A stretch of DNA of 64,000 bases. Source: Candidatus Babeliales bacterium. Lineage in GTDB: Bacteria; Babelota; Babeliae; Babelales; JANWKD01. Shown piece by piece: positions 1-64,000 of this stretch. How positions within the stretch are numbered: the first letter of the stretch is position 1; every line of letters begins with the position of its first letter. The translations under genes were made by a program, and so were the position numbers. The stretch covers positions 832,001 to 896,000 of the forward strand of contig CAVRJM010000001.1 in assembly GCA_963722075.1 (NCBI GenBank). Direction: 5' to 3'. The notes beneath the pieces are model-generated. The model was not told where the DNA came from. It did not search any database and was given only the letters and a program-made list of their open reading frames with translations.

Positions 1-1812
1 AATCAAAATAAGCCGGTATTGATACTTTCCCCAAATAAAACATTAGCAGCACAGCTGTATGAGGAATTTTCCCTCTTTTTCCCTGAAAATAAGGTGTGTT
101 ATTTTGTAAGTTATTATGATTATTATCAGCCAGAATCTTATTTGCCAGCGCAAGATATTTACGTACCCAAAGAAACAAAAGTAAATAGCGAAATTGAACG
201 ATTACGGGTAGAAGCTGCCGCATCTATTATCAATCGCAAAGATACCATCGTTATCGCTTCGGTATCTGCTATTTATTCACTTGGTAACCCTGCGGATTAT
301 CGCCATTTAACCTTGCCATTAAAAGTAGGTCAGACCATTTCACGCGCTGATCTTATTCATAAATTAATTTTCATTCAATACAAACGAAATGATTTTGAAA
401 AAATGTCGGGTACCTTTTCGGTAATTGGCAATACCATTGAAATTAATTTGCCGTATCAAAAAGAAAAATTACGCATCGAACTATTTGGCGACATGATTGA
501 ATCATTACAGTGGATTAACAAACAAAATAATGATGTATTAATGAATTTAGATAATACCCTTATTTTTCCTGCAAAACATTTTGTAACAACTGAAGAAAAA
601 AAAGAAGCGGCTATTAGAAGCATTGAACAAGAAGTTGAAACCTGGGCTCCCAAACTTCCTAATCCATTATATCAAGAACGTATACGCCAACGCGTAGCGC
701 ATGATATTGAAATGTTACATGAAGTAGGCTATTGCTCAGGCATTGAAAATTATTCAATTCATTTTGATGGGCGCTTACCCGGTCAAACACCGTATTCATT
801 ATTTGATTATTTTAATGATGAATTTTTACTTATCCTTGATGAATCGCATATCGCGCTTCCGCAATTACGTGGCATGTATGCCGGGGATAAAGCACGAAAA
901 CAATCGTTAATAGATTTTGGGTTTCGGTTGCCGAGCGCTGCCGATAACCGCCCGTTACAATTTGAAGAAATAGAAAAAAACTTTAATGATGTGATTTTTG
1001 TTTCAGCAACGCCAAGCCCCTATGAATTGCAAAACTCAGATCAGATAGTAGAACAGCTAATCCGCCCCACCGGCCTTGTTGATCCATTAATTGAAATTCA
1101 TCCGCGCACTAATCAAATTGAACACCTCATTAAACAAATAACAGAAACCAAAGAAAAAGGATTCCGATCACTAGTAATGGTGCTAACCAAAAAATTAGCT
1201 GAAGAATTAGCCCATTATCTTGAAGAGCGGCAGATTAAAGTTTGCTATTTGCATAGTGAAATTAAAACACCACAACGCAGTGAGCTGCTGCATAAACTTA
1301 GATTGGGTATTTTTGATGTGCTTGTGGGGGTAAACTTACTTCGTGAAGGGATTGATTTACCTGAAGTTGCATTGGTTGCCATAATGGATGGTGATGTAGA
1401 AAGCTTTTTACGGGATAAGCGGTCACTCATTCAGATCATTGGGCGTGCAGCGCGTAATAGCCAATCACAAGTTATTATCTATGCTGATAAAATGACCCAA
1501 TCATTGAAAAATACTATTGAAGAAACGCATCGGCGTCGCGAAATACAACAAGCATATAATCAAGAACATGGCATAACGCCAGCTACCGTAAAACGAGATG
1601 TCACTAAAAGTATTTCTAAGTTGCAAGAAGCAATCGCTTTAGCTTCAAAAGGTAATAAAACAGGTAAAACAAAAATTGTTACCATTGAAAATGCTTTAAA
1701 ACGGATAGAAGAGCTAGAAAAAGCTATGCATGAAGCTGCTGAGGAATTCAACTTTGAAAAAGCTATTGCCTTGCGCCAAGAATGGTTTGATTTGAAGAAA
1801 TTAGTGAAGTAA
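1..1812 (+). CDS. uvrB: Excinuclease ABC subunit B (5' end outside window)
   Basis: PNKTLAAQLY, YFVSYYDYYQPE beta-hairpin, DESH, SATP, GVNLLREGIDLPEV, QIIGRAARN and C-terminal UVR domain. The frame is open to base 1. Confidence 0.97.
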   Translation, partial: NQNKPVLILSPNKTLAAQLYEEFSLFFPENKVCYFVSYYDYYQPESYLPAQDIYVPKETKVNSEIERLRVEAAASIINRKDTIVIASVSAIYSLGNPADYRHLTLPLKVGQTISRADLIHKLIFIQYKRNDFEKMSGTFSVIGNTIEINLPYQKEKLRIELFGDMIESLQWINKQNNDVLMNLDNTLIFPAKHFVTTEEKKEAAIRSIEQEVETWAPKLPNPLYQERIRQRVAHDIEMLHEVGYCSGIENYSIHFDGRLPGQTPYSLFDYFNDEFLLILDESHIALPQLRGMYAGDKARKQSLIDFGFRLPSAADNRPLQFEEIEKNFNDVIFVSATPSPYELQNSDQIVEQLIRPTGLVDPLIEIHPRTNQIEHLIKQITETKEKGFRSLVMVLTKKLAEELAHYLEERQIKVCYLHSEIKTPQRSELLHKLRLGIFDVLVGVNLLREGIDLPEVALVAIMDGDVESFLRDKRSLIQIIGRAARNSQSQVIIYADKMTQSLKNTIEETHRRREIQQAYNQEHGITPATVKRDVTKSISKLQEAIALASKGNKTGKTKIVTIENALKRIEELEKAMHEAAEEFNFEKAIALRQEWFDLKKLVK

Positions 1813-1813
1813 T

Positions 1814-2266
1814 TTATTCAGATGCTGCTAGTTCTTTGGCAAGTAATATAGATAGATTTTCATCTAACTCTTTATCATATTCTTTCCGTTTTTCAGTTAA
1901 CAACTCTCTTAATTTCATCAGTTCGTCCATTGTAATAGTTTTAAAATGTCCTTCCAATTTTCTACCAACAATCATATGCAATAGCAATTCTATTACGACA
2001 TCACTAAGCTTTTCATTTTGTTCTAATGGATTAAAAAAAGTGGTCTTTTTATAGTGCCTCAAAAAGTATTTTAAATGGCTTGAGGGACGGGCAGGATGAG
2101 ATCCCCCATAAGTCACATTATTGAGATCTTTTTTAATATCCGGCTCTAACCCCTCCAATTCACTTTTTTTCTTTAATGCGCCCTCGGTTAATGGCTTTTC
2201 CATTGTTTTTATTAAAGCAATAGAACCCAAAATAAACAGAAAGGCTATTTTTAACTTACTTTTCAT
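1814..2266 (-). CDS. Hypothetical secreted protein
   Basis: GGAGG RBS before MKSKLKIAFLFILGSIALIKT-MEKP signal-peptide-like start; the ORF track's upstream start at 2299 is less likely. Confidence 0.6.
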   Translation of the reverse strand: MKSKLKIAFLFILGSIALIKTMEKPLTEGALKKKSELEGLEPDIKKDLNNVTYGGSHPARPSSHLKYFLRHYKKTTFFNPLEQNEKLSDVVIELLLHMIVGRKLEGHFKTITMDELMKLRELLTEKRKEYDKELDENLSILLAKELAASE

Positions 2267-2488
2267 TTTTCCTCCCTTTAAAGCAGGAATATTTTTCATT
2301 TCTATTTATTATCAGTATAACATTTCTATTTGTCAAAAAACCACAAATTTACCTACGTTTAGGTTAAAAACACTTAAAGCCGCAAAATTATCCCTATTTG
2401 ATAGTTGATTTTTATAAATTATTATTGACAATTTGAAAAATTAATATAAATTAATAGTATAATAACCTATTTTAAAAAAGAAGATATT

Positions 2489-4987
2489 ATGAAAAAAACC
2501 CTATTTTACTTACCAATTTTATTACTTTCAATAGCCTCAATCAAGGCTATGAAACACCCTCAAGAGACTATCAAACCCGATTACTTTTTTACCCTTGAAT
2601 TTTCTAATAATGAACAAGCAAAGTTCGCGCTTGATGTTTTAAGAACGTCAAAAACCTTTGAAACTTATTATCAAGAAGCGCTTAAACAAGGAGAAACTTC
2701 TATTCCTTTTAGGGAAATCAAAAAAAAAGATTTTATGGGCTTTATTTTTCCAATAATGGCAGCTCATTATAGTGATAGTGAAATCAAACTTAATAGAAAA
2801 ATCTTGAACGTACAAAAAATCCGACTCATTGATCGAAAACGTTTTAAGTGTATTAAACATGCGATTCGTTTTTTAGATTTCGGTGTCACCATTGCAATAC
2901 CAAAACAAGCACCTCAACCAATTGCACCGGTACAACGTCCACAAGAAAATAAAATAAAAAGAGTATATGATGCCTTACCCATACGTAAAGTAAAAACGCT
3001 TATCAATCTTGCAGCTAAGGTCGCGTTTTCTCATTGGCTAAAAACAGACCATCCAAAAAAACAACTTAGTATTTTACCAAGAGAATTAATTGCAAAATAT
3101 ATCGATAGGCCCCTCGATCCTACAAAACGTACTCCCATTTACTATGCAAAGGATATAGAAAAATTAGATCAATTAATACAGCTGGGAGCTGATTATCGTA
3201 CAGTTCACGATATCATTGACCATGATACCCCTACTAATTTTGCCGTTAAATTTATTCAATCAATAGCACCAACCTTAATTAATAAATTGAAAGAGCCTTT
3301 ACCTTCTGGCCAACCAGCACCAATAGATCAACCAGATCTCGCAGGAAATAATTATATAGACAATATTAGATTGCTTAGTAATTCATCTGTTCATACCAGT
3401 GCTCAGCGTAATGTAGATGGCAGGAATAAATTCTTTCTTAATTTTGAGAATCAAGACTTAAAAACCATTATTGCGCAATACAAAAAAGAAGGCTTAAATA
3501 TTAATCAACAAGATATATGGGGTAATACACCGCTTATCTTCGCATTAAAATGTTTACGTCCTACCGCTGCTCAAGAACTTATTTGTGCTGGCGCACAAGT
3601 TGATGCCATTGACAAAAATCAAAGAACGGCACTTATGTATGCGATCATGCTCAGATACAATTCATTAATGCCATTGTTAATGCCATCTAAGCTGTCAAAA
3701 CGTGAATCATATTTGTTACTAGTAAAAAGAGATAACACCAACAAAAATATTTTAGACCTTGCCCTTGAATATAATATTGATGCATTAGCTTATCTTTTTA
3801 CACACTATAATTTTCCTCCTGAATTTTTAAATATCATTTTTAGAAAAGCTATTAAATATAATCAAAAAGCAGTCAATTTTTTAATTGAATCAGGCGCAGA
3901 TATTAATACCAAAACGTGCTATAGAAAAACAAGTCGCACCTATGCAAATAACGGTAAAACACCGCTTATAATAGCAGCATCAAGCGGGAATGCAGATCCG
4001 GAACTAATAAAAAAATTACTTAACGAAGGTGCTAACCCTAATATAGTGTATGAAAACGCAAGAAAACAACACACAGCGCTTAGTTTTGCTATCACTGCCG
4101 AAAATAACCATATTATTCCAACATTAATTGAAGGCGGAGCTAATATTAATCAACGCTTGCCTAACGGTGATTATATAATACATTTTGCCGCATGCTTTAA
4201 CCCAAGCGCTCTAGAACATTTACTTAACTCGCAAAATCAATCATTAAATATTAATGTACAATCACCAACCGGCTTTACCGCATTAATGTTTTTAATCGAT
4301 TTCCATACCGGTGATATAGAAATATTAAAACAGCTATTAAAAGCGGGTCCTAATTTAGAATTAAAAAACTCTTCAGGCGAAACTGCTCTTAATATGGCAG
4401 CAAGCAGATATATAACATCAACTAATAAATCACATGCTAACAGTAGTTATTTAACATTTCTGTTGAAAGCTGGTGCTGAATGTAATACTCAGGATAATTC
4501 TGGTAATACACCACTTATGAATCTATGTACTATATTTAGCACTAATCCAAATATCCATCCTGCTTACCAATATGATAGTGAAAGTACTATTGATGCCATG
4601 AAGTTGTTAATTCAAGCTGAAGCTGCTATTAATACGCTCAATAATAAACAAGAAACTGTATTACATCTGGCATTAGCTTTTGCCCAACCACGTATTATTG
4701 AATTTCTTTTAAGCAATAAGATCGATTGTAATCGGCAAAATGATGATGGTAATACTGCATTAATGCGCGCATTACAGAAATATATAAATCCTTTACCAGA
4801 ACATCTTAAACATCTTTCTCATATACATGAAAAACCAGTTGACCAAGTAGTTCAAGATTTACAACAGCAATACAAAGAGATTGTAAAATTGCTATGGCAC
4901 CAAACTGATCGCTCACTTATTAATAATGATAATGAAACAGCTGAAGATCTAGCACGAAGAGCACAGCTTAATCCTGCTGATTTTTAA
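2489..4987 (+). CDS. Secreted ankyrin-repeat protein with BTB/Skp1-like N-terminus
   Basis: Signal peptide (SIKA-MK); many ankyrin repeats (GNTPLIFA, GKTPLIIAA, GFTALM, GETALNMA, GNTPLM, GNTALM). Confidence 0.9.
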   Translation: MKKTLFYLPILLLSIASIKAMKHPQETIKPDYFFTLEFSNNEQAKFALDVLRTSKTFETYYQEALKQGETSIPFREIKKKDFMGFIFPIMAAHYSDSEIKLNRKILNVQKIRLIDRKRFKCIKHAIRFLDFGVTIAIPKQAPQPIAPVQRPQENKIKRVYDALPIRKVKTLINLAAKVAFSHWLKTDHPKKQLSILPRELIAKYIDRPLDPTKRTPIYYAKDIEKLDQLIQLGADYRTVHDIIDHDTPTNFAVKFIQSIAPTLINKLKEPLPSGQPAPIDQPDLAGNNYIDNIRLLSNSSVHTSAQRNVDGRNKFFLNFENQDLKTIIAQYKKEGLNINQQDIWGNTPLIFALKCLRPTAAQELICAGAQVDAIDKNQRTALMYAIMLRYNSLMPLLMPSKLSKRESYLLLVKRDNTNKNILDLALEYNIDALAYLFTHYNFPPEFLNIIFRKAIKYNQKAVNFLIESGADINTKTCYRKTSRTYANNGKTPLIIAASSGNADPELIKKLLNEGANPNIVYENARKQHTALSFAITAENNHIIPTLIEGGANINQRLPNGDYIIHFAACFNPSALEHLLNSQNQSLNINVQSPTGFTALMFLIDFHTGDIEILKQLLKAGPNLELKNSSGETALNMAASRYITSTNKSHANSSYLTFLLKAGAECNTQDNSGNTPLMNLCTIFSTNPNIHPAYQYDSESTIDAMKLLIQAEAAINTLNNKQETVLHLALAFAQPRIIEFLLSNKIDCNRQNDDGNTALMRALQKYINPLPEHLKHLSHIHEKPVDQVVQDLQQQYKEIVKLLWHQTDRSLINNDNETAEDLARRAQLNPADF

Positions 4988-5002
4988 GATAAGGAAGTTA
5001 AA

Positions 5003-5119
5003 ATGAATTTTATAAGAATCAGTTGGACAAGTTGCCTTATATTACTTGTGAATAATAGTATTTTTGCCATCAGGAAAAACAACGAATTAAACAAATTGTT
5101 GCATTATTATATGGGATAA
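5003..5119 (+). pseudogene. Possible short remnant of a signal-peptide protein
   Basis: AAGGAAG RBS, then MNFIRISWTSCLILLVNNSIFA and a stop after 38 aa. Confidence 0.25.
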
Positions 5120-5191
5120 AACTGACAGTACATTAGTCAATAACGCAGACCAAACAATGGAACAATTGCTGCAAGCAAAAAATATTACAAT

Positions 5192-5542
5192 TTAATGAAC
5201 ATTTTGTAATTGAGAAAGTTCTTGATTTAAGAAATATGTAAGAATCGTGCGAATAATTACCAATGCACCAAGCATACCAATATCATAAAAGTTAGGGGCT
5301 ATAATTGTTTTAATGATGTCAGCAGCCAGTAAAAACTCTACTGATAATACAATATAACGTCCTAAATCTAAGCGCATTTGATCGATTCCCACTAACGAAG
5401 ATCTATGAATGATACCAAGGCTATAACGAACTATTGCATGAACCACGCCGATAACAATAATACAAACACCAATAAGATCGAGAATATTCATGATGTTTTT
5501 TAATAACCAAAGGATCGAAACATTTGAAATGAGATCGTACAT
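5192..5542 (-). CDS. DUF1622 family membrane protein
   Basis: RLDLGRYIVLSVEFLLAADIIKT ... LGALVIIRTILTYFL matches the DUF1622 pattern. Confidence 0.85.
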   Translation of the reverse strand: MYDLISNVSILWLLKNIMNILDLIGVCIIVIGVVHAIVRYSLGIIHRSSLVGIDQMRLDLGRYIVLSVEFLLAADIIKTIIAPNFYDIGMLGALVIIRTILTYFLNQELSQLQNVH

Positions 5543-5571
5543 AACTATTTTCCTTAATTTTCATAAAATTC

Positions 5572-5666
5572 TGTCATCCAGAGCGAAGCGTCGGGATCCA
5601 GTAAATAAATAAGAAGTCTTTATTTTTATAACTGGATTCTTACCGCCTAAAGGCCTCAGAATGACA
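5572..5666. repeat. Palindromic intergenic element (REP/RPE-like, family A)
   Basis: TGTCATCCAGAG...GGATCCAG-AT spacer-CTGGATTC...CTCAGAATGACA; near-identical to 18942-19102. Confidence 0.8.
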
Positions 5667-5826
5667 TTTGAATCAATACAACAATAGGTATCAAATCCAT
5701 GCTGATTAAAGTGTACTGAGCTTATTCGTTACTTATCAACAATTTGAAACCCAATCCCAAACACATGTACTAGAATTTAGGAATAAAATGAGTTATTCTG
5801 CATGGATTAATTTTATTAATGGATGG

Positions 5827-5984
5827 CCATCCGTTTTCGTTAATCCAGCTATCGCTAAAAAAGCTATGGCGGAGTAAACAACTACGCCGGGAAGAGCGCA
5901 TGGCCGCCTTAGCCCTTGGGCGGCGGCGGATTGCCATGACCATTTTGTTTTCGATTGCCATCCCGAGTTTACGTGGGGATCCAT
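5827..5984. repeat. Composite palindromic element (families A and B)
   Basis: 5827-5940 is a diverged reverse complement of 8739-8863; it is followed by a GCCATCCCGAG...GGGATCCA half-element. Confidence 0.75.
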
Positions 5985-6042
5985 TAGTTAATAACTCCTT
6001 TATTAATTTTTAAGAACTATATTTTCGGCAACTATATCCCAT

Positions 6043-6071
6043 TTGACAAAATATCGGCATTACTATAGACT
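6043..6071 (+). promoter_or_regulatory. Putative sigma70 promoter
   Basis: TTGACA-17 bp-TAGACT upstream of the AAGGA RBS and the ORF at 6118. Confidence 0.5.
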
Positions 6072-6117
6072 ATTAATAATTCAAATTGAATAAAATAAGG
6101 TTATAAAGGAATACTCA

Positions 6118-6537
6118 ATGCGCATATATATTGCTATCATAACATTTTTAATCCCAGCATTTTTAAATGCTTCTCCAATACATCACCCCAAAGTTACCCA
6201 TTTTGAATGGGGCAAAATAGTTGTTGATTCAACTACATATAAAGATTGCAGATTATGGCCAAACCATCATGAAGCATGGAATTGGGATAAAACTAATACG
6301 CGTCATGTGCCAGGAATTCAAATAGCAGATCTTTCTGATTTTGTTAATGAAATAGATATTATCATTCTTTCTCAAGGCGTTGACGGAATTCTGAAAATAA
6401 AACCTGAAACTATTGAATATCTTAAAAAGCAAAATAAAGAAATTCATATTGCACGAACACCACAAGCAATTGAATTATATAATAAACTATCAACAGAAAA
6501 TAAACGGGTCGGAGCTTTATTGCATTCAACTTGTTAA
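6118..6537 (+). CDS. Mth938/DUF498 (AAMDC-like) domain protein
   Basis: WGKI..YKDC.LWP...W.W..T.H.PGIQ, ILSQG, TPQAIELYN, GALLHSTC C-terminus. Confidence 0.85.
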   Translation: MRIYIAIITFLIPAFLNASPIHHPKVTHFEWGKIVVDSTTYKDCRLWPNHHEAWNWDKTNTRHVPGIQIADLSDFVNEIDIIILSQGVDGILKIKPETIEYLKKQNKEIHIARTPQAIELYNKLSTENKRVGALLHSTC

Positions 6538-6643
6538 AATTAATAGGCCATGAAATTTAATCAAAAAATACGCTACGCTCAGCATGATATTTGTCAGTAA
6601 TTTTCAAAGATATTGATATATTAACCATTAAAGGAAAAAATTA

Positions 6644-8731
6644 ATGAATCCGAGTAAAATGGGCATTATTAGTGCTTTAACTCTTGTTCCGGTATTATTA
6701 TTATGCACGTATTTAAAATCACCTAAAAAAGAAGATTTTATTATGATAAAAACCGTTACTTCACTTAATGAATTAAAAAAATTATTCCCGACCACTCCTA
6801 GCCAGCTGGTTTCATTAGCACAACATGCAATTAAAGAAGCGCATCAGAATGTAGATACTATTATGGCAATCCCTTTGGAACAGCGCACCTTTGATAATAC
6901 CATAGCTGCTTATGATAAAACTGTAACTATTTTCAGCCAAGCGCGCGCATTAATAGAATTATTTACCTTAGTACATCCTGATGAACAAATGCGAACTATC
7001 GGTCAAGAACAATTAATCAGTTTACAAAATGAAGCGGTCGACCTTTTTGCTCAAAACAAAAATTTGTATACCATGCTTAATGATTATAACATCCATAATG
7101 CTCCGCAAGAAAATTTAAGCAAAAAACAAAAATACTTCTTAGAAGAAACATTAAAAGATTATGAACGATATGGGTTAAATCGTGATAACCAAACTCGCAA
7201 TAAAATAGCAGCACTCCGCAAAGAGCTCTCGGAATTTGAATTGGCTTTTGATAAAAATATCTATAGCGATAATCGTACCGTTGCCGTCCATAAAGATGAA
7301 TTAACTGATTTAGATGATGATTTTATTGCGCAATTAAAACAAAATGAAGAAGGATTATACCTTCTAGGCGTTGATTATCCCACCTATCATAAGGTTATGG
7401 ATTTCTGTTCTAATAACCACACCCGTAAAAAATTATACGATGCTTTTAATAAACGTGCATACCCAGCAAATTGTTCAGTGCTTTCTACGGTAATTGAAAA
7501 ACGCCATAAATTGGCTGAGCTTCTTGGGTTTAATAGCTTTGCCCATTTAGCGTTACAAGACCAAATGGTTAAAAATCCTGAACGCGTTGAAGAATTTCTT
7601 ACTAATCTCGTTGAAAAAACAGTTGCAAAAGAACAACTAGAGTTCGAGCGGTTAATTAAAAATCTGCCCGCATCAGTTCGACTTTCTCCCGAAGGCAAAT
7701 TGTATCCATGGGATCGATCATATGTAGTGCAACACTATAAAAAAAATAATTTTAACATCGACGAAAATAAGATCAGCCATTATTTTCCAATGGATAATAC
7801 TATTAAAGAATTGCTTGCCATTTATGAGCAGTTTCTTGATCTTGAATTTAAAGAAGAAGCAATCGATAGCCTATGGCATCCTGAAGTAAAATTAATCACG
7901 GTGTACCAAAATAAACAATTACAAGGGTACTTATTATTAGATCTTCATCCACGTGCACATAAATATAATCATGCATGTCATACCACTATTATTCCGGCAC
8001 TTAAAACCAACGAAGGAATCCGTCCTGCTGTTTCAGTAGTGATAGCAAACTTCCCGCACGCTATTGCAGGTCAACCGGCATTATTAAAACGAGATGACGT
8101 AAATACCTTCTTCCATGAATTTGGCCATGCCCTTCATGCATTATTGGGCGCAACTAAGCTTGGATCTTTTTCTGGAACTCGGGTAAAAACAGATTTTGTT
8201 GAGATGCCTTCTCAAATGCTTGAAGAATGGTTATGGGACCCTGCTATCTTAAAACAAATCAGCAAACATTATAAAACGGGTGAGCAGTTACCTGATGAAA
8301 CAATTAATACGTTAATTGAACTAAAAAATCTTACCAGCGCTGGCGACATACAACGCCAATTAGTATTTGCCTTAGTTTCACTTAATTATTTTAAAGAAGG
8401 TGCGCAAAAAGATATTTATGCCATCTTCAAGAAATTTTATGAACAAATTAGAAAGAATGATCTGTTTTATGATGATTGCCATTTCTATACGGCATTCGGT
8501 CATTTAATGGGCTACGATGCAAAATATTATAGTTATTTATGGTCAAAAGTATTTGCCTTAGATCTTTTTGAACATATTAAATCATTCGGGCTTTTAAATA
8601 CTGATATTGGTACTCGTTATAAAAATACTATTCTTGCAAAAGGTGGCAGCAAAGATCCTGATGAACTCCTGTATGATTTCTTAGGACGCGCACCTACCAC
8701 TGATGCTTTTATGAGAAGCCTTGGATTGTGA
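6644..8731 (+). CDS. M3A zinc oligopeptidase (thimet oligopeptidase/oligopeptidase A family)
   Basis: FFHEFGHALH, DFVEMPSQMLE, FGHL.GYDAKYYSYLWS motifs. Confidence 0.93.
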   Translation: MNPSKMGIISALTLVPVLLLCTYLKSPKKEDFIMIKTVTSLNELKKLFPTTPSQLVSLAQHAIKEAHQNVDTIMAIPLEQRTFDNTIAAYDKTVTIFSQARALIELFTLVHPDEQMRTIGQEQLISLQNEAVDLFAQNKNLYTMLNDYNIHNAPQENLSKKQKYFLEETLKDYERYGLNRDNQTRNKIAALRKELSEFELAFDKNIYSDNRTVAVHKDELTDLDDDFIAQLKQNEEGLYLLGVDYPTYHKVMDFCSNNHTRKKLYDAFNKRAYPANCSVLSTVIEKRHKLAELLGFNSFAHLALQDQMVKNPERVEEFLTNLVEKTVAKEQLEFERLIKNLPASVRLSPEGKLYPWDRSYVVQHYKKNNFNIDENKISHYFPMDNTIKELLAIYEQFLDLEFKEEAIDSLWHPEVKLITVYQNKQLQGYLLLDLHPRAHKYNHACHTTIIPALKTNEGIRPAVSVVIANFPHAIAGQPALLKRDDVNTFFHEFGHALHALLGATKLGSFSGTRVKTDFVEMPSQMLEEWLWDPAILKQISKHYKTGEQLPDETINTLIELKNLTSAGDIQRQLVFALVSLNYFKEGAQKDIYAIFKKFYEQIRKNDLFYDDCHFYTAFGHLMGYDAKYYSYLWSKVFALDLFEHIKSFGLLNTDIGTRYKNTILAKGGSKDPDELLYDFLGRAPTTDAFMRSLGL

Positions 8732-8738
8732 CGGATAC

Positions 8739-8884
8739 GTCATCACGATCCGCCGCCGCCAAGGCTATGGCGGGATTTCGTCAACTTAACAAGCCTGTCC
8801 CGTCGAAGTTATTTACTCCGCCGTAGTTTTTTTAACCAATGCTGGATTAACGAAGACGGATGGTGATCCAGTCATAAAATGACA
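8739..8884. repeat. Composite palindromic element
   Basis: GTCATC...CCGCCGCCAAGGCTATGGCGG...GATCCAG; inverted homolog of 5827-5940. Confidence 0.75.
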
Positions 8885-8890
8885 TAAGTT

Positions 8891-8930
8891 AAAAGGGGCA
8901 TTATGAGAAAAACTCATAATGCCCCTTTTT
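8891..8930. terminator. Bidirectional rho-independent terminator
   Basis: Perfect hairpin AAAAGGGGCATTATGAG-AAAAA-CTCATAATGCCCCTTTT between convergent genes. Confidence 0.85.
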
Positions 8931-8934
8931 CATT

Positions 8935-9339
8935 TTATAATGCTTGTGGTCCTGATGCCTGAGGGGCACCTGCTGTTGGAGCGCCTTCAGGGAGTATGCC
9001 CAATCTATGTTGTAAACGCAACACCATTTCTGCTAATTGATTAAGTACTCTACCTTGTACTTGCGCAATTTCAAGTAACGTATTGATTTCTTGTACACTA
9101 CCAATAGGCACTTGATTAATTCGTTGCAATTCTCGTTCCATTGCTCCTAATTCAACGCCATTAGTTGCTGCTCCACCTGCCTGTTTTTGAAGCATGTATA
9201 CTTTTTCTGTTAATGTTTTAAGCGCTTGCCCTTGCGAAGTAATATCATCACGTATCGCTTGCAATCTGCTCGCATCGGCAGCATACACCGATGATACAGT
9301 AGCAATCATTAAAACTAGTATATATTTTATTAACTTCAT
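8935..9339 (-). CDS. Secreted coiled-coil hypothetical protein
   Basis: Signal peptide ending VYA; heptad-rich helices; AAGGAG RBS. Confidence 0.7.
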   Translation of the reverse strand: MKLIKYILVLMIATVSSVYAADASRLQAIRDDITSQGQALKTLTEKVYMLQKQAGGAATNGVELGAMERELQRINQVPIGSVQEINTLLEIAQVQGRVLNQLAEMVLRLQHRLGILPEGAPTAGAPQASGPQAL

Positions 9340-9352
9340 AATTCTTCTCCTT

Positions 9353-10450
9353 TTAAGCAGCTGCCGCTGGAATTACTACCGGAACTGCTGGAGCTGCCGG
9401 AACTGCTGAAACAGCAGATAATCTATCTTCAATTAACTTAACTTGATCCGCAAGTGAAATAATTGCATCAGCACTACGCTTTTCCCCTTGCTCAAGTTCA
9501 TCAAGACGCGTATCGTATTCTGCCGTTTTAATATACACTGGCTGTTCTACATACGTAGGAACTTCTTCATATATCGGTTCAGGAGTTGCTAACGGCGCTA
9601 AGTTTTCAAAGAACCATGGATCATATACACCTAAAGCTGTTGATATTCCCCACCATGGACCAACACCTAAGCCCCAATACCACCACGGACTCAAGAATGG
9701 ATCAAATAATCCCCACCAGCCAAAGAAGCCAAATCCGCCGCCCCACCAGAAGCTATTAAAATTATTAAATCGCCCAGCGTGGCCTGCCTCATGTCCTATA
9801 TGGTTTAACCCATTAGCATGCGCTAAGCTTCCTTTAGTACCGCTGGCACCAAGCATTTCTCTCCCAGCACCGGCTTTAGCGGCAGTTGCGCCTCTTGCTG
9901 CGCCACCGCCTATACCTTTCCCCGCTCCAGCCAATCCGGCACCTGAAATTCCTCTACCTGGGCCACTTATGCCTTTACCAGCCGTAGGACCGCTTATTCC
10001 TTTACCAGTTGCTCCTGATAATTGCCCATGACCAATTTGTCCAATTCTACTACGCTGCGCTGACGTCATGCCATGCGTACCAGAAATACCTCTACCAGCC
10101 CCACCAGCTACACCTCTACCTGCAAATCCTGTTGCGCCACGGCCAGCAGCATATCCAGGCCCGCTTGAATAGGCACGACCCGCACCGCCTCGTGATACCA
10201 TTACAGTACGTCCTCCTCCAGCATAGCCACCACGGTATCCACCGCCGCGATAACCACCGTATCCACCGCCACGGTATCCGCCACCACCAAATCCACCTCC
10301 ACGGTATCCACCGCCGCCGCCTCTAAAGCCGCCGCCGCCACCATGGCCACCACCGCCATGACCGCCGCCGCCACCGCGGCTAAAAACAGTATCGGAATTG
10401 ATAAGGGCTAGAGAAAGAAGGCCTGCCCATAATAATCTTTTTTTATTCAT
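9353..10450 (-). CDS. Secreted glycine-rich (RGG/YRGG) low-complexity protein
   Basis: GGAG RBS before MNKKRLLW; signal peptide, GGGYRGG repeats, GKGISG repeats, W/F/G-rich segment and C-terminal coiled coil. Confidence 0.75.
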   Translation of the reverse strand: MNKKRLLWAGLLSLALINSDTVFSRGGGGGHGGGGHGGGGGFRGGGGGYRGGGFGGGGYRGGGYGGYRGGGYRGGYAGGGRTVMVSRGGAGRAYSSGPGYAAGRGATGFAGRGVAGGAGRGISGTHGMTSAQRSRIGQIGHGQLSGATGKGISGPTAGKGISGPGRGISGAGLAGAGKGIGGGAARGATAAKAGAGREMLGASGTKGSLAHANGLNHIGHEAGHAGRFNNFNSFWWGGGFGFFGWWGLFDPFLSPWWYWGLGVGPWWGISTALGVYDPWFFENLAPLATPEPIYEEVPTYVEQPVYIKTAEYDTRLDELEQGEKRSADAIISLADQVKLIEDRLSAVSAVPAAPAVPVVIPAAAA

Positions 10451-10751
10451 TACTATCTCCACTTTTTATACAATAAACAAGAAAGATTTTTCCTTTATAA
10501 TTATACTAAATGAATAGCAAGGTTTTCAATATTTTTATAATTTATTCATATTGAAAATTTATGGATTATCACTAGAATAATAGTGTAAATAGAGGGTGAT
10601 CTTGCTATGATTAAGGGGATTGGTTTGTTAAGTAGTAAAGGCTGCAGTAAATCTCAAAGCATTAAAAAAGCCGTTGTCGACAATTTGTACAGGGCAAACG
10701 CATCAAATAATAAGTATTTAAGCCAAAAATTAAAAGGATATTAACTTTGGC

Positions 10752-10829
10752 CTGGATCCCCACGCCTTTGGCTCGGGACGACGATGGTTGAAAAAAAGAA
10801 CGTCGTTGCGAGCTTGCGAAGCAATCCAG
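10752..10829. repeat. Palindromic intergenic element (family A, two halves)
   Basis: CTGGATCCCCACG...CTCGGGACGAC ... CGTCGTTGCGAGCTTGCGAAGCAATCCAG. Confidence 0.65.
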
Positions 10830-10926
10830 ATTAAAAATGAAATTGTATACAATTTGTACAGGTTCTATTGCATATATTTGAAATCGAATGGTAAAAAATT
10901 CATTCAATCAAGCTTAATTACTATCA

Positions 10927-11538
10927 ATGTCATACATAAAAAATCATAATGGTTATACACTCATGCAAAAACATGTAGGAATTTTATTAAGAAAATATAC
11001 GCAAACAAAAGAGAAAAGTTCTATTTTTGATGCATACATAGGTCGCCTTGAAGCAATTATACAAAGCCCCCATGTGCATTTATTACATCACGGAACGGTT
11101 TTTTCTTATTACCCTACCCCAAAATATAATAATATATATCTTCTTACTGAAATTGAGATTATTCATACACCCTTTCATTTAGCACGAGAAAATATTAATT
11201 TTTTGCATCACCTGCTTGAATTGTGTTACTACTTTTTACCGCTCCATAGCGAACATGCTGCTGTATTTGAATTAGTGGAAAAAACACTATCACGTCCTAT
11301 AGAAAATAAATTACTACTGTTGTTTCGATTTTTTACTTTAGTAGGTTTTTATCCTGAAAATGTACCTTTTGAGAAAAGTTATTTTCTTCGTTTACTTTCT
11401 TATCCACTTGAAACTATACTAAAAGAAAAACTTGACGATGAGCAGCTTAAGATGCTTGAATCTTGGTTATTACAATGTGTAGAGCTGCATCCGGAAAAAA
11501 AACGTTTTAAAACTATTTATATAGATAAAAAAATATGA
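10927..11538 (+). CDS. Divergent RecO-like DNA repair protein
   Basis: GILLRK...IFD...GRLEA N-terminal OB-like start, helical body (LELCYYFLP...VFEL...LFRFFTLVGFYP), about 200 aa. Confidence 0.55.
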   Translation: MSYIKNHNGYTLMQKHVGILLRKYTQTKEKSSIFDAYIGRLEAIIQSPHVHLLHHGTVFSYYPTPKYNNIYLLTEIEIIHTPFHLARENINFLHHLLELCYYFLPLHSEHAAVFELVEKTLSRPIENKLLLLFRFFTLVGFYPENVPFEKSYFLRLLSYPLETILKEKLDDEQLKMLESWLLQCVELHPEKKRFKTIYIDKKI

Positions 11539-14500
11539 ACGCTTATAAAAATATAATTACCTTTTTTCTCCTGCTGATAGCAAGCTTTTATTGCAATGCA
11601 GGACTTCTTGATTATTTTACCACCAGCGCACCATCAGAAAATCAACAAGCAAAGATTCGATTGCCGCTGGGCATTAATGAAAGAAAAAATCAACTAGAGC
11701 ATCTGAAATTAGAATTAAAAGAGTTACATGCCACTGCCAAAGATTTTGCTCACACAATACAACTAAATCTGGATCAAACATCCAATGAAATTAAAGAAAC
11801 AAAAGCAAAATTAGCTCAAGCTTCAGCAAAAGATGTTTCATTTTTAAATAAAGTATTATCAATATTAAATGAAACCTATCAAACACTCTTTAATTTACAA
11901 TTTTATCGCAAAGAACTTGTATCTATTATTGAACAACATACTGCTCTTCTAGAAAATTTCTTAAAAGATCCCGATTTCAAGTCATTACATTTAAAAGAAC
12001 AATCTTTTTATACCTTTGATGATTTGCAAGAATTTAATAAAAAAGTTGCTATACAGGAAACAAAAATTAATCACTTAACTGAACAAAAGAATGACGGGAT
12101 TATTGCACTTGAAAATGCAAAGAGAAAATTAATCACTATCAGTAAAGATTATGAAGATAAAAAGAAAAAACAGGCAGAATTTAATGTTAAAACACAAACC
12201 CCAGCCGATGGGCAAGCTTCAGCTGAATTTGATTTTAAAGAATTAGGAAGAATAACTGATCTTGAAAAAAACTTAGCTTTATTTGAAAAACAACTTACTG
12301 AATTAAAGATACAAGAATTAACCAAAAAAAATGCTTTCTTAGAAACTTCTATTGCACTTGAAAATGATAAATTAAAAATTATTAAATCAAATGTAGCCCA
12401 CATTAAAGATGCATTGCGTATAGAACCAAAAGATCTTCAAAAGACTAAAGAAAGGCTAGAAACTGATAAAAAAGAATCGCTTGCATTACGCGATACTTAT
12501 TATTCTACTATTAAAGAGCTTTCATCCCAGCGCGAAAATGCTTTAAAAGAACTAGAGCAATTAAAAAAACGATATAACGTCACTGATATAACCGCTATAG
12601 GTGCTACCGATTGGAGCGTTGTACCACATACCAGTCAAGAATGGGTACGATTATGCGAACTAGGATTGAAAGATAATCAAAGCGCGATGCTTGAAAGTAA
12701 AATAGACACCTTGCGCGCTACCATTGATCTAGAAATAAGTAAATTTAAACGCAAAGAAATCGATGTAGAAATCTTCAATACTTGGTATAAAATTACGCGG
12801 CGTCAGTTTAAATCAAATGAAGAAATTTTAAGCACGCTCAAGCATTATCAATCATTATTGGCCGAGCTTACTCGTGAAGAAAATTCAATAAAAGACAAAC
12901 GAAATAGCCTCACCAATCTTATTAATATTCGTAATAAAAACCTGGTGAATCTTAAAACATTAATAGATGAGCTAAAAAAACAACAAAGTACCATCTTCAA
13001 AACAGCAGAAGGGAGATTTAACACTTGTTTAAGCAAGCTTAATCAAACAGAAAAAATCATTGAAGAACAATTAGAAAACAATAATCAGCTCTTAAAATAT
13101 GATAGTGACCTTATAACCCTTATTAGTAACACTATTCAAGGGCTTCATAGCATCATTAATGAGCTTGAAACTAAGAGTATTTGGCAACGTTCAGAATATG
13201 CCATATCCCTCAATGGTATAAACAATATCGGCTCTGATTTAAAATATTTTACTAAAGACATACAAAAGCTTGGGTCTCATTTCTTTTCAAACATCTATGT
13301 CACCATACGGTCTTTATTAAACCAAATTATTTATCATCCCTTTAATTTTATTATTTTTATTTTAAAAGTTCTTTTAATTATTCTCTGTTACCGCTTTTTA
13401 AGAAAACGTTTATATAAATTCATTGCTTATATCAGAAATAAAAAAACTGAAAGCACGAGTATTTTTGTTTTTATAAAAACATTAGAAGTGGTCACCTCTT
13501 TCATCGCACAATACTTTTTAAGAATATACACATGGATGGTTCTTTTTGCGCTTATATATTTTGATTATATTTCTGATAGCTTTTTAAAAGTACTCTTCTA
13601 TTTAGGTTCTATTATTTTTTTCTGCTATATTACCTATCGCTTTATCCAATACGTTATCAAATTTAATAAAGATAATAATTTCATATTTTTTAGCCCCCCA
13701 TTTCAAAAACGTTTTGTATTTGTTTTTGGACTTTTTGCTTATGTAAATATTATTTTATTGCTTTTTAGAGAAGGATATATTGCTGCTACCTATCATGCTT
13801 CAGAATTTCCAATTATACTTCTTGCGCTTTATTCAGTTCTTATTAGAACACTTATTATTTTTTCCATCGGCAAAGAGGAAATATTAAACCTCATTCCAAA
13901 CAGAGGTGCTGGCTGGAAAGCCGTTGCTGAATTTATAGATCGTTATTATTACCTATTATTAAGTATTATTATCGTCTTGATGATTATCAGTGATCCGTAT
14001 ATTGGCGGCTATGGCAACCTCGTTTCCTTCGTATTATGGGGCACCATTGGTACCATACTGCTCATAAAAGTTCTGTTATTTATTCAAGATTATATCAAAG
14101 TAAAATCTTCCGTACTCTTTTTTAAAACCGATGAAGAAACGGTTAAAGAACGATTTATGTATGCCAAAACCTGGTACGGGTTATTTGTCGTTGCGCTCTT
14201 TATCATTTTTGTTTTTCTGGGGATTTTATTAAGCTTCAAAATTTGGGGCAAAACATTCACGCTTAAAGATTTTAGTTCAATTCTTAATTATGGATTATTT
14301 AGTACCGGCTTAGATATCACCACCGGACAACATATTTGGCTTACTCCATTTAAAATTTTAGTTATCTTAGGATTTATATGTGCAGGATTCTTACTTGCCT
14401 TTATGATCAATCGTTTTGTATTACATCGTATTTTTCAATTGTTACCAGTTGATATCGGCATTCAAAATACTGTTTCTAGTTTAACGCGCTATTTAATTAT

Positions 14501-15152
14501 TGTGGCAGCGATTTTTTTAGGGTTTAATTGGGCAAACTTAGGGAACTTATTATTTGTTATCGGTGTAGTAATAGGTAGTATTGGGTATATCGTTAAAGAA
14601 CCAATTGCTGACTTTATTTCTTATTTTATCATTTTAGTACAACGGCCACTTAAAATTGGTGATCTCATTAAAATTAATGATACGTTAGGCTTTGTACGTC
14701 ATATCACCCCGCGTTCAGTAATCTTAAGAACAAAGAATAGTTATACCGTTATCATGCCCAATGCTATGATTATTAATCAGCCAGTTATTAACTGGAACTA
14801 TTCTCGTGGTTTTATTGCATTTGACGATATTTCATTCACTATCCCCTACAGCATTGATCCGCTTAGAGTAAAACAGATCATCGCTGAAGTATTAGATGCT
14901 AATACTGATATTCTCAAAAGCCCTAAACCAATTATTCGGCTTGAGAATTTTGGAGAAAATGGGTATGAATTTATGCTTCGTGGATTTTTAAGTAGCAATA
15001 AAACACTGGAAATTTGGGATATTGCCAGCGAAATACGTTTTGCATTGGTACAAGCGCTGCAAAAACATAATATTAGCATTGCCGTACCAACGCGCGTGAT
15101 ATTCACTAAGCCACATAAAGCATTAGAAGCAGAACCAATTAAAGAGTTGTGA
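11535..15152 (+). CDS. Large MscS/MscK-family mechanosensitive channel
   Basis: Signal peptide, long periplasmic coiled coil, multiple TM helices and C-terminal MscS core (RPLKIGDLI...G.V.HI..RS...IMPN). Confidence 0.9.
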   Translation: MNAYKNIITFFLLLIASFYCNAGLLDYFTTSAPSENQQAKIRLPLGINERKNQLEHLKLELKELHATAKDFAHTIQLNLDQTSNEIKETKAKLAQASAKDVSFLNKVLSILNETYQTLFNLQFYRKELVSIIEQHTALLENFLKDPDFKSLHLKEQSFYTFDDLQEFNKKVAIQETKINHLTEQKNDGIIALENAKRKLITISKDYEDKKKKQAEFNVKTQTPADGQASAEFDFKELGRITDLEKNLALFEKQLTELKIQELTKKNAFLETSIALENDKLKIIKSNVAHIKDALRIEPKDLQKTKERLETDKKESLALRDTYYSTIKELSSQRENALKELEQLKKRYNVTDITAIGATDWSVVPHTSQEWVRLCELGLKDNQSAMLESKIDTLRATIDLEISKFKRKEIDVEIFNTWYKITRRQFKSNEEILSTLKHYQSLLAELTREENSIKDKRNSLTNLINIRNKNLVNLKTLIDELKKQQSTIFKTAEGRFNTCLSKLNQTEKIIEEQLENNNQLLKYDSDLITLISNTIQGLHSIINELETKSIWQRSEYAISLNGINNIGSDLKYFTKDIQKLGSHFFSNIYVTIRSLLNQIIYHPFNFIIFILKVLLIILCYRFLRKRLYKFIAYIRNKKTESTSIFVFIKTLEVVTSFIAQYFLRIYTWMVLFALIYFDYISDSFLKVLFYLGSIIFFCYITYRFIQYVIKFNKDNNFIFFSPPFQKRFVFVFGLFAYVNIILLLFREGYIAATYHASEFPIILLALYSVLIRTLIIFSIGKEEILNLIPNRGAGWKAVAEFIDRYYYLLLSIIIVLMIISDPYIGGYGNLVSFVLWGTIGTILLIKVLLFIQDYIKVKSSVLFFKTDEETVKERFMYAKTWYGLFVVALFIIFVFLGILLSFKIWGKTFTLKDFSSILNYGLFSTGLDITTGQHIWLTPFKILVILGFICAGFLLAFMINRFVLHRIFQLLPVDIGIQNTVSSLTRYLIIVAAIFLGFNWANLGNLLFVIGVVIGSIGYIVKEPIADFISYFIILVQRPLKIGDLIKINDTLGFVRHITPRSVILRTKNSYTVIMPNAMIINQPVINWNYSRGFIAFDDISFTIPYSIDPLRVKQIIAEVLDANTDILKSPKPIIRLENFGENGYEFMLRGFLSSNKTLEIWDIASEIRFALVQALQKHNISIAVPTRVIFTKPHKALEAEPIKEL

Positions 15153-15155
15153 GAG

Positions 15156-15374
15156 TTATTTTTGTACTTTGGAAATTAAGCGGCGAATATATTCAAAACC
15201 GCCGATTTTTACAAAGCCATATACAATTAATCCTACGGCACCAAGAATAACTAACGTATTAAGCCAGCGTTCAAAAAAATTAAAAGCATACATTAAAATA
15301 AGCACGCCAACCACCATGTATACGATAGCTTTTTGGTCTTCAGTTAAATGAAATTTTTTTATCATAACAATCAT
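15156..15374 (-). CDS. Small two-TM membrane protein
   Basis: AAGGA RBS; two hydrophobic helices. Confidence 0.55.
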   Translation of the reverse strand: MIVMIKKFHLTEDQKAIVYMVVGVLILMYAFNFFERWLNTLVILGAVGLIVYGFVKIGGFEYIRRLISKVQK

Positions 15375-15494
15375 CCTTTTTTTTTATTCATCTGGACAAA
15401 AATATACAGATTCTTTTATTAGCTTTGCAATATTCTTTTATTTTTTTTAATTAACAAGAACCTGCCCTGCAGGTGAAGTCATTTTGAATTCAAT

Positions 15495-16043
15495 CTAATT
15501 ATTAGATAAAAAGCCATGAATAGGCCATGGATTTGAAAAATCTAGATGGTAATCAACTAATGGCTTATGATGCACCAATAACTGTATCCATTGAATTTTT
15601 ACCCCATTATCGCGAATTGTTTTAAATAATCCCTCAGTCCACAGTAATTTTTCATAGGTGCTTTGCTTTTTATCAAAGGGATTGCGGTCAAACGAGATAA
15701 AAATTTCTTGCCCACACGCGGATAAAACAACTGCTTGAATTGAAACTTTTTTCTCCATTACTTTTTCTTCATCAAGAACAATAAGCCAACTAGAAATAAG
15801 TTGTTTAACATTTTCTGCCGTATCAGAAGACCATAATAATTCATCTTCTTCACTATTCCAATGATCATGCTTCCAAAAGATTTTTTTTATGGTTTTTTTA
15901 ATAATACCCTGATTATTTTCTCGAGTATTTACTTGCTTTTTAGCTGGTAAACAAATAATAACCCATTGTTGGTTATACGAAAAATATATAAAGGCAATCA
16001 TACTTGAAAGAATGCATAATAAAATATAATGCCATCTGATCAT
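15495..16043 (-). CDS. Membrane-anchored hypothetical protein (possibly GerMN-like)
   Basis: N-terminal TM helix; translationally coupled to the amidase gene. Confidence 0.6.
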   Translation of the reverse strand: MIRWHYILLCILSSMIAFIYFSYNQQWVIICLPAKKQVNTRENNQGIIKKTIKKIFWKHDHWNSEEDELLWSSDTAENVKQLISSWLIVLDEEKVMEKKVSIQAVVLSACGQEIFISFDRNPFDKKQSTYEKLLWTEGLFKTIRDNGVKIQWIQLLVHHKPLVDYHLDFSNPWPIHGFLSNN

Positions 16044-16711
16044 ATATTTTTAAGATAATTAAGTATGTTAATAATGCTATTTTTTAGCGGTATTAGATAA
16101 TGCTTATAATGATCTTTTTTGGGTAAGCTCAATTCAAGAGCAACCGCCGGGCTCGAAATCCCAATTAACGGTTTAAAGGGAATTCCTAAAATACCTTTTA
16201 CTTCCAGTAGTGGATTATATTGTTTTTCATCAAGCCCTGTTTTTATGATTTCGGCACATTTTTTAGCAGTTTTCACTTGCTGTATATGCGCTTTATCATA
16301 ATATTGAAGATGAAGATTGTTTGTTTTTTGCTGCCATTCATCAGTGCTATTAGATAAAAAATAAAATAAATGGCATTGAGATTTTATATCCGATTCTTGA
16401 TAACAATGAATACTTATATAAAAATCAACTTCTAATCGATTAGCAAAATGAGCATTTTGCAATGGTTCTAGAAATTCACCGGGAAAGCGCGTTAAAATAA
16501 CACGGACATTAAGCTGTTCTTGCTCAATAAGCTGCTTCAATTTTTCTGCAACTTGTAAGGTAACGCCACGTTCAAAAGAATCCTCAATAATTCTACCGGC
16601 ATGCTTTGCATCGCCAGCAGGATCAATCATAACGGTAAGTATGTTATTATGGGCTTTTATGCATACACTATTTAGTAAAAATAGAAGGACTATTAATTTA
16701 ATTAACGGCAT
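16040..16711 (-). CDS. N-acetylmuramoyl-L-alanine amidase (Amidase_3 family), atypical first motif
   Basis: VMIDPAGD...ERGVTL...VILTR...FANRLEVDFYISIH...PAVALE; likely start MPLIKLIV overlapping the recD2 stop. Confidence 0.8.
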   Translation of the reverse strand: MPLIKLIVLLFLLNSVCIKAHNNILTVMIDPAGDAKHAGRIIEDSFERGVTLQVAEKLKQLIEQEQLNVRVILTRFPGEFLEPLQNAHFANRLEVDFYISIHCYQESDIKSQCHLFYFLSNSTDEWQQKTNNLHLQYYDKAHIQQVKTAKKCAEIIKTGLDEKQYNPLLEVKGILGIPFKPLIGISSPAVALELSLPKKDHYKHYLIPLKNSIINILNYLKNI

Positions 16712-18885
16712 TGTAAATCCGAAGTTAAGTATTCTTTTAAGAAGGTAATTCGCTTGACTGATTTGTTGTTTTTTATTCCTAATGCAACTGCTTTTGGTTG
16801 CCCAATAAAAATACATAATTTTTTTGCGCGCGTTATAGCGGTATATAATAGATTCCTTTGTAATAACATAAAATGTTGCATGAATAAGGGGACAATAACA
16901 CACGCATATTCTGATCCTTGGCTTTTATGAATCGATAATGCATATGCTAACACCAGCTCATTTAATTCATCAAATTCATATTCTACTATTCTATCCAAAA
17001 AAGTGATGACCATGGTACGATCTTCCAGATTGATATCTTCGATAAAGCCCGTATCGCCATTAAACACTGCTTTATCATAATTATTACGAATCTGCATAAC
17101 TTTATCCCCTACCTTAAATAAGGTACCTCCCCATTGTATCGATTTTTGTGCTATTGCTCCATTTAATAATGTTTGCAAATCTTGATTTAATTTTATGGTT
17201 CCTGCAATTCCCCGATTCATAGGAACTAAAACAGCAGTATCATCAATTTTTATCGAGAAATTTTTTAAGGTATGATTAAATATTTTATCCAGATGATTAA
17301 TGACCAATGAAGGATCTTCTTCTTTTATAAAAAAATAATCTTTACGGCTCCCTTCCATAAAGCCTACGGGAAATTCACCGCTATTGATACGATGGGCATT
17401 TAATATAATCAAACTATCTTGCGCTTGCCGAAAAATATGAGTAAGTCGAATAACCGGAATTATGCCGCTTGCCATCATATCATTAAGAAAATTACCAGGA
17501 CCTACCGAAGGAAGCTGATCACAATCGCCAATAAAAATAAGATGCGTATGCTGTGGAATTGCCTTTAAAAGTGCATATCCCAAAAATGCATCAATCATTG
17601 ATGATTCATCGATAATTAAAAAATCTAAAGAAAGCGCATTTTGTTCATTATGCACAAAATTCATAGTTCCGGGGTCAAATTCCAAAAGGCGATGTATCGT
17701 AACGGCCTGTTTACCGGTACCTTCTATAATTCGTTTTGCGGCTCTGCCGGTGGGTGCAGCCAATTTAAAAGAGCAACCGTTTCCTGCTAAAATAGAAATT
17801 AATTGTTTAATTAAGGTTGTCTTACCCGTACCGGGGCCACCCGTAATAATCGTAATTTTATGTTGCAAACAGTTCATGATACCATGAATCTGATCTTCAT
17901 TAAGCGCAATAGAGTTGCCGGAATTCATACACAGCTGCTTATATAAAGCAGTTAAATCAAATTGATGCTTTGATGACGCTGCCAACAGCTTTTTTATTTT
18001 TTGTGCAATGCCTTTTTCAATGTAATAATATTGGCTAACGGTGAGATAATGCTGCTGATCGATTGAAATTAATTTTATTTTTTCCTGTTGATATAGTTCC
18101 TGTAAAGCATTTCTCAGTAAGGGTAATGCATGTTGCTGATCTAATTGCAATAGCTGTATAGTATCTTGTTTTAATTGATCTACTAAACAGTATAAATGTC
18201 CATTAGTTGATGCCTCGGTAATAACAAACAGTAACGCAGATTTCAATCGCTTAATAGAATCTACCGCTATTCCTAATTTAAGTGCAATTTGATCGGCGGT
18301 TTTAAAACCAATACCCCAAATATCTTCTGATAATCGATAGGGATTTTCGGTAACCAGAGCGATCGATGCTTTTCCATATTTTTTATATATTTTTAAGGCA
18401 TGGCTAGTACCAACCCCTTTTTCTTGTAAAAAAACCATAAGATGAGAAATTTCTTTTTGATCTTGCCAGGCTACAATAATTTGTTCAACTCGCCGTTGCC
18501 CAATGCCATCAACCTCTTGTAAACGCGCTGGCTCTTTATCAATAATTTCAAGAACCTGGGTTCCAAAATGATCAACAAGCTTTTGTGCATATACTTTACC
18601 GACCCCTTTAATAAGGCCTGACCCTAAATATTTTTTGAGACCCTCAATAGTTTCTGGCATCAAAGTACTACTATGTTCGATAGCAAACTGCCTTCCAAAG
18701 GAGGCATGCATCACCCATGCTCCTTTAAGGCAGATCCGTTGCCCTGGCTGAATACCGGCAACATAGCCTTTAGCTACTATTGAATTTTTATAGGCAATGG
18801 TTAAAGAAATAATTGCAAAGCCATTTTCTTCATTTTTGAAAAGAATTTTATCAACCGTACCAACTATTTCTTCTACGTTATTCAT
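16702..18885 (-). CDS. recD2: ATP-dependent RecD2-type DNA helicase
   Basis: YLGSGLIKGVG HhH, GIGFKTAD, GGPGTGKT, APTGRAAKR, IIDESSM, GD.DQLPSVGPG, HKSQGSEY, YTAITRA. Confidence 0.95.
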   Translation of the reverse strand: MNNVEEIVGTVDKILFKNEENGFAIISLTIAYKNSIVAKGYVAGIQPGQRICLKGAWVMHASFGRQFAIEHSSTLMPETIEGLKKYLGSGLIKGVGKVYAQKLVDHFGTQVLEIIDKEPARLQEVDGIGQRRVEQIIVAWQDQKEISHLMVFLQEKGVGTSHALKIYKKYGKASIALVTENPYRLSEDIWGIGFKTADQIALKLGIAVDSIKRLKSALLFVITEASTNGHLYCLVDQLKQDTIQLLQLDQQHALPLLRNALQELYQQEKIKLISIDQQHYLTVSQYYYIEKGIAQKIKKLLAASSKHQFDLTALYKQLCMNSGNSIALNEDQIHGIMNCLQHKITIITGGPGTGKTTLIKQLISILAGNGCSFKLAAPTGRAAKRIIEGTGKQAVTIHRLLEFDPGTMNFVHNEQNALSLDFLIIDESSMIDAFLGYALLKAIPQHTHLIFIGDCDQLPSVGPGNFLNDMMASGIIPVIRLTHIFRQAQDSLIILNAHRINSGEFPVGFMEGSRKDYFFIKEEDPSLVINHLDKIFNHTLKNFSIKIDDTAVLVPMNRGIAGTIKLNQDLQTLLNGAIAQKSIQWGGTLFKVGDKVMQIRNNYDKAVFNGDTGFIEDINLEDRTMVITFLDRIVEYEFDELNELVLAYALSIHKSQGSEYACVIVPLFMQHFMLLQRNLLYTAITRAKKLCIFIGQPKAVALGIKNNKSVKRITFLKEYLTSDLQCR

Positions 18886-18941
18886 GCACACTCAATAATT
18901 CGATTTTATTTTCGACGATTTTTACTTCTTAGGTCAAGCCC

Positions 18942-19102
18942 GTCATCCCGAGCTTGCGTGGGGATCCAGTAGATAAATAAAAAGTCTTTATATTTTATAA
19001 CTGGATTCTTATCCATCTTCGTTAAAACTTCGCCGGACAAGCGATCTATTTATGACGTAATCCGGCGTAGCCGTGGCGAAGTCGGACGATCTCAGAATGA
19101 CA
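18942..19102. repeat. Palindromic element family A with nested family-B insert
   Basis: Arms match 5572-5666; about 75 bp extra (CATCTTCGTTAAAACTTCGCCGGAC...CCGGCGTAGCCGTGGCGAAGTCGGA) in the right arm. Confidence 0.8.
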
Positions 19103-19236
19103 TGTTTAGAACCTTAAATGAAATTCACGTTCAAAGTATTGTTTTAAGATACCATATATTTTTAAACTATACAGCGAACAGCATTAATTATTTTATGTTT
19201 TTTTCTATATGAATTAAATCAAGAAGGAAAAATAAA

Positions 19237-19563
19237 ATGCTCGCTAAAAAATATTCATTCTGTTTGATTTTAATAATCTATCGCCTATTTCCTATGGGGC
19301 AAGCTCCATATCACAATATCTATAGTAATACTGCCGTTCCACTCTCTTACCCCCACCATCAACAAACCTATCAAGCAGGACAACCATCACCGCGAACGCC
19401 ACGCCAATTATTATATCGCGAAAATGAAGACGTAAGCCGTCCACTCAGTTGTAAAGAGCTTATGCTGCTTCTTTACCAACAAACACGCTATAATTGCTGC
19501 GAGTGTCTTAACTGTCTTTTTTGTTGCTGTTTCCCTGAACGCGATTATGATGATGTTGAATAA
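19237..19563 (+). CDS. Small secreted Pro/Gln/Tyr-rich protein with Cys-rich C-terminus
   Basis: AAGGA RBS; signal-like start then MGQAP; CCECLNCLFCCCF near the end. Confidence 0.6.
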   Translation: MLAKKYSFCLILIIYRLFPMGQAPYHNIYSNTAVPLSYPHHQQTYQAGQPSPRTPRQLLYRENEDVSRPLSCKELMLLLYQQTRYNCCECLNCLFCCCFPERDYDDVE

Positions 19564-19567
19564 CGTG

Positions 19568-20533
19568 CTATTTTTTACCTGATTGCATTTTTTCTTTTTG
19601 TTTTGTCTCAAATTCTGCACGTGCTTTATCACAGCTATAATAAAGAGCTTCAAGGAAATCGACTAAATCGGTAATAAACTCATGAAATACGCGGCAACTG
19701 CCAATATGACGCTCAAAGATAACTGGTTCTTGGCCTGCATCAACGCCCGCCCATTCAAGTAAAAAGCTATACGGACGTTTGTATTTCAAACAAAACTCTG
19801 CAATCAATTTTAAAACCAGCTTTTTAGTCCCTTCATCCATTTTAGTAGAAAACGGTGCATTTGCTTTAATAAAATCCATTTTAGCTGCTAAGAGGCACGG
19901 TGCAAATGCTTGTAATGCTTCTTTATATTTTAATTGTAATAGTTCAAGCTCTTCTTTATATTCCTCTTTATTGCTGATATGTTTAGTAACAACTTCCTCT
20001 TTTCTATCACCAATATCCTGTTGATGCTCCTTTTGCAGTTCACGTTTTAATCTCAATGATTCATAACAACGTTCTTCCGTATCTTTTATCGAGCGATGCA
20101 ATGTTTCTTCCAATTCTTGAATGTGCTGTTCGTGCTCTTCTTCTAATAAAAGCTGTTCAGCATTCCAATCAGTGTTATATTGTTGTTCATCAACTACATA
20201 TTTTTTTTCTAAAATAGCCTTTTGCGATAAATATGCTTGCTCTAATTCTTGCTCATATTGCGCTAACCATTGCAAACTGCGATACTTGCCATCAAAAAGA
20301 TAATACCCTTTAACTTCTTTAGTAGTAGGATCCTGAATCCCATATTGTATTTTTCTTAAACCACGTCGCACATGCAAAATGTCGCCCATAGTGGCGCAAT
20401 CAAGTGCAAATGGTTTATTATCTAACCATTTAATAATAGAATTAGTGAGTTTTGGTTTATTACATTCAGATGCGTACGCAATCAGCGAAAATCCTACCAA
20501 TATACCACAAGACTTTTTTATAATCTTTTTCAT
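19568..20533 (-). CDS. Secreted hypothetical protein with central coiled coil
   Basis: AAGGAG RBS, signal peptide ending AYA, 321-aa ORF. Confidence 0.7.
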   Translation of the reverse strand: MKKIIKKSCGILVGFSLIAYASECNKPKLTNSIIKWLDNKPFALDCATMGDILHVRRGLRKIQYGIQDPTTKEVKGYYLFDGKYRSLQWLAQYEQELEQAYLSQKAILEKKYVVDEQQYNTDWNAEQLLLEEEHEQHIQELEETLHRSIKDTEERCYESLRLKRELQKEHQQDIGDRKEEVVTKHISNKEEYKEELELLQLKYKEALQAFAPCLLAAKMDFIKANAPFSTKMDEGTKKLVLKLIAEFCLKYKRPYSFLLEWAGVDAGQEPVIFERHIGSCRVFHEFITDLVDFLEALYYSCDKARAEFETKQKEKMQSGKK

Positions 20534-20560
20534 AGCACTCCTTTATCAACTATCTACTTA

Positions 20561-22153
20561 TTAAATATCGACGGTAAATCGAACCGATACAGTAAAATCT
20601 TTTCCGATGCCACTATTTAAAACCGTATAATCGCCATAACCGGTTAAATACCAATCAAACCAACGCCCGTGCTTATAATAATTTACTGAACTAAACAATT
20701 TATTTTGAAATGCACCAGGTCTGGTTGCAATATCAGTTCGTATATTAGCAATTACCAAAGGATCGGCCTTAATTCTGCCTAACTGTTCTTTATCTTGCCA
20801 CCATAAATCATATCCCAGACCAAATTGCCATGTATCACCAAAATTACCAATAATTTCAGTACAAAATTTTACTATGAACCCCGGGTAAACATCAGTTGAA
20901 AACACCATAGGAATAAAGGTATTAATTAACTGTTCATTTAAAAAAGCAAGCTTGGCAGGTGCTTGAGCCGGATCTGCTCCTTCAGCAGTTGTATACGGCT
21001 CAAAAGCATTAAATTGTTGCGCAAATTTTTTCGTTATATAAAAACGCTTTTCATATGCTGGAAACAAATATTCTACCGCACCGCGCGTTACTATTTCAAA
21101 ACGATCATTAAGGGGTAAATAATTTTCAAAAAATGGCGCTAATCCTACATGTCCGCTATTGCCCATATGAACTTGAATCAAATTTGCCGACAGTTTATCA
21201 ATGACTGAAGAAACAAAAGCAATCGACATTTCTTTAACCGCCTCTAAATCAGGCGGTGTACCAAAGGCAAGTTGAAAGAGTTCTAATAAATCAAAGGGTG
21301 CCGCAATTGAATTAGCAGGGAAATTACTTCCTCTTAACCCTCGTACAAAAGCAACGCCGGTAGGCAAGGTCATGTCTAAACCGATATTGAGCTGAAAATT
21401 CTCTTGATCAATTACAAATAAACCAGCTGATAGCCGCGTATCGCCTAAACCAATAGCGTCGCTAATAAAATGCTGATCAATTTCGTCTTGATCGGTACTG
21501 CCTGAATTATCTTCATCAAAAAGAATCGAATTTTCCAACATCTCTTTTTCTTCGGGAGTTAAAAAAAAGTTCCGTTCATTATAATACAAGGGGGTTCTAA
21601 TCTCCAGATTCCATCCATCAATACCGGCATAAAAAGCATCAAACATAAAACCAGTTCGCCGTTCTTGCATCCGTAACATACTAAATAGCTGAATTGCATC
21701 AGGAAGTTGTATGCCAAAATCAGTAAGATCAATATCACCAATAATATTATCGGTAGATAAATTCCAGTATGAAGATAAAAATTTACCTTCTTTAGTATAG
21801 TAATCCTCAGAAGTTTGGTTATAAAAAAACCAACTAGTAACCTCTAAACCCCAACAAGGCAACGTATAATCATGTAAAAAATTAAATGGATAATCGAGCA
21901 AGGATCGTCTTCGCCGATTACCAGGGAACGTAAACATATACAAATCATTTTGCAGGCGATCCTGCAATAAAAGTGGTGGGGACGCAATAAGATCAAGTAC
22001 ATCTTGAGGAGTTATACTCGCCGCATTTCTTTCAATAAAATGCCAATCATCATTATCAGCTAATGCATCTAATTCATCAAATTCAAATCCAGATAGAGGT
22101 AACGTAATAATAAAAACAATAAGGTAAATAAGGGGATATGTAATATTCTTCAT
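20561..22153 (-). CDS. Exported hypothetical protein, possibly outer-membrane beta-barrel
   Basis: Signal peptide; alternating aromatic beta-strand patterns; ends ...FTVSVRFTVDI. Confidence 0.6.
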   Translation of the reverse strand: MKNITYPLIYLIVFIITLPLSGFEFDELDALADNDDWHFIERNAASITPQDVLDLIASPPLLLQDRLQNDLYMFTFPGNRRRRSLLDYPFNFLHDYTLPCWGLEVTSWFFYNQTSEDYYTKEGKFLSSYWNLSTDNIIGDIDLTDFGIQLPDAIQLFSMLRMQERRTGFMFDAFYAGIDGWNLEIRTPLYYNERNFFLTPEEKEMLENSILFDEDNSGSTDQDEIDQHFISDAIGLGDTRLSAGLFVIDQENFQLNIGLDMTLPTGVAFVRGLRGSNFPANSIAAPFDLLELFQLAFGTPPDLEAVKEMSIAFVSSVIDKLSANLIQVHMGNSGHVGLAPFFENYLPLNDRFEIVTRGAVEYLFPAYEKRFYITKKFAQQFNAFEPYTTAEGADPAQAPAKLAFLNEQLINTFIPMVFSTDVYPGFIVKFCTEIIGNFGDTWQFGLGYDLWWQDKEQLGRIKADPLVIANIRTDIATRPGAFQNKLFSSVNYYKHGRWFDWYLTGYGDYTVLNSGIGKDFTVSVRFTVDI

Positions 22154-22336
22154 TATACTTATAATAGTAGGCTCTCATTAATCTTTTTTAAAAACAGACT
22201 CATCCTACCCTAAATTTTTTAAGCTGACAAAGCCTTTTAAGCAATGTTTTACCATTAGCTTTTTTAAAATAAACTCATTAAACTTAAAAAAACCTTATGG
22301 GATAAAAGATTTTTTACTATTGGAGTAACCCCTTGT

Positions 22337-23059
22337 ATGCACAATCAAACAAAAAAATATCGTCGTATTATTGTTGAAGGAAATGTAGGGGCAGGTAAAT
22401 CTACCTTTTTACGGTTATTACAAAACACCTTCTGGGCTCATTTTATTCTTGAACCGCATGAAGAATGGCAAAATGTAGGCGGTCATAACCTTCTTCAAGA
22501 ATTTTATACCAATCAAACGCGCTGGGCTTATACCTTTCAATCATATGCTTTCATAACTCGTATGCGCGCCGAAGAAGAAAATATAAGGAATAACCCTCAT
22601 GAGACTTATATCCTAGAACGATCGGTATTTTCAGATCGTTATTGCTTTGCCAAAAACTGTTTTGAGATGGGTGTTATTAGTTCGCTGGAATGGCGTTTAT
22701 ATCAGGAATGGTTTTCTTGGCTCATTGAAAGCCAATATTACCTACCCGATGGTTTTATTTACTTACAAACTGATCCAGAGGTATGTTATCAACGAATGAT
22801 TAAAAGAAATCGTTGTGAGGAATCAGCGGTAAGCTTGGAATATCTTACTATGCTCCACCAAAAACATGAAAACTGGCTTGTTAACAAAAAAGATATTCAA
22901 CCTGCTTTAAAAGAGGTCCCCGTCTTAACATTAACGTGCAATGAGGATTTTGAACATAATGCGCAACAACGGGATTACCTTTTTTCAACCATTAGGGAAT
23001 TCTTTAATATCCCTTTATTAGGTGAAAAAAAAGAGATCTTAATGCAACGTACCTTGTAA
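22337..23059 (+). CDS. Deoxynucleoside kinase
   Basis: EGNVGAGKST P-loop, ERSVFSDRYCFA, RMIKRNRCEE lid. Confidence 0.93.
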   Translation: MHNQTKKYRRIIVEGNVGAGKSTFLRLLQNTFWAHFILEPHEEWQNVGGHNLLQEFYTNQTRWAYTFQSYAFITRMRAEEENIRNNPHETYILERSVFSDRYCFAKNCFEMGVISSLEWRLYQEWFSWLIESQYYLPDGFIYLQTDPEVCYQRMIKRNRCEESAVSLEYLTMLHQKHENWLVNKKDIQPALKEVPVLTLTCNEDFEHNAQQRDYLFSTIREFFNIPLLGEKKEILMQRTL

Positions 23060-23136
23060 AAAGAAAGAAAAGAGAGTTACAATAAGCTTTAAGAGTTATT
23101 TTGATTGCTAAAATTGCTAAAGATTAAAGGAACGTT

Positions 23137-23382
23137 ATGGAAGGTATTTATATAGCAAAAGCAGCAGCAGTATTAGGGGCAGCATTTGTGGTAGGTATTG
23201 GCTGTATTGCTCCAGCATATGGTCAGGGTTTGGTAGGATCAGAGGCATGCAAAAATATCGGTAAGTACCCGCAAAGCTCAAAAGATATTCGTGCTACGAT
23301 GATTTTGGCTATGGGTATTATTGAATCTTCTGCCGTTTATGCCTTACTTATTGCGTTATTATTATTGTTTTTAAGATCGTAA
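23137..23382 (+). CDS. atpE: ATP synthase F0 subunit c
   Basis: Two-helix hairpin, glycine motif and ion-binding Glu in IIESSAVY. Confidence 0.92.
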   Translation: MEGIYIAKAAAVLGAAFVVGIGCIAPAYGQGLVGSEACKNIGKYPQSSKDIRATMILAMGIIESSAVYALLIALLLLFLRS

Positions 23383-23404
23383 GTGTTTATATAATGGTCG
23401 GTTA

Positions 23405-23764
23405 ATGAATCCTAATCTTACCTTTTTTGTACAAATAATACATTTTATAATTGCTTATATTATAATAGAGAAATTTTTCCTCAGACCACTGCTACAGCTC
23501 ATTAATAAAGAAAAGCATTATTATGATGAACTTATTAATACAATTCATAAACACCAACAATTACTAAAAGCTAAAGAAGAGTTAAAAATTACTGAGTGGC
23601 GCAATATAAAACATTTCTTTGCTACTATAATCCCTAAACGGATTGCGAAACTTTTTCCTCCTTATAAACAACTAGAAATTCCTCCTATGAATGAAAAGGA
23701 AATGCAGAAAACAGTTCAAGAATTAAAAACATTTTTAATCAAAAGGTTAAGCAATGTTTCCTAA
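23405..23764 (+). CDS. ATP synthase F0 subunit b'-like
   Basis: NLTFFVQIIHF...FFLRPL b-type N-terminus; follows atpE. Confidence 0.7.
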   Translation: MNPNLTFFVQIIHFIIAYIIIEKFFLRPLLQLINKEKHYYDELINTIHKHQQLLKAKEELKITEWRNIKHFFATIIPKRIAKLFPPYKQLEIPPMNEKEMQKTVQELKTFLIKRLSNVS

Positions 23765-24242
23765 CGCATCGGCCATTTTTTTTCAGCTCTTAAATTTTGC
23801 ATCGTTTACTCTTTTTATTGGCTTTTTATTTAAAAAGTATGCATTGCCTTCAATCAGACAACATATCAAAGAAAAAAAGATGCTTATTCATACGCTGGAA
23901 CAGCAAAAACAGGATATTAAATATTTACAAAATAATTTAGAAAGCGCGCTTGAACAACAACACTATATAGCACAAGAATTAACCAAGAAAATCTATTTTT
24001 GGCAATCGCATGTACACCATTGCCAAGAAGAAATACAAAAACAACAGAGGCATATACAAGAACAGATGGCACATAAAAAACATACACAACAACAAGAACT
24101 TCTTTTATACTATTTTAATCTACATGCTATACCACCAATGATTACCGGCGTTGAGGAAGCATTAAAGCAAGAGTTTTCTTCCGTTGACGTTCATACAGAC
24201 TTTTTAAAAAAAATTACTACTTTTATAAAAGAGCACAATTAA
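23754..24242 (+). CDS. atpF: ATP synthase F0 subunit b
   Basis: FQLLNF...KKYALPSI anchor plus coiled coil; operon position. Confidence 0.72.
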   Translation: MFPNASAIFFQLLNFASFTLFIGFLFKKYALPSIRQHIKEKKMLIHTLEQQKQDIKYLQNNLESALEQQHYIAQELTKKIYFWQSHVHHCQEEIQKQQRHIQEQMAHKKHTQQQELLLYYFNLHAIPPMITGVEEALKQEFSSVDVHTDFLKKITTFIKEHN

Positions 24243-24788
24243 ATGAATGGTGTAGAAAATATTCTTGCAAAAAAATATGCAACAGCTTTTTTAAATCTTC
24301 ATATCGATACCATTGATACCAAGCACTATCAGGCATTTAAAAAGGTAAGTTTATATGGCAAAAAAAATGATCGCTTCTTTTTTTTATTACAAACCCCAAC
24401 TATTCCTTTTGAATACAAGCAAAAAGTTTTAAACGCTTTTGTAGAGCAATCTTCGTTACCACCGATTCTTGTTCAGCTTATTGCCTTATTGTTACGGCAA
24501 CAACGCATTATTTTATTACCGCTGATTTTTGAACAAATCGTGAAGCTCTATGAATACCGAAAAAAAATAATGCCATTTACTTTTTTTACCTCATATGCCT
24601 TAACCGAAGATGAACTCACGGCGATCACAATGTTTCTTGAAAAACAGACGCATAATCATATTATTAGTCATCAACAGCTACAACCTTCCTTAATAGCTGG
24701 CATACGTTTGCAAAGTGACTTTTTTTTATGGGAATATTCTATTGCAAAACAAATACGTACGTTACGCAATCAAGTAATAAAAAGGTAA
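24243..24788 (+). CDS. atpH: ATP synthase F1 subunit delta
   Basis: AKKYATAF N-terminus; PSLIAGIRL...WEYSI C-terminus. Confidence 0.88.
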   Translation: MNGVENILAKKYATAFLNLHIDTIDTKHYQAFKKVSLYGKKNDRFFFLLQTPTIPFEYKQKVLNAFVEQSSLPPILVQLIALLLRQQRIILLPLIFEQIVKLYEYRKKIMPFTFFTSYALTEDELTAITMFLEKQTHNHIISHQQLQPSLIAGIRLQSDFFLWEYSIAKQIRTLRNQVIKR

Positions 24789-24794
24789 AAAGAC

Positions 24795-26303
24795 ATGGAA
24801 TTAAAAAGCTCAGATCTTATATCGCTCTTTGAAAAATCATTAATTAATTTATCGCAAGAGAAGCTAGAAGAAACCGGTATTGTCATTCAAGTTGGTGATA
24901 ATATTTGTAAAGTATATGGATTAACTAATGCTATATATGGCGAACTCATTGAATTTGAAAGAGGCAATAAAGGCATTATATTTAGCCTTGAAGAAGATTA
25001 TGTAGCCGTTTTTTTACTGTATACCACCATTGGCGTTGTAGAATTAGAAGTAGCCAAAAGAACAGGTAGTACTTTCCAAGCACCCGTCGGTATGAATCTA
25101 CTAGGGCGCGCTCTGAATGCTATCGGTCAACCTATCGATGCACTCGGTGAGTTAAAACCAGAACAATATAAACCTATTGAGGAATTAATTCCCGGTATTA
25201 TTGAACGCAGCCCTATCGATGAACCGTTACAAACGGGTATTTTAGTTATTGATTCATTAGTGCCAATTGGTAAGGGACAACGAGAACTTATTATTGGTAA
25301 TAGAAATACGGGCAAAACCGCCATAGTAATTGACACTATCCTTAATCAAAAAGGTAAAAACGTTTATTGTGTTTATGTTTCTATTGGCCAACGACAAGCA
25401 AATCTGGCACGTATTATTGCAACCCTTGAAGAACATAATGCATTAGAATACAGTATTATCGTAAGTGCTGATGCCAGCGAATCTTCTCTCAATCAATATT
25501 TAGCTCCCTATGTAGGATGCACGATTGCTGAATATTTCCGTGATCAAGGGAAAGATGCCCTAATTATTTATGATGACTTAAGTAATCATGCTATTGCTTA
25601 TCGAGAAATGTCATTATTACTCCGACGCCCACCAGGGCGTGAAGCATATCCTGGCGACGTGTTCTTTTTACATTCACGCCTTTTGGAACGTGCTGGAAAA
25701 CTTACTAACGGCGGTTCTTTAACAGCACTACCAATTGTGCAAATTCAAAGTGATGATATTACCGCTTATATTCCAACCAATCTCATTTCTATCACTGATG
25801 GCCAAATTTTTTTAGATACGCAACTTTTTAATCAAGGTATACGACCTGCCGTAAACGTAGAGCTTTCTGTTTCACGAGTGGGCAGTGCAGCACAAACAAA
25901 AGCAGTTAAAAAAGTTACTAAGTCATTACGATTAGAAATTGCACAATACAATGAACTGTTAGATTTTTCACAATTTGGTACCGAGCTTGATCTTATTGCT
26001 CAAAAAAGACTTTCACGTGGCGCACTTGCCCAAGAGATTTTGAAACAACCACAGTTCGCTCATTACTCATTTGTGGATGAAACCATCATCCTCTTTTTAT
26101 TAAAAGAAAATTTTCTACATGATATTTCGCCCAAAGATGTACATGAATTTATTACGCAATGCATCAGTTATATACGCAGCGTTTATTCAGATCTTTATGA
26201 TGCTATTACCCAGTCAACTGACCTTAGTGAGCAAAGTAGTAAAAATTTATTTGACGCCGCACAGGAATTTAAGAAGATTTTTGTGCCTTCTGAAGGTAAA
26301 TAA
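24795..26303 (+). CDS. atpA: ATP synthase F1 subunit alpha
   Basis: PIGKGQRELIIGNRNTGKT, RRPPGREAYPGDVF, SITDGQIFL, SVSRVG. Confidence 0.97.
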   Translation: MELKSSDLISLFEKSLINLSQEKLEETGIVIQVGDNICKVYGLTNAIYGELIEFERGNKGIIFSLEEDYVAVFLLYTTIGVVELEVAKRTGSTFQAPVGMNLLGRALNAIGQPIDALGELKPEQYKPIEELIPGIIERSPIDEPLQTGILVIDSLVPIGKGQRELIIGNRNTGKTAIVIDTILNQKGKNVYCVYVSIGQRQANLARIIATLEEHNALEYSIIVSADASESSLNQYLAPYVGCTIAEYFRDQGKDALIIYDDLSNHAIAYREMSLLLRRPPGREAYPGDVFFLHSRLLERAGKLTNGGSLTALPIVQIQSDDITAYIPTNLISITDGQIFLDTQLFNQGIRPAVNVELSVSRVGSAAQTKAVKKVTKSLRLEIAQYNELLDFSQFGTELDLIAQKRLSRGALAQEILKQPQFAHYSFVDETIILFLLKENFLHDISPKDVHEFITQCISYIRSVYSDLYDAITQSTDLSEQSSKNLFDAAQEFKKIFVPSEGK

Positions 26304-26327
26304 ATTATAAGGAATCAATATTCTTAA

Positions 26328-26412
26328 TGGACCTTACGCTAACGCTCAGGATGACATACGATTTGTCATCATGAGAAGTGAAACGACGTAATGATCCAGT
26401 TATAAAATAAAG
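26328..26412. repeat. Palindromic intergenic element (family A)
   Basis: CTCAGGATGACA-TACGATT-TGTCATCATGAG...GATCCAGTTATAAAATAAAG. Confidence 0.65.
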
Positions 26413-26434
26413 TCAAATTTCTATAAATAACTTA

Positions 26435-27307
26435 TCATTCTAAATACGTTGCCAGTCGCTTCTTCCATCCAGGCCAAAATTTCTCTTCTTGTCGCTCTTG
26501 GGGAGCATTTTCAATACGGCGTTTGAGCACCAATTCTGCTGCCTGAACAAAATCTTGAATTGCAGTATCAGCGTCGCTCCCCTCCATCTCTTGTAGCACA
26601 TCTGATAATCCCCAGCCATAATTTCCATATTCTTCTTGTGGTCCCCCAATTCCTTTAAATGAAGTGTAATCCATTACAATTGATAAACCTGTTGGTAATT
26701 GCATAAGTCGTTGAAACTGAGTACAAAACTGTTCATGGTCATCACCCGCTAATCCCTTACCTTTTTGTCTCACCGCATAAGAAAATTCTTTAACAATAAA
26801 ACATAATTGCAAATCGATAGTATCTTTCAGAAAGGCGCGTAATGTTTCCATACGTTCTTTATGAAAATCCTCATAAAAAGCCTCCCGTTTATCCCAGGGG
26901 CATATCTCTTTATCAAATCTAAGAACGTCATCTATTTTTTTCTTATATTTTTTTTCTAAGAACTGTAAAAGAAGCGGAAAGCGTTGATGGGTAAATGAAA
27001 GTGATACATGTTGAGGAAACCAAATAAAATGGCCAATGCCCATTGATGGAAATTCTTCTTTTGCATTCCAAAAGGTCAAATTCTCATACTTACCGCCACA
27101 TTCATTGTGCCACAACCGTGCTGCTAATGCTTTTATATGATCAACGGTAATAGTACCCGTCATATTTTGAATGCGACATATTTGCTTATATGTTTTTAAA
27201 AAAGTATCGATCTGATCAGTCTGAAATATGAGTTCTTCCACTCGTTCACATGAATATATATTGTTACCAAATACTAGTAAAACAATAATGATTAAACTCT
27301 TCTTCAT
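26435..27307 (-). CDS. Secreted hypothetical protein
   Basis: AAGGA RBS, signal peptide; conserved-looking WNAKEEFPSMGIGHFIW and GWKKRLATY motifs; function not recognised. Confidence 0.7.
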   Translation of the reverse strand: MKKSLIIIVLLVFGNNIYSCERVEELIFQTDQIDTFLKTYKQICRIQNMTGTITVDHIKALAARLWHNECGGKYENLTFWNAKEEFPSMGIGHFIWFPQHVSLSFTHQRFPLLLQFLEKKYKKKIDDVLRFDKEICPWDKREAFYEDFHKERMETLRAFLKDTIDLQLCFIVKEFSYAVRQKGKGLAGDDHEQFCTQFQRLMQLPTGLSIVMDYTSFKGIGGPQEEYGNYGWGLSDVLQEMEGSDADTAIQDFVQAAELVLKRRIENAPQERQEEKFWPGWKKRLATYLE

Positions 27308-27441
27308 AGATTTCCTTCACTTTTTGATTTACAACAAGCAACAATATAATAAAGTATTTCATTAAAAACTCAGTAAAAAATATTGAAAAAAAACAATAAT
27401 GATCATTAATCTTTAATAACCACACCCGATATAAAATTAGT

Positions 27442-29154
27442 ATGGAGATCCGTATGCTCAGAAAAATAGTAATTCTTTTTTCTATGATGACTCTTTACGC
27501 AACCAAGCCACCGTTCTTAGAACAGAGCAGTAAATGGGCTCAACAAACAATCGAGTCAATGACGCTTGAACAAAAGATAGGACAATTATTTATAGTTGCA
27601 GCTGCTTCTAATGATGAACAACCCAATGAAAGTTTAGCATCTGCTTTTATCAATTCCCCGTATAACATGGACCCAGAACATGTTATACAGTTAATTAAAG
27701 AATATCATGTCGGCGGCGTTATTTTTCTTTTTAAAAGTGATCCAGAGCGGCAAAATGCCTTATTAACACAGTTTAAAGAAATTGCCTCTATACCATTGCT
27801 TATTGCACAAGATTGCGAATGGGGCCTCAGCATGCGCCTTGATAATGATCCGAGCAAAGTGGTACGTTATCCGCGCAACATGACATTGGGGGCTATAGCA
27901 AATCAAAACCTTATCTATAGACTTGGTAATGAAATTGGTAAACAATGTGCTGCGCTTGGTATACACCTTAATCTGGCTCCTGTCGCCGATGTTAATAATA
28001 ATCCTAAAAATCCAGTAATTCATGACCGATCTTTTGGTGATGACCCACAACGCGTTGCTCAATTAGCAGCACTTTTTGCACAAGGATTACAAGATGCCGG
28101 CATTTTAGCATGTGCTAAACATTTTCCGGGACATGGCGATACCGCTGTTGATTCTCATCTGAGCCTTCCGGTGATACCGCATGATAAAAAAAGGCTCGAG
28201 GAAGTCGAATTACCTCCTTTTAAACAACTTATTAATAAGGGAATCAGTGCTGTTATGACCGGGCATTTATCGGTACCTGCTTTTGATGATACCGTACATC
28301 AATCGGCCACCATGTCATCTGCACTTATTAATCAACAACTCAAAGCGGTGTTAGGATTTAAAGGATTAGTGATCACCGATGGATTAGGCATGCAGGCCAT
28401 TACTGATCATTATAAACCCGGAGAAATTGAGCTAAAAGCACTACGAGCAGGCAATGATATATTATTATGCCCCGTAGATGTGCCACAAGCATTTAAACAC
28501 ATCCTTAATGCAGTACACAATGGAGCTATTACTGAAAGTGATATTAACCAACGGGTATTAAAAATTCTTCAAGCAAAAGAATGGGTACTTAATCAGCACT
28601 CTCAAGATATCACTGATGCCTTATCATATATTGTGCGCCCGCAAGCATACGCATTACAAAAAAAATTATTTAGAAAAGCAATTACCGTAACCAACCATAA
28701 ATTAATACCGCTCCAAGAATCACCTGATTCAACCACGCTTATTCAAATTGGTACGTTACCAGAGGGTTCTTTCATCAAACAATGTACCCACTATGGCAGG
28801 TCCGTTTTTGCCACCTCTCATTCTTTATCAGAGGATAATGAATTAGAGAATTGTTTACTTCAGGCATCCAATGCTGATGTTGCAGTGCTCAGTATTGGCC
28901 AAATGAACAAATTTGTTGATAAAAATTATGGCATTGCAAGCAATGTGCAACTGCTTATTAATAAACTTAAAGATGCGCACAAAAAGGTTGCGGTTATTCT
29001 TTTTGGCACGCCTTACAGCATCAATGTACTTGATAACGTTGATGAATTTATGGTTGTCTATGAAGACGCATCCCCTGCACAAGAGGCCGCTGTTGATATT
29101 TTATTTGGCAACAAAAAGGCACAAGGAATATTACCCATTACCTTAAATAAGTAG
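27442..29154 (+). CDS. GH3 beta-N-acetylhexosaminidase (NagZ-like)
   Basis: KHFPGHGDTAVDSH signature, NLAPVADV, ITDGLGM nucleophile region, C-terminal GH3 domain. Confidence 0.92.
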   Translation: MEIRMLRKIVILFSMMTLYATKPPFLEQSSKWAQQTIESMTLEQKIGQLFIVAAASNDEQPNESLASAFINSPYNMDPEHVIQLIKEYHVGGVIFLFKSDPERQNALLTQFKEIASIPLLIAQDCEWGLSMRLDNDPSKVVRYPRNMTLGAIANQNLIYRLGNEIGKQCAALGIHLNLAPVADVNNNPKNPVIHDRSFGDDPQRVAQLAALFAQGLQDAGILACAKHFPGHGDTAVDSHLSLPVIPHDKKRLEEVELPPFKQLINKGISAVMTGHLSVPAFDDTVHQSATMSSALINQQLKAVLGFKGLVITDGLGMQAITDHYKPGEIELKALRAGNDILLCPVDVPQAFKHILNAVHNGAITESDINQRVLKILQAKEWVLNQHSQDITDALSYIVRPQAYALQKKLFRKAITVTNHKLIPLQESPDSTTLIQIGTLPEGSFIKQCTHYGRSVFATSHSLSEDNELENCLLQASNADVAVLSIGQMNKFVDKNYGIASNVQLLINKLKDAHKKVAVILFGTPYSINVLDNVDEFMVVYEDASPAQEAAVDILFGNKKAQGILPITLNK

Positions 29155-30696
29155 TTGATAATGAAAAATCTTGGCAGAGATGTTAGTACCTTTTCGACGT
29201 TAATAACTAATAATTATGTGTATGTCGATAAAACAGAACATATTTATAATTTATTTGCCACGGGCGATCGCTACCATTTTATTTCACGGCCCCGTAGATT
29301 TGGCAAATCCTTACTTATTTCCACCTTACGAGAACTTTTTTTAGGTAACAAAGAACTTTTTAATAATTTATGGATAGGTTCCAGTGATTATCCCTGGAAC
29401 TGCTATCCAGTTATTCATCTTGATTTTTCTGGCATTGCTCATGCCACACCGCAGGATTTACAACGAAATCTTAATCACCACCTTTTGGTTACTGCTCAGC
29501 AATACGGTATTACGTTAGATGAAACAGAACGAGCTCCTGAAGAAAAATTTGAAGAACTTATTATTAAGTTGAGTAGCACTAATAAAGTAGTAGTATTAAT
29601 TGATGAATACAATTATCCACTCATTTCGCATCTGGGATCAATTCACTTAGCTCAAGAATATGAAACAATATTGAAAAATTTTTATGGCATTCTTAAAGGA
29701 TTAGATTTTTATTTGCATGCAGTTTTCATCGTCGGCGTGAGTAAATTTTCTAAATCATCAATTTTTTCTGGGATTAACAATATTGTTGATATCGGAATGA
29801 GTCCCATTGCAAGCACCTTGCTGGGATTCACCCAAGAAGAAATCAAATATTATTTTAATGAACATATTAAACAATTTGCTACTCAAAAAAATAAAACAGA
29901 AACTGAAATTTTGCATGATATGAAATTGTATAATGGCTATCAATTTAGCGCTACCAAAACGCATTTATATAACCCCTATGCAGTGCTTTATTATCTTAAA
30001 GAGCAAGAACTACGTAACTACTGGTATGAATCTGGCGTACCGCTTTTACTGGTTAATCTTTTATACAAACAACTTGAATCACTCGATGCTATTGGTAAAA
30101 TCGAATTTGACGCGCAAACGCTTGATGTATTTGATAGCAACAATATTCCGCTTATTACGCTCTTGTTTCAAACGGGGTATTTAACAATAAAAAATTATAA
30201 CGCTCAAACAAATAAGTTTATTCTTAATTACCCCAATGACTATATTGCGCATGCATTTAAACAAAATGTTATTGAAGCGCTTGCGCACACCAATGCTATT
30301 ATTGTTGAACAAGCATTAGTACTTATAAAAAAAAGTTTTATTAACAATGATTTAAATCAGTTATGCCAAGCTTTGCAAACCCTATTTGCATATATCCCTC
30401 TGAAACTGCCTACCGATCCGGTATCATATTTCTATTTTATTTTTAAAAACCTTTTTAGTTTACTGAGTGCTGATATTAAGAATGTGGTGTCACATGAAAA
30501 AAATTACATTTCATGCGCTATCGAAACGTATCATTTTTTATATAATGCAAAAGTTTTTTTTAATACGAAGGCACCATTAGATGCATCTTTGAGACCATCT
30601 AAACCTTTTTGCGATTCAAAGAAAGAAATTATTTTCATATTACTATGCACACAAACAGCAGAAGGTATTAAAGTAGAATATAAGATACATACATAA
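29155..30696 (+). CDS. AAA-ATPase-like protein (PF09820 type) with degenerate C-terminal domain
   Basis: YVDKT, SRPRRFGKSL, VVLIDEY, LYNGYQF, LFQTGYLTI motifs. Confidence 0.85.
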   Translation: MIMKNLGRDVSTFSTLITNNYVYVDKTEHIYNLFATGDRYHFISRPRRFGKSLLISTLRELFLGNKELFNNLWIGSSDYPWNCYPVIHLDFSGIAHATPQDLQRNLNHHLLVTAQQYGITLDETERAPEEKFEELIIKLSSTNKVVVLIDEYNYPLISHLGSIHLAQEYETILKNFYGILKGLDFYLHAVFIVGVSKFSKSSIFSGINNIVDIGMSPIASTLLGFTQEEIKYYFNEHIKQFATQKNKTETEILHDMKLYNGYQFSATKTHLYNPYAVLYYLKEQELRNYWYESGVPLLLVNLLYKQLESLDAIGKIEFDAQTLDVFDSNNIPLITLLFQTGYLTIKNYNAQTNKFILNYPNDYIAHAFKQNVIEALAHTNAIIVEQALVLIKKSFINNDLNQLCQALQTLFAYIPLKLPTDPVSYFYFIFKNLFSLLSADIKNVVSHEKNYISCAIETYHFLYNAKVFFNTKAPLDASLRPSKPFCDSKKEIIFILLCTQTAEGIKVEYKIHT

Positions 30697-30752
30697 GTTG
30701 CTTTTATAATTTTCTATTTTTTTGAAAGTATATAAAATATTGCTTAAATATC

Positions 30753-31793
30753 TTGTATTTTAGTGATAGAAAGTACTTTATGCTACATACATTTTTTGCC
30801 ATAGTCTTGTTCGGTTATTTGCCCCTCTTACTAAGTATGGAGGCGCCCCGAGAAATTGCAGAATCCAGACCATTAGCTATTGGTGACTTATGCGATCAGA
30901 TTGATTATGTCAACAAAATTATTACATATAGAGCATTACCCTACGGCAACGTACCAGTTAGAAATTTAAAACAAATTAAATTAAATAGTTTATCAAACTT
31001 ACACAAGCAAGAAGACGCGAAAAAAGCTCCTGATTATAATCAGCCTTCAACCATCATACATTCTAGGTTTAGCTTTTGTCTTGATTTTTCTCATTTAAAT
31101 ATTGCGTCACTTAATGGTCTGAAAAAAATTAAAAAAAAACTAAGTAATTTAAGCAGCGACAGTGATTTTAAGTACTTCGATCTAGCTGAAGTTACTGCTC
31201 TTAAATTAAACGGTAATTGCTTAGAACGTGTAGATCTTGATAAAATTTTTAAATTATTTCCAAACGTTCGCACTATTGGGCTAAAAAACAATCAACTATC
31301 TGCTATTAAACATACAAATCCAGTAGAAAATTATATGGCCTTATATTTAACAAAAAATAACTTTACTCAACTACCAGTATTAAAAACTACCGTATCTTAT
31401 ATCAGACTACTAAACAATCCTTTATGCGCATCAGCACGGTTTAAAGCTCGTTTTCCATTTTTGAAACCGGCCTTACTAGATAGTATTTTAAGTTTAATTT
31501 TTGGAATTACCTGCAGTTTATTAGCACATACGGCTTTTAATTTCATAGAGCAAAAAATTCCAATCTCATATGAAAATACAAAAATATTTCTTTCTTATAT
31601 CCCCGTAAAAACGCTTTGTTTATTAAATAGTTGTATACCTATATATCAGCGATTTAAATGCAAAGAAGATATTATTTGTATAAGTAAAAATAAAACATAT
31701 ACACAGTCTTTGGCTGAGTTAGCAGTTTCTCTGCAATTTATTAACAAAAATTATTTTTGGCTTATTAGTAGTATCGTAAACAAACATGGTTAA
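30753..31793 (+). CDS. Secreted leucine-rich-repeat protein (paralog 1)
   Basis: Signal peptide LLS-MEAP (probable start 30780); LDFSHLNIASLNGL, LKLNGNCL, IGLKNNQL, LYLTKNNF; C-terminal hydrophobic helices. Confidence 0.75.
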   Translation: MYFSDRKYFMLHTFFAIVLFGYLPLLLSMEAPREIAESRPLAIGDLCDQIDYVNKIITYRALPYGNVPVRNLKQIKLNSLSNLHKQEDAKKAPDYNQPSTIIHSRFSFCLDFSHLNIASLNGLKKIKKKLSNLSSDSDFKYFDLAEVTALKLNGNCLERVDLDKIFKLFPNVRTIGLKNNQLSAIKHTNPVENYMALYLTKNNFTQLPVLKTTVSYIRLLNNPLCASARFKARFPFLKPALLDSILSLIFGITCSLLAHTAFNFIEQKIPISYENTKIFLSYIPVKTLCLLNSCIPIYQRFKCKEDIICISKNKTYTQSLAELAVSLQFINKNYFWLISSIVNKHG

Positions 31794-31824
31794 TCCAGAA
31801 GATATGCTAAGAATCATTGATATT

Positions 31825-32041
31825 AACAATGCAAGCATGGATTCATTTAGCTGCACCATTTTTAAAACATTTTTCCCTAAATGATACTCAAATCAATACA
31901 ATAACTGATCGGCTTTCTACTATTCTTGGATTAACACCTCTAGCCCTTGGTTTCATGAGCACCTTGATCAAGACATGGCACCATTGTAAATATAATCGCC
32001 TATAGAATAGTTGCTCGTATTTATGTAACAAATGGAGATTT
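31825..32041 (+). repeat. Direct repeat: orphan copy of the 3' end and downstream flank of LRR paralog 3
   Basis: Near-identical to 35912-36127 (MQAWIHLAAPFLKHFSLNDTQI...NRL* plus downstream bases). Confidence 0.9.
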
Positions 32042-32151
32042 ACAGATTATCCATAGTAAAATTCAGGTATTATTATTTTTTATTTTTAATAAATATTTAT
32101 AATGAATGTTATCACGTTCAGAAAGAATGGTTATGCATTTATTTTTATTTA

Positions 32152-33298
32152 CAGGACTTACGCAAGAGCATAAGAGTTCTCTTCAAAAGCATAAAATAAA
32201 CTAGATGGTGTAGGGGGTTTTGCGACCCGAAAGGATCTGACAGCTTGTTCAGTATTGTCGAAATTATCTTTTACCCGCCTTATGTCGGCTAAAGCATAAG
32301 CCCATAACACGAAAAGTAAATGCGCACGCTGCATGTTAAAAGAACGCATTTGGCATTCGCTGAATCCAAGAAGTTGTTTGGCAGTTCTATTGAAGCATTC
32401 AATTTGCCAACGAATCTTATATGTAGAAATTAGCTTCTCTTTGCCGAGCTGATGGCTACTGATAAGATACATAATTTTTTCCTTATCAATTTTTAACACA
32501 TAGAAATAACAGGAAAGACCAAAAATAGTGCCGTATCCACAAGCAAATCTGTTATTTTTTTTCAAACGTAAAATTTTTTGCAATTGTCCTGTTTTATTGT
32601 TAATAGTAACAACGCGATTTCTGGGAATTTTCATCAGAAATTTTATTGACCTGTTAAAAAGCTTTGGCAGAAGGTATTCAGTCGCATAATGGGCATCTGC
32701 AATTAACCAATTAAACCGAATTGATCCTAGAACACGCTCTATAATAATGTAAGCAATTTCACTTTTTGTCTTGTAATTGGTTTCTCCAAATACTTTGCTT
32801 ATCATAATCTCCGCATCAATCGGTATTCTTACTCTGGTATCAGTGATCATGCCAATTACAGACCGTAATCCCAAAGCTGATCTTTTCTCACTACTATCAT
32901 AAACAATTTCTAATCCTTCAATATCGTTAGCATATTGCTTATTTACGGGAGTATCATCGATTATCAAATATCTTTCGCAATTGCTAAGACTTTCTAGAGC
33001 AACATTTTGTAATGAGCTTGTTATTTCTGCTGCATTCTGGGCTGCTTTTTCAACTTCCCTATTGAGCACATCATGCATTATTCCCAGTGTTTCAGAAATA
33101 TTTGTGCAAACTTTTCGTGCCGTTGTTTTTAATAAACCCATTACATATTTTGGTGTGCTTGATTCTTCATTTGTATTTGTTATTCTCATTTCGGGTGTCC
33201 TTCTTTTTTGCTTTTGTTGTTTAATTCACAAAATTGAAGCACCCTTTTTTATTTATTTCAAGTCCCAATCAGAACTTTCGACCAATGCGTAAGTCCTG
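32152..33298 (-). mobile_element. IS element, IS701-like (DDE)
   Basis: 13-bp terminal IRs CAGGACTTACGCA/TGCGTAAGTCCTG; flanking direct repeat TTATTTA; single transposase. Confidence 0.9.
32158..33189 (-). CDS. DDE transposase (IS701-like)
   Basis: LIIDDT, IADAHY, YKIRWQIECFNRTAKQLLG motifs. Confidence 0.9.
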   Translation of the reverse strand: MRITNTNEESSTPKYVMGLLKTTARKVCTNISETLGIMHDVLNREVEKAAQNAAEITSSLQNVALESLSNCERYLIIDDTPVNKQYANDIEGLEIVYDSSEKRSALGLRSVIGMITDTRVRIPIDAEIMISKVFGETNYKTKSEIAYIIIERVLGSIRFNWLIADAHYATEYLLPKLFNRSIKFLMKIPRNRVVTINNKTGQLQKILRLKKNNRFACGYGTIFGLSCYFYVLKIDKEKIMYLISSHQLGKEKLISTYKIRWQIECFNRTAKQLLGFSECQMRSFNMQRAHLLFVLWAYALADIRRVKDNFDNTEQAVRSFRVAKPPTPSSLFYAFEENSYALA

Positions 33299-34847
33299 TT
33301 ATTTATTATCTTTTCATTAATAGTATCGATACACACTCCCAATCATGGCATGGAAGCGCCAGCTGACAAAGAAGATGCTGTTACCATTATTTCCATAGAT
33401 AACGAAAAATTAACCATTCCTACTAAATGCAGCAAAAGCAATAATGCCTGATTTGTATGATTTATGCATTCAGTTTAATGAATCAATAATAAATTTTAAT
33501 AACGAAAATGATAAACATCCAGATACCAAAAAATATAAAAAGTTGCCCATAATCAAGGAGTTAATAAGAATAGCCCAAGATTCTTTATATAGCCCAGAAT
33601 CAAAAAATATTAATTATATTTTTGACGCAGCGATCTATTTTAATTCTTCTTCTATCATTTTAAAACGATTAACCTATCATGCTCGAAAAAAAGTTTCACT
33701 AGAAAAACTGCGTCCAGAGATTCAAGCGGGAGTTTTCTCTTATTCTATTGAAGAACTTTTTGATGAAAAATTCTTCGATGTAAATAACATTGTAAAAATA
33801 CAACATGTTGAAACGGGCAGAGGAACTCAAGCCGGTGTAGTTCTTTATGAAACGCATTATTATAACCCATATCTGGATCTTTCAGATTACAATATTGGAT
33901 CGTTAGTTGGCTTATGTAATTTAAAAGAAAAAATAAAAGCGCATCGCATAAAAATAAAAGAACATATTGAAAAAGGTCAAACTAAAGATGGGTATACACC
34001 AACAAAAATTACCATTACAAATGGATACACCCAAGCAAAAGAGATTTACAAAATTAAACTCAATAAAAATGTTTTAACTGATAATTCGCTTGGAATTATT
34101 TCTTCATTCCATCAACATTTCCCTCGATTGAAAGTTTTAAAGCTTAAAAAAAATCAATTTACCCAATTTAATCCTACTTTTAACCCAAAGAATACAATGG
34201 TAGGATCCTATCTTTTTTTAGTGAGCCTTAACAACAATAACCTTAAAAAGTTACCTCAATATCAAAACTGCAACAAACAATTAATATTCAAAATAAAAAA
34301 TAATCCGCTCACTATAAGAAATCGGTATATAGCTCGAAGTGGGTCGCGCTTAAGAGATGTTTTTCTCTCTCCTTTAATAGGATTGAGTATTGCCTTAGGT
34401 ATTAACGCTGGAGCGAAATTATTGTATCGATCATTCTTGCATAATTATGTATCGCTTGCACCAAGCCATGAAGAAGCTATTAAAGAATGGGGTACTTATC
34501 CTCTAGGTGCATTTTTTCTATATGGTTTATTTAACAAATTTAGCTTTTCTCCTTCTATAACTCCGCCAATTTACAAAGTAAGTCGCCCATCCACCTATAC
34601 TGAATCTTTTTATGAGTTTCTAGAAGATATACTTAATATCAATTACGATCTGTTTATTGGTAATCCAAAAAAAATCTGTTCTTATTTTTTAACTAAAATT
34701 ATGAGAGCTAAACATTCACAATGAACAATTCCCATGTACCATTCAGTTTTATGTCTTCTATTGATTATAGCTTTCAACATATAACTATATTCATGGAAGT
34801 ACCTGAAAAAGAAAATTTCATCTATCATTATTTTACCAAAGGACATC

Positions 34848-36092
34848 ATGTTATTTTATTATCTAATTTTTTTATTAGGTTCAATGAGCTACAATTCTCT
34901 CTTAAGTATGGAAGGCCCCTCATCATCACCAGAAGATATAATAACGATCACTGATATCAATAACGAAACCTTTAGCATATCACGCGCTTCTTTGCAGCTA
35001 ATAACGCCCTCCTTTTCATCGTTTTATGAAGATTCAACAGAATTAAATTTTCAAGAATTGACTGATACAAGATCACAAGACATCTGTAAACATGCAACTA
35101 AAGCAATTATCTTAGAATTAGAAAAGATTGCTCAAGATTCATTATACTGCCCTCCGCTCGATGCTATTAATTATCTTTTTGAAGCAGCTAATTGTTTTGC
35201 ACATCCACTTATTCTAGAACGACTTACCTATTATGGGCATAAATACCTTCCCGTAAACAAGCAACATAAACTTATTCAAGCACAACATTATTCTTATACT
35301 ATAGCTGAACTTCTTAATGAAAAATTTTTTGACATAAAGACCATCATAAAGTATCAAGAAACGCATCATAGATTGTACGGTCATTGGCATGATGGCCATT
35401 CATATGAAAAGCTGATTTTTGAATATTGGCTTGATTTATCAGGGTACAATATTGGATCGCTTATAGGATTTGAAGAATTATGGAGTCAACTTGCTACGCT
35501 TCATGTCCCAAAAGAAACAATTGCCAGTACCAAATTTCCGCCCTATAGTGTAAAAGGCTGCCCTAAAAAAGGGTTAGTGTTCAAAATTAAACTTAATAAT
35601 AATGCATTAAGATCCATCAAACATTTAAATGAATTACTTAATTTATTTCCACGTTTAGAAATTATAAAATTAAATGATAATCCTCTAAGGCTTGTCGATG
35701 ATGAAATTACTAATATGCGATCTGTTACTATTAAAGCAAACAACCAAAAACATGAAATATTTCATAAAGCTCAAAATGCGCTTCTCCTTAAACGGCATAT
35801 TTTGCCACGCACTACTCCATCCAATAATACTCCGGCAAGCCTTGAACCCGGATATCTTTCAACAATTGGAACGTTAATAAGCCCTATTTTGATCGGCATT
35901 GGCGTTGGAGCAACAATGCAAGCATGGATTCATTTAGCTGCACCATTTTTAAAACATTTTTCCCTAAATGATACTCAAATTGATACAATAGATGATCGGC
36001 TTTCAACCATTGTTGGATTAACACCTCTAGCCATTGGCGTCATGAGCTCATTGTTAAAGACCTGGCATTATTATAAACATAATCGCCTATAG
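34848..36092 (+). CDS. Secreted BTB/Skp1-like + LRR protein (paralog 3)
   Basis: LLS-MEGP start; shares IAQDSLY, LERLTYY, YSYTIAEL..EKFFD, LDLS.YNIGSL.G and KIKLN.N.L with paralog 2. Confidence 0.8.
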   Translation: MLFYYLIFLLGSMSYNSLLSMEGPSSSPEDIITITDINNETFSISRASLQLITPSFSSFYEDSTELNFQELTDTRSQDICKHATKAIILELEKIAQDSLYCPPLDAINYLFEAANCFAHPLILERLTYYGHKYLPVNKQHKLIQAQHYSYTIAELLNEKFFDIKTIIKYQETHHRLYGHWHDGHSYEKLIFEYWLDLSGYNIGSLIGFEELWSQLATLHVPKETIASTKFPPYSVKGCPKKGLVFKIKLNNNALRSIKHLNELLNLFPRLEIIKLNDNPLRLVDDEITNMRSVTIKANNQKHEIFHKAQNALLLKRHILPRTTPSNNTPASLEPGYLSTIGTLISPILIGIGVGATMQAWIHLAAPFLKHFSLNDTQIDTIDDRLSTIVGLTPLAIGVMSSLLKTWHYYKHNRL

Positions 36093-36127
36093 AATAGCTG
36101 CTCGAATTTATCTAACAAATTGAGATT
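35912..36127 (+). repeat. Direct repeat partner of 31825-32041
   Basis: Direct nucleotide comparison. Confidence 0.9.
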
Positions 36128-36184
36128 TTAAGTTTTTTTCCTTATAATAACAGCTAACACTTCTTTTTGATCCTCAAATAATAA

Positions 36185-36261
36185 GTGCCCGTAGCTCAGT
36201 TGGATAGAGCAACGGATTTCTAATCCGTAGGTCGTAGGTTCGAATCCTACCGGGCACACCA
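36185..36261 (+). tRNA. tRNA-Arg(TCT)
   Basis: GTGCCCG acceptor stem, D-arm GCTCAGTTGGATAGAGC, anticodon arm ACGGA-TTTCTAA-TCCGT, GTTCGAATC T-loop, encoded CCA. Confidence 0.97.
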
Positions 36262-36312
36262 GTCATTTCCTTCAGAAATGCCTGGCAGGCCAGTTATTTC
36301 TAATGATTTATT
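36257..36312 (+). repeat. att-like hairpin core, copy 1
   Basis: CACCAGTCATTTC-CTTCA-GAAATGCCTGGCAGGCCAGTT...TAATGATTTATT. Confidence 0.85.
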
Positions 36313-36435
36313 TCAACAAAAGGGAGATTCTTTTAAGAGCCTATCCCTAGACTTTTTGACTATTTTTTAGTTTCAGATAGAATAAAATATATAAAGCTGC
36401 TTTATAGAAGCTAATTATTATTATGTCAGGTTATT

Positions 36436-37431
36436 ATGTATAAGAATCACAAAACATTTTTTTCCCTGGGGATCATATTCTTAAGTAGCATTTTCTGCTC
36501 AAAAACAGCTGCAATGGAAGAATCACGCTCTGAGCTCTGTAAACAAGTTAAAACCATAAGCCCAGAAGCTTCCCCGAAAGAATACTCTTCACTGGCAATG
36601 AGGCTGCGCGATGCAGGTTTATCTGTCGGTGAATGTGTCCGGAACCTTTGTGAGCGGAGAATTGAAAAAGCTAAACATGCCATAGAAAAAGAATGGGGTA
36701 TTACTCAGCGCGATTGGGATGCAATTGAGAAAAAAGTTGAAAGCATTAAGGCCCAAGATCAGCAAGAGGAACTTATGATATCAGTTGATCCTAAACTTCA
36801 GGAACGTCAGGAAGGAATTGGTGAACTTATCGCGCAAAAACTTTATGAAGCTGGATGTAAAGGTACTTTCATTCTTACTTATGCACCACCAAAAATTGAT
36901 GAAACAGGTCTTAGCAGATTTTTTGACGTGTTTGTAAGCCGTAATATTGAAGCAAAGGAATATCCGTTTGATTATGAGAATAAAAGAATAAAATATGAAA
37001 TCATAACAGCTGGAGATTTTGAGATAGAGATTGGGCCAAGGTTTTTTGAATATAGCCCTAAAGAACAAGAAGGTTGTTTGCTACATGAAATACGGGGTCA
37101 TGTTGTTCATAATGACTCAGTACAAGGTGGGCTTTTATCTACAAGCGCATGTATTTATAAGCCTGAACTTGTGGAGGATCGCTTGCCGTTCCGGAAATCA
37201 GATTCCGTACTGAAAAGATTTAAAGCTATTGAAGCTCGAGCAGATCAAGTTCCAGCAGCATGTATGACTGCCCATGAAGCTCAGCTAATTGAAGCATGGC
37301 ATGCTCGTAATAACCAAGAAACAACTTCTCATGATGTTGATAACTATCGCCATGATCTAATAACTAAACGTTTGGCTATGGCAATGCGAATTCGAAAATT
37401 AAAAGAAGCTGAAGAGCAGCTAAATATCTAA
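36436..37431 (+). CDS. Secreted protein with putative zinc-metalloprotease motif
   Basis: Signal peptide TAA-MEES; LLHEIRGHVVH and downstream EARAD (M48-like arrangement, HExxxH variant). Confidence 0.6.
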   Translation: MYKNHKTFFSLGIIFLSSIFCSKTAAMEESRSELCKQVKTISPEASPKEYSSLAMRLRDAGLSVGECVRNLCERRIEKAKHAIEKEWGITQRDWDAIEKKVESIKAQDQQEELMISVDPKLQERQEGIGELIAQKLYEAGCKGTFILTYAPPKIDETGLSRFFDVFVSRNIEAKEYPFDYENKRIKYEIITAGDFEIEIGPRFFEYSPKEQEGCLLHEIRGHVVHNDSVQGGLLSTSACIYKPELVEDRLPFRKSDSVLKRFKAIEARADQVPAACMTAHEAQLIEAWHARNNQETTSHDVDNYRHDLITKRLAMAMRIRKLKEAEEQLNI

Positions 37432-37889
37432 TAAGAATAATTTTTCAGATGGTTATTATATAGAATGCTTTTCCCTTGGGTTCATTGTTCTTGAAAAAGT
37501 TAGTAGTGGTATCCACTGAAAATCATCCTATCTTACCATAAGTTGCAAATATTCTACCGAACGGTAGTTATTGTGATATATTTATTCAAAATAATTCTAT
37601 GCTTCCAGCCCGTGACAAAATGTCACGACTTCACCTACTATACCAATGATGTTCAACCGTCGACAAATTGTCGACAACTCAATTTTAATGATTGAAATAA
37701 ATATTAATAGAAAATTGAAAAACGAAAGCTGCATGGCGGCCATAACTTTTTTCGATCTATTTTATAAAAATGTCGTGTATTAAGGAAAAATTCAATAAAA
37801 TATCGTTTTTACAACTTAAAATTTAAGTTATAATTACAAATATAATCTAAGATTGTTTATAGAAAGTTTTATTATTTATAGGAAAATTT

Positions 37890-39404
37890 ATGCTCAAAGG
37901 TTTAAGTTTCATTGCTCTTTTTTTTGTTTTTTCTGTGCAAGCAATGAAGAAAGATCATTTAAAATTTTTAGAACTATCATCAAAATGGTTTAAAGAAGAA
38001 AATAAAAATCCACAAAAGCAGGAATTACAAAGAATGGAAATGTCTGAATATGAGAGACATTTAACCCGTTTAGAATTAGAACCAGAAGAATTTAAGGAAA
38101 CAGTAGAAGAAGCTGCAAACGAAAATTTTATAAATTTTCCTGATGAACATGGCAAAACTATATTACGGAATGCGATATATTTAGGAAAACCCGAACATAT
38201 TAAAATATTGTGTTCGCATAAAGCAGATCCTTTTGTGAGTGGCCATTATGGTGAACATGCATTTCATGATGTTGCAAGATTAGGGGATCTCGCAACACTT
38301 CGTCTGTTGCTTAGATACCATAGCAGTAACCCCATCTGGGAATCTATTAGAAATGACCATAATGCTCAAGAAAGGGCTGTTAATTCTCCCTTATTTTATG
38401 CTCAAAAAAATGGGCATGATGTATGTGCATTTGTACTTAAGAATTTTCATAAGTATAACAAACCTATAACTAAAGCAATAATTTTTGGCGATATCGATGC
38501 TCTTAAAGAGCATTTAGAAAAAAGAGATATTTCTGAGATTATTGATCGACCAATTACTGGCAATTATACTCGTAACAATTTAACTGGTTATTGTACCCCT
38601 TTAACCTTTGCTATTTTGGTGCAAGATTATGAAATGGTTAAATATCTTTTAGAAAATGGTGCTCGAGATCCAGGTACATTTCTTACAAAGTACTTGGCTA
38701 AAGATATACCAAATGAAATTAAGAAACTTTTAAAAAAATATAATATTCAATTACTTCCATTTAAACAATATCAATTAAAGAATTGTAAACAAATGGCCCT
38801 CAGCAATGCTGTGCTTAGCGAATTTAAGCCAAAAGTGACTAAAGCTCTTAAATCTGGTGCAACAATTAATGGTTTTGATCATAAAGGAAATACCGCGCTT
38901 CATTGGGCATGCACCATAGGCAGCCCTGTAATGATTGATTTATTGTTACAATTAGGAGGTGACCCTAATATAGTTGATCGTGATAAACAGAGAACTGGGT
39001 TACATTGGCTCTTAAGAATGCACAAACAATCAGTCAAGAAGCATGAAGCCCAAATAGCGACAAGTATACTTTTCCCCTGTTTGTTTTTGTTGGTTTCTGC
39101 TGGGGCAGATCCTAACATTAAAGATGATCAAGGCAAAACATTTTTGGATTGGTTAACAGAAAAATTTAAGGACGACCACAAAGAATTAGCACATCGAATA
39201 TTAGAAGTGAGGTCTCTTTCTAGCGCTGAACGTATAAAATTATTAGAAAATATCTTTGATTTTCAAATGCATCAAATGAATAAATGGCATTTAAAAAGCA
39301 AAAGCTTTGATTTAAGAGATGTTGCTCATATTAAAGCTGTTTGTGTAAAAAAGTCGGGACAGAATTCAGATTTTAAGGATATTTATAAAAAATATACTTC
39401 ATGA
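37890..39404 (+). CDS. Secreted ankyrin-repeat protein
   Basis: Signal peptide VQA-MKK; GKTILRNA, TPLTFA, GNTALHWA, RTGLHW repeats. Confidence 0.88.
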   Translation: MLKGLSFIALFFVFSVQAMKKDHLKFLELSSKWFKEENKNPQKQELQRMEMSEYERHLTRLELEPEEFKETVEEAANENFINFPDEHGKTILRNAIYLGKPEHIKILCSHKADPFVSGHYGEHAFHDVARLGDLATLRLLLRYHSSNPIWESIRNDHNAQERAVNSPLFYAQKNGHDVCAFVLKNFHKYNKPITKAIIFGDIDALKEHLEKRDISEIIDRPITGNYTRNNLTGYCTPLTFAILVQDYEMVKYLLENGARDPGTFLTKYLAKDIPNEIKKLLKKYNIQLLPFKQYQLKNCKQMALSNAVLSEFKPKVTKALKSGATINGFDHKGNTALHWACTIGSPVMIDLLLQLGGDPNIVDRDKQRTGLHWLLRMHKQSVKKHEAQIATSILFPCLFLLVSAGADPNIKDDQGKTFLDWLTEKFKDDHKELAHRILEVRSLSSAERIKLLENIFDFQMHQMNKWHLKSKSFDLRDVAHIKAVCVKKSGQNSDFKDIYKKYTS

Positions 39405-39431
39405 ACATTTTTAAACTGTCACAGTATTACA

Positions 39432-39767
39432 ATGTCTACATTTAATTCGATGCCTAGAAAAATGCATAAATATGATGTATTAAAATCTCATATTATGGCA
39501 TTTATTATAGCTTGCATATTAGTTGTAATAGCCCATTATTTCGCCGTTTGGCTAAATAATTATCATTTTCTTTCTGCAGAATGTATTTCATGGATCCAAT
39601 CTTTTAGTATTATTCCAATGGCAGTAGTTGTATATGGTCAGTTATCCTGGGATATTCAAACATGGGATGGGAAAACGCCGGCAGAGAAATTGAACAAAAA
39701 TTTGTTTAAAATAATTTCAGCCATTGGGTTTTTCTTTGCAATATTAGCATTTCATTTAAAACCATAG
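39432..39767 (+). CDS. Small three-TM membrane protein
   Basis: Three hydrophobic segments, 111 aa. Confidence 0.6.
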   Translation: MSTFNSMPRKMHKYDVLKSHIMAFIIACILVVIAHYFAVWLNNYHFLSAECISWIQSFSIIPMAVVVYGQLSWDIQTWDGKTPAEKLNKNLFKIISAIGFFFAILAFHLKP

Positions 39768-39783
39768 GTTGAAGACTCGAGGC

Positions 39784-39974
39784 ATTTTTTTAGTATTCTT
39801 CTAGAGAGATATTAAATGACCGAAACATCAGTCTTCGCTACCAGCTTCGCCTGACACGGCAATCTGGATATGTGTACGTATAATCAATGGTCAAAATATT
39901 ATTCCTGAATGCATCTACTATGTGGCACCAGTCATTTCCTTCAGAAATGACTGTCAGGCCAGTTTCTTTAATGA
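39784..39974 (+). repeat. About 190-bp module-end repeat with hairpin core, copy 2
   Basis: Aligns along its length with 49679-49866; its right end aligns with 36257-36312. Confidence 0.88.
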
Positions 39975-39995
39975 TATATTATAACTTAATCAATT

Positions 39996-41114
39996 ATGTT
40001 GAAAGATAACACGTTGAATACTCTTGATAACATATTTCATAAAGGCGATTCTTGTTTTTTATTTAGAAGTTTTCCGTTAGATTACAAGTTGCATAATTTA
40101 GTTGAAAATCCTATCAAAATTCATGAAAATATATATTTAGTACAGACACCTTCCATTTTAAATAATACAAAAACTAAAGAAACTATTGCTACAACAGAAT
40201 GGATTTGCCAAGGGTTTCATTTAGGTATTGGCTATTCACATGTCAGCATAAAAATTGATTCATTAGAGGAATCAAGAGAAAAACTTTTCTGGTCTACAAT
40301 CGTTGCATTTTTTTTAGTTAAGCCTCTTTTTATACATATTTCTGGACAATTTAACTATGGTGATCCTGATAACAATTTTATCAATAATCCAGGGAAATAT
40401 GATCTAAGATCAAATCTAAGTTTCAGTTTATCGCAATTTAATACTCAACCACAAAATTGGCTTTCTTATAACACACAAGATATTGAAAATGTAAAACGAA
40501 TCCTACCAAGCTTGCTTGATTGTTGTAACGATAATATAAACCTAAGACAGTTTTTTAATATTCAAATGTTCCTACAAATTTTCTTCTTCGAAAAACTTCA
40601 CTTTGCAAGCTCTCTTTATCAAAAATTATTTCCTCTTTTGGATTCTTTAGCGGGAAATCCTTCAGATTTTAATGTTAGCGAACGATTGGGTAAATTTTTA
40701 GCAGACATTTCATTTAATGAGGGTACTAACCGCACAAGCGAAACACTTGTTAAAGATCGTTTAGCTCATATTTGGGGATTACATAGGTATCCAGAAGTAC
40801 ACGGACATATTAAAGAAAACTATCTAAAGGCAGATATTGCTAATTCAGCTAATATATTTCCAGATAAAAATAACTCAAAGGATCTAATGGATCTTGCTGA
40901 AATGGCCCGAGTATCTTTTTTAAAAATACTATTATTAGATGAATCTAACAGAAAAAAATATGATAATATTCCGATTCCTCCAACGGGTAAAAGTCGATCA
41001 GAAGCAAAAAATGAAAATAAATTTAGAGATATGCAAGCGGAATCTTTTTTTAATTGTGAATATAATAATTCAGATATATTAGTTTTTTATTCTGATCTAA
41101 TTAATTCAGAATAA
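39996..41114 (+). CDS. Hypothetical protein with putative HEPN (ApeA-like) C-terminal domain
   Basis: LDSLAG...VSERLGKFL...LHRYPEVHG gives an Rx4H motif in helical context. Confidence 0.5.
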   Translation: MLKDNTLNTLDNIFHKGDSCFLFRSFPLDYKLHNLVENPIKIHENIYLVQTPSILNNTKTKETIATTEWICQGFHLGIGYSHVSIKIDSLEESREKLFWSTIVAFFLVKPLFIHISGQFNYGDPDNNFINNPGKYDLRSNLSFSLSQFNTQPQNWLSYNTQDIENVKRILPSLLDCCNDNINLRQFFNIQMFLQIFFFEKLHFASSLYQKLFPLLDSLAGNPSDFNVSERLGKFLADISFNEGTNRTSETLVKDRLAHIWGLHRYPEVHGHIKENYLKADIANSANIFPDKNNSKDLMDLAEMARVSFLKILLLDESNRKKYDNIPIPPTGKSRSEAKNENKFRDMQAESFFNCEYNNSDILVFYSDLINSE

Positions 41115-41505
41115 AAGCATAAGAACTTTTACAATCTTAACATCTTAAATTTTCTAATTCTTTACGAACTATCTCTAGTTGCCGATGCACACTAGGGAAC
41201 TTTACCTTGTTTGCATCACTCATAAGCTTATACAAACTTCGTTGATTATACTTTGCAAACATCATTCTTAGCTCCCTAGGGCTCATAGTAGTAAGCACTT
41301 GCTTTAATCCAAAAAGTTGCAAAATCTTTGTTGGGCTCAATTCAGGATTATTAAGAACTAAATCAACAAGCAATGCTTTATCATTGGAAGGCTTATAATC
41401 AAGCAAGGGAGGCCTCTTTGATTCAATTTCATCCAAATAATGCAAGAGCACTTTCTTTGCAATCGCGGGCTTAAATAACTTCTTAAAGGTAAGATCTGTT
41501 TTAAT

Positions 41506-42643
41506 CAGGACTTGCGCAAATAACTTAAAGATATGATCTAGGCGTATTTTAAAAAAATAATAGGCTCTCCTAAAACAACTAAATCGAAGGAGAACCTAAA
41601 TGATCATTGTTAATAATATAGCAACTTATCCATTACTTACAATCCTTACCAATATTGGGAAAAGAAGTTTTGAAAATATGGGTAAGCTCATCAAAAAAAG
41701 TGGTGACACTGTTAATCGCATGTTGCGATCAGGACGTGAAAGCCTTGAACAATCAAAAAGAATTGCCCAACAAATTTTTGCTCATAAAAAAGAGCTATTA
41801 GTAATCATAGATGAAACAACTATTAAGAAAATTTACTCCCAAATGATGGATGGTACGTGTTGGTTTTTTGACACAAAAATTGGTAGATCCATTAACGCAT
41901 ATAAATTGCTTATTAGTGCCATTTCCGATGGTAAATTTACTGTGCCAATCAATACTGTTTTTACATTTGGAAAAGAGTTTTATCAGAATCCCAAGCAAGC
42001 ATTAATAATCACGGTACAACTATTTATCATCGAAGCTCAAAAACTTTTTCCCAATGCAAGAATTATTGCAGTTTTGGATGGTGCATTTGCTTCGGTGGAA
42101 TATTTAAAATGGGCTATAGAAAATAATATTGCAACCGAAGTGCGTATGCATAGTAACCGTGTAGTTGAATATAAAGGGAAAAAAAGAAAGTTGCGTGAAA
42201 TTAAAGAAATACGCCCAAAGGGCCGGCAGATGGCTCGCACTGTAACCATTGTTTGGCATGGTCTTTCCCTTTACATTACTGCCGTAAGGCGCATTGATAA
42301 GCATGGTAATGAAACTATTGTTTACCAGGCTGCAACGTATAAAGCCACTCCAAAGCAACATGCTACTAATTATAAAAATCGTTGGGGAATAGAAAAATTA
42401 ATCAGAACTTCTAAGCAAAGCTTAGGCCTTCAAGAATGCTTTTCCAGAAAAATAGTTACGCAATTTGATCATATCTGCGCTGTCTTCTTAGCTTATTCAA
42501 TCGCTCAATTGGAAATGAAAAGAAATTCTTATAAGAATCCAGAAGCCGCTATCACAGCCTTTAAGAATAAAAATCCTTCTTCTCTAAATCGTATGTTCAC
42601 TCGATTAGATCGTTATATTGGTGCTATTTATGCGTAAGTCCTG
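41506..42643 (+). mobile_element. IS element, IS701-like (DDE)
   Basis: IRs CAGGACTTGCGCA/TGCGTAAGTCCTG; flanking direct repeat TTTAAT. Confidence 0.9.
41600..42637 (+). CDS. DDE transposase (IS701-like)
   Basis: IIDET, VLDGAF, YKNRWGIEKLIRTSKQSLG motifs. Confidence 0.9.
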   Translation: MIIVNNIATYPLLTILTNIGKRSFENMGKLIKKSGDTVNRMLRSGRESLEQSKRIAQQIFAHKKELLVIIDETTIKKIYSQMMDGTCWFFDTKIGRSINAYKLLISAISDGKFTVPINTVFTFGKEFYQNPKQALIITVQLFIIEAQKLFPNARIIAVLDGAFASVEYLKWAIENNIATEVRMHSNRVVEYKGKKRKLREIKEIRPKGRQMARTVTIVWHGLSLYITAVRRIDKHGNETIVYQAATYKATPKQHATNYKNRWGIEKLIRTSKQSLGLQECFSRKIVTQFDHICAVFLAYSIAQLEMKRNSYKNPEAAITAFKNKNPSSLNRMFTRLDRYIGAIYA

Positions 42644-43121
42644 TTTAATACCCAATTTCATAAACAGTTGTTTAATTTTCTGACGCTTATTCAATCGAAC
42701 TTCCATGCGCAAAATCTCAAACTTTTTTCTTTCCCTGAACCAGGGGAACAACGAATAAAGCAAGGCACTATCTTTATCTATCTTCTTTTGCTGCTCTTCT
42801 TTGCTTTTTCCATATCCTGAACCTTGTCATAGAAAACAATTCATATGTGTTGCAATACCACTTATAACTATGGCCATTATTACCATATTTGAGTTTGATT
42901 TGTATCAAGCGAAATCTTTATATTGAACAAAATTAATTGAAATTAAGTTGTTTAGCGGCTTACTTGCTCATCGAGCCCGATAATATATTTCGGAAATTCG
43001 AAAGATAATTAAGAACCATTAATTTTAGTTATTCGTATTTTCCAACATTGAATTTTTTTTAAATATATATATAATTATATTATTCTAATTGCTATATTAA
43101 ATGCTAGGCATAGCATAAAAA

Positions 43122-46100
43122 ATGAACCCAAAACACAAAAAAGCTTATTATTTTTTCAATAAAGGTCTGTTTATTAATCTTAATAGTTTTATTGAATTAG
43201 AAAATAGAATCTTTGAGTTACCAGATTACGAGCGAGGCGATGCATTTGAGGTATTTGCTGAAGCTTATTTTAAAACCCAAATAATTCACCAAGCCCAAGA
43301 AGTATGGCCTGAAAGCGAATTGCCAGAAAATATACGCCATAAATTAAAATTACCACCCACAGATATGGGTATAGATGGAGTTTTTCAAACACATAATGGT
43401 GAGCATCATGCTTATCAAGTAAAGTACCGAACAAACAGACTCAATCTTTTATGGGATGAACTTTCAACATTTATGGGCCTAAGTGATAAATCGGATAAGA
43501 GGGTTCTTTTTACCAATTCCAATGATATATCATATGTAATGAACGATCGTTCAAATTTTTACTCTATTAAGAGTAATGATTTAGATAAGCTTGATAAATC
43601 AGATTTCCAAGCAATAGAAAATTGGTTAAAATCTGGTTCAATAGTGCGACAAAAAAAATCACCGCTTCCCCATCAAACCGATGCAATAGATGATATTTTA
43701 CAGGAACTTAATGTTAAAAATCGTGCTACTGCAATTATGGCATGCGGTACAGGAAAAACATTAGTAGGCCTTTGGGTTGCTGAAAAAATGAATGCTCAAA
43801 CAGTTCTTGTATTATTACCTTCTCTTGCATTAGTAAAACAGACCCTTCATGATTGGGCAAGACAAAATAGTTGGAATACATTTAATTATTTATGTGTTTG
43901 TTCTGATACTACTGTTATCAATAGTGAAGATAAAACAATCTTCAAACAGCATGATTTGGATTTTCTAGTTACTACTCAAAAAGAGGCTGTTGAACAATTT
44001 CTTAACAATCAAACCATTGCTCAAAAAATTATTTTTTCAACCTATCAATCAAGCAAGATTGTTGCAGAAGCAATGCCACAAGGATTTTCATTTGACTTAG
44101 CATTATTTGATGAGGCTCATAAAACAGCATCTCGCAAAGAAGCTAATTTTGCTTTTGCTTTGCAAGACAGGAATGTATCAATAAAAAAACGATTATTTCT
44201 TACAGCAACACCTCGTCATTATAATGTAAATAAAAAAGACAAAGAAGGCGATCAACAGCTTGTTTTTTCTATGGATGACCAAGCAATATATGGCAAAGTG
44301 GCACATCAACTTTCATTAAGATCCGCCGTACAAAAAAAGCTAATATGTGATTATAAAATAATCATATCAATAGTAGATTCTGAAACGATTAATCGCGAAT
44401 TACTAAAACAAGGTGAAGTTGTTGTTGAAGGAGATATAATTAAGGCACAAAGAATTGCTAACATTTTAGCATTACAAAGTGCTGTTGAGAACTATTCAAT
44501 AAAGCGTATATTTTCATTTCATAATTCAGTACAATCAGCTAAATCATTTACAGCCACTACAAATGAAGGCGTTGGTGCATATCTTAAAGATTTTATTTCA
44601 TTGCATGTCAATGGAGGGATGTCTACTAGTAGGCGTGAAACAATTTTAAAAGAATTCGAAGAATCAGAAAAAGCTATCATTTCCAACGCACGTTGCCTTA
44701 CCGAAGGTGTTAATGTTCCTGTAGTAGATATGGTGGCATTTATATCACCTAAAAAAAGCCAAGTAGATATTATTCAAGCAACAGGAAGAGCTATGCGTAC
44801 AACTGAAGGAAAAAGTTTAGGTTATATATTGATTCCATTGTTTATGCAAAAAGCAGAAAATGAAACTATTGAAGAAGCACTTGAAAAAACTCAGTTTGAT
44901 ACCGTATGGGATATACTACAGGCTATGAAAGAACAAGATGAAAGTTTAGCTGAAATTATTGGCCAGATGAAAGAAGAACTAGGCAGAAGTCTCGGCTTCA
45001 ATGACAATAGATTGAGAGAAAGAATCGAAATTTTAGGCCCCAAATTGTGTATAGAGAAACTACGCAAATCAATAACTTCTATGATTGTTGATAAATTAGG
45101 TTCCGATTGGGATGAACGATTTGGAGAACTTGTTCGATTTAAAGAAGAAAATGGTCATTGTAATGTCCCGATTAAATTTTCTGCTAACCCTTTACTGGGA
45201 ATTTGGGTTAGTACACAACGAACACGATATAAAAAAGGAACTATTCGCTCTTATCAAATTGAGAAACTTAAATCTATTGATTTTTCTTGGGAACAATTGA
45301 AAGATGCTTTTCAGGTTCAATATGATTATCTTCTAAGATTTAGAAAAGTATATCCGCATAGATGGCCCAAGCAAAAAGAAGAATTTCCAGAAGGAAATCC
45401 GTTAGGTAGATGGTGTGCACAAAAACGTTCAAATAAAACAAATTTAGAAAAATGGAAAATTGACTTGCTTAGCATAATAGGTTTTCCTTGGAACCTATTA
45501 GATGAGTTTTTTGAAATAAGATATAATGCTTTAATTGAATTTAAAAAAAGCCACCCAAGTCGATGGCCAAATTATGATGAAAAATTTTCTAAAGACATTA
45601 AACTGCAAGTTTGGTGTGATAGTATTCGTCAAAGATATAAAAAGAAATCAATTAAAGAATGGCAAGTCAAAAAATTAAATTCGATTAATTTTCCCTGGAA
45701 TTTAGAAGAATTTTATTGGATGCAGCAGTATGAATATTTAATCGAATTTCGTAAAATTAATTCAAAGCGTTGGCCAAAAAATGATGAAGTTTTTCCTAAT
45801 GAAAATAAATTAGGCATGTGGTGTAGTACGCAACAGGATAGATTTAAAAGGAGCACTTTATTAGATTGGCAAATTAAAAGATTAAATGAGATTGCATTTC
45901 CATTTAAAAAAGAAAAACTTATGATAGCTTGGCTAAAGCAATATAACTATCTATTGGACTTTAGAAAGATTTATTGTAATCGATGGCCAACCAATATCGA
46001 ACAATATCCAAATCAAAATAAACTTGGATATTGGTGTAAACGGCAGAGATGCCAACTTAAAAATTTGGCTAATTGGCAGATTGAAAAACTTAATAAAATA

Positions 46101-46337
46101 CGTTTTCCTTGGGCAGTTGATTTAGAAAAAAAATATCAAAATAACTGGATAAAAAAGTATAATTTTTTAGTAGAGTTTAGGAAAATATTTCCTCATCGTT
46201 GGCCCAATCGTGGTGAAAAATTTCCAGGAAACAATACGCTTGGAAAATGGTGCCATGATCAAGCATATCGCAAAAATCAGTTATCTGAATGGCGAATTGA
46301 AAAATTAAATGAGATAGGTTTCCCTTGGAAAACATAA
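43122..46337 (+). CDS. Mrr-like endonuclease + SF2 (ResIII-type) helicase + six helicase-associated (HA) repeats
   Basis: RGDAFE..DMGIDG..YQVKY nuclease; MACGTGKT, DEAH, TAT, LTEGVNVP, QATGRAMR helicase; six W..QY..L..F...LG.W...QR...L..I.F.W repeats. Confidence 0.88.
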   Translation: MNPKHKKAYYFFNKGLFINLNSFIELENRIFELPDYERGDAFEVFAEAYFKTQIIHQAQEVWPESELPENIRHKLKLPPTDMGIDGVFQTHNGEHHAYQVKYRTNRLNLLWDELSTFMGLSDKSDKRVLFTNSNDISYVMNDRSNFYSIKSNDLDKLDKSDFQAIENWLKSGSIVRQKKSPLPHQTDAIDDILQELNVKNRATAIMACGTGKTLVGLWVAEKMNAQTVLVLLPSLALVKQTLHDWARQNSWNTFNYLCVCSDTTVINSEDKTIFKQHDLDFLVTTQKEAVEQFLNNQTIAQKIIFSTYQSSKIVAEAMPQGFSFDLALFDEAHKTASRKEANFAFALQDRNVSIKKRLFLTATPRHYNVNKKDKEGDQQLVFSMDDQAIYGKVAHQLSLRSAVQKKLICDYKIIISIVDSETINRELLKQGEVVVEGDIIKAQRIANILALQSAVENYSIKRIFSFHNSVQSAKSFTATTNEGVGAYLKDFISLHVNGGMSTSRRETILKEFEESEKAIISNARCLTEGVNVPVVDMVAFISPKKSQVDIIQATGRAMRTTEGKSLGYILIPLFMQKAENETIEEALEKTQFDTVWDILQAMKEQDESLAEIIGQMKEELGRSLGFNDNRLRERIEILGPKLCIEKLRKSITSMIVDKLGSDWDERFGELVRFKEENGHCNVPIKFSANPLLGIWVSTQRTRYKKGTIRSYQIEKLKSIDFSWEQLKDAFQVQYDYLLRFRKVYPHRWPKQKEEFPEGNPLGRWCAQKRSNKTNLEKWKIDLLSIIGFPWNLLDEFFEIRYNALIEFKKSHPSRWPNYDEKFSKDIKLQVWCDSIRQRYKKKSIKEWQVKKLNSINFPWNLEEFYWMQQYEYLIEFRKINSKRWPKNDEVFPNENKLGMWCSTQQDRFKRSTLLDWQIKRLNEIAFPFKKEKLMIAWLKQYNYLLDFRKIYCNRWPTNIEQYPNQNKLGYWCKRQRCQLKNLANWQIEKLNKIRFPWAVDLEKKYQNNWIKKYNFLVEFRKIFPHRWPNRGEKFPGNNTLGKWCHDQAYRKNQLSEWRIEKLNEIGFPWKT

Positions 46338-46691
46338 AAACAATTCAATAATTAATCTTATTGGTTTTTTCTCATTGAACCCTTCTGTATTCATATAAAC
46401 TATCTTGTATATATTTTTCAAAGGAATATTTTTATGAACCAACAATCTTCTATATTTAGCCATATATCTAGCAATGAAAAAAAGCAAAAATGGTTTCTTT
46501 TAATAAAAACTTTAATACAAGCTCGAATTTCAAAAGGTAATACTGATGAATCTAAGTTATTTGCTGAATTAAGAGTTTTAAAAGACTTAGTTAATAATAA
46601 TGACTATACTTTCATGTTCTACTCTTATCTGAAAATGTTATGTAACTTTTTAGTCACTATTATTTTATCCCAAAAAGAAATGTTTTTTGCA

Positions 46692-47741
46692 TTATTGAGG
46701 TTCATAAAATATGGCATCAATGCTTAGGCGCTTCTTAAAATTTTCTTTTATTTGTTCTTTAAGTTTATCCATTTCGGCATATGGCAAATCGTAAATTGTA
46801 TCTAGTTCAAGAAAAATGAATGCGCATTGTCTTTCAGATTCTTTTGCATATTGCTTTAGTTGAGGGGTAAGCTGAGTTATTCTTCTAAAAATATACTCCT
46901 TAAAAAAAATTTCAAGCTGATCTTCTGCGTAAGATAATTGATCTTCAATTGTAACGAGACCTAACTCAATTGTATCTTTTCGTTCATAATGCACATTAAC
47001 CTTATAAGGATGTTTCAACTTAATATCGTTTGAATTTCTCTTTTCATCAACAATTTGATTAATAAAATTTTTGAGATCTTTAATATGAGATTCTTCTAGA
47101 TCTTGAGGATGTGCACTATAAGAAAAATTGTGCCATGGACGCAGGCTGCCAGATTCCCAAAATCCTGGTTTTGTTTCTAAAAAGGTAATATGTCTTTTAA
47201 CGAAGGTTTTAACTGGCTCAGATTCATGAATAAATTTACACTCTACAATTACCACATCACCATCTTTAGTTGCACGAAAATCTGGCGTTTTCTTATCATC
47301 TTCTCTGGGAATTCTTTCGATACTATATCCCATATTTATGAAATGTAGCATCCCTTTTAGTTCACCGTAAAAATCGTATAGTTTATTATGAACGCCATTA
47401 ACTGTCTTATGTTTAGCAAATGGCAACAAATCAGCGCACATTTTTTTAAACTCATCTTTTCCCAACGATTCATAAATTTTTTTTAAATCTATTTCCATTT
47501 TTTCCATACGATTTTTGCAAGATAAGCCTAATTCGTTATCATTATCTGAAAGCCATAACCATTGAAAATGTGGTATAAATAACCAATCGTCACAGTCTAT
47601 GGCTGATCCATATGTTTTGATGTGCTCTTTAATAACTGGAAGATATAATTGTGAGATCAATGGGTAACATTCAGCTTTTTTTGTAAGATCGGCTATTAAT
47701 ACTTGATGATTTTGAAATATTTTTGAAGTAAAATTTCCCAT
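46692..47741 (-). CDS. Putative PD-(D/E)XK restriction-endonuclease-fold protein
   Basis: GELKG...KTPDFRA...VIVECK motif. Confidence 0.6.
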   Translation of the reverse strand: MGNFTSKIFQNHQVLIADLTKKAECYPLISQLYLPVIKEHIKTYGSAIDCDDWLFIPHFQWLWLSDNDNELGLSCKNRMEKMEIDLKKIYESLGKDEFKKMCADLLPFAKHKTVNGVHNKLYDFYGELKGMLHFINMGYSIERIPREDDKKTPDFRATKDGDVVIVECKFIHESEPVKTFVKRHITFLETKPGFWESGSLRPWHNFSYSAHPQDLEESHIKDLKNFINQIVDEKRNSNDIKLKHPYKVNVHYERKDTIELGLVTIEDQLSYAEDQLEIFFKEYIFRRITQLTPQLKQYAKESERQCAFIFLELDTIYDLPYAEMDKLKEQIKENFKKRLSIDAIFYEPQ

Positions 47742-47935
47742 ATGAATTCCAATAAAAACTACTATTTTCTTAACATAATAAGTTTATCATATTTCATAAG
47801 CCGTAATATAACTTTAATAGTTATTAACTTTAAAAAATTCGAGCAATTTGAAGATCAAGTAATTGATATTTTTAAGAATAATATAGAAAATTTGCAATAA
47901 CCCCAGCTTAAAAAATAATTTTATAAAAGATATAT

Positions 47936-48283
47936 ATGACCTCAGAAAAATTACATTATAAAATTCGTGAAAATAGAGGGCGAAGAATGAGAGAACCATT
48001 TAAGCTGGAATTTTTTGAAAAAACCGAAATATTACTTGATAACTCGCAACTCTTAAATATAAAGCAAAGCGATCTTCTTACAGATAAATTTTGCAGTATG
48101 TTTGCAAAAGGAGATGATAATAATTATGCAAAAATTATCAAAGCAAATAGCATATTGTTAGTTTCAGAAAAACTTAAGAAGTTGTTCGAAAATATGCAGG
48201 CTTCTTGCTTAATTCTCTTTCTTCGTAATGCTTATCAATTAGGAGCAATCAAAATTAATGCTCAAGATATAAAAATATCTTAA
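47936..48283 (+). CDS. Hypothetical protein (possibly a fragment)
   Basis: 115-aa ORF; no recognisable motif. Confidence 0.35.
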   Translation: MTSEKLHYKIRENRGRRMREPFKLEFFEKTEILLDNSQLLNIKQSDLLTDKFCSMFAKGDDNNYAKIIKANSILLVSEKLKKLFENMQASCLILFLRNAYQLGAIKINAQDIKIS

Positions 48284-48419
48284 ACTTGGATGGCGATACT
48301 ATTTTTATACTATCAGAAGACTTAGAAAACGGTATTGATTTGACATTCTATGAAGAGAATGGAAATACAATATATGAAGTAACAGTCTTGGGTATGATAT
48401 GGTCTGCGTTCATTACAAA

Positions 48420-48800
48420 ATATTGAATGATATTTTAATGTTCAATATTAATAAATATGAATTAATTGTTGTTGATTATAAAGCTACATCAAAAACTACA
48501 GCAGTTTCTTTGGATGCCGATTGGCAAATTGCTTATAAACGGCAAGCCGAAATTTACCAATGGCTTTTAAGAAAGAATGATTTTTCTGTTTCTAATATTG
48601 CTTATTTTGTTTATGTAATGGAAAAAACTGCGAGGGCTTTGATAAAAAACTTCTTTTTGATGTATCAGTTCTGCCTTACAATGGTAATGATGCTTGGGTA
48701 GAACCTGTAATTATTGATGCTTATAAATGTTTGCAAGCCTCTAATATTCCGCCTCTAATGGATTTTGCCAATATTGGAAAAGTATTAGAAAACATATTAA
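48420..48800 (+). pseudogene. PD-(D/E)XK nuclease (PDDEXK_1/AddB-like) C-terminal remnant
   Basis: VVDYKATS...YKRQAEIYQWLLR, then a frameshifted continuation FDVSVLPYNGNDAWVEP...FCQYW; N-terminus absent. Confidence 0.7.
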
Positions 48801-48850
48801 TTAAAATTAATTTTTATCATTTAGAAGATAAATCATAAGGTAGGTAAAAA

Positions 48851-49675
48851 ATGAATGCTCATTATGTTCCGCAATTTTATTTAAAAAAGTTTTTAGATAC
48901 CACAAAAGGACAATTGTTTGTTCTTGAGAAAAAATCTTTAAATATTAAAATGGAACCAATAAAAAAAATTTGCTCCGAGAAAGATTTTTTTCAAATAGAT
49001 GGGATTGAAGAATGCGCTAAGGGATTAGGTCTTGAGCACATAAAAGATGATCGTGGTATAAAAATAACTAAAGATTATTTTGAAAATGAGTTATCAAAAA
49101 AAGAATCACACATATCAACAATTCTAAATTTAATAATCTCATCTAATAGTTTTGACCAAATCAACAAAGAGGAATTATGGTATTTTTTAGAATGGGTAGC
49201 ATTTTTATATATAGCTAATCCTTCTACAAAATCTTTATTACAACAAAGAGACCCGCTTGGTTCTGAAACTTCGCGAAATGGAGGTATCATTTCCTGGCAT
49301 GAAAAAATTAAAATGGTTTTTTTGGCAAGAACCTGGGGATTAGCAGTAAGCAAAAAACAATTATTTACAAGCGATCGTCCAGTCGTTTTACATCAAAAAA
49401 TACAAAATCCGGTTGATTTAATTGAATTGGGAAAAACAGAAATCTATTTTCCATTATCTCCTCAACATTTACTAATAGGAAAACCTAATAACAATCTAAA
49501 ATTTGAGGCTTTAAAATTAAAAGAAGAATTGCCTGAACAAGTTAGTTCATTTGTTAACCGATTGCTTTACGATAATGCTGAGCAGAAATTATTGGCGACC
49601 AGATTAGAGGCTCTAAATGAGTTGAAAAACATGGTTAATCCATCATTAAAAATAACTTTGTACAATTTTCATTGA
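48851..49675 (+). CDS. DUF4238 domain protein
   Basis: HYVPQFYLKKF N-terminus, FTSDRPV, YFPLSP. Confidence 0.85.
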   Translation: MNAHYVPQFYLKKFLDTTKGQLFVLEKKSLNIKMEPIKKICSEKDFFQIDGIEECAKGLGLEHIKDDRGIKITKDYFENELSKKESHISTILNLIISSNSFDQINKEELWYFLEWVAFLYIANPSTKSLLQQRDPLGSETSRNGGIISWHEKIKMVFLARTWGLAVSKKQLFTSDRPVVLHQKIQNPVDLIELGKTEIYFPLSPQHLLIGKPNNNLKFEALKLKEELPEQVSSFVNRLLYDNAEQKLLATRLEALNELKNMVNPSLKITLYNFH

Positions 49676-49678
49676 AAT

Positions 49679-49866
49679 ATTTTTTAGTATTACTCTAATG
49701 TAATATTAAATGACTAAATATCAGTCTTCGCTACCAGCTTCGCCCGACATGGCAATCTTGATGTGCTGTAACATAAAATCAATGATCAAAATATTTGTTC
49801 CTGCATGTATCACTATGTGACACCAGGCATTTCTGAAGGAAATGACTGGCAGGCCAGTTTCTTTAA
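49679..49866 (+). repeat. About 190-bp module-end repeat with hairpin core, copy 3 (interior inverted)
   Basis: Core CCAGGCATTTCTGAAGGAAATGACTGG is the exact reverse complement of the copy-1 core. Confidence 0.88.
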
Positions 49867-49895
49867 GGAATTGATGGCGTAGATTGTCCATAGGA

Positions 49896-49975
49896 GTCCC
49901 TGCCCGCCATAGCTGTTTACTCCGCCATAGCTCGAAGAGCGACGGCTGGATGCTAAGCCGGTAGGTATGGATAAG
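49896..49975. repeat. Palindromic element (family B)
   Basis: CCCGCCATAGCTGTTTACTCCGCCATAGCT...GCTGGAT matches 8811-8850 and the reverse complement of 5840-5880. Confidence 0.6.
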
Positions 49976-50142
49976 TCGTAAGCGGAAGCTTAGCTTTTCT
50001 GCAATGATATTCCCATGTAGCACAATCATTTTTCCTTGGGTATGTGATAAATTCTTGAATTAACAAATGCTCGTGGATTAACATTCATTAACCCGTCAAA
50101 AATTTTTATATAAAATCTAAAAAAGTATAAAGGAGCGGTATA

Positions 50143-50721
50143 ATGAACTCTAAAAATAATAAAATTGATATAGATGTAGACATATACGCATTGCCTCTCA
50201 AACAATTAAAAGAAAATTGGAATTGGTATTTATTATTAGGAATATGCTCAGTTGTTTTCGGTACCTTCGCAGCAATTTATTCAGTTACAACAACTATTTT
50301 TTCAATGATATACATCGGCATTTTTTTGATAATTTTAGGGATTTTTGAAATAATACAATCATTCACGTTAAGTCAATGGAGTAATTTTTTTCTTCATCTA
50401 TTTCTTGGTATTTTATATGGTGTTGGAGGTATATTAATAGTATCCCATCCAACCATTAATGCTATTAGCTTAACATTATTGTTAGCTGTCTTTTTTATTG
50501 TTTCTGGTATCTTCAAAATTGTGGTACCCATTTTTAAAAAAATCCCCCATAAAGGTTGGGTCATTTTCAATGGCATTTTAACGTTAATTCTCGGGGGTCT
50601 TATTTTATATCAATGGCCCTTATCAGGTTTATGGGTAATTGGATTATTTGTTGGCTTGGAGGCAATATTTTCAGGCTGGAGTTTAATAATGTTATCATTA
50701 TTGGCAAAAAAGAACTTATAA
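50143..50721 (+). CDS. HdeD/DUF308 family membrane protein
   Basis: W.WYLLLG..., two DUF308-like repeats, WPLSGLWVIGLFVGLE. Confidence 0.88.
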   Translation: MNSKNNKIDIDVDIYALPLKQLKENWNWYLLLGICSVVFGTFAAIYSVTTTIFSMIYIGIFLIILGIFEIIQSFTLSQWSNFFLHLFLGILYGVGGILIVSHPTINAISLTLLLAVFFIVSGIFKIVVPIFKKIPHKGWVIFNGILTLILGGLILYQWPLSGLWVIGLFVGLEAIFSGWSLIMLSLLAKKNL

Positions 50722-50850
50722 TTTATAAGTTTTATAAATGTGGCTTCGCCAGCTTCTTTAAGGCAATAAATTATTTTCAGATATAAAATAAGAGCATTTT
50801 TAAAAAACCAATTGACTACTTTTTGTCTATAGATCATACTATTCGAGATA

Positions 50851-51855
50851 ATGATTTTTTTCATATTTAGCCCGAAAGTACTGATGATTTTTAAAAACGT
50901 AAAGGCATGGGCTTTATTCATTGCTCTAATATTCATATCATGTAACATTCTTTATGCTGAAACAACGATCACTTTGATTGATAAAGCAGGCAGTATAGTG
51001 GATGTATTTGGTTATCATTCCTATCAAGAGTTTTTTAATCCTGACTGCAGCAGAATGGTAACGAGTATGTGCAATAAAGTTATTGTGTGGGATACGCAAA
51101 CAAGCCAACCTGTCTTGGTTTTTGGTGGTGACGCTGATTTGATAGCCACAACAGGGGTTTTTAGTCCCAATGGAGAACTAATTTTAATAGTATCTGAACG
51201 AAGATCACCTGAAGCAACCCAGATAGTAGCAACAGTGCATAATGCACATACAGGCAAAATAGTATGTTTACTTAAAGATTTTAATGCCACCAGCAACACA
51301 TTTAGTCCAGATAGTACCAAAATCATGGGTATAGGAGCTAATAACAATGTTGCTATATGGGATGCCCAAACAGGAAGCCCTTTATTTACACTTGATGCAA
51401 AACATGTGTGTGCTTTTAGTCCAAACGGTAAAACCATTATAAATGCAGCTCGCTCTGAAAATGATACAAAAGTCTTTGATGCGCAAACCGGAAAACTAAT
51501 TGCGGTAATTTGTAATTCAATGTGTTATGGTTTTAGTCAAGACGGTAATCGCATTTTGGTTTTACAAAAAACTCCACACGATGAAACTCAACCTGAATTT
51601 ACGATAGTTTCATTAGAATCCAATCTGGCATGCATTGACGATCATATAAAATATTTAAAGGTATCTACCGATTATTCACTTATAGCTGGATCAAGTATTA
51701 ATCCTGTAAAATTTGCTTTTAGGATCAATCAAGATCAAGGATATGCTATTCTTAACAATAAAAAGACTGGACAAGAAAAAATATTAAGTTTAACGCCGGA
51801 TTCCGTACCAGTTCCAGGTAAAAGAGCTTTTCACCTTTGTTCAATTGAAGCATAA
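50851..51855 (+). CDS. Secreted WD40-like beta-propeller protein
   Basis: Repeated FSPNG/FSPDS...WDAQTG units; signal peptide. Confidence 0.8.
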   Translation: MIFFIFSPKVLMIFKNVKAWALFIALIFISCNILYAETTITLIDKAGSIVDVFGYHSYQEFFNPDCSRMVTSMCNKVIVWDTQTSQPVLVFGGDADLIATTGVFSPNGELILIVSERRSPEATQIVATVHNAHTGKIVCLLKDFNATSNTFSPDSTKIMGIGANNNVAIWDAQTGSPLFTLDAKHVCAFSPNGKTIINAARSENDTKVFDAQTGKLIAVICNSMCYGFSQDGNRILVLQKTPHDETQPEFTIVSLESNLACIDDHIKYLKVSTDYSLIAGSSINPVKFAFRINQDQGYAILNNKKTGQEKILSLTPDSVPVPGKRAFHLCSIEA

Positions 51856-52034
51856 AAAATACGCACGAATATTTATTAAGAAAATTTGGCCTATTATAGA
51901 TTATTAGTAAAAGATGCTTTAACAATTTAATTAAGACTACTTATAAGCCAAAGCATTCTGTAAATAATGTTCAATATTGCAAATCTAGATCGCATCGAAC
52001 TATCTTAAGAAAAATATAAAAAAAGGATTGAAGG

Positions 52035-53400
52035 ATGATGCGGTTACTATTGATATTTTTTGTAATGTTGTTACCCAAATCTTTATTAACTAAACCAAAA
52101 ATTAATTATGACGAAGCACAAAAAATTGCAACTGAGGCATATATTTGGGGATACCCGCTTGTAGTTATGCAACGCACAAAACAGGAGATGACGCAGCATC
52201 ACCCACTCAATAGTGTCATTCGACAATCTGGATTAGTTACACCAGGATTTTCTGAAGTTGTTACACCCAATGTTGATACGCTCTACGCTGCAGCATGGCT
52301 TGATTTACAAAAGCAACCGCTTATTTTGGCGGTTCCTGATACTCGTGATCGTTATTATTCTGTTCAATTTTTAGATGCATATACTAATACCTTTTCCTAT
52401 GTTGGTAAACGAGCAACCGGAACTAAAGCAGGAAAATTTATTATTGCAGGGCCCCATTTGAAAGAAAAAATCGATTTTAAGTTACCCGTTATACAAGCAC
52501 CAACAAATACCGTATGGCTTATTGTGCGCATAGGAGTGAAGAATGATAAAGATTTACCCAATGCAAAAAAATTACTCGATCAAATTACTCTTTCCCCTTT
52601 ATACGGCTCCAGCAAAGCCATCATATTCAAAGCCGCCACAAGGGACGCCCCAAAATGTGCAACAATCTGGCATAGGATTTTTTGATGAGCTTACCCAAGC
52701 ACTCATTGGCAATGAGCCTCCAAAATCTCAAACAAAACTTTTAGAAAAGTTTGCAACAATTGGTATTGCTCAAGGTAAAAAGCCATCAGAAGAGATAACC
52801 GATCCTCAGTTAAAAGCCATACTCAACAATGCAATACAAGAAGGCGAAAAACAAATAAATAAAAAAATTAATGCACTAGCAGCCCCAAAAAATGGTTGGG
52901 GCTATGATTTTAAAACAGGCAACTATGGAAATGATTTTCTTTTACGTGCAGCAATCGCTAAGCAAGGATTGGGAGCAAATATTCCTGCTGAAGCGCTATA
53001 TGCTGCAGCGTTTGTTGATAATACGGGATTGCCCTTAGTTGGTTCAAAACGATATACCATTCATTTTGATAAAGATCAGATACCGCCGGTAAACGCTTTT
53101 TGGTCATTAACTTTGTATGATAGTAAAACCAAACAACTTGTCGCCAACCCTCTTAATCGCTATGCCATTGGCGATCGTTCTGAATTTGTAACCTATAATG
53201 ATGATGGATCTCTTGATATTTATATACAAAATGCAGCACCTGAGGCAAAAGAATCAAATTGGTTGCCATCACCAAAAGAAAATTTCTATCTTATATTACG
53301 AATGTATATGCCAAAAAAAGAAGTTCTTAATGATACCTATAATTATCCATCAATTGTACGTTTAGATAAGAATGAAGCCCATAAAAGGAACAATGGATGA
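52035..53400 (+). pseudogene. DUF1254/DUF1214 protein with frameshift near 52600
   Basis: AYIWGYPLV, PNVDTLY (DUF1254) in one frame; PPVNAFWSLTLY, NWLPSP, LRMYMP (DUF1214) in the next. Confidence 0.85.
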
Positions 53401-53900
53401 AAGTATTTGCAATCGTTATATTCTTAAGTGTAATACAGCCATCATTATTATATGCAATGTGCATGCCAGGTAGCTTTCAAGCCGTTTCCGGTTCTCCTTT
53501 TGCAACAGAATCAGTACCAACTGCGATAGCATATTCACCCGTAATAAATGGGAATTTATTTGCTGCTATCACTAATTCCGGGAATAATTCGGTATCAGTT
53601 TATTTGGTAAATCAAACAACCCGCGCATTTACCCCTGTCAGCGGATCGCCTTTTGCAACGGGAGCTGACCCCGCTAATATCGTTTTTTCACCAGTACTAG
53701 ATGGCCAATTATTTGCTGCTATTGCCAATTTAGATAGCAATTACCATATCAATATATACTGTTGATCCTAATTCTGGGGCATTTACCCCTATAAGCAGCT
53801 CGCCCATGAGCACTGCTTCAGGCCCTCTTGGTATAGCTTTCTCCCCACTAACAAACGGTAATTTATTTCTCGCGGTTTCTAATGGTAAATGCCAATCTTG
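53397..53900 (+). pseudogene. Lactonase-type beta-propeller repeat protein, truncated and frameshifted
   Basis: VSGSPFAT...IAYSP..NGNLFAA repeats continue out of frame after 53750 (SSPMSTASGPLGIAFSP). Confidence 0.7.
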
Positions 53901-53967
53901 TATCTGTTTATGTACTATGCTCTAGTTCCATAAGCAGTTGCAGTGAAAGAATGTGGTTAAAAATACT

Positions 53968-54531
53968 ATGAATAAAAATTTTATTTTTCTTATTTTACTT
54001 TTTATTTTTTTATCGGCGCATGCTTATAAACCCGCTGATTTTTCTCTTTTTGATCTAGCTTTTACTTCTGGTTATATATGGAAGCATGATTCCATTTTCA
54101 AACAAGTATATGGTAATGGAATTCCCGATTTTATTACCGTAGATGCATGTTGTTATCCATTACCTTATGCAGGAACTGGCATCAAAACCAGCTACTGGCA
54201 AGCAAAGGGAAAAACAACCTGTCTTAAAGCGCATACAAAACTTCAAGAAGTTCCTTTAATTAGTTATGTGCGCGCACGATTTGGTTATTGGTTACAAGGA
54301 TACGTTTCACTGGGTGGCGGCGCCATTTTTATTAGAGAAAAAAGTTATTTGGGCACCGTACATAAAACGGTTGGTATTTCAGAAGCAGAAATAGGATTTA
54401 ACTACTTCCCGCATCCTAATGTGTATCTCACTAGTGCCTGCAGATATTTATTTCCACGACAAAAATCAGCTGGTAATAAAGCTGATTTTGGTGGCGTTGG
54501 CCTTCGCGGCGGTATCGGCTTTAGTTATTGA
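53968..54531 (+). CDS. Small outer-membrane beta-barrel-like protein
   Basis: Signal peptide AHA; YVSLGGG strand; C-terminal GLRGGIGFSY. Confidence 0.65.
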   Translation: MNKNFIFLILLFIFLSAHAYKPADFSLFDLAFTSGYIWKHDSIFKQVYGNGIPDFITVDACCYPLPYAGTGIKTSYWQAKGKTTCLKAHTKLQEVPLISYVRARFGYWLQGYVSLGGGAIFIREKSYLGTVHKTVGISEAEIGFNYFPHPNVYLTSACRYLFPRQKSAGNKADFGGVGLRGGIGFSY

Positions 54532-54534
54532 TAG

Positions 54535-54715
54535 CAATAATTGCGCCATTCTTACACTAAACTATTGCCATCCATACGACTAAATAATTTTAGATTGCCA
54601 TGGTTATCCATAATGGCGATGGCAATTTTAATATTTTTTTCATGAGCTTTTTTTCAGCAGCAGCTGCTGCATTTTTTGCCATATCAAGTGACAATGATTT
54701 TACTGTAAAGACCAT
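54535..54715 (-). pseudogene. GlcG/HbpS heme-binding protein remnant
   Basis: AAGGA RBS; MVFTVKSLSLDMAKNAAAAAEK(fs)AHEKNIKIAIAIMDNHGNLKLFSRMDG, then truncated; not in the ORF track. Confidence 0.7.
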
Positions 54716-54762
54716 TTGTTCCTTTTTTAGGGTAATAATTTATTTTGTTTTTTAGATTATCG

Positions 54763-55785
54763 TTAATTTAATTGTTTTGCTACATACTCCTGTACTATGG
54801 TTAGGCATTCCTTTTTTCTGTCATCTGATGCAAAAGAAAAAACAAAAGAATTTTTCGCACATTCGATATCATTATCAATCGATAACCCCATTTGGGTTAT
54901 GGCAGCATAATAATTCTCAGCAATATATCCTCCAAAAAAAGCAGGGTCATCTGAATTAATAGTTGTTATTACACCTGCATCGATCATTTTTTTAAGCGGA
55001 TGATATTTAAGGTTTTTTACTATACCAAGAGCATAATTAGATAGAGGGCATACCGTTAATGGTATCTTTCGTTGTACCAATTCTTTCATCAATGCTGGAT
55101 CCTCGATAGCACGAATACCATGGTCAATTCGTTCTACTTTTAGCAGTTCAATTGCTTCTTTAATATAAGATGGTGGGCCTTCTTCGCCTGCATGTGCCAC
55201 ACAATGATAACCATACGATCGTGCTTGTGCAAAGACCGCATCAAATTTAGATAACGGATTTCCTTTTTCTATTGAAGCTAATCCTACCGAAACAATTTTA
55301 TCTTTAAAAGGTAATGATTGTTCAAGCGCTTCAAAAGCACTTTCTTGACTCAGGTCACGCCTAATGCACAATATCAGTGCTCCTGAAATGCCCCACTTTT
55401 TACCCCCATCAACTAACGCATCATGAATACCATTAATAACAACTGCTGGTTTTATATCCCGCAATAAATAGGTTTGAATATCAAAAAAGATTTCTGTATG
55501 AAGCACACCTTGATCTGCTACTTTTTTTAAATACGCTAACGTAAGCTCATAAAAATCTTCCTGTGTGCATAATACTGTTGAAATATGCACATATGCGTTA
55601 ATAAATGAATCGAAATCAGAAAAACGGTATGCAAGTTGCGGTTCTTGGACTGTTTTATAAGGGATATCTATATTATTACGCCGCGCAAAGTACAGAAACT
55701 GTTCTGGTTCCATAGTTCCTTCAATATGAACATGCAACTCAGCTTTAGGTAAATTATAGATAAATGCCTTAAGATTTTTATACAT
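54763..55785 (-). CDS. add: Adenosine/adenine deaminase
   Basis: PKAELHVHIEG, AHAGEEG, RIDHG, CPLSN, NSDDP. Confidence 0.93.
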   Translation of the reverse strand: MYKNLKAFIYNLPKAELHVHIEGTMEPEQFLYFARRNNIDIPYKTVQEPQLAYRFSDFDSFINAYVHISTVLCTQEDFYELTLAYLKKVADQGVLHTEIFFDIQTYLLRDIKPAVVINGIHDALVDGGKKWGISGALILCIRRDLSQESAFEALEQSLPFKDKIVSVGLASIEKGNPLSKFDAVFAQARSYGYHCVAHAGEEGPPSYIKEAIELLKVERIDHGIRAIEDPALMKELVQRKIPLTVCPLSNYALGIVKNLKYHPLKKMIDAGVITTINSDDPAFFGGYIAENYYAAITQMGLSIDNDIECAKNSFVFSFASDDRKKECLTIVQEYVAKQLN

Positions 55786-55855
55786 TTTGATTGTATTTCA
55801 TTACAAGTTATGTTTTTCATAAAGTCTAGTAAAACTAACTTAAAAAGGGGAATAT

Positions 55856-56215
55856 ATGAAAGACAATGATTCAATTGATCTATTATCATTGGAACGTACA
55901 CTTCTTGCCGCTGAACGAACGTTTGGCTCATGGATAAGAACGGCACTTTCAGCAATGGCTGGCGGTCTTGCTATGTTACGATTAATTCATTTTAAAACAC
56001 CTACCCATGTAGTTATTGCACATCTTATTGGTCAAATATTAATTATATGGGGATTTTGTGTGATAGTTTTATCTGCAATAGATTACAAGAGAAAATTGCA
56101 ACAAACGGTAGAAATGACACAATCATATAAATTATCATCAATTAAATTCATTATTATGGTTATACCGCTTATCATTGTGTGTTTTTTATTGCTATGGGTT
56201 ACCTTGCCATATTAA
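55856..56215 (+). CDS. DUF202 (YidH-like) membrane protein
   Basis: RTLLAAERTFGSWIRTALS. Confidence 0.88.
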   Translation: MKDNDSIDLLSLERTLLAAERTFGSWIRTALSAMAGGLAMLRLIHFKTPTHVVIAHLIGQILIIWGFCVIVLSAIDYKRKLQQTVEMTQSYKLSSIKFIIMVIPLIIVCFLLLWVTLPY

Positions 56216-56337
56216 TTAGTAATTACTTTCTTTTTTATTATTTTTATAAACTTTTTATTGATAAAAACATTTTTGATTTTTCAAATTAATAAAAAAATAA
56301 TATTGAATAAAGTTAGTTTAATTATGAGGATATAATT

Positions 56338-57189
56338 ATGGTAAATAAAACTGTTTTTTTTAGATTTATTTTAGTTGCTTTTCAGATTATTAATTTGTTT
56401 TCAAGCAATAGCGTATTAAGCAAAAATGCACTTGTTACTATTCCAAAATGCGGATCTTTCTTATTATTAAAAACTATTCAATTAATAAATGGAAAAAAAG
56501 AACGTATTATGCCAAAGGAATTATATTTAATTCCTGATTCAACAATGAAAACTTTTTTTGATAAAGATGTCATTCTATCATCTCATGCAATTTATGTTGA
56601 TATGAATATTAATCAGCTCAATAAAAATAATATTAAGACTATTTTTATCTACAGAGATCCACGCGATCAAATCGTATCAGCTGCTTTTTGGATAAAAAAA
56701 AATTCTCATTGGCCACATGCTAACTGGGACATAAATTCACTCATTGATGAGCTTATAATTTGCGGTGGATCAATATGGGGCACTATATTTAAACTTGCTA
56801 CTCAAATACCTGATGCAGATTTACCTTGGCTAGGATTAAAAGGAATAGCTGAATTTTATAATATGTACTTACCCTGGCGATTTGAACCTAATGTTTATAC
56901 AACGACCTTTGAGAAGCTCGTAGGGCCCCGCGGTGGTGGAAACTTAGAAAGCCAATTAAATGAAATTATGGCAATTACTCAACATATGGGAATGAACCTT
57001 GATAGAAGACAAGCCACTCGAATAGCTCATTCTTTATTTGGCGGAACTCTAACATTTCGTGAAGGTAAAATTGGTTCATATAAAAAACATTTCTTAGAAC
57101 GTCACAAGATAGCATTTAAAACAAAACACAATGGTGCGGGACAAAAATTACTTGAATATTTAGGCTATGAAAAAGATGCAAATTGGTAA
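56338..57189 (+). CDS. Sulfotransferase-domain protein (exported)
   Basis: IPKCGS 5'-PSB, YRDPRDQIVS 3'-PB, FREGKIGSYK; N-terminal signal-like segment. Confidence 0.82.
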   Translation: MVNKTVFFRFILVAFQIINLFSSNSVLSKNALVTIPKCGSFLLLKTIQLINGKKERIMPKELYLIPDSTMKTFFDKDVILSSHAIYVDMNINQLNKNNIKTIFIYRDPRDQIVSAAFWIKKNSHWPHANWDINSLIDELIICGGSIWGTIFKLATQIPDADLPWLGLKGIAEFYNMYLPWRFEPNVYTTTFEKLVGPRGGGNLESQLNEIMAITQHMGMNLDRRQATRIAHSLFGGTLTFREGKIGSYKKHFLERHKIAFKTKHNGAGQKLLEYLGYEKDANW

Positions 57190-57196
57190 TTAGATA

Positions 57197-58096
57197 TTAA
57201 AAACGCGCATTCCAGGATGCCCATACCGTTATAATATATTTATTACCATAAACTTTCGGCACATGATCAAATCCATATGCAGTGTAGAATAACAACCTAT
57301 TGGAAATAGTTTTAGTTTTAAATCTATATTTATATACGCCATAAAAGTTACTTCTTATATAATTTGCTTTGCGAACAATTTCATCAAGTGATGGGTGGAT
57401 ATGCGCCCCAAAACGAGTTCGTGATGTATACCCAAACTCAATACCATGATGTTCATTAAAATTATTTTTATTTGCAATAAGCAAATCTCCAATATTCCCT
57501 AAGGTAAACATAAATGTCTGATCGGTACCATTATGAGCATAACGAGGAATAAAATATATGTACCTCCCGCCATATATAAGCGTGCTAATAGCATTTAATG
57601 TGCATATACCATCTACCTGAATACCCAGACCAACTAGACTATATCCAAAATCAACATGTTCTAATCGTAAAATTCGATGAGTTGGAACGCCAAATAACCC
57701 TGATAAGGTAACAACGTTATGAGCATCAGTTAGTATATTACGTCCTGCAGTAAAAAGAATATCATCGGTCTCAGTACCCTCAAAAGTAGTTACACCTGCT
57801 ACTTTTTCATGAATGTGAGAAAAGGCACTATCAACCCGAAAATAATATGGTTTAAAATTGTAAATAAGAGATCCAAGTCCACCAACAAAATTTTGTCGGG
57901 TACCATTATACTTTTTTCGATATTGGTCAAAAAATAATCCAACCGTATTTAGACTATTTTTATTCTCATTTTCAACAATAGGCTGCTTGGTTATTTGCGC
58001 AATACGAAAGTTATACACCATTGATATGGGCAATAGATTACCGCTCCAAAATAAAAGTAAAAAAAATATATAGGTATATGCTTTCATTATTCTCAC
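57197..58096 (-). CDS. Exported hypothetical protein, probable beta-barrel
   Basis: Signal peptide; aromatic beta-strands; C-terminal ...WASWNARF. Confidence 0.6.
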   Translation of the reverse strand: MRIMKAYTYIFFLLLFWSGNLLPISMVYNFRIAQITKQPIVENENKNSLNTVGLFFDQYRKKYNGTRQNFVGGLGSLIYNFKPYYFRVDSAFSHIHEKVAGVTTFEGTETDDILFTAGRNILTDAHNVVTLSGLFGVPTHRILRLEHVDFGYSLVGLGIQVDGICTLNAISTLIYGGRYIYFIPRYAHNGTDQTFMFTLGNIGDLLIANKNNFNEHHGIEFGYTSRTRFGAHIHPSLDEIVRKANYIRSNFYGVYKYRFKTKTISNRLLFYTAYGFDHVPKVYGNKYIITVWASWNARF

Positions 58097-58238
58097 TTTC
58101 TAATTTTTTATTATAGTTGCATTATACCTGGCTCGTTAAAAAAAGTAGAATATATAAGATAAATCCATGATTTTTCCCTTAATTTATTCCGTATGTAAGC
58201 AAAAAAAGCTATTTTAATAATGTTTTATAAATGAATAA

Positions 58239-58769
58239 ATGAAGGAAGAAAATATGATCCATTATCTACTAATCATATTATTTATCATATATATACCACT
58301 CCTGGGTATGCGCCCTAATCCGCAAGAAATTATCACAACAAATATTAAAGAGCTTGTTAAAGGGACCCAAACAAAGGAAGAACTAGAAAAATATTACAGC
58401 TATCAACAATTGAGAGATTTCAGAGATCAAAACGAAAATAATTTAATTCATATAGTTATAAAAAAATTACTCACTCAACGGGGCCATAAAGGGTTTTCAT
58501 ATTTTGTTGATAGTTATAAATCATTATTACGCTACCTAATTAACTCCGGCATTGATATTAATGAAGGAAATTTAAAAACAAGAACTCCGCTCTATTACGT
58601 ATATAAAAGGCAAAATGCGCAATTAGATTTTTTAAAACAATTTTTAGAAAATGAACTAAGTGCAGGTCTTGCGCCCACCATTCATTTTAAAGATTTACAT
58701 TTAAGCGACCTTCCATTACTTTGTATACAGTTTTTATGTGGCAATTGTTTAAAAGATAAATACGATTAA
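58239..58769 (+). CDS. Secreted short ankyrin-like protein (paralog a)
   Basis: LLG-MRP; FRD.N.NNLIH, GIDINE, TPLY. Confidence 0.65.
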   Translation: MKEENMIHYLLIILFIIYIPLLGMRPNPQEIITTNIKELVKGTQTKEELEKYYSYQQLRDFRDQNENNLIHIVIKKLLTQRGHKGFSYFVDSYKSLLRYLINSGIDINEGNLKTRTPLYYVYKRQNAQLDFLKQFLENELSAGLAPTIHFKDLHLSDLPLLCIQFLCGNCLKDKYD

Positions 58770-58778
58770 AGGAACTTC

Positions 58779-59282
58779 ATGAAAATTGTATTATTATTAT
58801 TACTTTTCTTGCCATGTTCCATACTCAAAGGTATGCAACATATGGAATGTACCCCGCAGCAATTAATTGAACTCAATCACCCAACGTTAATCCAAGAATA
58901 TTTAAAAGAAGAACCTTATAGAAGCGAATTAATACAATTTAGAGATAATAATTACAATAATCTTATTCATTTGGTTGTAATGCATTTGATAAAACAAGGA
59001 TCTTCAGATTTCGATGTTGATAAATATAGACCATTATTGCATGATTTCGTAGTAAATGGCATTAATATAAATGAAGCAAACGATGATCATATTACTCCTA
59101 TATCACGCGTTCATCAGGCCAAAAAAGCTAATTCGAATACAATGCAATCATTAGCACGATATTTATTTGAATTAGGGGCTGTTGAATCCGCGAATGTTTC
59201 ATTTTCTACCTATATTCGTAATACTACAAATTGTATGTTAGAATTGTTGTGTATTAAAAGAATGAAATATAAATATAATTAA
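58779..59282 (+). CDS. Secreted short ankyrin-like protein (paralog b)
   Basis: LKG-MQH; FRDNNYNNLIH, GININE, TPIS; tandem paralog of the previous gene. Confidence 0.65.
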   Translation: MKIVLLLLLFLPCSILKGMQHMECTPQQLIELNHPTLIQEYLKEEPYRSELIQFRDNNYNNLIHLVVMHLIKQGSSDFDVDKYRPLLHDFVVNGININEANDDHITPISRVHQAKKANSNTMQSLARYLFELGAVESANVSFSTYIRNTTNCMLELLCIKRMKYKYN

Positions 59283-59289
59283 ATCCAAA

Positions 59290-59721
59290 TTATTCAAAAC
59301 CAAATTTTTTACTCCGCATCTTTTTTACCTGACTTCTTTGTTTTTTTGCCTGCAACTGCGATTCTTTAACCGCCACTGGCACTTTAGTTTTCATTCTTTT
59401 TTTAGGTACAATTAATGCCTTTCGTATTTCATCTGCAAGTTGATTGAGTGCCTGCTCCTTATTATGCTGCTGGCTTCGCGATGAACTATTATTGATAAGC
59501 AAGTCACCTTCTGTGGTTAACCGATTACTTAATTTTGCATATACTCGTTGCTTTTGCTCATCAGTTAAAGCAGTTGTTTGCAATACATTCCATCGTATTG
59601 TTATGCGTGATTGAGTTTTATTAACATGCTGACCGCCCGGCCCGCCCGACCCACTGGTGGTAATAATTAATTCTTGTTCAGGAATTACGATACTATTTTT
59701 AATTGATAATCCTTTTTTCAT
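59290..59721 (-). CDS. arfB: Alternative ribosome rescue peptidyl-tRNA hydrolase ArfB
   Basis: SGGPGGQHVNK, RSQ..N, basic C-terminal tail. Confidence 0.93.
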   Translation of the reverse strand: MKKGLSIKNSIVIPEQELIITTSGSGGPGGQHVNKTQSRITIRWNVLQTTALTDEQKQRVYAKLSNRLTTEGDLLINNSSSRSQQHNKEQALNQLADEIRKALIVPKKRMKTKVPVAVKESQLQAKKQRSQVKKMRSKKFGFE

Positions 59722-59853
59722 AATACTCTCTTTGTTTATTTTAATACAATTATAATATAATTTTTTATTATATTTTGCTATATATTAGACAAATGAAATA
59801 AATAATATAATACTAAAAAGAGGTATTTCTATATTACTTATAAGGATTTTAAT

Positions 59854-60234
59854 ATGAATATAATAGCAATTTGTGTAGCCACTATTTCTAATTTTATATT
59901 AGGTGGCATATGGTACTCGCTTTTATTTGGCAAGCTCTGGCAAAAAGAAGTTGGCCTCAGTAATGAACAACTTAAAGCAAGCGGCTCACTTCCCTTTATA
60001 CTCTCATTTTTTTATTCGCTATTAGCAGCTCTTGGTTTCAATTATTTAGTTCAATTCTCACCTTCTTTAGAACACAATGTCATCGTAGGATTAATTGTAG
60101 GTATTTTATTAGTTGCTACCTCCATGGGCACCAATTATCAATTTGCTGGCCGTTCATCAAAACTTTTTTTAATTGATGCTGGATACCATGTAGCACAATT
60201 TATTTTATACGCTTTTATTTTTTGGTATCTTTAA
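59854..60234 (+). CDS. DUF1761 family membrane protein
   Basis: GGIWYS.LFGK.W ... FLIDAGY. Confidence 0.85.
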   Translation: MNIIAICVATISNFILGGIWYSLLFGKLWQKEVGLSNEQLKASGSLPFILSFFYSLLAALGFNYLVQFSPSLEHNVIVGLIVGILLVATSMGTNYQFAGRSSKLFLIDAGYHVAQFILYAFIFWYL

Positions 60235-60271
60235 TATCCATAATTAATAAACTAATATAAAAGGTAGAGGA

Positions 60272-61207
60272 ATGCTGGAAAAGAGTTATCAACAGCCAGA
60301 AAATCAATTAGCTGATATAAAAAAATTTATTAAAAAAATATTCTTTTTTAGCATTCCCTTTCTATGTATATTTTCACTCAATTATATAATTGATCCTTAT
60401 AATTTAAATAGAAGAGTAAATGTTTTTTTAGAAAAAAAAGATATTGCTTGTTTTTTTAATGAACGACTCTGGAAATTAAACAACTTTCTACAAAATCCTT
60501 ATTATTATATTATTTTAGGAGATTCTCGTGCAGCTCGCTTTTCTGAAGAATATATAACAGCTCTTACCCGCAAAGATTTTATTAATCTTTCTTTTAGTGG
60601 CGCAACCCTCATTGAAATCATCGATACTTTTTGGTTTATTACTTCGCAGGTAAAGCCAAAAGAAATTTTTCTTTGTATCAATTTTGATCGTTTTAATGAC
60701 TGGCAAAAAGCAAACGCCGTATATGAAGCAATTACTACAATCAATAATCCATGGTTACATTATATGCAGCCCCAAACAACCAAAATAGTATACTCATTGC
60801 TTTGTAATATCATTTTCAAAAAAAAAATATCTCAAGCTCCGCCAGTTGATCAAGCAGCTTTTTGGCAAATTCAGCTTGATGAGATTGATCAAGGATATAA
60901 ACGCTATACTTTTCCTTTATATGTAACAGAACAATTAACAAAAATTGTTGAATATTGTAAAAAAAATATGATCACGTTATCGTTTATCATTTTTCCTACG
61001 CATACTGATTTGCAAAAAAGAATAGTCATTGCTGGATTACAAGAGCAACACCAACAATTTAAGCAGTTCTTACATTCTCTGGCACCCGTATATGATTTTG
61101 ATATAGAAAATCATTTTACTGCTGATAATAATAATTTTGATGATCCAAAACATCTGAGTTATAGTGCCACCAAAAATCTTACAACACAGATTTGGCACAC
61201 CGCTTAA
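60272..61207 (+). CDS. Membrane-anchored SGNH/DltD-like protein
   Basis: N-terminal TM then IDPY, ILGDSR (block I Ser), D.KH (DDPKH) near the C-terminus; adjacent to an MBOAT. Confidence 0.6.
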   Translation: MLEKSYQQPENQLADIKKFIKKIFFFSIPFLCIFSLNYIIDPYNLNRRVNVFLEKKDIACFFNERLWKLNNFLQNPYYYIILGDSRAARFSEEYITALTRKDFINLSFSGATLIEIIDTFWFITSQVKPKEIFLCINFDRFNDWQKANAVYEAITTINNPWLHYMQPQTTKIVYSLLCNIIFKKKISQAPPVDQAAFWQIQLDEIDQGYKRYTFPLYVTEQLTKIVEYCKKNMITLSFIIFPTHTDLQKRIVIAGLQEQHQQFKQFLHSLAPVYDFDIENHFTADNNNFDDPKHLSYSATKNLTTQIWHTA

Positions 61208-62622
61208 AACTGAAAATAAATAAAGTTATAACCGCCAAATTCACCCCACAAAAAGAGTGTAAAGATTGTTATATAATATATACATAACCGTACATACGTT
61301 GGAAAAAAATCAAGCATATGCCGGATTTTACCCGCATATCGTTGAACACAATGAACACCCCAAATAATAACAGTTAAAAAGAATAATATACTAATATCAT
61401 AACTACGTCCCATTACCACTGCACGGCGTAATTGTAATAGATTATTCCAGCAAGTAAGCTGATCAAACATATGGCATAGTATATAGCAAGCATCGTGTAC
61501 CGTATTTGCTCTAAAAAAAATCCATGAAATACACACAGCACTAAAAGTACCGATTATTCTCATTAAAGAAGGAACCCTTCTTATAAAGCAATCCGGTAAC
61601 CAATAACTAGCTATCATATAAAAACTATGCAAAGCACCCCATATAATAAAAGTCCAATTAGCGCCATGCCATAAGCCACTTAATAAAAAGGTGATTGCAA
61701 TATTACCACAATAGCGCACTGAAGAAACTTTATTGCCACCTAAGGGGATATATATATAATCACAAAACCAGGTTGAAAGAGAAATATGCCAACGCTTCCA
61801 AAAATCTTTTATTGAATCAGCTAAATAGGGCTGTTTAAAATTTTCCATTAAGGTAATTCCCATGGTACGGGCAATGCCAATCGCCATATAACTGTACCCG
61901 GCAAAATCACAAAAAATTTGAAAAGCAAATAAATAGGTGGCAAATAATAATGGCCACCCCACATATAAATGCACATTATTGTATACCGCGTCTACATATT
62001 TAGAAAGGTTGTCAGCAACTACAAGTTTTAAAAGAAGACCACCTAAAAAGGTACGTAATCCAATAATTATATTATGATACGAAAATGGCTTTCGGGTTGT
62101 AAGCTGATTAAGTAAATGAGAACCACGCTCAATAGGACCTGCTACTAATTGGGGAAAATATAAAATAAATAAGGCAAATTTTCCTAAATGGTGCTCCGCT
62201 TGGTATTTTTTATAAAAGATATCTACCGTATAACTAACTGCTTGAAAGGTAAAAAATGATATTCCTATAGGTAATGTTATTGGATAAGGAACATATTCAT
62301 TATAAAAACCAAGCATATATAATGAATGATAAAAAAAATTCATATATTTACATATGAATAATAAGCTAAAAGTTATTATTAGGCTCAGCGTAAGGCAAAA
62401 TTTTCTATAAAAAGATGAGGATGTTTTTTCAATATAAAGAGCTGCGCCATAATTCACCATTATTGCAATGCTAATAAGGGCAGCTCCTAAAATATCAGAA
62501 CTTAAATAAAAATAAGAGCTTGCTACTAATAATAGTAACCATGCATATTCTATTGGTGCTATAAAATATAAAAATAATGTTATGGGAAAAAATATACAAA
62601 ATTGAAATGAAGTAAAAAGCAT
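61204..62622 (-). CDS. MBOAT O-acyltransferase (AlgI/DltB/PatA family)
   Basis: MLFTS start, LPIGISFFTFQ, FPQLVAGPI, DFAGYS, FWKRWHISLS, SGLWHGA. Confidence 0.93.
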   Translation of the reverse strand: MLFTSFQFCIFFPITLFLYFIAPIEYAWLLLLVASSYFYLSSDILGAALISIAIMVNYGAALYIEKTSSSFYRKFCLTLSLIITFSLLFICKYMNFFYHSLYMLGFYNEYVPYPITLPIGISFFTFQAVSYTVDIFYKKYQAEHHLGKFALFILYFPQLVAGPIERGSHLLNQLTTRKPFSYHNIIIGLRTFLGGLLLKLVVADNLSKYVDAVYNNVHLYVGWPLLFATYLFAFQIFCDFAGYSYMAIGIARTMGITLMENFKQPYLADSIKDFWKRWHISLSTWFCDYIYIPLGGNKVSSVRYCGNIAITFLLSGLWHGANWTFIIWGALHSFYMIASYWLPDCFIRRVPSLMRIIGTFSAVCISWIFFRANTVHDACYILCHMFDQLTCWNNLLQLRRAVVMGRSYDISILFFLTVIIWGVHCVQRYAGKIRHMLDFFPTYVRLCIYYITIFTLFLWGEFGGYNFIYFQF

Positions 62623-62740
62623 TACTATTCCTTGATTTGTCACTAACACCTATACCATACGATATATAAATAAATTCGTAAAATTATTAAATATGTATAT
62701 ATTGAATAGGTAAGGCGTAAGAACCATAAAGGAACATTTC

Positions 62741-63256
62741 ATGAATGATTTAAAACATATGCTGTTTAATTCAATTGTCCAATTTAATCAAACAACAGAA
62801 CCTACAATTGATTGGACCGTAGTTTTAGAAGATGATACAAAATTTGAAACTATTATCGATGCCATAGACACTTTAATTGATGGGGTTGCCTTATTACCTG
62901 ACATTGAAGATTTGCAACGAATACATTTACTCGGCCGTTTGGCATTAATTCGGTCTCATTTATCCTACTGCTATGTTAATGAACAACAAATAGCACACTT
63001 TATACAACATGGCCAGCGATTAGAGAAATTATTAAAAGATATTATTAATTGCTCAAATTGGCTTATAAACGCTCAACAACGTTTTGATGAATATCTTGAA
63101 TTTGAGGAAATGGCCACTGAAGATACTATACTAACTCCTAAACAAATTGATCAATTTCGCCCAGTCTTAATGGCATTGGCTATCATGGGCATTATCTCTA
63201 TCGAAGAAGATGAATGCGCTCCTGAAGATTTAGAAGAAGAAAATGACTATGAATAA
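62741..63256 (+). CDS. Acidic hypothetical protein
   Basis: AAGGA RBS, 171-aa ORF. Confidence 0.6.
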   Translation: MNDLKHMLFNSIVQFNQTTEPTIDWTVVLEDDTKFETIIDAIDTLIDGVALLPDIEDLQRIHLLGRLALIRSHLSYCYVNEQQIAHFIQHGQRLEKLLKDIINCSNWLINAQQRFDEYLEFEEMATEDTILTPKQIDQFRPVLMALAIMGIISIEEDECAPEDLEEENDYE

Positions 63257-63281
63257 ATAATAAAAAGGGAGAGTAAACATA

Positions 63282-63930
63282 ATGAGCATTCTTAATCGAA
63301 TAAGTAATTTATTTCTAAAAAAACCTATAAAAAGTCTATTCACCCAAATTTATGAAAAAAAAAAGTGGGGTGATTTGGGAACCCTATCTGGGCCAGGATC
63401 TACTCTTGAAGAAACAACAGTAATTAGAGAAACACTGCCAACGATACTAAAAAAATATTCTATCTTGACTATGATGGATGCACCTTGTGGTGATTTTTTT
63501 TGGATGCAAAAAGTTAATCTAGAGCAATGTAACTATATTGGCGTTGATATTGTTAATTCCATGATACAGAATAATAATAAGAACTTTGCCTCGGATTCAA
63601 AAAAATTTATATGTGCTGATCTCATCAATGATACAATTCCTCATGCTGATTTAATTTTTTGTCGTGATTGCTTAGTTCATCTTTCGTTTAAGATTGCTTG
63701 AAAACGTATAATTAAATTTCAAAAAAACTGGTTCGCGATACTTATTAACAACAACATTTCCTGAAACAAAAAATAATAAAGATACAATAAGCCTCTTGTG
63801 GCGACCCCTTAACTTGCGCCTAGCTCCGTTTAATTTTCCTGAGCCATTATTAGTTATTAATGAAAAATGTACCCATGATGTTATTATACCCCGATAAATC
63901 ACTAGGATTATGGGATTTAAAATCAATTAA
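63282..63930 (+). pseudogene. Class I SAM-dependent methyltransferase, frameshifted near 63700
   Basis: SGPGS, DAPCGDF, YIGVDIV, CRDCLVHL; out-of-frame continuation NFKKTGSRYLLTTTF...WRPLNL..APFNFPEP. Confidence 0.8.
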
Positions 63931-64000
63931 AATATAATGTATTATTTAAAAAAAGGAGCTTAATGAACTTTCTTTTAATTTTATTTTTTATTCTTATAAA

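Follow-up and report, generated by a model that had tools for sequence, protein, structure and literature searches.

Arrays of integrase-less islands have been described, without a mechanism, in Dehalococcoides and in staphylococci. The ssrA genomic islands of Dehalococcoides carry the serine integrase DsiB (McMurdie et al. 2011, PMC3146451), and movement of the satellite type has been proposed for the staphylococcal pseudo-SCC elements (PMC2900268) and for cis-mobilisable elements. Short palindromes known as CGTC-tagged REPs have 8- to 9-bp stems and an unpaired CGTC, TGTC or CCTC tag, and the part of the report available to us names no dedicated transposase for them (Di Nocera et al. 2013, PMC3733652). 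SegB is a free-standing GIY-YIG homing endonuclease whose cleavage in tRNA genes drives recombination (PMC13096335), and template-switch mutation in hairpins, as shown for rRNA histories, inverts loops and corrects stem mismatches (PMC8794818).

Here we analyzed 64,000 nucleotides of a Candidatus Babeliales genome (the window), in which 2 modules and 3 hairpin repeats follow a tRNA-Arg(TCT) gene. We read this array as 2 integrase-less relics of large serine recombinase (LSR) islands at the CCA of the tRNA, the integrases of which were likely lost to a re-inserting hairpin cassette, and give this reading a probability of about 0.63.

The tandem array at tRNA-Arg(TCT)

The first-pass annotation had described 3 repeats and 2 related elements inserted in tandem at the 3' end of the tRNA, and our analysis confirmed this. 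All 3 repeats were recovered, the 27-nt core of copy 3 is the exact reverse complement of that of copy 1, and CACCA alone is common to the tRNA and the repeats, the longest match to the tRNA within the island being only 11 nt (E 0.18). As also reported there, the window contains no integrase; in the 99%-complete genome we found no intact LSR, only fragments elsewhere. The features of the array are the following (positions in the window, strand in brackets):

36185..36261 (+): tRNA-Arg(TCT), with integration at its CCA (B arm); an Rfam scan returned the tRNA only
36259..36310 (+): copy 1, hairpin trailer anchored on the CCA; the core (36259-36285) is followed by CAGGCCAG and a TAATGA tract
36262..39930: module 1, putatively younger island relic, 3669 bp, 33.6% GC
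36436..37431 (+): 331-aa ORF, cargo, no family match
37890..39404 (+): 504-aa ankyrin-repeat protein, cargo
39432..39767 (+): 111-aa hydrophobic ORF
39790..39930 (-): P arm of attR 1, an orphan C-terminal tail of an LSR (WCHIVDAFRNNILTID...) disrupted by one frameshift and one insertion; E 3.7e-11 by tblastn against the tail of relative G003
39828..39859 (+): REP-like palindromic insertion in the attR 1 tail, about 32 nt
39928..39975 (+): copy 2, hairpin trailer, B' side of attR 1; core 39928-39954
39931..49825: module 2, putatively older island relic, 9895 bp, 30.8% GC
39996..41114 (+): 372-aa ORF, at the integrase position of intact elements
41128..42887 (-): broken replication-like backbone gene, split by an IS; about residues 163-368 of a 369-aa G003 protein
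41506..42644 (+): IS701/IS4-like insertion sequence, 1139 bp
43122..46337 (+): Mrr-like nuclease/helicase/HA-repeat protein
46692..47741 (-): 349-aa ORF, cargo, no family match
48851..49675 (+): DUF4238 protein, cargo
49684..49825 (-): P arm of attR 2, a frameshifted orphan LSR tail in which the REP-like insertion of the attR 1 tail recurs (about 49721-49752); E 2.7e-5
49823..49995 (+): copy 3 and a downstream palindrome mosaic; core 49823-49849

Copy 1 begins inside the CCA of the tRNA. The hairpin core folds into an 11-pair stem with one mismatch and a 5-nt loop. Copy 2 has the left arm and loop of copy 1, an A in the right arm and a terminal G>T change, and aligns with copy 3 at 83% over 192 nt. 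The left flank of about 140 bp that precedes copies 2 and 3 occurs twice in the genome and no more. Read antisense from the TGG opposite the CCA, this flank is the C-terminal tail of an LSR: both left arms translate to WCHIVDAFRNNILTID..., matching the intact 36-codon tail of G003, so that a detached integrase tail starting at this TGG is present at each attR. In the relatives G001 and G003, full Resolvase+Recombinase+Zn-ribbon genes end, with W-C-A-R, antisense across the CCA of tRNA-Arg(TCT), and the arm of copies 2 and 3 reappears 12 kb (G001) and 7.6 kb (G003) beyond the integrase. Sequence comparison thus places attP inside the integrase gene in this LSR family, and insertion would therefore leave the integrase body beside the tRNA and its last approximately 36 codons at the far end. 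Because relatives have an intact LSR at the orthologous tRNA-Arg(TCT), with the same tail and another hairpin, copies 2 and 3 are, on these comparisons, the attR sites of 2 successive LSR islands from which the integrase is gone. Copy 2, formerly taken for a P-O-P' junction, is hence a second attR made of tail, CCA and host trailer.

Similar tails lie upstream of the integrase and on the same strand in 27 of the 72 LSR loci (E<=0.011; the G003 locus included). At locus L084 a tail is joined in frame to an integrase body, and in G004, where the core has been deleted, the arm runs directly into DNA for the integrase C-terminus. The REP-like insertion is missing in G001 and G003 and is longer in G004. 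A degenerate pattern of the left arm had no match in metagenome contigs. Dyad symmetry, examined as a sign of a crossover centred on the CA, gave a moderate signal: it peaked around the CA in copy 2 and in 3 relatives, and copy 3 did not score; the symmetry of copy 2 was equalled or exceeded at 81 of 37,852 CCA sites (best of nine offsets). LSR matches were found in 100 of the 261 genomes of the order, and an ARAGORN-called tRNA abuts 46 of the 72 loci (Asn 19, Asp 12, Arg 8, Glu 6, Gln 1). The parent family inserts behind the CCA of at least 5 tRNA types, in several phyla and leaving the tRNA unaltered, and may suit genome engineering.

Module 2 has an intact counterpart in the LSR element L110, with the order tRNA-int-rep-helicase-tail, which includes a full-length homolog (56% identical) of the Mrr-like protein. 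The replication-like relic of module 2 has the strand and position expected from intact elements, and homologs of this gene occur in 39 of the 72 LSR loci. The IS701/IS4-like element that splits it has 2 further copies in the genome (98-99.7% identical). The 372-aa ORF contains an invariant RxPxxH motif and gave a weak HEPN/MauJ lead. In module 1 no integrase remnant, rep remnant or backbone gene was found; a homolog (56%) of its 111-aa hydrophobic ORF also adjoins the tail in G003. Searching the island with an LSR profile (47 proteins) and by blastn detected no integrase remnant. Altogether, the window holds relics of LSR islands and not active members, module 1 would be the younger of the two, and the array is probably fixed because the genome is without an intact LSR. 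Comparison of tRNA-Arg(TCT) across relatives, where an empty site and variable cargo had been anticipated, showed differing cargo in 3 relatives and no empty site in the same species.

Metagenome contigs, all of low depth, were checked from four soil runs of one study. The joints 36256>49821 (X2) and 39984>49821 (X1) were seen at 88% likeness and were both gone at 95%; their 36-nt short side coincides with the stretch over which copy 3 matches the tRNA-Arg(CCT) trailer, and they are thus no evidence for an empty site or a circle.

In these low-depth soil contigs the region of about 45.7-49.5 kb had no cover, a gap to which we attach no meaning. Starting at the tRNA end, one X4 soil contig continues into sequence of integrase type; it was left out of the evidence.

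Hairpins behind tRNA and tmRNA genes

Of the 37 tRNA/tmRNA genes in the genome, 16 have the hairpin subtype of the array starting at their CCA, with the loop in one orientation or the other, and related subtypes lie behind 12 further genes, the subtypes being regex classes that we set ourselves. The exact core of copy 1 is found behind 6 RNA genes (its own included) and that of copy 3 behind 2, so the exactly inverted pair of cores is unremarkable. The first-pass annotation had interpreted the inversion as an attL/attR signature, which does not hold because both loop orientations occur across this tRNA-end repeat. It had also given meaning to the right flank common to copies 1 and 2; this flank, TAA(A)TGA, trails the hairpin at 11 of the 37 RNA genes and is generic trailer sequence rather than a P' arm. 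The hairpin is present in 24 of the 261 genomes, and a T-arm resembling that of a tRNA precedes 97 of the 119 distinct hairpin sites, which include each of the four stem classes and loops in either orientation. Bursts of 14, 11, 10 and 8 copies are genome-specific and occur across families. At the orthologous attR of 3 relatives the left arm is conserved and the hairpin is of a different subtype, and no hairpin follows 9 of the 19 distinct tails in relatives (five duplicate rows dropped). The proposal that the hairpin is the recombination core is therefore abandoned: it is a genome-wide tRNA-end repeat whose subtype changes at orthologous attR sites.

The flipped loop and the stem mismatch are ordinary variants of the hairpin family and likely originated by template switching. 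Disagreement between the first hairpin and the partner arm downstream of it is frequent (Leu-TAA, Tyr, copy 3). Similarity among the trailers of copies 1-3 is 0.80 vs 0.77-0.83 to other tRNA trailers, which are thus not clearly more distant. Copy 1 would be the latest-acquired trailer and copy 3 the original host trailer of the tRNA. A terminator scan of the tRNA strand called none of the 3 hairpins, and a hairpin pattern search of viral contigs gave no match.

An assembly artefact was rejected, as each orientation is seen at many loci and in many genomes. The 190-bp unit is not a MITE either, since its left 140 bp encode part of an integrase and have two copies in the genome.

Loss of the integrases

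In the reading we prefer, an island would integrate at the CA of the CCA, or close to it, through a double-strand exchange. A hairpin cassette would then re-cap the tRNA, now without its trailer, and the tRNA-proximal integrase would be replaced or later deleted; in relatives the cassette includes a small gene for a predicted nuclease of the GIY-YIG type. The next island would find a new attB in the rebuilt tRNA-CCA-trailer. The re-capping step is read across from relatives because the window has neither an integrase remnant nor a GIY-YIG gene. Of 5 integrase fragments truncated at the 3' end, 3 have both a trailer and a GIY-YIG gene <=1.5 kb to the tRNA side, vs 3.3% of random stretches, these 3 stemming from only two genomes of one family; in 2 cases the GIY-YIG match ends 15 and 26 nt from the fragment. 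As GIY-YIG gene and hairpin abut truncated integrase 5' ends in relatives, we infer that re-capping likely removed the integrases. At L084 and L140 a trailer separates the integrase 3' end from the tRNA, while most other trailers beside an integrase belong to a neighbouring upstream tRNA (L256 was read directly, the rest judged by tRNA order). In the genome studied here, GIY-YIG genes lie behind the trailers of tRNA-Gln, -Gly and -Glu, and across genomes a GIY-YIG motif is found <=400 nt from only 12 of the 119 hairpin sites (107 of which have >=300 nt of flank). In G001, the trailers flanking an integrase-less module are mutual best matches (93% over 85 nt). These near-duplicates also fit the insertion of a trailer-bearing circle.

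The same LSR relics could have regained their trailers by host recombination (gene conversion from the attR trailer of the island itself or from another tRNA, or uptake of DNA anchored by homology to the tRNA), with the GIY-YIG gene a passenger. The near-duplicate trailers of G001 agree with this, the disagreement between hairpin and partner arm suggests short conversions, most hairpins are without a GIY-YIG gene, and integrase genes also decay by plain deletion, as in G022 with its 147-aa remnant. However, unrelated tRNAs share little beyond T-arm and CCA and yet 6 of them have identical cores, the genome-specific bursts across families look like active spread, and GIY-YIG genes abut broken integrases; we thus consider host recombination unlikely.

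Somewhat less probable still is that the modules are non-autonomous satellites, circles of tail, CCA, hairpin (an attR) and cargo that were excised and then inserted at tRNA-CCA-hairpin, through RecA or an LSR acting in trans. The order B-B'/cargo/P-B'/cargo/P-B' is the product expected of attR x attB exchange, although serine integrases generally do not recombine these sites. The duplicated trailers of G001, the small hydrophobic gene adjoining the tail both here and in G003, and the frequency of LSR matches in the order would also suit satellites. Against them, the decaying backbone gene in module 2 and the integrase stumps behind trailers in relatives are as expected for decay in place, the trailers of copies 1-3 are no clearer kin to each other than to other tRNA trailers, and the genome is without an intact LSR.

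The original proposal of a recombinase acting on a folded single-stranded hairpin in the manner of integron attC or IMEX, with the inversion as the record of the reaction, is very improbable: although the core does fold and the genome has XerC-like and XerD-like genes and one Y1 transposase, the hairpin sits in both orientations on 16 RNA genes without islands, the conserved arm is an LSR tail, the genome has no integron integrase (its two tyrosine recombinases have their top scores as XerC/XerD and fall short of the IntI cut-off), relatives carry a double-strand LSR, the hairpin changes subtype at the orthologous attR, and the model is already contradicted by same-family attR sites that have no hairpin. 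An apparent new ssDNA recombination system is thereby removed, and the anatomy is explained by two recognisable parts.

Known island types were rejected as well. The attC consensus has RYYYAAC...GTTRRRY ends and follows single-gene cassettes; the repeat here ends CCA...TGG, and the modules, of 3.7 and 9.9 kb, hold several genes each. An IMEX at dif, using XerC/XerD arms, does not fit a site at a tRNA end with the hairpin on 16 RNA genes, nor does a tyrosine-integrase tRNA island, as there is no such integrase and the 3' part of the tRNA is not duplicated.

Re-capping by a hairpin cassette, if it holds, offers a concrete route to integrase-less island arrays and, for the small GIY-YIG genes that lie behind chromosomal tRNAs, a function that can be tested. 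Tentatively, and with rather less confidence than in the relics themselves, we suggest that 2 selfish elements compete for the CCA, the hairpin/GIY-YIG cassette homing to any uncapped tRNA, also one newly occupied by a serine-integrase island, ejecting the integrase, fixing the cargo in the chromosome and rebuilding attB, in a one-way ratchet that would stockpile defence and host-interaction genes behind the tRNAs of Babeliales.

Comparison with known systems

The hairpins resemble the CGTC-tagged REPs in being short palindromes with 4- to 5-nt loops, a GTC-like tag and CCA tails (PMC3733652); by the criteria of that family, the 5-nt loop and the downstream CCA fit. Here, in contrast, the hairpin is CCA-anchored, with the CCA inside the stem and AGTC paired, and the portion of that paper available to us mentions tRNAs in connection with genes for tRNA enzymes, not with 3' ends, and does not mention GIY. 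As with SegB of phages T4/T6, a GIY-YIG gene lies beside tRNA genes; SegB is a phage enzyme (PMC13096335, as excerpted), whereas the gene considered here is chromosomal, of about 80 codons, encodes a predicted nuclease and lies behind the hairpin at many tRNAs. The pattern attributed to template switching in the available part of PMC8794818 is the same as that among the present hairpin copies, where it is inferred from variant classes only.

As far as the available parts of their descriptions go, the closest precedents are the pseudo-SCC elements and the Dehalococcoides ssrA islands. Pseudo-SCC likewise is a recombinase-less tandem module at an LSR target, bounded by integration-site sequences, but its target is orfX/rlmH and the part of the report at hand describes no split integrase tail (PMC2900268). 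The LSRs of our relatives gave weak scores with CcrA/CcrB models, far below the Ccr cut-offs. The Dehalococcoides islands have a tmRNA target, a 20-bp direct repeat and a six-gene module that includes DsiA (PMC3146451, in the part available); unlike them, the array described here has a tRNA CCA as target, a core of approximately 5 bp and a host hairpin trailer at each junction.

Repeat units and the tRNA trailer

Three hairpin-bearing repeat units lie at the positions claimed in the first-pass annotation, in a genome (G000) of 1.47 Mb that is 99% complete:

36259-36285: hairpin core of copy 1, which begins inside the CCA of tRNA-Arg(TCT)
39928-39954: hairpin core of copy 2, at the far end of module 1
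49823-49849: hairpin core of copy 3, at the far end of module 2

Over 27 nt, the core of copy 1 reads as the exact reverse complement of the core of copy 3; a 192-nt unit is common to copies 2 and 3 (83% identity). The feature is therefore real, but the mechanism first put forward for the repeats is unsupported, because the hairpin is a generic tRNA trailer that is not required at attR. Using our own regex classes genome-wide, this hairpin subtype was found directly after CCA in 16 of the 37 tRNA/tmRNA genes, related subtypes after 12 and none after 9; CCA-anchored trailers of several subtypes are thus present at 28 of 37 genes. The core is not island-specific, since the exact copy 1 core follows 6 RNA genes and that of copy 3 follows 2, and the right flank shared by copies 1 and 2 is a TAA(A)TGA tract found after 11 of the genome's 37 tRNA/tmRNA genes. 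No Rfam family matched the trailer. The exact hairpin pattern occurs in 24 of the 261 genomes of the order, some of which show bursts (14, 11, 10 and 8 copies); a reversed control pattern gave 0 matches among the genomes listed.

We classed 119 distinct hairpin sites from 98 metagenome and 24 genome loci. A tRNA-like T-arm precedes the hairpin at 97 of them, and stems were T..A (51), T..C (48), G..A (13) or G..C (7), the only four classes that the search pattern permits, with both loop orientations. A CA..GCCA tract is present at 12 of the 22 non-tRNA sites, and at most of these the left flank decodes as an integrase tail (judged by eye; one confirmed). Because loop inversion and mismatch correction are signatures of template switching (available portion of PMC8794818), we infer that this process generated the hairpin variants. 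At tRNA-Leu(TAA), tRNA-Tyr and window copy 3, the first hairpin is mismatched to its downstream partner arm, as if swapped.

GIY-YIG genes follow the trailers of tRNA-Gln, tRNA-Gly and tRNA-Glu in G000. Of the 119 sites, only 12 are followed by a GIY-YIG motif, with at least 300 nt of flank available at 107 of the 119. At G000:C1:1111300-1113100, tRNA-Glu is followed by a trailer, a GIY-YIG gene interrupted by a stop codon, cargo and then a short fragment from the middle of a large serine recombinase (LSR). A second small GIY-YIG class (G000:C1:140175, 1361604 and 1398471) lies away from tRNAs, flanked by inverted CGTC-type palindromes.

Integrase tails and island relics

The left flank of copies 2 and 3 occurs twice in G000 and, among the 261 genomes, convincingly only in the relatives G001, G003 and G004, 6-12 kb behind their tRNA-Arg(TCT). 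At that tRNA, G001 and G003 encode a full LSR (Resolvase, Recombinase, zinc ribbon) that terminates W-C-A-R, antisense across CCA. Read from the TGG opposite CCA, the G003 arm gives 36 residues and a stop; the window tails, both disrupted by frameshifts and a REP-like insertion, match it with E 3.7e-11 (copy 2) and 2.7e-5 (copy 3). A tail was detected upstream of the integrase in 27 of 72 related loci (E<=0.011), and in locus L084 it continues in frame with the integrase body. The left flank is thus a detached integrase tail. At orthologous attR sites conservation of the arm extends to CACC, beyond which the hairpin is a different one, and the relatives' 19 distinct tails (after dropping five offset duplicates) run into a hairpin (9), other DNA (9) or an integrase arm (1). 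The hairpin, proposed earlier as the recombination core, is therefore dispensable. When dyad symmetry about the CA of CCA was scored with the integrase-side arm matrix, 81 of 37,852 CCA sites scored as well as copy 2 or better and copy 3 failed, so that support for symmetry about this dinucleotide is moderate.

LSR matches were found in 100 of the 261 genomes. In 46 of 72 loci the immediate neighbour was called as a tRNA (Asn, Asp, Arg, Glu or Gln); among the remaining 26 are tRNA ends that escaped calling, tail junctions and secondary sites. In L074 (5700-6050), an LSR island interrupts a protein-coding gene at a secondary site resembling GCATG-CCA, and the genome concerned has the same integrase arm at tRNA-Arg.

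The two modules are very probably relics of LSR islands. In module 2 a replication-like gene survives in its 3' half, which an IS splits; strand and position are those seen in intact elements, and this gene type is present in 39 of 72 LSR loci. The order in L110 is tRNA-Glu, integrase, rep, helicase-nuclease (56% identical to the window's) and tail, and in the window the expected place of the integrase is occupied by copy 2 and a 372-aa ORF. The site is orthologous across relatives, because its left flanking gene was found in G001 and its right one in G003, and its contents differ, bearing out the variable cargo suspected at this tRNA. The genome contains no intact LSR (0 Pfam Resolvase matches), only a 5' stump of 58 residues (contig C4) and the middle piece near tRNA-Glu; by score, its two tyrosine recombinases are closest to XerC and XerD.

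The 372-aa protein (39996-41114), possibly a defence nuclease, has 5 homologs with an invariant RxPxxH motif; its Atlas neighbours are unnamed, and the nearest named clusters are MauJ (49% of members) and HEPN_Apea (11%) at 0.90. A further decayed LSR island (C4, ~1300-13700) holds the 5' stump, rep pieces, an IS copy and a tail-like arm with hairpin and GIY-YIG pseudogene. In the module 1 spacer, short inverted palindromes lie at 37598-37670; immediately ahead of these, 149 nt are missing from a related soil contig. Left of the tRNA (30753-36135) are tandem leucine-rich paralogs with a 224-nt duplication (31825-32048 and 35912-36135, 88%) and a second-family IS (at least 7 copies in the genome).

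Probable route of integrase loss

Every window junction carries a trailer, whereas plain tandem insertion predicts tail-CCA-integrase; the trailer therefore returned between insertions or came with a module. A trailer cassette, which in relatives includes a GIY-YIG gene, would re-cap the island-occupied tRNA end and remove the integrase. We favour re-capping because relatives show intermediates and stump-adjacent trailers. In L084 and L140, a trailer separates the tRNA from the 3' end of the integrase gene. In the G004 arrays at tRNA-Arg and tRNA-Glu, 15 and 26 nt separate the trailer and GIY-YIG gene from an integrase 5' stump, and in G001 one gene intervenes. Across the loci analysed and G000, a trailer lies within 1.5 kb of 3 of 5 integrase stumps, against 3.3% of random stretches, the three coming from two genomes and one family. 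Two points count against re-capping. The window contains neither an integrase remnant nor a GIY-YIG gene, and for G001, whose trailers flanking the module are near-identical, return of the trailer by a trailer-bearing circle or local conversion fits equally well. Among the window's copies 1-3, trailer similarity (0.80) falls within the range seen against other tRNA trailers (0.77-0.83). That the modules are LSR relics with a generic trailer is very probable; for the whole account, in which re-capping by the trailer cassette also removed the integrases, the sequence comparisons suggest a probability of about 0.63. Several stumps (L053-L059, L277 and C4 of G000) break off somewhere in about the first 40-75 codons, and the G022 integrase has an internal deletion from about codon 58, possibly marking a breakpoint hotspot.

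Relation to known systems

In titles and abstract openings of mostly non-subscription literature, we found no prior description of tRNA-CCA LSR arrays, of CCA-anchored hairpin/GIY-YIG cassettes or of their interplay. The following comparisons concern the available portions of the sources. PMC12884075 adds nothing on tRNA-CCA targeting, and in a provirus survey serine integrases favour coding targets (PMC13626063). CGTC REPs are similar to this hairpin, but no tie to tRNA ends or GIY-YIG was found (PMC3733652), and the GIY-YIG enzyme SegB cleaves within tRNA genes (PMC13096335). Pseudo-SCC elements, recombinase-less like these modules, have no ccr genes and retain their boundaries (PMC2900268).
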